Assembly (NCBI GenBank): GCA_965655095.1
Contig: OZ296648.1
Location: forward strand, 18,724,001 to 18,788,000
Origin: Haplodiscus bocki
Taxonomy: Eukaryota
Direction: 5' to 3'
Length of the DNA stretch: 64,000 nt
The notes below the pieces were generated by a model that was not told where the DNA came from, searched no databases, and saw nothing but the letters and a program-made list of their open reading frames with translations. The translations under genes and the position numbers were made by a program. Within the stretch, counting starts at the first letter, position 1. Each line of letters begins with the position of its first letter. This document shows, in pieces, positions 1 through 64,000 of the stretch.

Positions 1-1880
1 TTTACAGGATTTGTTAACAAATACGACTTGATCAGGTTAATATCGTATTTTACGCCGTTGAATCCAATAACTGGTAGAACATTACAGTCGCTCAAAATGT
101 TCCTGTAAGGCAATTAATTGATTATTTTGCATTTGCAGGAATTGTGTAGATAAATCTTTTTCCTCCTCCTCGCGGTACAATCATCTACAAATTTTGACAC
201 CCTTCCTCCTCTGTGGCGTCTTTGGTTGAGTTGTTCCAGTATAGCACACAGTTTTGTCTTGATTGCAGTCTCTACTTGAATGAAATTCAGTTTCATCTGA
301 GCTTTGCTTTGAGTTTCTAATCCTTCGAGAGCAGTGATAAAAGACGAGATGAGGATTGGCGTTGCAGAGAAAAATGGGTTCCGGGATCGAGTTTGACGAG
401 ATAGAAACTGATATGGGCACATGCTTCCCAAACCACGTTGTAGTCTCAGTTTGTTTGTATGATTTTGCTTCCTTCACTCAAATGGACTCAAAGTCAAAAT
501 TTGCCAAGTTCTTGAACAGTTTTTGCTCGGTTCTATATGGGATGTTGAAAGATTCCAACTTTGCAAAAACTGTTTCTCTCAATTCAAAAACATTCTTCGG
601 GTAAAAATGTTTAACACGATCACTACAAGTAACCAAATGTCCTTCCAGATTCCCCGACTTTGAGAAAAGTGTGTCTCACGTAGCACCTAGGAAGGCTTTG
701 AACAACACGTTGATGTTGTTGACGTAGCAAATGTGATTGTTGTATCGTAAAAGTTTGACGCTCTCTTCAAACTTTTGAATACTTCTTCGTGCTAGTTCCG
801 CAATCAGCTCTCCATCTACAAAATCAATGTCATAAAGGAAGATATTGAGTTGCAACATCTCTTCCACTTTCGCAATATCACTCATGTAAACACCCTGAAT
901 TTTTGATGGATCTCTTTCCTCACCTTTATTGAGGAAAGAGTTGAATATTTTCGAAGTTTCCTCCTCTAGTTCTTTGGTACCGTGCAAATGTAGAGCTAAT
1001 GCTCCAAACAAACAGAGATTGTCATTGTAGGGTTGTATGGTTTTTTTCTCAAAAGTAAGGCAATTCACATTACCGTTTTTCAAAAGTGGTTCAGGTAAAA
1101 CTGTATTTCTACAACCCATGGGTACATTTTCGAGTAACGAAGCAAGAATTGTTAAATTTGTAAGTTTGTAAAAATTCCACTTTGTGTTGGCTCTTTCTCG
1201 GGTACAAATATCAACAAAATCCATTTTTTGCATTCTGTTTTTCAGGGTAGTCATATCAACTTGTGTACACACAAGTTTCGCCCTCTCCATAGTAGTAATT
1301 TTTCGTGAGCGTAAAAGTATCTACACAATCCATCCTCAAAATTTTTCAGAACGAATTCAAATGCAAGGTCAACTTTTGCAGCACATTTCAGTTCTTTGAA
1401 TACATAATCCAGTCTACAGTTGAGCAAAGCCATGCCGAAGGATGACATGGCAACGTTGAAGACTCTGTCTTCCCTTCTCTAATTCAGTATCTGTCAAAAA
1501 ATGGTTGCAAGATTCCAATCCTTCTCTCAAACTTTGATCGTCAACATCTCCAATGTTTCCTCAACATAACTTCTGCTCGCTCCGAATCCAATTTGTGTTC
1601 CATGTTGATTGTTTTTGTGTTGACGCAAAGCATAAAAGCCGTGAAACTCTTGATAACAACGTTTACACCTGATGATGACATCAGGTTTTGGTGCGCTGTG
1701 CTTCTTAGCAATATGGTAATCCAGATCATTTTGTGATTTTGTGAAGAAGTTGGGACATTGCGCCCAATGCAATGTACCAGCAGAACAACTTTTCTTGTGA
1801 CGCGCAAGAATAAGCTTTGTAGTTTGGAGACCACAATTCTCACGTGTAATTTTCTCGTATCGATTTAAAGAATGCGTTTG
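1..1880 (-). pseudogene. Protein-primed DNA polymerase B, 5' half, frameshifted (element 1)
   Basis: N-terminal C2H2 fingers (CPNF..HIAKKH; CKRC..HKNNQH), an OTU-like segment (NDNLCLFGALALHL...YNNHICY), and exonuclease motifs (FDFES near 490; PVIGFNGVKYDINLIKSY near 25-80). Runs off the left edge. Confidence 0.88.
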
Positions 1881-2380
1881 AGTAAAGTTTATTAAAAACG
1901 GAATGATCTGAAAAGAACGTAAGAATATAAAGTAACTTGACTCTAGCAATGCAAATGAAATAATGTCGAAAAACTTTTAGGAAAAATTTTTTAATTTGTT
2001 TTTCCTTCTCACAAAAATTTCTTAACTCTCCCGTATCGATTCAAAGTTTTTTGATTAAAATTTGTTCAAAGCAGAATAATTTGAAATGAACACAAGAAAT
2101 TGAAGTAGCTTGACTGTAGCAATGCAAATGAAGTACTGACGAAGAACTTGTGGGGAATATTTTTGAATTATTTTTTACCATTTACGGAAAATTCCGTGAA
2201 AGGAGTAACCTTCTCGTATCGATTTAAAGGTGTTTGAGTAAAATTTATTGAAAACAGAATGATTTGAAATGAACGTAAGAAATTGAAGTAGTTTGACTGT
2301 AGCACTGCAAATAAAACAATAACGAAAAACTTGTAGGAAAAAGTTTCTAAACTGTTTTTCCTTTTTACGAAAACTTCCAT
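1851..2380. repeat. Three diverged ~180-bp tandem copies of the pPolB start/upstream region
   Basis: CTCGTATCGATTTAAAG-like starts at ~1851, ~2028 and ~2211. Each copy contains AGTA.CTTGACT.TAGCAATGCAAATGAA. Confidence 0.85.
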
Positions 2381-2977
2381 AAAAGGAAAGAGTCACCATA
2401 AAAGGCAAGACATACTTTAAAAGGAAATACTGCATGAGCTGTCACTCCTTCCTTTACGTTAGACGTAACATCTGACAACGTATATAAGTAAACTTTAATC
2501 CCCGACAAGTTTACAGTTTGTCTGAGAAAAGTATACAAGTACCGGCGATAAGCACACAGACTGACTGAGAAATTATTTCAACCGGAACATTTTCCCCTGA
2601 TAGGTAGACGCTCTGACTGCGAAAACTAATCAAGTGGAACAAAAGTATCTTTTTCTCAAGTGTCAATCATAGAAGGAATACCTTTTGTCTTTATGTATAT
2701 GCACAATCAGCGCAGTGGTTGAAAGCTTTCATCACTGTTCATTGGATTGTTCTCGAAAGTTCTAGTATTCACCCACCAGCAAAAAGTGATCAAAGCTCTT
2801 AACCGCTACTGTTTCACAATTGATTAAACAAAATTGCAATACATAAATCTGATTGGACAAAAGCGTTGCCGATGTCCAAATCGCTGGAAAATTGAAGTCC
2901 TTGACAAATCATCATTCCTTTGCTACTACACTTCTTTTCGTTTCGTTTTACAAACTGTTCTCTTTTATAATCAGTTA

Positions 2978-3630
2978 ATGTCTACCAAAAAGCAATTTTC
3001 CAGTTTGTGCAAATTTTATTCGGTATACGAAAAAATACCAGAATATAATTTGGACGAAACAGACGTACATAGTTACTTTTATCACAACATTTCGGACTTT
3101 TGACAGTCCCACCACCGAATAGTTCGAGTTAGCAAAGGATCCAACAAAAAATTTTTTGCATTCAAAGTTTTTAATTTTTACGATTCAAAGTTACAGCAGC
3201 GATTTATTCTAAAGGAAGAAGTCAGCATTTCCAAAATGGAAATTGAGCTTCTAATTGACGGCTTGGGTGAATTTCTCAAAGCTTTTGATCAAGCCAACAA
3301 AGTATCGCAGATTCCAATAACCAAACCTAAATTTGAGATTGGATTTGCAAAAATAACAGACGAACTGTTCAGTCATTGTTACAAGGATATAGTTGAGCAA
3401 TTGAACAGACAAATTCGATTCCCGTTCCGATTTGAAGTAGCTTGACTGTAGCAATGCAAATGAAATAAGACTCTTGCGCCTTTTCTATCTAAAAGTTTGA
3501 ACATTACGGTGATCAATTCATTCTTACAGAAAATGTCAACCTGGGTTACCGCAAAATCAAACATCTCTACAAGAATCGAATTTTTGTTGCTTACAAGTGT
3601 GACATTTTTCAGAGCAATTACAATGTGTTG
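2978..3630 (+). pseudogene. Maverick accessory ORF with two similar beta-rich domains (PC4-like fold suspected)
   Basis: MSTKKQF... continues in frame through one stop into ORF 3236-3445. It has an internal repeat (RIVRVSK...FAFKVF...FILKEEVSI vs RQIRFPF...FSI.KF...FILTENVNL). Confidence 0.45.
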
Positions 3631-4171
3631 TACATTCACCCCTGATTGTGGTTATGACAATAGCACTATTAATCTCATTGGGGACGTGTATTGTCCAGAT
3701 ACAAAGTGTTTGGGTAAACTTTGCCTGCGCAAAAAGACTTTTCAATCTCTCGGCAGAAGCAATTATCAATGTCCGCAATGCGCGTCTCTGTGCCAGGTGC
3801 GCAAAATTACTTTTAATGATCAAAAGATTCCTTTTTCTTGTCCTTTGGTCAAGTGGTTCACATTTTTGAAGAGAGTCCGAGCTGAATTCATGATGTTATT
3901 GGAGATGTCCATTGTCCAGGTGACTATTGGCTCAACAGAGAAATGCGAACGTCTAGGCTGTTATTTAACAACTCCGAGATACATTTATGGTTGTGGAAAA
4001 TGTGGAACCTGGTTGCTTGTTCACAAAGATCCTTTTATGTTATCAGAGCACGTAAAGACGACAAAAACCAACAAAACACGTTTTTTCTTGGTTAAAAAGT
4101 TTTTAATTTGTTACCCAACAAACAATTGCTCATTAGGATCCCTTCTCGGAACAATTTCCCACCAATCATAG
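3622..4171 (+). CDS. Cys-rich putative zinc-ribbon protein (Maverick accessory)
   Basis: Two similar units: CPDTKC...YQCPQC and CERLGC...YGCGKC. Likely start is MCCTF at ~3622. Confidence 0.5.
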
Positions 4172-5321
4172 TCACCCGCACCAGAAAACGTTTTAATGGG
4201 TCCAATTATGGAATAAACGTATCAATTTCCCTTTGGCTGATGATTTGAGCAACTTATTCATTTTTCAAACCATTTTATTCACTTTCAATCTACAATCAAC
4301 CGCTCAAATTTTTTCAACCTGCAGTCAACTTACAGAAAATTATAATCTTCTCAGTCTCCGACGACGGAATCCAGTGGACTCTCGAATGTGGTCCCGACTC
4401 TGTTATTTTTGCAGTAAATGATCTCGACCGAATTATAACAATCAGCCCACAAGAAACACCCCTAGCTGCCTGGCAAATGCTGTTGTTTCAAAGGCAAGAT
4501 TTCTTCGACAATCACTTGCCTCGAAATCCTTAACTACCAAACAACAAGGAACAATGGAGATGAGAGACGAAGTACTCTCCAGTGTGGGGGCTCAAGACTT
4601 GGACACTAGCAGCTATCAATTGACCTATCTCGAAACATAGATTTTAGCTGGGAACATTCACAATTGGACATGGACGCAGTGTTCAGACCAGGCATAGACA
4701 CTCCCTTTTCTCCAACAACATTCGACGATTTATCTATGGAAGGGTTAGTTGAAAACTCCAATGAGTTGGACGAAGAGGAAGACAAGGAGAATTCACCTCC
4801 AACAACAACAACACCCGTGTCTGAGCGTCCAACAGAACTTTGCAGACTACTGAAAAGTTGTGTTTTTGGAGCAAGAACTGAAAATGTACCCGATTATGTT
4901 TATAGGAATTTGTTTTATTAAGTATTACTGTGTTTGTGTTTTGACATAAATTATAATTAACGAGTTTCCTTTTATCATAACCTTTTTCAAAAACCAGTCA
5001 GACATGTGTGACAACAAAACTGTTTTAATTGCCGCAACTTTACTATTAGGAGCAACTGATTTTTGCATACATCAAGTAAATTTAGGGAAGAAATTGAGAC
5101 CCTATAGCGAAATCAAAAGTGAAAGTCTTCGCTAAAGAAAGTTCAAAAAGTATTGTTTGAACGGTGGGGAATGGATTTATCTAGAATACGAATATATTGT
5201 GGGTTGTAATTCCACATGGTTATTTGGAGGAAAACGATGTGAAAAGTACATGTGGTGGACTTAGGTAAAGTGTTCAAGAACAAGCGGGTTGTAAATAAAG
5301 TTGATTCAAAATCTGACGAGA

Positions 5322-5735
5322 CGAAAAAATTTATTTCAAAAACTGACCAGACGAAAAAATTTCAATTCAAAACCTGACAAGACGAAAAAGTTCAATTCAA
5401 ATTCATTTTACAAAAACTTTTCATTCAAAATCGTGCTTCTTAGAAGATTTTTTTTCTTCAAAATCGTGCTTTTTAATATGCACGTAAAACGCAAAAATTG
5501 CGCTTCTTATGGGGTAAATTGAACAAAAAGTGATTTTTTGTGTGCAATATGTTTTTCAAAACCTGCTTTTTAAAAGTTATTTTTTCTTCAAAATCAAGCT
5601 TTTTGAAATTATGTTTTTCTTCAAAATCTGACGCGTCGTAAAATTACTAATTCAAAATCTGACGCGTTGTGCATCTTTTCATTCAAAATCTGACACTTTG
5701 TACAATTTTTGTTTTAAGATCTGACAAGACTTGAC
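5322..5735. repeat. Internal tandem array of ~27-35 bp TTCAAAATC(TGACG/GTGCT) units
   Basis: About a dozen degenerate units, e.g. ATTCAAAATCTGACGAGACG, TTCAAAATCTGACGCGTCG, TTCAAAATCGTGCTT. Confidence 0.85.
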
Positions 5736-6709
5736 TTTTTGCTTGGGAATCTCATTTTTAACTAGCTTTTTGTTTTCGTTGGATGTTTTTGCTAACTGTA
5801 TTAAAAAAACTTGTTTTTAATGAAAATTTTATTCTAAAAGATGCTAAATTACTATCATAACTACCATGACCATCAACAAAACAATCTACAGTTTTTATTA
5901 GATCCAATTCAAATTTAGTCTTTTTAAATTTTTAGATTTTTACAGCAAACACTGAGCCGCGGGTCTGCCTGGTTTTTGTATTTTGAAAGGAGCTGAATGA
6001 ATAACTTTTGTACTTTTTCCTTCAGAGTTTTTTTTGCAATGCTTGGCATTCTGTCCTTTCCCTTGTTTCTGTGACTAAAGTCAACTGCTCGTTGCGCGTT
6101 ATCAAACACTTGTCCTTTCTTTGCAATAACTTTTCAACTAAATCGATACTTGACTAGTGTACACAGACAGTCGACGTGCTGATAGGTGAAGCAAAAAGTA
6201 TCCAACTTCTCTAGGAGCTCTTCAACGTTTCCAAGTAATAAAATATGATATTTTTAGGCGGGTAAAAAACACGTCTAATCGTCCTGATGGGCGATGCAGT
6301 AGTCTGTACAATGTATTTTTCATATGTTTTTGCAGAAACAAGGAAGGTTTTTTCTGAACTTTCTGTGTGAAAACCGGGGATTGTTTGTAACATAATGACT
6401 GCCATCTGAATGTTGCGATAAAAAATGACAAAATGAATCTGAAAACAACAATTTTTGATGTACAAAGACTATTACCTAATAAAGAATATACCTACATGTA
6501 TGGAAATGTGCTTGTCACACATCCCGAACCTATTGAAATGGTAGGAAAATTCCATAAATGGAAATTTTCACATAAAAGGAGATCATACCTAATCAGGGTG
6601 ACTAAAAAAAAGACCAGCCTATTTTTTCCAGAAAACACTATTTCACTCTGTTCTCCAGAATAAAGTTGTTCTTCTTCTCATTTCTCCAAAACAACAAAAA
6701 TGAATCTGG

Positions 6710-7300
6710 AATGGCCTACAACGCTACAGCAAACTTGGACAAACTGGCTGGCACCGACTATGTGGACTTTGGCAAGTGTCAAGAGAGATTTGGACAATTT
6801 TTTTTGGAGCAAAAATGGTTCCAACTACTTGGATATTAAACTAAAAGTGTTCAAGAGAGAAGACAAAGATGCAGAATTTCAACTGAGACAAAACCTTTCA
6901 ATGCGAGAAGCCGATTTCAACCAGTTTATTCGACAAAGGAATCAACTAGTTGTTGCAGCAGACAAGTTTCTCAGGGAACAAATTTTGTCTCCAGTTCTTC
7001 AATCTACACTGTCCAAAGACATGGAGGGCAGCTGGAGCTTGTTCACAAGGTGATTGTTTTTGTGGATCGTCCAAGCAGAAGGACTTGTGTGACACTGCTG
7101 CGATAAGAGGCGGACAACCCAGAGACTTCTTATGCTCAAGTTCGTCTATTCGGACGGAAGATGGAGGGAGAAAAATATCAGCAAATTGTGTATGTCAACT
7201 ACAAACTTGATGGATTTGTATATCTTCGTGACGTCATGAATTCATTGTGTGATAAAGTAATTGCTCACCAACTCATTTCTAATTTTTTTGTAAAAAGTAA
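6710..7300 (+). pseudogene. Maverick accessory ORF, second two-domain PC4-like protein, frameshifted
   Basis: Joined frames read DYVDFGK...NYLDIKLKVFKR...NLSMREADFNQF and CVTLLR...YAQVRLFGRK...VNYKLDGF, resembling the PC4 pattern (vdiR.f...gisL..eqf). Confidence 0.45.
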
Positions 7301-8191
7301 TTGCTACGTTTTGATATAATCATTTATTCTTTTTATTCGAGTCAGGATGAGGTGGAACATTGTAGATCAGAGGAACCTCTTTTTCAAGCTAAAAACAGAA
7401 TCGGGACTGTGTCATGTTGATCTTAAAAGTAAACCCATAAATTCTCCCGAAAAAAATTACGCTAACTCTGGTAGAAACTCAACAAACGCCAGTTGTTGAA
7501 AAGGTTGATTCAAAAGATGAAATTTCTTGTCTAAAAAGGACAATTTACAATCGTAGAAGAAACGTATGCATCAATTTACAAACTGATACAGACAAAGTGA
7601 ACATTGTCGTATACTGCTCTTGAAACAACACCTACCTCACGGATATTGAAATGGATTTAAAGTTGACTGATTACAAAAAGCTTCTTGCTGAGCGCGTTTA
7701 CCTATTTAGCTTTATTGACAATTTCTACAAGCGGTGCATTGTATTGGATGAAACAACTGCTCATATTTAAAACAAACTGCGTCAAGAATGGATCTTCTCT
7801 TTCTAATTCCGTTTCCGATTGTACCCGGGATTTAAAATGTCATTTGAACACAATAGTGTTCGCAAAATCCTATTTCTAAGTGCATGTTTCTGTTGGGACT
7901 CTAGACTTTCTTTACGTGAGATGGACCAGAAATTAACTTTGGTGGAACCATTGGTTATGGAGACTCGTACTTGGAGTTTTTGTTTCGTCGTTTCAAAGTA
8001 TTTAGACTACACGCAATACTACATGATGATGCAGGAGCAGTGCGGGCACAAAGCGGTAAAGGACCTGGTTACTTTTACATGATTGGACGAAGACCAAATT
8101 CATGTTTGCTTGGTCACGTGACTGGACTGCTCTTTTGTCTTTACGTGAAATTCTTTCAACCCTCCATTTTCAACTCTGTCGACTTTTGAAG

Positions 8192-8670
8192 CGACGTTTT
8201 TGATTGTGCTAAATATAGAGCTAACTAAGATGGAAATAATTAAAAAACTGGGACTTTTTATTGATGGTTCTCTACAAAGATTTTCATTTGGTCCACCAAA
8301 GACTTTTAAACCTAAAAAACACACGACATGGAACACAAGTCATCCACAAGGAATTGCGTGGAGTAGTGGAAAGCTGGATTATGAGAAGCTGTCTGCTGTC
8401 TTTTACGACATAAAAGTAATGAATGCAGAAGTGTTTGCTCAAAGTTTCGAAAATTGTAGACTATTGACCAGACTTGTCGGACAAAAGTTAGAAAATTTGG
8501 ATGACTATGGTTGCTCAAAAGTTCAAAATCTTGTCAAAACGGACAGTTTGTGGATCTGCTCTAATTACACTTTCCGACATGAAACAAGGTTTCACTGTCC
8601 CGAGAGTAAAGCAAAGGCGTATGGACAATGGGCTGGGCAACATTTGCAACTTTTGTACGTGTTTATTTTA
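8192..8670 (+). CDS. Putative DEDD-type 3'-5' exonuclease-like Maverick protein
   Basis: IVL(N/D)IE...IK(K/E)LG...(H)GIAWSSG...ENLDDYGC...C...H...HC pattern. Acidic residues are partly mutated. Confidence 0.45.
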
Positions 8671-8750
8671 TTTGTGTTTACTACTATTTTATTTCTTTCA
8701 ACTCGACGTGATTTCTTCCTTCATTTTGAGAAATTTAGTTTACGAAACAG

Positions 8751-9011
8751 ATGACTGATCAAGAAGACTATATTAATCTAGGTGAAATTGTCTTTGACGA
8801 CAACAAACAAGAGAGAAAATCTTGGGCCTGTTTGGGACAAACCTGTTCCAGATCGCTGATTGTGTTTTTGTCCCAACTTTTTGTTATTTTTTTGATGATC
8901 TCTGGATGCTTTTAGAGAATTCACCTGTCAAAAATTTGTGACGAATCACCTGTTTGGGTTAAATTTTTGTGCACTGCGGCAGGATACATTTTAACCTCAC
9001 CAAGGCTATGA
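8751..9011 (+). pseudogene. Small two-TM membrane protein preceding the ATPase (element 1)
   Basis: MTDQEDYINLGEIVFDDNKQERKS...CSRSLIVFLSQ...AAGYILTSPRL with one internal stop. Homologous to 29373-29666. Confidence 0.7.
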
Positions 9012-9700
9012 GCAAGTTAATTTCTACAAAGAATCGAATCTTTGTTTCATTGGTTGGTCCTTCCGAAAAAGAAAAATCGCAGTTTATTTACATATGGCTA
9101 AAAATTGGAAGATTTCAACCAAAGTTTGACAAGACATACTTTTTCTATCAACTTTGCCAACCTCTTTACCAAGTTATTCAAAAGGAAACTGAAAAATTCG
9201 AGTTTGTGCTTGGAGTATGCTTTGAAATTAATGATTAGCTAAAAAAGAACGGTACAAAGTACTTGTTAATATTTGTCGTCTATTGTGAAGAGATTTGCAT
9301 TTCAGAAGCCTTTGTTTACATTGCAACTGCTGGGAGACATTGGGGTCTGAACAGAATCTACTTTAAACACAACTTTTTTCACCAGAGCAAACTAGGGAAA
9401 GAGGTTGGAATACAAAACAGTAACATTGTTACCTTCAATTCTCCCCGTGACGTAATGCAAGTAACTCCCCTTGGCGCACAGTTGGCTCTTAGTTCAGAAC
9501 TAGTTGACTGGTAGTGAGATGCAACGTCTGTTCCTCTTGGTTATTTGTTGATTGTTTTGTCGCCGCGGACAGACGATAGATTACGTTATTGCACAAACAC
9601 TGGATCGTTTCCGTCACAATTTTATATTCCCGATTGTTTGAAGCATTCATGCACTTTGGACAATGAACACGCAACATCTCCCTACTCTCCAAGTGTTCCA
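9008..9700 (+). pseudogene. A32/FtsK-family packaging ATPase (element 1)
   Basis: Degenerate Walker A (SLVGPSEKEKS), plus ATAGRH, F.SPRD and LSPRTDDRLRYCTN. Contains stops and frameshifts. Aligns with the element-2 ATPase. Confidence 0.85.
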
Positions 9701-9965
9701 ATCACTTTCCCGCAAATGGAAAAGTCACTCTCTTCAACCTTGCACAAAAGAGTTTATCCGTTTTCTATGCAAATGCATGGTAAATCTACTCAAAGGAAAC
9801 TTGCAAGCCATAAAAAGACATCACGTAGTAAAGTTTCAAGACGACGTTTGGTTACTATCGGTGAAAAGAACAACTTAGAATCAAAGAAGACACGTTCTGT
9901 TCTCGGGAAATGGATTGAAGCTAATAGCAGTCATTACATCTCCCGTCATTAATCGTTTGTCTTGA
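9663..9965 (+). pseudogene. Conserved small Polinton protein downstream of the ATPase
   Basis: MNTQHL...CTKEFIRFLCKCMVNLLKG; homologous to 30334-30735. Confidence 0.6.
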
Positions 9966-9966
9966 T

Positions 9967-10359
9967 ATGGAGCAGTTTGTTCCTGTCCCAGCTTCTGTGT
10001 ATAACAAGAGTGTGACTACTCAACCTGATACGGAACAGGAACTTCCGAAGTATAAAACTGAACAACCTCCCACGTACGAAAATGATTCCCTAAAGAGAGA
10101 CGTTGACAAGAAACTGTTTGGCAAAGCAGACACCCTAATAGACAAACTTTTATCCTGTTCTAGCATCAAGCTCTCAAAATCGCAAACAATAAATTTGGAT
10201 GGTATTGAAACTGGAGTGTTAATCTCAATTTTTATTCTACATTTGCGTCGAAAAAACATAGACGTTCCAGACATTAACTTTACTTTACTCGACGCTGCTG
10301 GAATATCACACTCTCTAGTTTTTAACCAGAATGCCAAAGCTAAAGATAGAGGAAGCTGA
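9967..10359 (+). CDS. Conserved Polinton protein upstream of the integrase, unknown function
   Basis: 130-aa ORF MEQFVPVP...; positional and weak sequence counterpart of MKEFVLIT... at 30668-31250. Confidence 0.55.
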   Translation: MEQFVPVPASVYNKSVTTQPDTEQELPKYKTEQPPTYENDSLKRDVDKKLFGKADTLIDKLLSCSSIKLSKSQTINLDGIETGVLISIFILHLRRKNIDVPDINFTLLDAAGISHSLVFNQNAKAKDRGS

Positions 10360-10373
10360 GTCACTTTCAGAAT

Positions 10374-11268
10374 ATGAACGTCAGAAGCTGCAAAGACTGT
10401 ATAAGCAAGAAGCTGCTGCTTACAGTTCTGTACGCAACTTGTCAAAAGCTAGCAGATTACCAAAATCAAAAGTGAGACAGTTTTTGTGTTCAAAGGCCTT
10501 TTTTTAACAAAATTTACTTTGGCAACATGAAAATTCAAAAGAATGAGGGCTCTCGCTGGATTCGGAAATGAATTCTGGTGCATGGATTTTGCTTACGTTG
10601 ATAAATTGGCAAAGAGAATAACGGCGTAAAGTATTTACTAATTCGTCAAGACTTGTTTGATAGAGCTTTAATTGCTAAGGGAATGAAAACAAAAGATTTG
10701 CAAGAAACTGTGAAAGGCTTTTTGTCCATGACTAGAAAAAAAATCGACCCTAAAAGATTTGGGTTGACAAGAGGACCGAATTTGCTAGAGCGTTTGAAAA
10801 GTTCTGTGCTGCAGAGTGGATACAATTTACTCTACTACGAGTGAGACTAAAGCGGCTTTTGCTGAACGTACAATGAGATCTTTGAAAAATTTTCTTTACT
10901 GTTACGTGCAGCATTTTGGATACAGCTATATACACAAACTACTTCAATTTGTCACTGCGTTAAACTCTAGACGAAACAGTTCGTTAGATATGAGATCCAA
11001 TACCGTAAGGAATTGCGACTATATGTCTATTCTTTACAGTAAACATTTAGGAGAATATAAAAGACCAACAATCAAAACTGGTGATAGAGTGCAACGCTCA
11101 AAGTATGACTTGCTTTTTCGGAAAGGTTACAAGCAGCAGTTTACACGAGAAGTTTTTGAAATTGTAGCAATTGCAACAAGAAGACCACCAACATACACAA
11201 TCAAGGATGAGCAAGGCGAGATTATTCAAGGTAAATTTCATCAAAAAGAGCTGATTAAAGTCATTTAA
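10374..11268 (+). pseudogene. Polinton retroviral-like (rve) integrase (element 1)
   Basis: EFWCMDFA, WVDK.TEFA, SETKAAFAERTMRSLK and FRKGYKQQFTREVF...YTIKDEQGEIIQGKF; frameshifted. Confidence 0.9.
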
Positions 11269-11270
11269 CA

Positions 11271-12073
11271 ATGGACTCGTATACAATAGATTTGGTTTCT
11301 AACGCTTCTGGAGAATTGTTTCCAGACAATACACTCAGGTCTTTTACAAACGTTTTACCAGAGCAATTAAACTTGGAGGGGCAATGGGAGTTTGCAATTT
11401 CAGAAAAATACTACCCATCAAGGTACCAAAATATAACCGGGTGGGGGGGGGATTTAAATTTTTTGACGACATACTTTAAAATGTACGTCAACCTACAATC
11501 TAGAACTTGGTCTATGCACTTCCATCACAGATTTTGTGGAAGCTATGAATAAGCTCATTCAAGAGAGAAAAACCACAACGAAACTTGCTTAACAGTCAAG
11601 GTTTCTTGCAAAACGCAGAAAAGTGTAATTATGCTTGGAAAAATAACATCTGGTCTTGCATTCTGTAGCACCGACTTGGGTAACATTTTTTTGTAACAAT
11701 GTGGGAAACGAACTTGGGGTACTTATGATAGGAAAAGGTCCTCATGAACCCGAATTTACCCACGACTTTGTTCGTATCCATTCGATGATGTTTTACAGCA
11801 ATCTAGTAGAGTACAACATTGTTGGAGACACAAAAGCTCCCTTCCTGTGACGTTCTTTCTATTCTCAAAGCTAAAGGGAGGAGACATTATAACTGGACAG
11901 TACATAAAATATCAGACATTCAGTAACCTACCTTTTAGACCTCTGCTCAAAAGTTTCTTTTCATAGTATACACATTGATCTGAGACACACCTGATGAAAA
12001 AACACCCTTTGTATCTGTCGGCATCACTCGCCTTGTTTTGATGCTTAGAAAGGTGTCCAACATTCATTTCTAA
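11271..12073 (+). pseudogene. Minor capsid (penton-like) protein (element 1)
   Basis: LVSNAS.ELFPDNT...FTNVLPEQLNLEGQWE.AISE and YSNLVEYNIVGDTKAP.L motifs. Confidence 0.8.
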
Positions 12074-12091
12074 CACATACGGTACTACAAG

Positions 12092-12447
12092 ATGGTTGCT
12101 TCAAGGCAAGTAGAAGTTCCACACTATAGAGGGTTTGGAAGACAGAAAGAAGGGGATTTGGGGCTCTCGTACAAGTTATTGGGAGAACTGCAATTCCATT
12201 TTTGCCTAAAAATGTAGTCCCAGCGGCAAAACGCATAGGTGCTGACATAATGGAGTTTGCTGCACCAGAGATTGGAGAGGTTATCAGCGGTGGAAAAACG
12301 TTCAAGTCGGCTGCAAAGAATGTGGGAAAGCAAACTCTGAAAAAACAGTTGAATAGCGGTAGTAAACAGAAGCAAATTATTCCTACAAAAACTACTGAAC
12401 AATCCAGTCAGTCGCGAAGAGACATTTCTACAAGCATTTCCCGTTGA
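12092..12447 (+). pseudogene. Basic core-like protein with G.G protease-type site (element 1)
   Basis: RQ.G.GFGAL...IGRTAIPFL...VVPAAKRIGAD; lies between the minor and major capsid genes. Confidence 0.6.
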
Positions 12448-12449
12448 TC

Positions 12450-23762: not shown

Positions 23763-24268
23763 TGTAGTAATATTCTGGCTATAGAAAAACCACGAGACGA
23801 GATGAAACAACATTCTGGGACTGATAAAATAACTCAGTCACACGACGATCACGTGGCAATTCTTGGGCAATTGTAGAACTTTTGCTGGTTTCTGTTCAGT
23901 TTTTCTATCTATTTATCTGGGAACTTTTTGAGTTTTTTCTGATTTTCTACCAATTCAACTTAGGCGTTTCAGTCATCTCAATTCACGAAATTCACTGGAT
24001 ACCTCCAACCAGATGCAGATCTTTTTTCCACAGGCTGGAAGTGTTTGAAGGGAGGAAGTCCCTTGTACTGAAACATTTCCTTAGTTGAGGACAGATGAAC
24101 TTGAAACTTAGCCTCAGAATTCCATGATATTTCAAAAATTTTCAAACCATTTTAACCTTTTAACTCATCTTAACTATTTACTCATAACGTTTATTTATTA
24201 TTGATGGAGATGACCGCAAAATTAGCAGCTCAGAAGAGTAATAATTGAATTACTGAAAAGGTTCTACA
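23763..24268. mobile_element. Possible LTR-like segment
   Basis: TGTAG...CTACA ends, ~500 bp, directly after env. No polypurine tract or TSD is seen, so ownership and orientation are unresolved. Confidence 0.3.
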
Positions 24269-24430
24269 ACTAATCAAAAAGGATTGTGATCCATACATCC
24301 AAGAATCTTGTCCGCTGGCCAATAATTGGCTGTCTCCAAAAGTGTGAAATATGAATCAACACCTGAAAGAGACGTTCAAAACTCCACTCTTCGCTTTTTA
24401 CGCTAGCAATTTCAGGTGCATGAATCAAGT

Positions 24431-25049
24431 GGTTCCACCCCAAAATACACAAACCCAACGTACCCGCACCCGAAATACCCAAGATTGAAACAACGATACC
24501 ATTTAATTAACCAAAAGCATCTTAACATGAAAAGTACCCAATATACCGGAATGTTGAATAGTTACTTAGTTGATATCTTTTTTATGATGCTAAATATTTT
24601 CTTCTTGCAAAGATTTTTACGCCATTATGAATACACTGTACGAAATTACAACCACATCTAGGATCAATTTTGCAAAAACTCACCATTTTGCACTTTAATT
24701 TTTTCCAGAGTTACAAAAATTTTGTTGGTGGTGGAGGTTCACAATTTTTTCTCTCAGTGCCGAAAGTTTTGTGGGGTACCCCCCGTGCATACCCAACTTT
24801 GAACTTCGTGGCGCTTTTCTGTTCAACGTAGTTTTCTATGATTATTTTGACTGGTGATTTTTTGTGAGAACCAATATTCTAAAGCATCAATAAACTTAAA
24901 TAATTTGAGGCGTCTTGAAACTTTTAAATCAAGACGCTGTTATTATTTTAATCAAGTGTGGCTATTTCAATCTTGGGTGTTTTTGGATTTTGGGTTTTTT
25001 GGCCTCGGGTATTTCGGAATTTTGGGTTTGGGTATATTGTCCTGCCACC
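24431..25049. mobile_element. Non-autonomous TIR element (Mutator-like MITE)
   Basis: Perfect 9-bp flanking direct repeat GAATCAAGT (24422-24430, 25050-25058), GG...CC ends, and inverted subterminal arrays (CCCGAAATACCCAAGATTGAAA / TTTCAATCTTGGGTGTTT). Confidence 0.8.
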
Positions 25050-25811
25050 GAATCAAGTAAACTAAGTTATTTAAATATTGTCAAGGTTTTCATTTTAATT
25101 CACATCTTAGTCTTTTTCAAAATGGTGACCATTCATCGCGTGAAGAAATTGTTGATGCTCGAAGCGTCAATTAATTGCAAACTATTCTAAGCGTCGAGTA
25201 ATTGCAAACTTCTAAATGTCAAAAGTTTTGAAATTTCTAAACACTCTGAATTTTCGATGCTTCAAATGTTCAATGCAATGGGAAGTTTTTGTTTAATTCG
25301 CCCAATTCAGTTTTCTTCGGAAGTCGGTGTGATAATTTCACGAATTCCATTTTTATCACTCGTTAATTAGCTTGCCGTACAAAATGGTTGCTAGCAATCT
25401 CTTTGAGAATCTTGCTTTAATCTATAATGCCGATTGTTTCTAAAAAGCAATTTGGCTCTATTAATGATTCGCCAATGCCGTGTGTATCAAAAATAAGTTG
25501 CAGTTCTGGGAAAATATTTTTAGTAGCATTGTAGAACCCAAATTTGGAGTTTTTGAAGTGTACCATAGCGAAAAGCCTCTACAATTATATGAATTCGTCA
25601 ATAGTTTGCTCAAATATAGTCAAATTTTCAGTATGAAAAATGTAGGAAAAGGTAACTATCCCAAAGGGACTGAAATTTTCCAGCAATTATTTTTACTGTA
25701 TTGAAACCGGCTTATGCCAAGTTTTTACACTTGCGGAAGCAAGTGTTATAACACAGTCTCAATTTTTTCCCGATCCCTTCACAACTGACACTAGTTTATA
25801 AAATTTGACCA

Positions 25812-25895
25812 AAGAGGGAGTGGCCTAGGCTCGAACCTGGGACCATTCGCGCCGCAGTCGCATGCTCTACTGACTGTGCCATTGTCGCTTGACTG
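25812..25895 (-). repeat. tRNA-derived SINE-like head
   Basis: Minus-strand A box TGGCACAGTCAG and B box GGTTCGAGCC at tRNA spacing. No clean cloverleaf. Confidence 0.6.
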
Positions 25896-26866
25896 CTACT
25901 CAGTTACAGAAACTCAGTTATTCTTATTCATTTATATGCAATTAAGAGGCGCTATAATATTTCATTCCTCTGATATTTTAAATCCAATTGAAATATTATA
26001 GCGTTTCATACTTACTGCTATGTAAATTTACAAGAATTGAGTGAGTTCTGTACACTTGTTATCAGACGTATTCGTAGTATTGTGGCCCCTTCAAAAATCA
26101 GCTATATTTAGTCGATTTGTTAACTAGTTTTCCTTTGGTGCAAGTGTTGCGAAGTACAGCATCACCTCTGTTTTAATTCTGTTGAAAACTTGCATTTTTT
26201 GACGTCATCAGAGAGTCTAGTCATCTTGTGTAAAAAGTCAAAAATGGCCTTTCCAGGACCTTTGTCAGGTTGTTATTTTCGTGTTCTAAAAAGGGCTAAT
26301 TTTTGAACATGTTTTGAGGAAAGGAACGACAGGGTCCTCAAATGTCATGTTTGACTAATCAATGTTTTGAATATAAGATTATGTGGGTGGCAAAGTGTCC
26401 AATTTTGAGTTGCTTACTGTGCAGATCTCTTGAACACTTGGCTAAAAAGACATAATTGGGAGATCAACTGTTCGAGTATGAGGCATTGTGACAGGTGCTT
26501 TTCTCAATGCAACTTTTGGAACGAACTTTTGATTGACAGCTGGTGTAGTATTTGTAAAAGTGTCAATCACATCTCTGATCATGGTTTCAAATGTCTTTCG
26601 GGATCTTTGATCTCAACTGACAAGTCAGAATGTGTTACGAAGTTCCGCTTCGCTTTTGCGTGCATTTTTTTTGTGGTAAAACTCATTTTTTCAAAATCAC
26701 TGAATCTCGGCATTAAAAACACTCAGAGCGCAACTGCGAAAAACTTTTCTCCCGTGTTATGGATATGACGGCTAAAAATAATCCGGTTTGGCCGTTCAAT
26801 GTTATTCCAGCCTTTGAGTTTATTAATTGACCTACATTTTCAGATATTGAAGTTGGGGGGATTCCG

Positions 26867-27108
26867 ATGAAAAGTGGAAATTCTTTCCGAACCCTTTTGA
26901 GGCATGAGGTCCCTCAGGAATTCCAGGAAGAGTTTGTGGAAACAGGGTTCAGACCAGTGAATAGGCCTTTGTATTATTACCTATGCACAGTATTCACGAA
27001 ACACAACGAGACAGCTAATGTGTGGACGCATCTACTACCCTTCCTAATATTCCTTAGACATTTTTTGCAAATATTAGGAGAAAATAAAGCGGCGTCATTC
27101 CAGCAGAA
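26867..27108 (+). CDS. PAQR-family membrane progestin receptor-like protein, coding exon 1 of 3
   Basis: VP..F.E.FV.TGFRP and HNETANVWTH motifs. Phase-2 donor GTTAGT at 27109. The joined CDS is 990 nt (329 aa). Confidence 0.9.
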
Positions 27109-27157
27109 GTTAGTTAAATTTGAAATAAAATGTTAGAATTCAGTACTGAATTCTGTC

Positions 27158-27345
27158 AGTAGTATTAGGGGGGGGGGGGGGGTTTAGTGCTATTTTGACT
27201 CCTTTGCAAATGTTGCACATTTAGAAACGTTTTGCTGAATTTTGACAAACGAAACTACTTTGACAGCTTGCTGATAAGTGAATCCACTAAAGGCAGCTCA
27301 AATTGGACTTGACAGCTGCCTGACAGCTAAATACACATTGAGTTA
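27158..27345 (+). repeat. Left TIR of element 2
   Basis: AGTAGTATTA-polyG-TTAGTGCTATTTTGAC.CCTTTGCA...TGATAAGTGAA.CCAC...TGACAGCTG matches the reverse complement of 41380-41552. Confidence 0.9.
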
Positions 27346-27784
27346 ATTTTATCTGCGCCCAGTTCAAATGAGGCAAATCTACTGAATTTAATATAACCAT
27401 TATGTAAAAAAGTTTCATAACTAACCTTTAGGTTGGCATGCGGCAATACCCAGTAAAATAACGAATTTTTAGGATCGAAGTAAAATCAAGAAAATTGGTA
27501 ACGTGGTATACAGAGGTAAAATACTAGTTTTACCTCTGCATACCACAAAATTGACTGCTTCGAAGAGTTTCTAGCACAGACTCCAACACGCACGGCAGCC
27601 ACCGTTGGTGCCGCAGATTGCAACCAACAACATGAGACACCGGGCCTGTGCTAGAAATTCTTTTGTATTACTTTAATATTACCGAAAACTCCACAAAAGA
27701 GGAAAATAAAAATTACATAACCGAGATAAGAGTATCTGCTGGCAATTCCAGTAGCTGTGTGCCATTTACTTGAACGCCTCCGCG

Positions 27785-28558
27785 ATGACAAGTATCTTTC
27801 GTGAAATTCCAGGCAATTTCTATTACCTGATATTCTACTGTGAAGAGAATTTCGAAGGCCACCCACTTCCACCACCTTCAAAGACTGCAAAATTATATGC
27901 TGAAACGAATGAAGCCGAATTACCAGGAACACTAAATGAATTCCTTACAAAACTAGTAGCTTCAACGAGCTGTGAATACACTCTAAGACTTCACGCTCAT
28001 GACTGCGAAGATATCTGCTCGGTGATAACAGAGCCCCATTTTCATTTACTGTTTTACATCAGAGTTTCGTTGGCACGGAAAACTATTTCAAAAACACTGT
28101 TGCCCTGACGCTCGGGAACAAAAATGAACTCAGAGACTAAGGTTATGCTGTAGTGTCACATATCCAAAAATATGTTTGAAAAAGGAAATAACGGCTTCAG
28201 CAAAGACCCTCCGAATGTACGGCGACAGGCTGAAAGCCTCTCGGGTAACTTCCGACTTGGGATGTCAATTTAAAGTGATTTGGGAGTTCCAACCAGAATG
28301 CTATTCACCATTCGGTTGCATAGACGACAAAAAAGAGTTGCTTTTTTGTGTAAGAAACTACAGGAACTACAAAAATCCGAAGCAGTTTTCAAAGATTCGG
28401 TTGTGGACTTCATCGACATTCTCATGCGTGGTTTTGGGACAATGGAGGCTTCACATCACAACAGCATACTGAAAGTCGACTTGGGTTGTTCCAATGCTCA
28501 ATGTCAATGTTTCGAATTCCTTGAAGCGCAAAACTCAAGCATTCCATTCTACAGTTGA
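27785..28558 (+). pseudogene. Maverick ORF with an HUH (Rep_2-like) motif, frameshifted
   Basis: FYYLIFYCE...LRLHAHD...EPHFHLLFY; C-terminal CSNAQCQC. Confidence 0.45.
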
Positions 28559-29372
28559 GACGATTTGAACTATCATTCAAATTTATTCACTTTTGTTGAT
28601 GAGAACACTCAATTTTCTTGAACCATTTTAAATTGAAACTTCAATCAAAACGGTCGCTTTTTACCTAATATCAGAGTAATACACCATGCACAGAATTCTA
28701 ACTGCGCAAGAACTAAATGATACTCTGAATAAGATAACATTTCTGTTTCCCAAAAACACTCGACGCAAAAAATGCATTTTTAGCCGTTTGTTACAGTTTG
28801 AACAACGAAATAAATATGCGGTACGTCAGTGAATTCGCCGAGTTTGGAGGACTCATAGGCCCTGGTAACAGCACTTTGGATTTTTTTTCAAATGTTTCAA
28901 AGTGTTTCGGCTTCATGCAATTTTTCATGATGCTTTTGCTTTCATGAAAAAAGTTATAATGTTGGACCTGGTTACGTTTAAGCAATGTCGAAGAAACCAA
29001 TTTTCGCGAACAGTATATTTCTAGGACCTATCACTGGTTTAGCATATTGGCTTGGGATGGAATTCTACAAAAGCTCAGAATACAGAGGCTTTTCACTTTA
29101 ATCATTTTCAGTTCAGCTTCCACAGATGTCAGTCGTGCATTCCTACGTGGAGACATCCATTTCTTTTCCCATTTCGAGTAACACAAACCTGACTCGATGA
29201 ATAAATCCTAGAACGACTTTAGTCTGTTTGGAGCGGCCAGCACTTGCGAGTTGAAAAAATCGATATAATCTAAATCGGATAAATTTGGATTTCACAGAGC
29301 TGCAACGACTTCACCATATTTTAGGTGTTTTACTAAATTTGGCAGGTTATCAGTTTACTTTTATCAACAAAC

Positions 29373-29666
29373 ATGACAAAGAGCCTCACCACTGATGATT
29401 TTCGTGAATCGATCAACATTGAAAACGTTATTTTTGACGAGCAGAAGAAAGAGAGATCTTCCTTTGGGGCAAAATTATGCTGCCTCGAAAAGACTACATG
29501 CAACAGGGTTTTTTTCATTTTGACACTTCACTATTCCATCATTTTTGTGGTTGTTTTGTTCAGTATTGGTTTCTTGACCTTCAATTTTAAAACCGACTAT
29601 CATTCTGGAGTGGTAGCATTGTTATCGGCTTGCATTGGATATATCATACCAGGCCCAAAAGCATGA
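29373..29666 (+). CDS. Small two-TM membrane protein (element 2), intact
   Basis: 97 aa with two hydrophobic segments, ending CIGYIIPGP. Its stop overlaps the ATPase start (ATGA). Confidence 0.75.
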   Translation: MTKSLTTDDFRESINIENVIFDEQKKERSSFGAKLCCLEKTTCNRVFFILTLHYSIIFVVVLFSIGFLTFNFKTDYHSGVVALLSACIGYIIPGPKA

Positions 29667-30337
29667 ACAAAAAAATTAATACCGACCCTCACTGCTTTCT
29701 GTCGGTCATTGGTCCGGGTGGATGTGGTAAAACTCAACTGGTCTCACGGATACTCCTCAACCAAAAGATCATTTTCAAACCCTGCTTCGAGAAATTTTTG
29801 TATTTTTATAAGCATTTTCAAACTGATTACGAATCGCTTCTATTGGGATGCACACGTGAAAAAATTTCAATGGAATTTCATCAAGGACTTCAATGGACAG
29901 CGGTTGACAAGAGTGAGGCTGAGAAGTTAAAAACACTAGTAGTTGTCGACGATCTCTATCAAGATGCTTGCGAAGATGAAACGTTCCTTAACTTGGTTGT
30001 TGCTGGAAGACATCGGAACATACACTTGATGACCCTGAGACATAACATTTACCAACCTGCAAAAAATTCAAAAATGATAGATCTTAGCGTAACACAAATG
30101 ATTCTTTTCAAAATTCCTCGAGACGTTGAACAAATTGGGGTACTGGGTTGACAAATGGGTGACAGAAAACTTCTGGAGGCTTATAAAAGAGCTACGTTAA
30201 AACCTTTTGGTCATTTACTGATTGATTTGGATCCACAAACGCATCCCAAACTGAAATACTGTTCAAATTGTAGCGGAGACCAACCTAGTGTTTTTTCATA
30301 TTTCTACAACCCTAACAAAAGAGATAGTCAAATATGA
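29663..30337 (+). pseudogene. A32/FtsK-family packaging ATPase (element 2)
   Basis: Walker A GPGGCGKT, Walker B LVVVDD, AGRH and KPFGHLLIDL. One in-frame TGA at 30149. Confidence 0.92.
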
Positions 30338-30735
30338 ATCAGCACAACTTTTATATTCTTGAACTGTTCAGTAAATTTAAACCTGTCTTAAAACAGTCAT
30401 TTCTTTTACATTGTCCCACTGAAATCATCAAGCTTTTCTGCAATTGTCTTTTTGACGTTGTACATGGCCAAAATAAAATGAGTGCAGACGTTTCAGCAAA
30501 AGAACTGAAGAGGCATGAAACCAGTATTGCAATTATCTGTAAAAAGAATAGCGGAATTACGAAAAAGCGTCAACTTCTAGCTAGCGGAAGAGGTTTTAAA
30601 CTTCTGAAACTGATCGATTTTTTTGTTCTCAATCATTTGAAGAAACGACTCGAAATTAAGCAGGAGCATGAAAGAATTTGTGTTGATCACGTTGGACGAA
30701 TACAAGTCCCTAATTTCTTCCAAAAATCAATATAA
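30334..30735 (+). CDS. Conserved small Polinton protein
   Basis: Homologous to 9663-9965 (C..E.I...C.C...V..G). Confidence 0.6.
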   Translation: MNQHNFYILELFSKFKPVLKQSFLLHCPTEIIKLFCNCLFDVVHGQNKMSADVSAKELKRHETSIAIICKKNSGITKKRQLLASGRGFKLLKLIDFFVLNHLKKRLEIKQEHERICVDHVGRIQVPNFFQKSI

Positions 30736-31250
30736 TCACGAAAAAACATCCCTCTCGGCATGACAGGACACAACTAGGTCAGAAGACACTCTGAACTCTC
30801 CGACTGATTTGCCAGACAAAAACAATTCCCTGTTCGACAACGAAAAACTCTGCACCCAATTAAATTTGAATTCTAGACTGAAACGAGCACAAATACGGAA
30901 TGAAATAAGTTCTGATGACGCCCTAGCTGACCGGGCCAAAACATTAGCAAAAACGGACCGAATTGTTCTAGATTTATTGTCCTCAGGACTATCTGGTGGA
31001 AAAATTGAGCGGGCAAGGCAGATTCTCCAAAAAGTCGATGAGTGCAATGTCATATCGATCGATCGTAACTCCAGTCGACGGATTCTTCATGGTCGAGACC
31101 TAGGTTTGATGGTATTTGATTTTTTGAATGATTTACAAACAACCGCAAAAAACCTGAATGAAGGAACCCTAGATCTAGGAAGACGGTGAAAATTGCCAAA
31201 TTTTTTAGTTGCAAATACGCATGCAAAACGCGTAGTAACAGAAGTGGCCG
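30668..31250 (+). pseudogene. Conserved Polinton protein upstream of the integrase
   Basis: MKEFVLIT...ISID...ILHGRDLGL...F...L...FLVAN; counterpart of 9967-10359. Confidence 0.5.
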
Positions 31251-31572
31251 ACTATGATTACAACGGTAGAGATGGAAATGGAGGTTGCTCCGCAGTCAAG
31301 TGGCTGCGATTATACTAAGCCGGTGAGCGTAGCTAATTCATTTAACAAGAGACACTTTTCCCAGATATTTGAATGTTCAAGGATCAGAAATGAGGCACAG
31401 AAAAACTGCTGGTGGAACAAAAGTCAAGGGAAAAGTAAAGTACTTCTGTGGAATTTGCGCGAAAGAGTTAGGCAAAGGTTCACGTCAAAAACTTTCTATA
31501 TGATTCAACATTTGTGGTTGGGTACATTTCAATTGCAGCGCTCTTCAACGGGTCGATGACTATAAAAAGACT

Positions 31573-32609
31573 TTGGACTTTCTCTGTTCAAAGTGTTCGG
31601 TGACACGGAAACTTGTCGATCCCACAGCGGAGTCCTCAGCCTACAGCAAAATACATAGCGTTTACACGTCTTGCAACAACCCAGCTGCTTTCGCCGGTAG
31701 AAATGCTCTCAAGAAAAAGTCGAAATGCAGTTACAGACAAGTTGAAAATTATCTAAATCCGAGTGAGACCTAAACCAAAATTCAAACAAACCAGAAATTG
31801 CTTCCGGTTGAAGGTCCAGAGTTTCCGATTGAATGAAATTTGGTCCGTTGATTTGGCCGACATGCAGAAACTATCCCGACATAACCACGGAATTAATTTT
31901 ATTTTTGTAGCAGTAGACACATTGAGCCGCTTTGTCTGGGCGCTGCCATTGAGAAAAGACTGCAACAGAATGTAAAAATGCGTTGCAAAAAATCATGGAA
32001 GCCCTTCGCGTGCGAAATTACAGTTCAAGAGAATTGATGAAACCCAAGTTTCTACGGCTCAATTCAAAAACTGAACCGAAACCTGAAAAAGTTTGGGTGG
32101 ATAAGGACCGAGTGTTTGCCGGTGAATTTTCTCAATTCTGCAGAGAAAACGATATCGAACTTTATTCGACACATAGTGAAACCAAGTCGGCGTTTGCTGA
32201 GCGAAACATCCGATCTTTAAAAGCAATAATTTTCAAATTTATGCTCGAAACCAACACAGACACGTATATCGACATTTTACAGCAATTCGTAAACGTGATT
32301 AATTGTCGAGTGAATCGCACCACGAGGCTAGCGCCAAAAGACGTTGAAAAAAGTGATGTACCGTATCTGATTTCCCTTCAAACTTCCAATCAAATTCGCG
32401 AGCCCAAATACAAGATCGGCCAGCAAGTTCTAATTAAACGAAAAATCGAAACATTTCCTAGAGGGTACCGCAATCAGTTTACAGAGGACGTTTTCACCAT
32501 TACGGCAATTCATACATTGAGCCCTCCCACATACAGCATAAGAGAAGCCAGCAATCAGTTGATCCAAGGAAAATTCTACGAATGTGAACTGACCCCCTTT
32601 CAAAAATAG
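31573..32609 (+). pseudogene. Polinton rve integrase (element 2)
   Basis: EIWSVDLADM, VAVDTLSRF, VWVDK, SETKSAFAERNIRSLK and IQGKFYE.EL motifs; frameshifted. Confidence 0.92.
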
Positions 32610-32649
32610 CCTATTTCAAATTTTTCTAACCGACAACTCATCAAATGAA

Positions 32650-33596
32650 ATGTCATTGAGGGAGTTTACTGTAAATTTAGTGTCCAACGCATCCATGGCG
32701 ACGTTTCCTGACAACACGCTGGCCCATTTCACATCTCTATTACCCCAGCAACTTAGCCTAACTCGTTTCTGGGTAGTGGCGTTAGCCGAAATTGCATGGC
32801 CGGCTGCAATACAAAACATAACATCTGGCCATTTCAAGTATCGAGACGCGCCAGAAGCACGAAAGGACAACGATATAGCAAAAACAGCAGCACAGACACT
32901 CGAAAAAGAAAGCGGAATGGTAGGCCATACAGAATGCTTACAATGTGTGAACTACCAATACGTCCTGTTCAAGAGGCTATCATTGAAAAAGTCGGAAGCA
33001 TCAAACCAGGTGTCTATCTAACCATTGATCAAATTCTGCGTTCAATTTGCTAGAAAATTTTTATAGGGCACGTTGAGGACAACTTTCTCCTCTCGTGGAA
33101 ACTGGATGCCGCATCAGATGCTCTGAAACTCTACTATGAAGTTAGTGAACAAGAGTGTATATTTTTGGAAACCATATCCAAAGACTTGCAGAACGTTTTG
33201 GGGATGAAAACACTGATTGACTGTTCTGAACTAGGCAAAACCAACAGGCAAGCTAACAACTCAGTGCTATCCAAAACCACCGGAAAGCTTCCAATAGACC
33301 TCACTGGTGGCTGCAACACAATTTTTGTATATAGCGCTTTGGTGCAAAATGAAATTTTGGGAGACAGTCGAACTGCTTTGTTGCGAGCCATTCCATTGAC
33401 AGAGAACCTGGCTACTGGGATTCAGCAGCAGCAGAAATATCGGACATTCGGCAACCTCCACTGGCGCCGCGTCGTAAAGTCTAGCATAGAGTATATTTCA
33501 GTGGCGCTCCGGAATGAAACAGGCCACTTGGTTCCGTTTTTCAGTCGTGGTCGGACAAACTTGACTTTGCATTTTCGACAGCGCCTTGAACAATGA
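32650..33596 (+). pseudogene. Minor capsid (penton-like) protein (element 2)
   Basis: LVSNASM..FPDNTLAHF...LP...W.VALAEI, IFVYS.LV...ILGD....LLRAIP and LTLHFR motifs. Confidence 0.85.
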
Positions 33597-33787
33597 GAAA
33601 GAAGACTACTAAACTGAATTTCATCATCATCATCATAATAATAATAATAATAATAATCTTCGTCTTCAACTACCGGCAAAAGGTCTGTACCAAGATCATC
33701 ATCATCGTCAACATCATTACTTTGCAAAACAGTTCAATAAAACAGTCGGACAAAGTGTTACAGGCTACTGCTGCTCCTCTCTTTCAA

Positions 33788-34315
33788 ATGGAGGCACCTT
33801 ATGATTTTCAAATTCGACAGCAACATCAGCAATCTACTTTTCACGGACCAGCGCGACAGTTTGGCTCTGGCGGCATGGGTGCGTTTGCTCTGCGAATGGG
33901 TCGAGTGACGATGCCGTTGGTGAAAAAGTATCTTTTGCCCGTGGCCAAAGAGTTTGGCAAAAACTTAGTTTCTTCATTTGTTCCCGTTTTCTCAAACATT
34001 ATTTCTGGTAAAAAGAGACCTCGGAAAGCTGCTCGAGATGTTTTGAAGCATTCAGCAAACAAAACAATTGCCAAGGCCACCGAGACCCGAGGCGTCGCCG
34101 CGGGCGCCGGAGCGGTTGCTACCGCAGCAGGCGGCGGGCCGGGCGGGCGCGCCAAACGCCGCGGGCGACAGGGCACCCCCAGCTAGAAAAAAAAGTATCA
34201 AAGGCCGCAGCTAATCTTCAGCGGGCATTCCTCCAGTCGGAAAAAACGTCATTCTGAAAGAGTCCCACCAAGAAAAGTCGGTCCGATATTTTATCCGAAA
34301 TCAACTTTAGTTCAT
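33788..34315 (+). pseudogene. Basic core-like protein (element 2)
   Basis: RQFGSGGMG...GR..MPLVKKY..PVAK with an Arg/Ala/Gly-rich tail; homologous to 12092-12447. Confidence 0.6.
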
Positions 34316-34341
34316 AAAAAGAGGCTCCTGGAATATCCACA

Positions 34342-35704
34342 ATGGCAGCAAGTAACAACAATGCAACAGCCTTATTCAGTCGATCAACAGAGATTGCAAA
34401 TCCGGTGACACACAGTGCGCTTGAATTTTTCGAAAGACCAAGCGTTTTGATTAATTACGAGGGATCTTTCGATCAAGAAGTTTTTCTCCACGTAGGCTGC
34501 CCCGGACCCCAATTGGATTTTTTTGTAACCGCTGAAAATAAAAATTGTATCGATCTGAACCGCATTTGCTTGGCTCTAGAAGTGTGCCTCTACCAACCTG
34601 ATGGCACAGAAGAGGTCAAGCCAGCAGATGTTGACATGACGTTTGCAAACAACACGTTAGATTCTTTGTTTTCACACGTTGGGATGTTCTTGAACGGAAA
34701 ATTGGTTTCTAGTCGCAATAAAAACGATCACCACTTAGCATTCTTGGAAACGTAATTGACCACAGACCTTGCCAGTAAACTTACGTGGGCCCCGTGTCAA
34801 GGTTATGAGTACAGAGCGAACGACAAGGCGAACCAAGAAGTGACAGAGAGCTTAACGAGTTCAGAAAGGGCGAACAATTTAATCTCGAGCTGTATGGAGC
34901 ACTACATACAGACTTTTTAGATTGTGAACGGCTTTTGTTGCCGGGAGTTACACTCCAGTTCCGTTTTTACAGATCCCCAAACAATTGCGCAATCGAGACC
35001 GTGGATACGTGGGAGGCAGCAGACATCAAGCGAATTGACCAGACACCGTACGCAGTAGTCATTGCAAGAGCTTCTCTGTTTGTCAACAAAGTTGTCTTGT
35101 CAGATGCTGTCAAAGTCAGCATTGAAAGAGCTTTGACCAAAAGCGCAGCTGTCTACCCATATTTTGAAAGTCTAAACAAAAGTTTCATCATTCAGGCTGG
35201 ACAAAATTGCTTTCTCAAAAAGAATATCTTCGATACCGAACCTGTGCGGAGACTGACTCCTTGTGTGGTCAAAAACAAATTTTTCCGTGGATCAAAAATT
35301 GAATCCACGCCTTTCCAATACAAAAAAATTTCAATTGAGCAAAATCGAAATTCAGCGAGGCAACGTCGTTCCAATTTCTGGCACACCGATTGATACCACC
35401 AAAATCACTCGCCTGTTCAACACAATTTGTGCTCTTGGTTTCACAAGAGGTGGCAATGGAATCGAAATGGCCGATTTTGGAGAGAATCACTACTTTTTTG
35501 GTTTTCGATTTGACTTCGTCAAGAGAAGCTGGTAAAGCTCTCACTTCATTTCCACAGCTCACAGGTGCCGGTATCACATTGAAGTTGAGCTTTGCAGATG
35601 CACTCAGTCATCCGGTAGAGCTTTTTCTTATCGGTGAACGCTTCAGTCAAATCTTTATTGACGCCATGCGCAACATTTCCAAAAACAGCCTCATCAATGG
35701 ATAA
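34342..35704 (+). pseudogene. Major capsid protein (element 2)
   Basis: HSALEFFE, NNTL.SLFS.V...LNG, LLLPGV, NIF...PVRRL and VFDLT motifs. Confidence 0.88.
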
Positions 35705-36310
35705 TTCAACTCTTGCTGAACTAGCCCAAACATGTTGCGCTTCATCGAGATCAAAATTTGTTGGAGTGTGGTCGGCCGACAATTTTGGTTTGATCTATTC
35801 TTTGCTCTGCCGCCGACAAAAAGCTACGATGCAGCAAAAAATGAAATCAAAATAAACGACTCCGTCTTACACGTCTAATCCTACTCCATTATAAACACTT
35901 CACCAGGCGCGAAGCGAATTGGCTTCTTTTACTTCTCTTGTGTGATCAACAACAGCAGAGCAACATTCGAGAGGAAAGAACTTTCTTTTTCTGTGTTTGG
36001 GATCCTTCGGGCCAACCTAAACAACGCTGTCAATTATTCTATGATCAATTGCTGAATATTTCGAAAGAAACTCAATTTAAAGTATATCAAGATCTCAGAT
36101 TGCGAATCCAAGCTCCTCATTCAAACACTTGTGGTCTCTATTGCCTTTACATTACACACTATTTGATTCAAAAAAACTGAACAAGAATCAGCAAGCTGTG
36201 GCAATTTCGATTCCTTTATTTTGTCGGTATTCCAGCCACTGAAGAACTTACAAGATTTGGATTTAGTTTTATTTTGCAATGAACACTATAATACAAACCT
36301 TTTGTACAAA
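35697..36310 (+). pseudogene. Adenain-type cysteine protease (element 2)
   Basis: FVGVWSAD, INTS, WDP.G and IQAPHSNTCGLYCLY motifs. Confidence 0.8.
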
Positions 36311-37067
36311 ATAATTTAGCTTTGAAATCCCACACCAGTTTTTCAAACATTTTGAGCCAAAGTTAAAGATATTAGTTTTCTCTTCAGGACTGTTACTGTG
36401 CAAGTTCAGGTTAATTCTGTTCCTATAATTTTGGTTTTTGGAGCGTTTCCTTTTTCTTTGGAGAGCACACTGGGACATCACAATCGTCACTATCATAAGA
36501 ATTTCCAGTGTCCTCAGCCTCAATGAAGGGACAGCTAGTAAGGCGTTTAGAATCTAGACTCGCTTCACCGTCAGTGAGATTGTCAAAATCCACACATTGA
36601 GATTCTTCGTCAGAATCAAGGTCATCTTTTTCATTGAGATAGTACCCAGGGTCAGGGCCAGCTGAACATGAAAGAAAATTATTACCTAAATAGAAATTTC
36701 AGTTGGAATCACTTTTTTCACACTCCAGACAAATGTGTCTCGTCAAAGTGATGTTTTGCCCTATCAAATTGTGTAGGAGTAACTCACAAAAAGAGCTGAC
36801 AGCTTTCCATGCCTCTGCAAAGGGTCCGTCATTGTTGTCATGAAGCCTGCTGACGTTAGAACTGGTTTGAGCCTCCTTGTCTTGATTGCTTGCCGTAGAA
36901 ATAAACAATGTCACTATCATTATCATCATCATCACCACCAAACTTAGACGAATCGGATTCAGAAATAGAGTCAATATCAACTGAACAAAAAAAGAACGTT
37001 TCGCACATTTGTCAACTGAGACTCTCCCTTGTCAATTTGTAACTTACTGGAAATTTGCTTCGGATTA

Positions 37068-40000
37068 CTAAGAGTAATGTCCGTAGGCTAGAGAAGACAC
37101 AGTATCGTCTAAGATGTAGCTTTTGTCGTCGAAACAACTGAGAGCAACTTTGTTCACAGCATTGACCACAACATGATGCCCAACCGATCTTAGTTGCGTC
37201 ATTTCTTTACGTAGAACAGATTTTGATAGTAAGCATTTCTTGAAGAGACTGTGCTGTAAAGTTCGTTTGACGGATTTCTGAACACCTTTTGCGCTTTGTT
37301 TAGTTCCACCCAGATAATCAATGCTGCATAATTTCGATCTTAGGCAAACTATTTCTTTCTAGACTTTTCTATTAAGCTCATCAGTCATCGTAAGTGGTAC
37401 TTTGTTGTTTGTTTTGTCGTGAAGGAAGTGGTCTTCCGGATAATCCGAAAGGTCGAGGAGGTGCTTGAAAGTTGACATGTCTTCATACAAATCGGCAGTC
37501 TTTATTCTGTAGAGTAAGGAGTCAGTGTCTTTTTAAACTACTTTCAAACGATCTGATCCATAACGAGGAAGCATCTCTTCGTAATGAAACTTGTACAAGG
37601 AGAGCTTTAAGAGATCCAGAATAGTTGCACCCGCTGGTGTAGGTTTGTTCCAAAATACCGAGGAAGCCCGAAGAGAAACACACAAGATTATTGCTGATAA
37701 TTTTGAAGTTCTTGAACGCAGCTCGTTGGATGAAGGTTTCAGCTTGCGCTTCGGTTGTAACGAATCGCAAACTACCACGTCTCCGTAAATCCTGCATAGT
37801 CTTGCCGAAGCAAGCGTTCGACATCAGTTTGTAGAAGTTTTTTTTCGAAATCATCAGAAGCTTGCTTACGCATTGTGGTGTTTTCAGATATGTGGGCTCC
37901 GAGCCATTTTGATTGCTGGAACTTCACTATCCGATGGAGTTTCGTGACTGTCAAACCATGATGTACATAAAACTTCAAGTTTTCGTAATGACAAATGCAG
38001 TGATACTTGTCTCATGAAGTTTCCACAATTTTTTCAGCTGCGGAACTTACGTTGAAACCGAAAGAATTAGCGTAATCTGATCTCCAATTTATCGGAATTT
38101 TGAGCTTTTCTGGCGCTAGGGAAAGGTCATTGTGGACGTCGTGAATTGCAGGTGGGTACTCAAGGTCCACCTCAACAAAGACACCGACAGGAGAGTCTGC
38201 AGGTGTTGTGAGTATTTCCGAGAGACTGACATCAGTGCACCATTCATATCCCCCGACTGGCATTTGTTTTTTCATAGTACCAGCATAAAGTGACGTTAAC
38301 GTCAAAGAAAGCCCCAACGGTAGATTCTTCCTCTGAATTGAAGTTTTCGAGGTGATTCTTATTTGCTTCGAAATGACGAAGGGCTCCCAAACCATTAATT
38401 CGACCGCGAATTCCTTTCTCAAAGAACAAGAGCTGATCAATGTCCTGCAATAATTTCAATTTCACGCCAGTAGTAATGAGCATTGCATCCCAACATAAGG
38501 CTGGGTGCTGAATAAAAGTGGGCTGGATCCAACTTGTATACTTGCATACAAACCTCTCTGAACTTTTGGAAAATGTCAGCCAAAAAACACATCAGTCCGT
38601 AAATAGATATTATGGTAATCTCCTAAGTTTTGACATTTAAAGGCGTTATAAACTCCCAAGGCAAAGTTATGCTGTTTTTTGGTGACTTCAATCGATTTCG
38701 TCAAAGTGTTGCACCCTAGAGGACCATGAGGTGGGAAAGGCTCATTAAATTTCTCGAAACTGTCCAGATAGTTGTACGGGAAGAAGCCCTTCTTTGTGAG
38801 CTTCTCAAAAAGGTTATCTCCAATCTTTGGGAAGCCAGCTCTCAACAATTTGAAGTCACTCTTGTCGACGGTTTTCGCTAACGAGTCCAAACTTTGCGAC
38901 ATGAACTGGAAACTATCCAAAAATCGTAGAGAATGATAGAGCACAACATTTTGGCCTGCCTTGCTTTTGAAACGTTCCATCGGTATATCCAAAGTGAAAG
39001 AAATGTAAGTTTCATCATTTTTTGCAATAGCCGAAAGCTTTTCTCCGTCGTTGAGTTTCAAATATTTTATAATTTGATGGGCGTCATATCGTGATAAATT
39101 GGGAAAAAGGACTGGCAAGAATCGCGTGGTATTGGCACGAAGGTTACACTGAGAGTGAGCAACGCCAAATATTTCTCCAGTCAAATGACAATCGTGAATA
39201 ACTCATTCACTCAACACTTTTCCCACACAAGCAGCAAAGGATCTCTTCTTTGTTCATCAAGCTGTTTCTGTCATCTGTAGAGATCTTTAATTGTTTGATT
39301 TTTCGTTTCTCGGCATAACACCACGCTGACCAAGATCGAATTAAATCCATAAGACGAGTGATAGTCTTTCCCTTTGTAGATCTTCTCCCTCACCATCCCT
39401 TTGTAGATCTTCTCCCTCACCACAGCGTTACCTAAACAGACAACTCATTAATTCCTCGGAAAGCAAAAAACGTTACCTAGAAGCAGCAGGTATTTTGTTA
39501 AGCACATGGAATACTTTGTATTTGAGAAAAGGGTGAAAACTAACATCTTTCCTCCACGAGGATGGCGCCGAAACTGCATGGATACTGTCTTTCAATTTCT
39601 TTTGTGTTGGAACCAAGTCTACTGGCATCTCCAGAGCGGACATCGTTGGCTTCGAGATCCGCGTACACAAACGGAACCCGGTTTTTTGCCAATTCTGGAA
39701 CTCAACATGTGGCGAGGAAACAGGCATTCGATATTCAAGAGGTGCGTTTGACTCACAAAAATTTTTGTGTCTTCTGTAATTTCTCTTTATTATTGGTTGA
39801 AAGCAGTTTGAACAGAATTTAGACTTGGAGCCGTGCTTTCTTTTCTTTTCTGATCGCGTAAGGCGCTGAAGCAAATTGGAGAAGTTTTTGATTAGACAAT
39901 AATGAGTTTTGCAAACACTGACCAAGCGGAGTAAATTTACCCGCCGTTTAGAGCTTTTGTTGTTGCTGTAAAACACGGCAACCAATTTACCATTCTCCAG

Positions 40001-40967
40001 TTGATATACATTAGTAGAGACACTTTTTTTTCTCGAAAGACGCTATACTAGACAAGGACATTGGCATTGGACTTGAGTTGAACTTTAGCTTTTTCACGTT
40101 TTCTTTCTGAGATTTTGTGTAGGTGGCTCTACCGTTGAATGGAAAAATTGCGGCTGCAACGGAATACAAAAAACAAAAGTTGTCGTTTTTGTTTTTCACA
40201 TTCAAAAAACTTTTCGAGAGGCCTTTCAATAAATCAGGTGTATCAATGTAAGACGATCCGCTGAGGGTTTGGCAAGTTGCAGTTTTCACTTCCACGGACT
40301 GCAGGCAGTCTATTTTCCAACCAGAGGCACATGAAGCGAAAACTTTGAGCTTCGACATTAGTTGATCTACGTGGTCGAGATATTCTTTATCTGTGATGTT
40401 GTTTGCGATTCTCGCCAGGAACGAATTAAAAAATGCTGTGACTTCGTCATTGTTTAATGGCTTCACCAGGTCGACGGCAATGGTAAAGCCAATTTTCATA
40501 TTGGAAACTTTCTGAAGTTCAGCATCATGAAATCTAATATGCTCTGTTGCTGGGAAAGTAATTAATTGAATGGGTCAATGGAAAGCTCGTCTTTTGGCAA
40601 GTTCAAGCAATGCGTTTTGAATCTGTTATTCACAGCCACAGTCGTTGCTTCGACTTGAGCAGGGTTCCCGTTTCCTTTATGTGTGAGATTCTCCTCGGCT
40701 AGTCCATGTTCAGCTAACTCGTGATCATGGAGTGTCTTTTCCATAGCAAAGAGTAGAGGGCAGAAAAAACATGTGAACGTTTGAAGACTCATGTTGATTT
40801 CTCAAATGCCTGATAAGATTACAGCTCTTAGTGAATTGAGCAGCACATTCTCCTAACTGGAAAAAGATAGCTGTTTTGATTATGTTCTGTTGGTGCTTAG
40901 TTCTGAGGTGATTGTTGAGGAAACGCTGAGTTTTGAATAAATTACCACAAATTTCACAGCATAACAT
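37068..40967 (-). pseudogene. Protein-primed DNA polymerase B (element 2), frameshifted
   Basis: N-terminal C2H2 fingers, OTU-like segment (NDNFCFLYSV...HYCLIKN), endonuclease VII-like (HDCH.TG...AHSQCNL), FLDSFQFM, KGFFPY, motif A SLYAG.M, motif B KLMSNACFGK, motif C DTDS, and C-terminal SCFDDK...LAYGH. Confidence 0.93.
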
Positions 40968-41379
40968 GATTCTAGAATAAATGCTGTTCATAGGAAGAGA
41001 GAGTTTTCCACATGAAGTCAGATTTTTTGATACGTTTTTGAAACAAAACACAAAACTCCTACTCCGCTTAAAATTTCACAAGATGTATCAATCGAAAATA
41101 ACGAAAAAGAAAACCCTCTCTCTAAAAATTTTCTCGGAATTTTTCGAGGAATTTGATTCCCTCCGAGTAAGTCAATTTTGATTTTCCTCCATGTTTCGAA
41201 CAACAGTTTAAGTGGAGATGCTATTTGGCCATTATAATTGAATTCGTTGAGTTTCAGTTGGTTTGGAATAACGTTAATACGAAAATGCTTTCGGCCGTTC
41301 AATGCATAATATCTATGGAATTAAGCATTTGGTGTCAATTTTGTTGGTTTTCATGATGGGTCAGGATGAACGGATCGAA

Positions 41380-41552
41380 ATTGGTACCAATGTATATTCG
41401 CTTGACAGCCAGCTGTCATTTCTATTTTGAGTGCGGTTTTGGTGGCTTCACTTATCATTAGACTGTCAATATTCTGCAGGACTTTCAAAATTGTTCAAAA
41501 ACTGCAAAGGCGTCAAAATAGCACTAACACCCCCCCCCCTTGTAATACTACT
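41380..41552 (-). repeat. Right TIR of element 2
   Basis: Reverse complement of the left TIR, ending TAATACTACT. Confidence 0.9.
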
Positions 41553-43191
41553 GCTGTCACTTGACCTTATGTGAAGTTGACTACCTGGAGATTTTCTTCA
41601 GTTATTGAGCTCAGCAATCTTGCATTGAAAATTCTCAAAACTTTTCATTATTATTTCCGCTATTTCTAGAATATATTTTTGGTTATTTTCCGCCATAATT
41701 ATATATGGAAGGAAATTATTTCGCCGGGTGCGTTTACTTGCCAATTGCACGATGTTGATAAGTTGCACAATCATTGCGAACAGTAGGAAATTTGTCCTGG
41801 AATGCGACTGAAGTACTGGCATTTAAAACTATACGAAAAGAAATTGTTTGGCGAAAAAAGGACTTGTTTTCATGAAAAACGAACATGATTTTCCCAAATC
41901 AGGAATAGGTGGCAAATTTGTTGTAAAATGCATATAAAATAGTGAAATTCCTTAAATACTTTGTTTTTGACCGACATTCGGGTGATTTTCAAAACTTGGA
42001 GGTGACAGATTTGAAGTTGAACGAATCATGAAGGTACGTATCTTTAACAAGTTGGAATTGCGGAAAATATCTCGGCGGTGGCCGGACGTCCTGTTGTAGT
42101 ATTATCTCATAATTCAGCGTAAATTCGTCAGCTACCTTTTTTATACGATTTGAATTTTTCGAAGTAATTTTATGGTTATGGCGAGTGTTATTTCTTTCAC
42201 TGCTTAGTTTTTTCTCGATTCAGTTCTGGTTGAAAATATCAATTGAATGTTTCGTGTTGACTCATTACTATAGGTATATCTTCATTCTTTTAGTTCAATT
42301 CTCGTTATATTCAGGGACCACAGATTTATGCTGCCACATACGGCCACTTCTGCTGCTGATGTTGAAGAATTGTGCATTTTGCTGCTCTAGACTAATTTAA
42401 CGCATTTTTTCTTCAATTTCACCATTTTACAAATAGATTTACTTGTTGTGGGCAATTTAAGTTTTAAAGCAAAACTAAAACGGGTAATGTTCATATTGTT
42501 AACCTGAACAAACCTGAAAGTTACTGTTTGAAAGCACGAAAGGATACAAATTTTGTTCCAGCACAAACAACAAGCGGATAATTTGTGAAGTTCCGGAGTA
42601 ATCAGATTCAAAGTTTTCGTTTTTTGTCACTTTATGCTCGATTATGTCCCGACTGCTCAATTCGGCAATTTATGCTGTAGGAGGTGAAACATGCCATTCA
42701 TGCTTTTCGATGCTGCGGGCAATAATCTGTGGTCCTTGGTTATATTATCCCGGGTTGACGTCTCAGAGACATTCAACGCTGATCAGCTCTGATTCAGAAT
42801 ATGTTGATTTAGTAGAGATATCTAAATTTGCAAATTTTTCAAATTATAAATCTTAAAACCTTTTTTAAAATATCGGTGACGTTAAGGTCAAGGTTCGTTG
42901 TACAGAAACAGCAATTTCATGAGCAAAACGAAATACATCTGAAAACTAAGTATATTATTTACCTCGAGATACTTGGAACATTTACGTACAAATTGCTTCC
43001 TAAAAATTTTTCACCGAGGATTTGAAATATCAAAATTACACGAAATTTAAGTGAAATTTTCCAAAAATGGTCATTTCTAAGTTTTGCTGCATTGGTCGAA
43101 GAAATCTGAAATAACGACTGTAAATAAGATTAAAAAACCAAGAAACTTTTATTTCTACCATATAGAACCATTTCCAATAATTTCAGAGATA

Positions 43192-44151
43192 CCCGGGTTG
43201 AAGTCTCACAGGATTTCAGCGCTGATCACCTCTGACTGAAAAATGATCAGGGCTGACCAGCGCTTTTTCAAATCTGATTCAGCGCTGTACATTAACTGAA
43301 AATCTCTGAACAGCGCTGATTCAGCTCTGAACAGCGCTGAAAACGAAAAATTTCAGAGCTAAGTATCAGCGCTGATTTTCTCTGAAACAGCTCTGATTGA
43401 GAGCTGAACAGCGCTGATTTCCTCTGAAAGTCCGCTGATTTTTTGACGGATTCAGAAGGACAGTTTTTGGTTAAGTTTTCAATTTTTTTTCGCAATTTTT
43501 AGAATTACCTCAATTTTAAGGCACAGAATTTCAGCCCAAGTCGCGACAAGCAGTGAACAAAAAATTAGCTGTTCAAACTTCTGACGGGCCAAAGATATAA
43601 CAAAGCTTGAAATTTTGGGGATTTTTTGTTGCTTCTCAAGTAACAAAATTGATATGGCTCTAATTTTGAAAAGCGTTTCCCCGTTCAGTGAGGAGAAATT
43701 TCACAATATTTGAATTTTTGCTGTCATTTTGCACAAATTTGGGGTAAATTTACATTGTTTCAATACAAAGAATGCAATTTTAATGACCACTTCAAGAGTT
43801 TTCATTACTTCTGACTACGTTATCACAATTTGGTATTCCCATCTACATGTCTTATTATCAGAGCTAATTCAGTAAATCAGTGCTGAATCAGCGCTGTTCA
43901 GCGCTAAAAGCCCAATGTTTCAGAGCTATGAAAATCTGAACAGTGCTGATTCAGACCTGATTCTATCTGGAACAGCGCTGAATTTTTCAGTTCTGAACAG
44001 CGCTGATTCAGAGAAAATCAGAGCTGATCAGCTTTAAAACAGAGCTGATCAGCGCTGATGTTTTTCATGTTCTGTAAATCAGCGCTGAAAAACGTCAGAT
44101 CTCTGAAACAGCGCTGTTCAGCACTGATCATCTCTGGGAATTCAACGCGGG
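43192..44151. mobile_element. Non-autonomous TIR element with subterminal CAGCGCTG arrays
   Basis: Ends CCCGGGTTGAA / TTCAACGCGGG, ATA on both flanks, and dense (T)CAGCGCTGA repeats at 43210-43440 and 43870-44130. Confidence 0.75.
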
Positions 44152-44427
44152 ATAGCAGGTTGGAAAAGTTGTCTCGACAACGTAATACGTGAAAACTAAC
44201 GTTCAAGTGCCACTTGTTTTTCCAATATTCAGCTTAATTGTCCGATTTCCCTCGAACAAAAAAATGTTTTTATTGTTCGAGAAATTCTGACAAACTCACT
44301 ACCTACTCTAAATTTCGAGTAAAAGCTTCGACAAATTTGATCTCCAAAAGATAACTTTAACTGTACTCTGGTACTAAAAGTACTGTGGTGAGAAATGTTT
44401 CTGACGCGTACTATATTCATGCTTCAG

Positions 44428-44699
44428 TGACGAAACCGGAGGGTACTTGAAATCGTTCTACATGTTGATAGTGACGAGTATGGCCTATCTTCTGGTGAGT
44501 GCGGGCGCTCATCTGCTGCATAGTGTGTCTAGACTAGCTCACTACTTGGCATTTTATTGTGACTTTGTCACCATTGCTTCCTACTCGTTCGTGAGTGCCA
44601 CCACGTTCTACATGTACTCTAGCACACCTGACTTCTTCTATTATCATCAGCACTCTTTCATCCCAGTCGCCCTTCTTTTATCCTTAGCTGTTTCTCTTG
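44428..44699 (+). CDS. PAQR-family protein, exon 2
   Basis: TTCAG acceptor matches the phase of exon 1. SAGAHLLHS...CDF (SxxxH...D motif). GTAAGT donor at 44700. Confidence 0.9.
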
Positions 44700-44919
44700 G
44701 TAAGTAATTATCCAATACTGAAAAGCATTCCAAAATATTGTTGGAATTCTAACAAGACGGCCGGCTAGCACCGGCATAGTTTTCGCAAGAAAACAAATAT
44801 TTTGATCAGCATTTGCCCACAGTTAAAAACGAGACTACTGTTTAAAATCTAGTTTGCGAAAGTTTTCTACAAACATCAATTCCAGCACTGATTTCTATAT
44901 TCTATGCAAAAGAGCGACT

Positions 44920-45625
44920 ATCACGACTTTTCGCTCAAAATTTTTTGTCTCACAGTACCGAAAAATTTTGTTGCGGAACACTTCAGTGCATCAGAAAATT
45001 TCGGGTATCAAAAAATATTATGCATAAGAAGGGGATATCACTAAACTCCGTTGAAAAATTATTGTCTCACAAGACCGAAAAAAACTTCGCTAGCGAACCA
45101 TTCTGTGTTTCAGAAAATTTCTGGTAGGGAAAAATATTTTATGGATGGGGGGGGGGGGTATCACGATTTTCCGTCGAAGTTTTTGTCTCACTGTACCGAA
45201 ATATTTCATTGGAGAACACTTTGGTGTTTCAGAAAAATTCTTTCATCGAAAATTTTCATGCATTGGAGGGGGGGGGGCGGTATCACGGCTTTTGTCGAAA
45301 CTTTTTGTCTAACAGTACCGAAACGAAAAGTTTTGTAAAGGAACCCTTCCGTTTTCAGGAAATTTTCTGGTATCGAAAAAATTTATGGATAAGTGGGGGC
45401 ATATCACGATTTTCAGTCAAAATTTTTGTCTCACAGTGCCGAAAAATTTCGTGGGCATCCCTTCAATGTTTCAGAAAATTTGGGGTATCGAAAAATTTTT
45501 TGCATACTAGGGGTATCACGTTTTTCCGTCGAAAATTTCAAAATTTTTTGTCTCACAGTGCCGAAAAACATCGTAAAGGAACCCTTTAGTGTTTCACTAA
45601 TTTCGGGCATCAAAAAATGCTAAGG
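44920..45625 (+). repeat. ~120-bp tandem satellite (TTTTGTCTCACAGTACCGAAAAA units)
   Basis: About six units. The same family is inverted at 60690-61340. Confidence 0.85.
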
Positions 45626-46893
45626 GTAAATCGTAGAAATATTTGGCACGACAGAGACTCGAACCTCAAACCTACTGCTTGAGAACGCTGTTGTCCTAAC
45701 CCTACTGCTGTCATTTATTTTTGAATGAAAAGTTGGGAGTTTTGCACTGAAAAAAAGAGAAAAAAATCGACCCTACTGAATGAATAATTTTTCTTGCATA
45801 TTACATATGCTGCGAATAATTGAAAAAAAAACTTGTTACCAGTTTTTCTGCGTTGTTTTGAAAATTGAGATTTTTTTTAGTTAAGAAGTTTTAGTTTTGT
45901 GGAGCTGATTCTAAAAAGTGCCCAACTGATAACCAGAAAAGTAGAAACGAGATAGACCTTCAGTATCTTATTTGTGCCAGAGGTCAGTGGTTGCGTTGAA
46001 TATCCACATTTTAATCATGAATATGCTCAGGAACCACTCACCTGGGCTTGACGTGATAAAATATTAACTTAATTTAATATCAACAGTCACAAACCGACGG
46101 AATGCAATACGCTGACTTTTTCCCCTGAGGATATTTTCTCCACCACACGGGATAGCAGTTTACTGAACTCAAGGTGGGTTTGTAGACTCATCAAGCCACC
46201 AAAAATTTTTCAACGCATTCGTCCCGCCTCTGCAGTAGCACTAAGAAGTTGAGCTCAGTATTGATTTTTGTTCACTGCAGTTTTGAAGCAACATTTGTTC
46301 AACAATCCTAACTAAAATGGAGCTAGTGAGCCGTGTCTCGGCTTTTCAAAACTCTGACAATTTTTCTGACGGCATTGTCGAAAGAACGAAGAGGGGAAGT
46401 GAAAAAAGCAAGGCAATTAAAAAGCGAGAATAAACGAACGATTGTGTTCGGTTATGGCGTTAGGATGATCATGCCGATTGAAGAAAGCGAGTGCGTTCAT
46501 TCATTCAGTGTGACTCCGAAGCGAAACCAAATGAAAACTATTTTTGATTCTACAAAAACAGCATGAAAAGATTTTTGAAAAATATTCGGAAGTTGAAATC
46601 CGTACCCTTACTTGATCATCAGCTGGATTTGCCCTAATTTCTAGTTTTTATGCATCAAAGTAAGTTAGGCCTGTAGGTTTTTTTCTAAGATCACAAAATC
46701 AACACAGCCAATAGATCACAGGAGCAAATGCTTCTGACAGACTGACAATTCAACCTGCCGATCTGGCAGAAGGGCGTGCAAGTCAAATAAACTTAGTTTT
46801 CGGTCATTGGCCATAGTATATTTTTTGTCCAAAATTTGAGTGATTGAATTATGACAGAAGTGGGCATTTTTTGATAAATGCCCAATTGTTTAG

Positions 46894-47369
46894 GCTGCTG
46901 CTATGCCAAATTTAAATTCACTAGACCGTATCCAGTGATGAAGAAAGTGTACATCTGTGGGACTATCGGCACTTTGTATTTGTGGAACATGTACCCGGTT
47001 GCTCACCGAATGTGGGTCCAAGATCTTCAGGGCAATACTAACCATCCAGTGCACATCGTGTTCTTCATGTTCGCAGTGTTCTTTTACTCCAGCGGCTGGC
47101 CTCAAAAATCCTACCCTGGAAAATGCGACTTCTTGCTACACGGTCACCAGATATTTCATGTACTCATCGCAATAATGACTTGGATCCAAATCAAAGCTGT
47201 CAAACAAGACATGGAGACGTATTCTCTGAATGCAAGATCGACTGAAGATTGGAATAGCTGTTGGAGTAAAATTTCCCTTGGGTTTGCAATATTGGCACTC
47301 GTCTCTTTTTTAGGTGTTAGTTATTTCTTCAAACGAATAGAAACTATCATCAACGCGAAATCCAATTAA
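46894..47369 (+). CDS. PAQR-family protein, exon 3
   Basis: TTTAG acceptor, phase 1. P...YPGKCDF..HGHQIFH (HxxxH) motif. Stop at 47369. Confidence 0.9.
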
Positions 47370-50300
47370 TTTGCAGAAAGTCTATGAAATAATTCCATCA
47401 CCTTATTGGAATCGTGGCTACTAACGTGCATGGTATTATCCAGAGAATTACCAAATTTTTACTTGTATCGACTCTTTTAAAATTACCCATCTCTCAAATT
47501 GCTCCGTCTTTTGCTCTAAATAGTTTCCAGATTTGTGAAACATAAAATGTTGACTGAAAAGTATTTGAAAACGTTTCTTTTGTCAGCTGTTCCCTAACTT
47601 AGTAAAAATACGAACAAGACGCCCGGCTACCACCGGGATATTTTCCGGCTCTAACTTTGTTTAAAATGCGTTTTATATGAAAAAGAGCATTTTACAGCAA
47701 ATTTTTCAAAAAACCTCTAAATTTCGGTTGAAAAAAGGCGTTATGAAGAAATGCTACCCTTTTATACGCATTCTATAACAAATTTGATACTTTTTGCTGA
47801 TTTGAAAGTTCCGAATTTTCAAAGAACCTACATTGCGGTCGACAAAAGGCGTTTTCAAGAAAATACTACTTTAGACACACATTTGCTGTAATTGCGTTCT
47901 AACAAAATCCAAAGTTGCAAATCGTGCAATTGGCATTTAAACGTAAAAAAATGCACACGTGCTAGGAAAAGATTTTTCTTCCACATTATAAATATGGCGG
48001 AAAATAATCATTCTTGGCTAATAGTTTGTTTAACTTTACTTTTACTCCGGCTACCAAACATTTTACATGTACTTTACGAAGGTACAGCGTTAGGCAGCCA
48101 AGGAAGGCCTCAACCAAAAGCAGCAAAATAGACTTGAGATGCAGCCTTTCATTCCTTGTCGAGAGCTTTTGTTTTCAGAGGAAGCCAAGAGCCCATCATA
48201 TTTGAGTTTTCAGCGTTTTTGCCCTCCTGCCTCAGCTGCTAAAATGTATGATTATTCTTCACTGCCTGACTCCGGCCCTTCCTTCCTTCTAAATTCAGTT
48301 CTGTGTATATACTACGTCGAAATGACAATGATTTACAGCTTCGACACCTGCTTGATTGAAGAGCCATCATCAGGCATGATTGCATTGATGTTTTGAGAGT
48401 ATTGCTTTTTTGAAAATCAGGTTACATAAAGGGTATTTCCATGAAGTTTCTACATGGGAGTAGTCAAGAGAGCTCTCAGTACATACCAGTCTAAAGCGCC
48501 GACAGTGTTGATTGACTGCATTTTATGGAATTCGTCATTCTAATTTTCGGTGCTACTTTTACTTCTAACTTGAAACGTTTGAAATTTTTGGCTGCTGTGT
48601 CAAATTAATTATCCTAATGAATTATCCTACTGAAATGAATATAATCCCCAAGGTTGTTGCCTAAACGTCTGTTTTACAAGCAATACAATTTTTGAGATGT
48701 AGTGGAATCAGAAGTATTAAAGGAGGTCCGTCTATGCATATATTCAGGACCTCATGAATGTCAAATTTGTTCTTTCTGGCTAATATAGCTTCGAATAAGA
48801 AATGTTAGAATGCAACATGTTTCGATACTTCAAGTATCAACAACAGTGATGTATATTTTTATTTATTTAAAGGTCTTTTTAATTTGAAGGAAAGCAAGAA
48901 ATTTAAAGGAATCCTTTGAAATTTTTGCCAGAAGCAGAAAAATTGACCAAATTTTGAAAATTTGAACTCACGCTAAAACCATTATATAAGCTATTTTTCG
49001 GTTAATTGATTTTTAATCATGGCGTCAACTACGCAAAATTCAAGTGTTGATTTAGCATGTAATAAGGATTAAAATTTGGAAGTTTGACATTTTAGATCTT
49101 TCTGAATTAAACAGAATCCTATATGAATTGGAGATAAAGAACCGTGTCTCAGCTTTTCAAATATCAAAATCCTTCTGACTTCATTGCGGAAGGAACGAAG
49201 CGAGCAAGTGAAAATAGCTAGACAATAAAAAGCGAGTATTCAAAACTCAGTGATGTGTGTCGGTTATGGCGTCAGGTTGATCATGCCGAATGAAGAAAAC
49301 GAGTGAGTTCATCAAGTCCTCCGCTACATTCACTCAGTCAGCGTGATAAGTGACTCCAAAGCCGAAAACAATTTTTAAAATGTTTTTGAGCAGATTGAAA
49401 ATTTAATCTGGCAGAAGGGTTTGCTAGTTTTAAATCAAAAGATTTGAATTTTTCTTCGAGAGTATCAAAAATTTAAAGGGTCATTTGAACTTTCCTTTAA
49501 ATGATCATAAAAATGTACATCACACTGATCATCAGGTACTCGGAAAACATCCTCGATGTTCACGAGATTATCCTGTCAATGTCCCATGGCGTTTTTGAAA
49601 TGGTTTCCCCGGGTTTGCAGGCGTCTGTTTTTATGAACGCACTGGGTTGGTTTCCCTGGATATGCGATCTTATTCTCAAGGTAGATTGCGAAAGTGTTGG
49701 GACCGAGCATTTCAAATAATGCTACACCATACTAAGATTCCAAGTGGTGAAAAAAAGCGAGTTTTTAACCACCATTGAGGCTGCAATTTTTGTTCGAAAA
49801 CACTCTCCTCTTAGTTGAACATTTAAATTTTGAAATCACAAGTCTTTGAGACTTTGAAAGCAATGTTCTATTGGCTAAGAAACTTGTAAGGATGCTCTGG
49901 AGGGCAGATTCTTTTTCACGCTACTGTTTTGTCATCTTTGATGGAAAAAAATTTTATTTTAACCATCGTGCCGTTGGTTTCGTAACTCTTCATCATTGAC
50001 AAAAACATGAGATGAAAATTAGCAAGACGCGCGACTACCACTGGTATTTTTTTGCCGTTCAACTGTTGAAAATGCTTTTTAGAAAGCAATGAGCATTTCT
50101 ATGAAAAATAACCTATAGAGCTAAGTTGTCACCTTCTCCTAATTCCAAATAATCAGATTTTTGCAGAAAACGCTAAATTTTGGTAGGAAAATGGCATTCT
50201 CAAGAAAAAATACGCATTCTACAACAAATCTGCTGCTTCTTGAAATCTAAAAAATTACTGGTTTTTTAAGGCATCATGTGAAACTTAATAACTGTAAGAT

Positions 50301-51288
50301 TTTGCTTTTTCGCACTTCGCCAAGGCTCCCTCATTAATCCATTGAGCTAGGCTGAGCGATATTGAAGCACAACTTTCATTTAATTTTCTTCGCTTTACGT
50401 TTTCGTTTCCTCCTATTTTCTCTTATCGACTTCAAGTACTGTGCTAATTGATATTCTCAAATACCAAATGTCAAATTTGTCAATTTAATTCACCTCTTAT
50501 TTTCTGCTTTTTCAAAAACGATCACCATTCATCGCGTCACAAAATTGTTGAATCTCAAAGCGTCGAAAAATTGCAAATTATTCAAAGCGTGGAATTAGTT
50601 CAAATTTTAAAAAGCTGCGGAATTTTCGATGATTTGAATGTTCGACGCAATTAAGAATTTTTGCTGAATTCGCCCACTTCTTTGTGAATCAGTGTGCTAA
50701 ATTGCAATTGTTTAATCACTATTCCAAATTCTTGACTCAATACCTAGCATCCGTAATGCCTATGTTTTCAACAAACCTTAAACTGTGGTTCAAAAAAGAC
50801 GTCTGTAAAGAAATAATACCATTTTATCCGCATTCTAAAACAAGTTTTTATAATTTGGTTGTCAGAAATTCGCAAACTAAAATTCGTTTAAATATTGACC
50901 GAATTGTGCAATTGGTAAGTTGACGTTGAAAAAAGTGAACCCGGCGAGAGTTTGGTTTTCCTTCCATTTTAAAATATAGGCGAAAATCATTAATTTTGAG
51001 AAATAGTCATGCGCTGCCTGCATATCTTTGATCGACACGTAAGCTTTTCCATTCATTAGACAACCTTCTAATGCTCTGTTGAGAAAATGCGCAAAATTCA
51101 AGGCATTACATTACTGGAAAAAATTGCAATATTATTGGAAACTATTAACAATATCGCCGTGATTGAATGATTTGCTTCTGCTTTTGATTTTTTGCTGCCT
51201 TGTTATGTCATTTTGTAGAAGCAACAAATTTCGTTATTGCGAGTAATAAAAATTCGTTTTAGATGGTTATGTTCAGTAGTTTGATAAA

Positions 51289-51687
51289 ATGAACAGTGAT
51301 GCTTTTTTCGAGTTTGAGGACATATTGCTGCGAAGACGTGCCCAAAGTGATGTGGCGTTTATGCTCAAGCGATATGATCCTTGGCAAAGCGGGCAAAAGT
51401 CAAATTCACACAATCACGTAATTGGCACGGACGTCAAAATCCTGGCTACTGGAGAGGATGTGAAGAAGAAAGTTCTGGCATCGGCTGCTCTCGACCACAC
51501 TATCAGGGCACTCAAGCTACAAACGGGCGAGAGTGAAGAGTCTTTGAGGAAAGAGGCGTGGAACATTTTGAAGGTGATGGGACACGATCAGAGGATCTCT
51601 TGGGCTAGAGTTGTAGCAGCGGCTGTGACTTCTGTCATCAAGAGAACTTTCAGTTCCATTTATGTCAACTTTGAAGCATTCAAACAG
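51289..51687 (+). CDS. GNPAT: Dihydroxyacetone phosphate acyltransferase, exon 1 of 5
   Basis: FEDIL..RR..SD..F and A..IL..MGH N-terminal motifs. Phase-0 donor at 51688. The joined CDS is 2070 nt (689 aa). Confidence 0.85.
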
Positions 51688-53448
51688 GTAGGTCAGAGTT
51701 TGGACGGATTTGGTTAGATGGACTGTGAAAAGTTTTGGCTTTAGAATTTCACGTTTTCTAGAGATTTCTTTTGCTTCAAAATAAAGATTTTTAGTCGCGC
51801 TTAACTATTAAGTAAAAGTGCCCGCTATTACACTGGCTAGTTTTTTCACCGTGTACCGAGGAAAAGAGTCTCTTTCGTGCACTTGCAAAAGAAGAATGGT
51901 TTTTAAGAACGACCATATACTACTACATCAATTAAAAATGGTACAGAAAACGTGAATATTACGTTCTAATTCGTGATACCCCTTACATATGGGAAAACTT
52001 TTTAGTGAAGGCAAATACTAAAAATTTCTCAATGACTTCTTTAGACAGTTAATATTGTAACCAAGAGTCCCCCTACTAATTTTCCGGCGCTGTTAGACCA
52101 AATTTTTAGAAAAAAGATATGATTATACCAAATTTTTGTCGGAAAATTCAGAATTTTCCAAGAAACAATGGACCACCGATTGATACTTCTTACCTTACTC
52201 GCGGCGCCGACTTGAACCGTTCCCGGCCTTTGCTCATGTCGTTTGATACAAGGCATATACATGTATTCATCTGTGACAAGTGTTTGATTTTTCTTCAAGT
52301 CGAGGTTGCAAAAATCATATTACTGCACAAAAGTTCTGTATATATTATACCATAGAAGTTTCGAGATTGAAAGCTTTCTCCTTTAGGTTGCTGAGAACTC
52401 AGAATATAATTATCATTCAACATTTTCATTGAAAGTGTTAAAAAGCTCATACCGGAGGAAACAGTTGAAAGTCAATTGAATACTCCTAAAATGATTTTAC
52501 CACTTCCGAATATTTTAATTATGACTTCGGAAAATTTAATTATTCTTCGAAGTACTTTTAGTGCTACTCGGTTTTTGTTTTTCGTGAAGCTTTTTCGTAG
52601 GACATTTTGCGACTTCGTCCGACATGAGGATTTTCGTGCGTCATTTAAGTACTGTAGTGTTTTGAAAGAATGGAGCTAAAGAGCGTTCACTGACGCTTCT
52701 CAGCCAATAGGATCTCGTTATTTGCTCTCAATTCGCAATCTCATTGGCTAATATTTCGGAGTTTTGGTAATCTCTGTCGTTTTTTTTGAAGTTTGATCAA
52801 GTTTTAAAAATTTTTCGAGAAATTATGTACCACAAAAATTCTCCAGAATTTCTTAAATCCTGTGATATATTTTGGTTGTAGAAATATTTTGAATATAAAT
52901 AGAATTCGCAAATTTTCAAAATGCAAATCGTACAACCTATCTTTAAACATGTAACTTCAGTGTACAAAAACAGCAATTTTATGTGCAATTTGAATTTTTT
53001 TTGAAGACTAAGTATAATAATGGTTTCGAGATATTTGGGAAAATTTACGCACAAATTGTGTCGAAAAAAATTTCATTGAGGCCTTTGAATATCAAAAATA
53101 CACAAAATTTAATTCAATTTGTCCAAAAATGACCATTTCTAACTTTTGCTGTATTGGTTGCAAAATTTTGAAACGAAAACGATTGTTAACTAGATAAAAA
53201 ACTAGATAAAAGAAACTATTCTCTGTACCAAAAGTAACGATTTCGAATAGTATCAGAGATATTGATGTCTAAAATTGGTCAATTTATGCATTGGAGCTGC
53301 ATTCTTTTAAAACACTACTATATATACGGAATGAAGGTAAGGGAGGGACCTTATGGTTATCCCCAAAATTTTCCGAAGTCCTATTCGCCTTGGGCGGCCA
53401 TGTTGTGAAACCTTGTATGAAGATTGAGTAGAGTCAAGTGTGTTTCAG

Positions 53449-53661
53449 ATGCGTGATCTGTTTGACAAGGGACCAGTGGTGTTCCTTCCCTCTCATCGAA
53501 GTTACATGGACTTCGTGCTGCTGTCTGTGGTTCTCTACTGCTACGACATGCCTGTTCCTGTTATCGCCGCTGCCATCGATTTCCTGGGAATGAAGTTTGT
53601 CGGAGAAGTACTCAGAAAGTGTGGCGCTTTCTATATCAGACGGAGTTTCAAAACTGACAAG
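53449..53661 (+). CDS. GNPAT: GNPAT exon 2
   Basis: PSHRSYMDF (HX4D catalytic motif) and GAFYIRRSF; canonical splice sites. Confidence 0.93.
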
Positions 53662-55202
53662 GTGAATCTAAAAATGGATTACTGTTTCAATTTTTTGTTC
53701 AAGATCGATGCAACATCGAAATTGACTATTTAAATAATGAAAATGCCGGTACACGTAGGAAACGTGTAATAAATTATGCTTCATTTCTTGAAAAAACATG
53801 AGTTTTTTTGGGAAAATCAGTAAAAATGAACTTCTGGCACTTTCGACCTATCAGGCTGCAATGCGGCTCTTGTCGGCATTCACGCATTTTGATTTTTACC
53901 AGATGTTCCTGCAAACATTTTATCAACTTTTCTCAAGTACATTTTGCGTTCGTTAGAGCCCGGAAAATGCGGGATGGCCCGAAAGAAAGAGATGCTGAAG
54001 ATCAAGAAAAACTTCTCGTATCTATCGAAATGGACGAGTGATATTTTTTTGGCCTCCGACTGTAGAATTGTTTTCATTCGTTTTCGCCAGAAAATTCCAA
54101 GATGATTAGCTCCAGGGATTCTGGATAAATCGGATATTTCGTGAGAAAGGACCAAAAAGTCCTGCAGAGTATGGAAAAACCTATATATTGCGGACGATGT
54201 ATAGTGAATACTTTTGATGAAAACCTGGGGATAGCTGGAAAACAATCGGTCTGTGGTGGATTTGAACCCATTTATATGAGCTACATAACTGCGGTGACAC
54301 TGCACATAAGTAATACAGAGCGCATCAACGAGTTTGCGGCACGAAGTTTACGTGCTGTGGTCAATTCCAGGAAAAAACTCGGCAACTGAAGTAAATACTT
54401 CTCTTTGAAAATTAATTTCGGCGGAAATTTAAAAGCATCGAGATACTTGTACAATTGAACTCATTGAAACCATTTACTCAAATAAGAAGCGCTAACGATA
54501 CCTTTACACTCTCAACAATCAAGAGTTTTTGGCCTTAGGACGAATTTCGCTATTTGTGTTGAAGGGGCCTGAGGGTCTGAAAAAATCATACAGTAAGCCG
54601 TAACATTGATATAGATGGATACAAGAAAATTGAAAGCGATTTAAAAATCAAAAAAAGTGTAGGAACAAAGTCCACATGAAGGATTTCAGATTGTTCGACG
54701 TTAGTTTAGTCTCGGCTAGCAACGGCAAGGTCTTGACACTCTTAGGGCAATCAACCAGCAGGTGCCAAATTGGCCTGAAGTGAAAAGAAAAGGTGAAAGA
54801 AGATCCAAGGAAAGTACGCATAGATTCGGAGAAAATTTGTCTGTCAGTCAAGTCATGCAAGAGTTTTTTGAAGGCATGCAAGTCATTCATAAACTGCAAC
54901 ATTTTATGAGTCTCATGACATTCACTTGTCTTTATGGTACAGTGTATAACCTTCACCTTTTCATGGACTACCATAATTGGCCGTGTATGATTTTTTTATA
55001 TTGGTCAACTCGCGTTTATTTTTTATCACTACTGTAGGCGCGGCAAGAAACCATTTCGGATTGCCGGTTCACTCGATTTTTAATCAAGTTGATTTCCGAG
55101 TGTGTCCACAAAACCGCTTCGCTAAAGGCCCCCAACAGCACAATATTTTTAATATTTGCGTTTTTGGGTACTGCATCTTACCAACTATTTTTTCTGTTTC
55201 AG

Positions 55203-55346
55203 TTATACTGGACTATTTTCTATGAGTATGTACAAACGCATTTGCATCGGGCAAAGTTTCCCATCGAGTTTTTTATCGAAGGAACAAGAAGTAGAAGTGG
55301 AAATTTTCTATCGCCAAAATCTGGAATGTTGAACGTTGTGTGTCAG
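55203..55346 (+). CDS. GNPAT: GNPAT exon 3
   Basis: EFFIEGTRSRSG...PK.GML motif. Confidence 0.93.
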
Positions 55347-55623
55347 GTGAGCAAAATTAGACGAAAAAATAAATATTATAGTTGGACGTTAGCTCATCAA
55401 AATATCATTTGAAAGACTTTCAACTGGTATTTTCAGATTCCAATTAATTAATTATTCCATTCTACGACAAACGGACGACTATGAAATGTTTGTGCCGTTT
55501 TTACTCAAATGGACATAAATAGGATGCTTGTGATTTGCATGTTCGACGATACCAATCTTGTTCATCAATCAATTTTATCGTCCCATCTGGATGCACAATA
55601 GCTTGAGAACTTGAATTTTTCAG

Positions 55624-55962
55624 GATTTCTTTAAAGGCCGTGTAACGGATGTGTATTTTGTGCCTGTCAGTATAAGTTATGAACGAGTTCTTGAAGAGAA
55701 TCTCTATTCTTTCGAACTAGCGACAGGACTGCCCAAACCGAAGGAATCAACATCTGGGTTGTTCAAAGCTCTGAGTGTGTTCAAAGAAAACTTTGGCAAT
55801 ATTTACACCTATTTTGGGCAGCCGTTTTCACTCAGACAAGCTGCACGTGGAAAGGTTGATAGATCGGTTTTTTCATCTACACCGATTTTCGAACAGTATG
55901 TTTCCCCCGAGACTGAGGCTTTCGTTCAAGAACTTTCGATTTATGCAGTTCACAGAATTCAA
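55624..55962 (+). CDS. GNPAT: GNPAT exon 4
   Basis: VPVSISYERVLEE.LY..EL.G.PKPKESTSGL motif. Confidence 0.93.
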
Positions 55963-58900
55963 GTTAGTTTTGCAAAAGTTTATTGATATAACCTGAAGCT
56001 TCAATATCCGTTACAGTTTGGTTATTGTTTGTATAAGATGTTAACTGATGATATAACTCATACAGTAGATTCCGTTTCTAAAGTCAATACGAGTAAAAAT
56101 CGTAACTGTGGTAAGGGTAAATTACACCTGATTGAACGTCCATCAATTAGTTAAAATGTCACTTCAGATCGGTTACTGGTTGTTAATATCGAAGCCGAAG
56201 AATTTCGATGTTATAGTGACATGCCTTGTTATTTTTTCAGACATTTGTGGCGTCTAAATTATAGAGAAATTGTAAACTAGCTAAATATATCAACCCACTG
56301 CATTATATTCAGCCAGCTGATTTTATCATTGTATATAATAGCATTTGAAATCAGCTGGTTTCATATGTACTTAGTGGCATTTAGAAACCTGTGTTTGAGG
56401 CTATATTCGGTTTATCACAATTTATCACTCAATTCAACTCACTGAGCTAGATATGTTATTTTCCAATTTTTAGACGGTTTCTTTTGCCATTGAAATCGCC
56501 TTTACACCTGCTAAACCATAATAGTTCGGCACAAAAATGCAATGTTTCAAAAACTTGCTTGAAAAAATTGTGCGACGAAACAAGATTTTTTGTTTTTTAT
56601 GGCAGGCAAAATAAACTCACTCTGCAATTTATCCGGGACTTTTGCCCTTCAAATCAACATCGTTTGCAATGGTTCATACTGTATTGCTTTGGAATTGCAC
56701 TTTATTTTGTTGAATTTTGGGGAATAATGAAAAATGATGTTATTGTAAAGCTGCCACAATTAGCCAAATTCGCATTTTTTTCGTCAGTTTTTTCACTTTT
56801 CATGTTCAAACCAGATTTCTTTCAATTATTAATTCATATATCAATGTCGATTCACAATTTCTTGTAAATTTTGCAGAAATATGAATGAAAATTACGCAGT
56901 TTTTTTTCAATATCTTAAATCGGCCAAATTTCGCCAACTTTGTTGTTTTCGGCGGATTTTTGTCCTTATGCCCTTCAAATAGATTTCTGGCTATCATCTT
57001 TTTATCATTGATATCAAATTATAATTTCTGGTTAATTTTGCGGATCTATGAAAATTGTTGCAAAAGTTCATTCCAAGTTCTAGCGCATGTAAGTAAAGTT
57101 GGATATCTTCGGTTTTTTCATGGATTTTCGCTTTTTGCCAAAAGATATCTTCGGTTTTTTCATGGATTTTCGCTTTTTGCCAAAAAATAGCTTTCAGTAC
57201 TAATTCAATTTAAACCGACTTAACGACACAGTTCCCCATTTTCGGAATTTTTCCAACTGCTACAAATAAGAAAATTGTGGTTCAGAACTCCCGAAAATGC
57301 AATAATAGAGTAATACTTCGATTTTCCGCCAGCATTCGTGTACCGTCTTTCCCGACGGTTGACTCAGGGTTGCGGTCAAAAGAGAGTAGGCCCGAGCTGC
57401 TTTATCTAATTTTCAACCGAAAAGCATCCGAAATAATTTGTAATTAAAAACAATTTCTAATTGTATTGGCTGGCAAACAACAACATTTCAACAGGTTTTA
57501 GCAATATTATTGTTTTGAAGCCTACTAATATAGGCAGTAGAGTTCGATATTTCCTTGAATTGATGGAAGTTGATAGTTAGATGAAAAATTTTGAAGCTTG
57601 AGTGAATAGTTACCAAAAATGTGGCGGTGGTTTATCAGGGACCAAAACTGCAATTTTTTTGCGCATATTCTTTAGATTATGAAAGCAAAATTTTCCTCTC
57701 AAATAGGTGGGTTTTTTACCCGATGTTTGCCAATTGAGCTCGCGCTAAAAACGATATTGGCCTGCGTTTGGCCAAAAAGGCTAAAAAGCCCAAAATAGCC
57801 AAAGTGACCAGAATTGCGAAAAATTCAAAATGGCGAAAAAGCCAAAGTTGCGAAAATGGCCACAATTGTTACAATTGCGAAGATTACCAAAATTGCCGAG
57901 ACTGAATTAGTAAGATTTCTCAAAACGTCAAAATTTGGGGTTTTTTTGAAAAAAATAGATGGGTTTTCGAAAAAAACTTGAATTTTATTCAAAATCGTTA
58001 AAGGTGGCAAATTTGCTCTAGAATGCGTATCAAATGGTTTTATTTCTTAAAAATGTCTTCCGCCATATTTATGAGATTTTTTTTGGAAAAAAAAATCAAA
58101 ACTTTCAACGTCGGAAAATTAGAAACTATGATGAAGAAAGAGTGTTTTTCGAGAGAAAAAACGTTTTCATCTTTTTAAAAGCCTTGTTTACAAAAATGGG
58201 TATGCGCAAAATATGCCGGTGGTAGCCGGGCGTCTTGTATCAATTCAACTAGCGGAGACGGATAATCGATTCTGGCGATTATTTACTCCTAGCCAAAAAA
58301 CTTGGCAACTGTATCATTTTAGTAATGCGAGGGTGGCGGATAATCAAGGGATTCCTGTGGTTGTCTTTGGTCATTGGTTTTTTTCACTGTGGACGATGCT
58401 TTTTCCTATGGGTGCAAAATCAAGATATATTGGGAATATCTTCAACTAATTTGACTGGGAAGTTTTTGAAATCGCCGTTTTTGGAAAAACCAATCTTGTG
58501 TTCATTTTCGGAACTAATTGAATTGTGAGTCAGTTTTAAAAAAAATCATACGCCTCGACCATGGTCATTGCCTTAGAAGTGAAAAAAAACTTCGTCAGAA
58601 CTCATTAGCATTCCAAGGAAATTTTCAGGTTCTTCACTTTTTGCCAGTTTTCAGAAACAGAAAATTGTCAAAATTCAAAATTTCCCTTTCCCTATGTTAT
58701 TGCAATTCAGCAAAATCTCAGCCCTTTTTGGGGGGTCTTTTCAATCATGTACTTGTTAGGCTAAGATGACATTTCCGTTCTCCGGTCATAGCGTCATTTG
58801 GATATTACTTCATTTTTTTGCCACCCCTGGGCGTTATATCAGGATTTTACTGTTGTAGGAAACATTTTGCTCAGGATGTATTATAGTAGCTAGTATTATA

Positions 58901-58986
58901 ATATAATACCTAATTGTTTAAAAAAAGAGTTACCAAAAGTTCTCCTGTTTGTGTTCATTTTTTGGACACTTCTGTTCCGTTGACAG

Positions 58987-59961
58987 GAAAACATATTTGT
59001 GCAACCCTGGCATTTGATTGCATCGGTGCTTCTCAATACTGCCTTCTCTACCCAAAACCGAGCCGTGCCTGTGATGAAAGTTGTAGAACAAACTAATATT
59101 CTGGCCAAGTTACTCGATAGCGTTGGTGCTCGACAATTAATCACTAGCTTCTCCTTAACTGACATTTTATCATCCGTTAGCTGCCATTCAAACACTGTCA
59201 CGTATTGCAACTTCACTAAAACTATGTTGATGACCCCGGAGACTGTTTTCCCTACTTCCAACCAAAGTGCACCTTTGATACCTGTCCAGTTGTTGATGTA
59301 TCAAAACATGTTCATCAACCACTTAGCACCTTTGTGTTTTGCTATTCAGTTAATTAATAACAGAGGAAGTTACCTGTCTAAACCTTATTACGACATCGAA
59401 CTCCAATGGAAATCAGCTCTTGCTTTGTTCAATCAAGAATTTGTGGCGACTGAGACTGATTTTCGAGCTATCATTTTGAATCTCAAGAATCTGGGAGTAG
59501 TCACTACCTGTAAGCAATCATATGATACCCATGACAATCAAACCGGAAGTGATAGCAACATCGAGGAGCGTGAATTGAAAGTGTGCCCAGATAATGTTTT
59601 CACGCAGCATTTGATCAAAATATTTCTTCCATATTTTTCTGTTCTTGTTCTGTCTGTTTTCATTCTATTTAATGATCTGGCAGTTATTTCGAAGTTTGAC
59701 AAAATTGCCCAAGTATCCAATTATATTCGAAGAACTATTCGTCAACATTACGACTCTGGAAAACTCTTTGGGCCTTGTGTAGTTACAACGGTTTCTGTGA
59801 ATAATGTGCTCAATATGTGCAAAATTAGATCAATTATGAAAACAAATCCCAAATTAATCTTTTCACAAGAAAAATGTGCTCTTCTTGTAGAAGAAATTCA
59901 AAATACTTTTCTTTGTAAGTCTTTAGATTTTGTGCTTTCTCGTTACAAATCCAAATTATAG
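58987..59961 (+). CDS. GNPAT: GNPAT exon 5
   Basis: GACAG acceptor in phase 0, V.PW.LIASVLL, L..YQN...N.L. The C-terminal SKL peroxisomal signal (PTS1) distinguishes GNPAT from mitochondrial GPAT. Confidence 0.88.
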   Translation, partial: ENIFVQPWHLIASVLLNTAFSTQNRAVPVMKVVEQTNILAKLLDSVGARQLITSFSLTDILSSVSCHSNTVTYCNFTKTMLMTPETVFPTSNQSAPLIPVQLLMYQNMFINHLAPLCFAIQLINNRGSYLSKPYYDIELQWKSALALFNQEFVATETDFRAIILNLKNLGVVTTCKQSYDTHDNQTGSDSNIEERELKVCPDNVFTQHLIKIFLPYFSVLVLSVFILFNDLAVISKFDKIAQVSNYIRRTIRQHYDSGKLFGPCVVTTVSVNNVLNMCKIRSIMKTNPKLIFSQEKCALLVEEIQNTFLCKSLDFVLSRYKSKL

Positions 59962-60114
59962 TATCGAATTCGTGATGATATGAATCGATCTTGTAATTTT
60001 TATTTTAGAAGGAGATCATTTTGTAAAAGAAATTGCGTAATTACTGGAGCTGTAAATTAAATCTGAAACATTCTTGCACTAAAAATTTTTAAACCCATTT
60101 TTCCCTATTTGAAG

Positions 60115-60565
60115 AATAAAAGTGACGTGAGAGTTACAAATCTACAAGAGTGTGATAAAAGAAAAGAACCTTTATTTTGTAATAAAGATCGGAACGATAC
60201 ACAGAGTTGCGCAATACTCAGAAATCACAAGATATGGTCTAAATAAAAGTTTCTCAAAATTTTATCTTGTTTACAATGGTCTGTATTTGAAACTTCTAGG
60301 ATCATTATTATAAAAGTTAGGGTATTTTATATCTCTATGTATTAAGCTAAGATGAGAGTTTGATTTTGCATTACAACTTTCGATGTTCTAAATGCGTTTT
60401 ACTCGGTTTCTGTTTACATATTATATACTGTCAAGATATCTTGTGATTTTTGAGTATTACGCAACTATATGTATCGTTCCAATCTTTATTACAAAATAAA
60501 GGTTCCTTTTTTAGTGGGCGCTTTTACTTAAGTAAAACATAAACCGACTCTTAGAGTCACTTTGT
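60115..60565. mobile_element. Foldback/MITE-like element with long inverted arms
   Basis: GAACCTTTATTTTGTAATAAAGAT.GGAACGATACA...AATCACAAGATAT (60166-60236) is the reverse complement of 60436-60505. Confidence 0.7.
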
Positions 60566-60689
60566 TTTTTTTCAAGATCAGAACGAATTGTTACTTTTTT
60601 CTCCAACTTTTCCCTGGCATATTATTTTGAGACATGCACGTACAGTCTATAACAAGTACGGGCAAGTACTCACAACCATCACAAGGTGC

Positions 60690-61340
60690 CTTGTACGAAA
60701 TTTTTCGGCTCTGTGGGACAAATAATTTTTTGTCCAAAAATTCGTGATACTACCCCCTCCCCTTATGTATAAAATAATGTACAAATAAAAAGCAGAAAAA
60801 CCAAAGGGTGCCCCTACGATTTTTTTCGGCGCTCTGAGACGACAAAAATTCGTCCAGAATTCCTGATACCGCTTCTTATGTATGAATTTCTTCGATACCA
60901 GAAACTTTCCGAAACACCAAAAGAGCCCCCCCTCACGAATTTTAACTCGAAAAGTTTTCGACATTTTTGGGTGATACCCCCCTCTATGGTTTACCAAAAA
61001 ATTTGAGCGACCGACTGATGGCCAACGCCAGAAATTCCAGAAACACCCAGAACTTTTCATAGACAAAAAAATTCGTGCAAAAATCGTGATACCCCCCCTA
61101 TGTATAAACTTTTTCGACATCAGAAACTTTCAGAAACACCAAAGGGTTCCCTACGAATTTTTTTGTTACTGTTGGACAAAATTTTTTTACGAAAGTCGTG
61201 ATAACCCCCTTATGCATAAGGTTTTTCGATAACGCAAACTCTCCCATACACCAAAAGGGCCCTCTCATGAATTTTTTTCGGTATTGTGATACAAAAAGTT
61301 TTCGACATTTTCCCGTGATATGGTTTACCAAAATTTTCGC
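60690..61340 (-). repeat. Inverted copy of the ~120-bp satellite family
   Basis: TTTTTCGG..CTGTG.GACAAAA and GTGATACCCCCC units are reverse complements of those at 44920-45625. Confidence 0.8.
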
Positions 61341-61519
61341 GCCTAGTCCAACTTTGAGCTGTTTCCAGCTTGTTGTCACACTACTAGTTTTGGTGCACTA
61401 CTTCATGCTCTCCGTTTGAGTATTGTCTGCATTTGAACATTTTATTCGTGCTTTCAGTTGTGTGTGTGAAACGGGTTCTTGAATCATTCTTGTGGTCATC
61501 TGAAAGCTAAAGCTTGAAT

Positions 61520-62123
61520 ATGCGCTACAGACCCCTTATGTACTGTTTCTGCCGTAATTACGGTTATGGCAGATTACCAGAAATTAACCCAAAAGATTTT
61601 GAGTTACCTGCTTTTAAAGATCCCAGAGAGACCGGGTTGAAGCATAACTTGACCCTGGATGACATCCAGATACCCCCCACATATGACGACATCGTGATAC
61701 CCACTGAAAACAAACTAACTTACGTTCCTGCCCAGCCCATGTTATTGAAGCCAGAAAAAATGACCAAGACTTTGCACCATATAATCGGAGTTGAAAAAGA
61801 CATAACTAAAAACACTATTTTGAGCAAACAGTTCGGCATTGTTGCCTTGCGTGGAGGATACTTCAAGCATGAAAACTTTGAACATGTACGCTCGAACGTT
61901 AATTGTCAGATTGAGGATCACATGTACGCTCAATGGGTTATTCCGCCTCCTTGGAAGCCCATCACGAAAAAGTCACAAGGCGCGAGGATGGGCGGAGGAA
62001 AGGGAGATATTTCTTATTACGTCACTCCTGTGAAGAAATTCAATGTTCTTTTTGTAGTTGGTGGAAAATTCCAGTATGTTTACATCAAAAAATGGATGGA
62101 AGCTCTAGCTGCTTCTATGCCTG
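61520..62123 (+). CDS. MRPL16: Mitochondrial ribosomal protein uL16m, exon 1
   Basis: QFGIVAL.GG.F..E.FE and PPWKPITKKSQGARMGGGKG.I..YVTPVK motifs; phase-1 donor GTGAGA. Confidence 0.93.
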
Positions 62124-62494
62124 GTGAGAAAGTTTATCAGCTTGAAAACTTAGATAGTTCAAAATGAGGCAATTTCGTTGAACGCATTTCGAAAAGTATG
62201 ATAATCTGAAAAAAAATCGAGCAATTTCAAATCAAACTTGGTGCCGAACCATTGGATCGTAAATTGAAAACTTTTTGAGCAGCTCAAAGTAAATGAAGAA
62301 AGTTTCACCTTAAACCATTTTTGTAGGAGAGAAGTTTCCGCTGGCGATTGCATTTTCATCCTGAATTATTTACTTGAATTGCTTCAACTTAAGTCTGTTT
62401 TGTGATAGGTTTCAGAAACGTAAAGGAACAAACTGCTCCACCATCTGAACACTATGCATTACTTCAAGTAATGGGAATGGTTTGTTTGTTTCAG

Positions 62495-62673
62495 TACCAT
62501 CTTTGGCAGTTTCTTACGAGCAGTTAGAAGCAATGAAGCAACAATATTTTTCTGCCAAGGAGCCTGATGGTAACCCTTTTACTGCCAAAAACATTGTTGA
62601 TTACAACATCGGAGGTCTTAGAACCAATCAGTTTGGACGTCTTCAGATTGAACATTACCTGGAATTTAGCTAA
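62495..62673 (+). CDS. MRPL16: MRPL16 exon 2
   Basis: TTTCAG acceptor in phase; AVS...L...NPFT......N..G C-terminal pattern. Total length 260 aa. Confidence 0.88.
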
Positions 62674-63125
62674 ATGTTTAATATTTATTCGCTCATATTT
62701 TTTGTATACAAAAATAAAAGTGTTTATAATCTCGTTTTTTCAACTGAATTTTCCGATACTCTTCTTTGATTGCAATAGGCTTCGTATAATTTTTGTCCGC
62801 TGAGTTTTGGAATTTGCTGAAAGAAATTTTGGTAAATGCCTCGGGAGAGATTATCATTGTTTCTCGTTTTGAGTTCCTTTTGGCTGAAAACATGCATTCT
62901 CACTCTAGAAGAGCCATACAGGCCTGTAATAAAATTTGGAAAATTTTAGAAAATCGTTGATTAGTCTGGAATTTTTTGTCATAGTCAGGCATTTTCTGTT
63001 CTGAAAAGTGCCCACTAAAATCAGCCTCTTAATTTTACAAACCTATAAATTGGCATATCTAGTAGGAATTATGTCTTTACTTAAATTAAAATTCACTTTA
63101 TTTTACACAATATTTCAGACTATTT

Positions 63126-63332
63126 ATGGCATTTTTCTTCAGCAGTGGCCCCTATTCTAGGCAGCTAGTTGACTTTGTGTTGAACCTCATTTTAACAAGC
63201 ATGGTCATCGTGAGTTGGATCTATGCAATCTATGGCTCCAGATACTTATCTAAACTGGTGCAGAGGAACGGAGGCGATCCTCTCACAAAGAATTTCATAG
63301 CAGACCAAGAATGTTTGGCCCTGAAAAACTGA
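63126..63332 (+). CDS. Possible small single-TM protein or terminal exon
   Basis: 68-aa ORF with one hydrophobic segment, preceded by a strong TTTCAG acceptor at 63118. No recognisable family. Confidence 0.3.
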   Translation: MAFFFSSGPYSRQLVDFVLNLILTSMVIVSWIYAIYGSRYLSKLVQRNGGDPLTKNFIADQECLALKN

Positions 63333-64000
63333 ATAACGCGTAGAAGTTGCACTGTGAATTACTCTTAGCCGCGGAGCCAAAGATTGTCAAAAAGCGGAAG
63401 CTGTGCTTTATAGATTGTTTATATAGATATTTTTGTAGTCTACTTATGTACAGTGTTAATTGAAAATGAAAAAAGCTGTAAATACTAATCGTGATCGAAA
63501 TATGCCGTACATGGTTTTTCAAGGTTATCACTATTGATGCTCTCTAAACGAGAATATTACACTATATGAAATTTGGAATCAATTTTGTGAGACACTTCCT
63601 TTAGGAAGCATAGATTATAGACAGACTGAAGCAAGAGATTGCGTGTGCATAGAGTTTCGGTCTTAATTTCTGCTATGATATTTTTGCATCTTTCCGCGTT
63701 TCAAACATCCGCATGGAATTTTATCATGAAATTTCTTATCATAGAAAAGCGCGGCTCTACATTAAGTGCGTTAGAGTTGAGAAATTTCATTGTGGAAATC
63801 TCTTTATGCAAACGCCGAGTTGTTTTTCGCCGTCCAAATTAGGGAACGAACGCTAAAAAAATTGGTACTCGAACGAAAAAAATCTAAAAATAGGTTAAAA
63901 ATTGCTTCAAGTATGAATGTTTTTTTTCCCTTAAAAACCCAAATTTGGCAAGAAAGACTTTTTGAAAGACTCAGTGATGTACATTTGAAGGATATTCGAA

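Follow-up and report, generated by a model that had tools for sequence, protein, structure and literature searches.

In a 64,000-nucleotide stretch of the Haplodiscus bocki genome (hereafter, the window), we found that a probably disarmed HUH domain has been fixed as the first gene, ORF1, of a Maverick clade. The reading that we favor, at a probability of about 0.52, is that ORF1 encodes an HUH-fold domain with a histidine triad and without the motif III tyrosine, likely acting as a non-nicking, sequence-specific DNA binder on the element's own ends. To our knowledge, neither the exit of a Maverick from the chromosome nor the start of its protein-primed replication has ever been shown experimentally. 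The HUH-derived gene next to the terminus is conserved and under selection, and it provides a small protein and a 650-bp target. If the protein binds without nicking, it would be an independent parallel to T antigen and E1; if it nicks without a canonical tyrosine, it would represent new HUH chemistry and a candidate excision step. The analysis also assigns a predicted fold to a family without a Pfam match or source name in the searches made, and it adds a gene-flow link between rolling-circle replicons and Polintons.

A conserved gene beside the terminal repeat of a Maverick clade

ORF1 belongs to a degraded Maverick/Polinton copy of 14,395 bp (positions 27158 to 41552), recognized by its termini, terminal inverted repeats (TIRs), near-perfect 6-bp target site duplication (TSD), and gene set. 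The element begins with AGTAGTA at 27158 and ends with TACTACT at 41552, its flanks are TCTGTC and GCTGTC, with five of the six TSD bases matching, and it has a TIR of about 186 bp with 70% identity between the left arm (27158 to 27340, + strand, starting with AGTAGTA) and the right arm (41388 to 41552, − strand). The AGT-terminal TIRs and the TSD identify it as a Maverick. Across the left 2.2 kb, it is about 89 to 90% identical to five close relatives. Immediately left of the insertion, an open frame at 26831 to 27136 contains HNETANVWTH, which we take to recall the start of PAQR/HlyIII membrane proteins; the element may have inserted in or next to a gene of this type.

Genes for a protein-primed DNA polymerase B (pPolB), an integrase, and a packaging ATPase are present; their Pfam matches, made by broken or related copies, lie close to or under the cut-off. 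The A32-like packaging ATPase (29591 to 30151, + strand) is broken and matches Pox_A32 below the family cut-off (E 2.3e-4); the integrase (31504 to 32609, + strand), also broken, was assigned by homology to a relative's open copy that matches rve at E 1.3e-7; and the pPolB region (37068 to 41075, − strand) is in pieces, with a below-cut-off match to DNA_pol_B_2 (E 4.8e-4) and an N-terminal C2H2 zinc finger (zf-C2H2, E 1.2e-5). Putative major and minor capsid and protease genes were labeled by motif and position, without a Pfam match. The second gene, ORF2 (28670 to 29070, + strand), is a broken phospholipase A2 (PLA2)-like gene carrying the motif GLIGPGN...HAIFHDAFG, for which an open copy gave no Pfam match; it follows ORF1 in every subfamily read and, by motif only, resembles the PLA2X class of adintoviruses (alpha adintovirus) (PMC8502044). 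The element thus has AGTAGT termini, a TIR, a 6-bp TSD, and pPolB, integrase, ATPase, and capsid-like genes in common with adintovirus-type Mavericks/Polintons that have a PLA2-like gene. ORF1 is absent from the eight genes listed as the core of vertebrate Mavericks (PMC8097293), and it may belong to the "Adintoc" families left unannotated in PMC8502044.

ORF1 (27785 to 28621, + strand) starts 627 bp inside the left end of the element. The preliminary description had assigned 27785 to 28558 to the first ORF, but this interval is not one ORF. The family profile matches the window copy as four separate pieces that occupy three frames: the frame changes near 28060, 28135, and 28340, a stop falls in frame at 28556 to 28558, and the family reading ends near 28621. 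This copy is a pseudogene; naturally open copies encode about 283 aa (264 to 310 aa) and are terminated by a stop. Searching the same genome (1.5 Gb), in which 150 of 364 candidates were scored, returned at least 150 ORF1 matches, many with open frames of 280 to 310 codons, and queries with more distant members led to further subfamilies, down to about 22% identity. Of 41 matches, 35 had a TIR-type motif from which the ORF1 start lay 592 to 841 bp inward, and this motif was also present at 10/10 and 7/7 loci of distant subfamilies (L068 not included). At the loci read in detail, ORF1 is followed by the PLA2-like gene, a small membrane protein, and the ATPase. When stretches were anchored on the ATPase, 11 of 16 had ORF1 upstream and 5 were without it; the 16 were hand-picked from 150 listed, mostly without a previously listed ORF1 match, and the counts cover only the 150 scored of 8,078 ATPase candidates.

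In a set of 17 naturally open copies, comparison of the three closest subfamilies with one another gave a dN/dS of 0.17 to 0.30, alike in both halves of ORF1, and comparison within subfamilies gave 0.35 to 0.72. The selection of open frames biases these values downward, and deeper pairs were saturated. ORF1 is under purifying selection. Moreover, ORF1 and ATPase distances were correlated across 26 loci (Spearman 0.85, reached by none of 999 permutations), which is what linked, co-inherited genes would give. These data show ORF1 to be conserved in a Maverick clade, where it keeps a fixed position adjoining the TIR and co-diverges with the packaging ATPase.

At several loci, a portion of the left end of the element that takes in some of ORF1 is repeated in tandem arrays, with periods of about 1838, 3271, 1662, 600, and 1323 bp. 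They lie on G000:C307 at about 63 to 70 kb (L088), C4 at 13.22 to 13.24 Mb (L089 and L090), C1 at 37.16 to 37.18 Mb (L091 and L092), and C12 at 78.97 Mb (L093), and at L111; in the C307 and C4 arrays, the repeat unit takes in the terminus and flanking DNA. These arrays may reflect tandem duplication or an assembly artifact.

Searching 1.84 billion representatives with a profile yielded 101 hits, several of which were the same genome's own copies. Two others, P0124 and P0119, probably come from other organisms, because they have no close match in the genome (about 30% identity over long matches). The homologue hits bore no names or Pfam domains, and none of the 10 clusters looked up was named; no ORF1-related loci that could supply a gene context for the most distant homologues, P0111, P0119, P0124, and P0146, were found in IMG/VR or in JGI metagenomes. 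The family was likewise not identified by Pfam searches with the window pieces or with 22 and 89 open homologues, by PDB sequence profiles, or by plasmid tblastn; all ESM Atlas scores were <0.9, and among 19 members searched against PHROGs the best match was an unnamed family (E 2.4e-4, in two members). Peptidase_S31 recurred as a Pfam hit at E 0.003 to 0.007, below cut-off, and was rejected.

Predicted fold and active site of the ORF1 protein

The structure model of ORF1 shows the arrangement of the Rep/origin-binding fold: a sheet of five strands, the first carrying motif I and the third motif II, together with a motif III helix. Residues ~10 to 160 are predicted to adopt an HUH fold. A first model, built from 22 sequences (pLDDT 46), had given generic ferredoxin-like hits and was superseded; once the model was improved, HUH entries moved to the top of the structure hits. 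The match runs beyond the ferredoxin core to residues 150 to 163, and the closest folds are all sequence-specific origin binders. In a separate search of viral structures, two unnamed hits reached E < 0.001 at a TM of about 0.2, and the named rows, all weak, comprised parvoviral NS1, microvirus and CRESS Reps, and two densovirus NS2 proteins ranking 3rd and 6th (E 1e-3 and 3e-3; TM about 0.17).

The sequence profile was compared with an alignment of 12 pMV158-family plasmid Reps, whose invariant columns include H39, D42, K52, H55, H57, Y99, and H102; the RepB active site includes a histidine triad, Tyr99, His102, and Lys52 (PMC9943647). Full ORF1 alignments matched the Reps with probabilities of 6.6% (A4) and 46% (A3), the trimmed N-terminal domain with 43% (E 2.5e-4, exceeding every one of 150 column and 150 block shuffles), and 18 cluster representatives with 79% (E 1.7e-5, narrowly exceeding all 357 block shuffles [33.3 vs 34.8]). 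ORF1 His70, His85, and His87 align to His39, His55, and His57 of the RepB family, and position 135 aligns to Tyr99. The likeness to Rep_2 initiators such as pMV158 RepB, suggested earlier, is supported by comparisons that beat all shuffles and align the three histidines. PF01719 itself had no match above cut-off in the genome (nine candidates scored; control found in 1 of 14 genomes) and matched 0 of 89 ORF1 members. Against nine Rep C termini, the ORF1 C terminus had a profile score of 10.7, reached by 158 of 437 shuffles, a comparison that gave no signal of similarity between this domain and the RepB oligomerization domain.

By the fold and profile tests, the motif set exceeds chance. In the window copy, NFYYLIFYCE (27815 to 27844, + strand) is the first beta-strand, at the motif I position, and LRLHAHD and EPHFHLLFYI follow in frame from the ATG at 27785, with H-F-H at 28037 to 28045. 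Three other elements of the described set are not family features: RKTI..LL is out of frame, after the first frame change, and absent from naturally open copies; the Asp of HAHD, at position 73, varies by cluster; and the middle histidine, His72, is found in 11 of 78 rows. His70 (27992), Cys78 (28016), and the H-F-H motif together form a predicted metal site (27992 to 28045, + strand), supported by conservation and by alignment of the triad with the RepB family.

Of 89 aligned rows, 12 were dropped for gaps; the 77 that cover the key positions fall into 18 clusters at 65% identity. His70, Cys78, His85, and His87 are each the majority residue in 18/18 clusters, and all four occur together in 67 of 77 rows. 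The H-x-H is conserved (His85 in 78/80 rows and His87 in 76/80), its middle residue being F/Y in 13 of 18 clusters and H/S/Q in 5, and a third metal ligand upstream of motif II, assigned by alignment only, is His70 (76/78 rows). Two features had been overlooked: the near-invariant Cys78 (73/78 rows) and a C-terminal His...CxCxxC motif, a family motif and predicted zinc site (28454 to 28519, + strand), in which His230...CxCxxC is present in all 16 clusters extending that far.

The helix equivalent to motif III (28161 to 28190, + strand; YPKICLKKE in the window) has no tyrosine at the catalytic register of the alignment. In agreement with the earlier remark that a catalytic YxxH/K was not evident, the family is without YxxK/H, a tyrosine at positions 131 to 138 occurs in 1 of 77 rows, and no tyrosine column is common to all 18 clusters. 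Rep-class HUH enzymes require the motif III tyrosine for cleavage and joining (PMC10288648). Because this residue is missing, we regard ORF1 as HUH-derived rather than as an enzymatic HUH member, and it likely no longer nicks DNA.

Proposed function, alternatives, and known systems

The preliminary interpretation, a captured Rep domain beside the TIR, is partly supported and was largely right on structure. In our model, the old active site would hold a structural zinc bound by the three histidines and Cys78, the cysteine standing in place of the acidic ligand, and a second zinc would occupy the C-terminal His/CxCxxC domain. The protein would bind the TIR or the subterminal region through the surface with which RepB, adeno-associated virus (AAV) Rep, T antigen, and E1 engage origin DNA in double-stranded form. 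Once bound, it might mark the terminus for the protein-primed polymerase; alternatively, it might regulate the left-end promoter driving the ORF1-to-capsid gene block. Papovaviruses provide the precedent of an inactivated HUH origin-binding domain (PMC13595969).

A 44-bp palindrome between the TIR and ORF1 (27503 to 27546) is a candidate operator or binding site, with an inverted-repeat score of 16 compared to 6 to 10 in the 22 other 600-bp tiles of the element. TGACAG/CTGTCA motifs occur three times in each terminal 400 bp (7.5 per kb, versus 0.66 inside the element); TGACAG could also be a host-factor site. Neither the palindrome nor the TGACAG repeats are present in every subfamily, and a universal palindromic binding site was rejected because the palindrome is strong only in the closest subfamilies. 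A fanciful connection of the AGTAGT termini with a plasmid nick motif was discarded, because Mavericks generally have such termini.

We consider a more specific history tentative and rather doubtful: a Maverick clade would have captured a pMV158-like Rep and converted it, independently of polyoma- and papillomaviruses, to a helicase-free origin recognizer in which a His3-Cys zinc plugs the site and which loads the protein-primed polymerase onto the terminal repeats. If this origin-recognition reading is true, ORF1 would provide Polinton replication with an initiator encoded by the element itself, and nature would have converted a nickase to an origin binder a second time, here with the metal histidines still in place.

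It is unlikely that ORF1 is an active, atypical HUH nuclease. Such an enzyme would cleave single-stranded DNA at the ends of the element, either through a nucleophile in another position (Tyr128 or Cys78) or through hydrolysis activated by a metal, for example to free the element from the chromosome or to trim the ends ahead of protein priming. The main argument for such activity is the retained histidine triad, in the majority in 18/18 clusters, to which can be added Glu136 (75/83 rows), beside the catalytic register, and Tyr128, at the helix start, in 68 of 77 rows. However, Tyr128 aligns seven residues ahead of RepB Tyr99 and is missing from the 4 most distant of the 18 clusters, which keep the His/Cys set; no YxxK/H motif is present; and no helicase-fused form was seen among proteins of up to 2000 aa, a weak test with nine hits of 222 to 296 aa. 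Active HUH nucleases do occur in other small double-stranded DNA (dsDNA) viruses whose capsids are of the double jelly-roll type (mriyaviruses, PMC11253617; Zoravirus and relatives, 10.64898/2026.06.19.733378), whereas the termini and 6-bp flanks of the present element fit insertion by an integrase (PMC8097293).

Quite improbable, in our estimate, is an inactive HUH-derived protein whose role is independent of the element's sequence, such as nonspecific single-stranded DNA binding in strand-displacement replication, genome packaging, or host-protein binding. No binding site is conserved across subfamilies, and ORF1 heads a block that also contains the PLA2-like, ATPase, and capsid genes, as such a role would allow, but the sequence-specific origin binding of all the closest folds and the outstanding palindrome upstream of ORF1 in the closest subfamilies argue against it. 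Least probable is convergence, in which a zinc-binding domain of ferredoxin-like fold, bearing His-x-His on strand 3, would not descend from HUH Reps, given that HUH entries rose to the top with the better model, that the match goes past the ferredoxin core, and that an independent profile comparison beating all shuffles aligns the three histidines in correct order and spacing.

Among the closest known systems is the RepB origin-binding domain of the pMV158/pE194 family (PF01719; PDB 3DKX). ORF1 differs from it in lacking the Tyr99/His102 motif, in having a conserved Cys while the Asp42 position is not conserved, in an insertion after strand 1, in a C-terminal domain with a zinc-type motif and no profile match to the oligomerization domain, and in residing in a linear, integrating, protein-primed element. 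The origin-binding domains of polyomavirus large T antigen and papillomavirus E1 are, like the predicted ORF1 domain, HUH folds without the catalytic tyrosine; ORF1, however, retains the histidine triad, has no SF3 helicase fusion, and is only 7 to 12% identical to them. Unlike ORF1, the nuclease domains of parvovirus Rep/NS1 and CRESS Rep have the catalytic tyrosine, an acidic third ligand, and a fused helicase (PMC10288648).

HUH genes are known in mriyaviruses and related Nucleocytoviricota-like small viruses, where they are described as rolling-circle initiators (PMC11253617, 10.64898/2026.06.19.733378). As with ORF1, these are stand-alone genes of dsDNA viruses with a double jelly-roll capsid and a packaging ATPase; the mriyavirus and Zoravirus enzymes, though, retain motif III and have been proposed as drivers of rolling-circle replication, and mriyaviruses are described as without a polymerase, whereas the ORF1 element has pPolB and an integrase. 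A tally of HUH genes by virus group is given in Figure 2 of the 2026 preprint (10.64898/2026.06.19.733378). The literature searched, which also included PMC11296320, PMC11071296, and PMC11161782, describes no HUH-derived gene in pPolB Mavericks; the supplementary Adintoc families of PMC8502044, Repbase, and subscription papers may hold ORF1.

Other features of the window

Elsewhere in the window, 44939 to 45637 and 60695 to 61149 contain six copies of a ~120-bp unit on one side and inverted matches about 15.5 kb away, which may represent the termini of a DNA transposon carrying subterminal repeats. Two inverted pairs about 10.2 to 10.6 kb apart, at 47614 to 47806 and 57988 to 58238, are possibly a second, nested element with terminal repeats. 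Long open frames at 16236 to 17906 and 23001 to 23675 (556 and 224 codons) have no Pfam match and lie in a region of strong negative GC skew. A 325-codon frame at 58984 to 59961 weakly matches the C-terminal region of glycerol-3-phosphate acyltransferase (E 2e-5, just below cut-off), and an uninterrupted frame at 61511 to 62167 matches ribosomal protein L16/L10e (E 6e-20) and is possibly a retrocopy.
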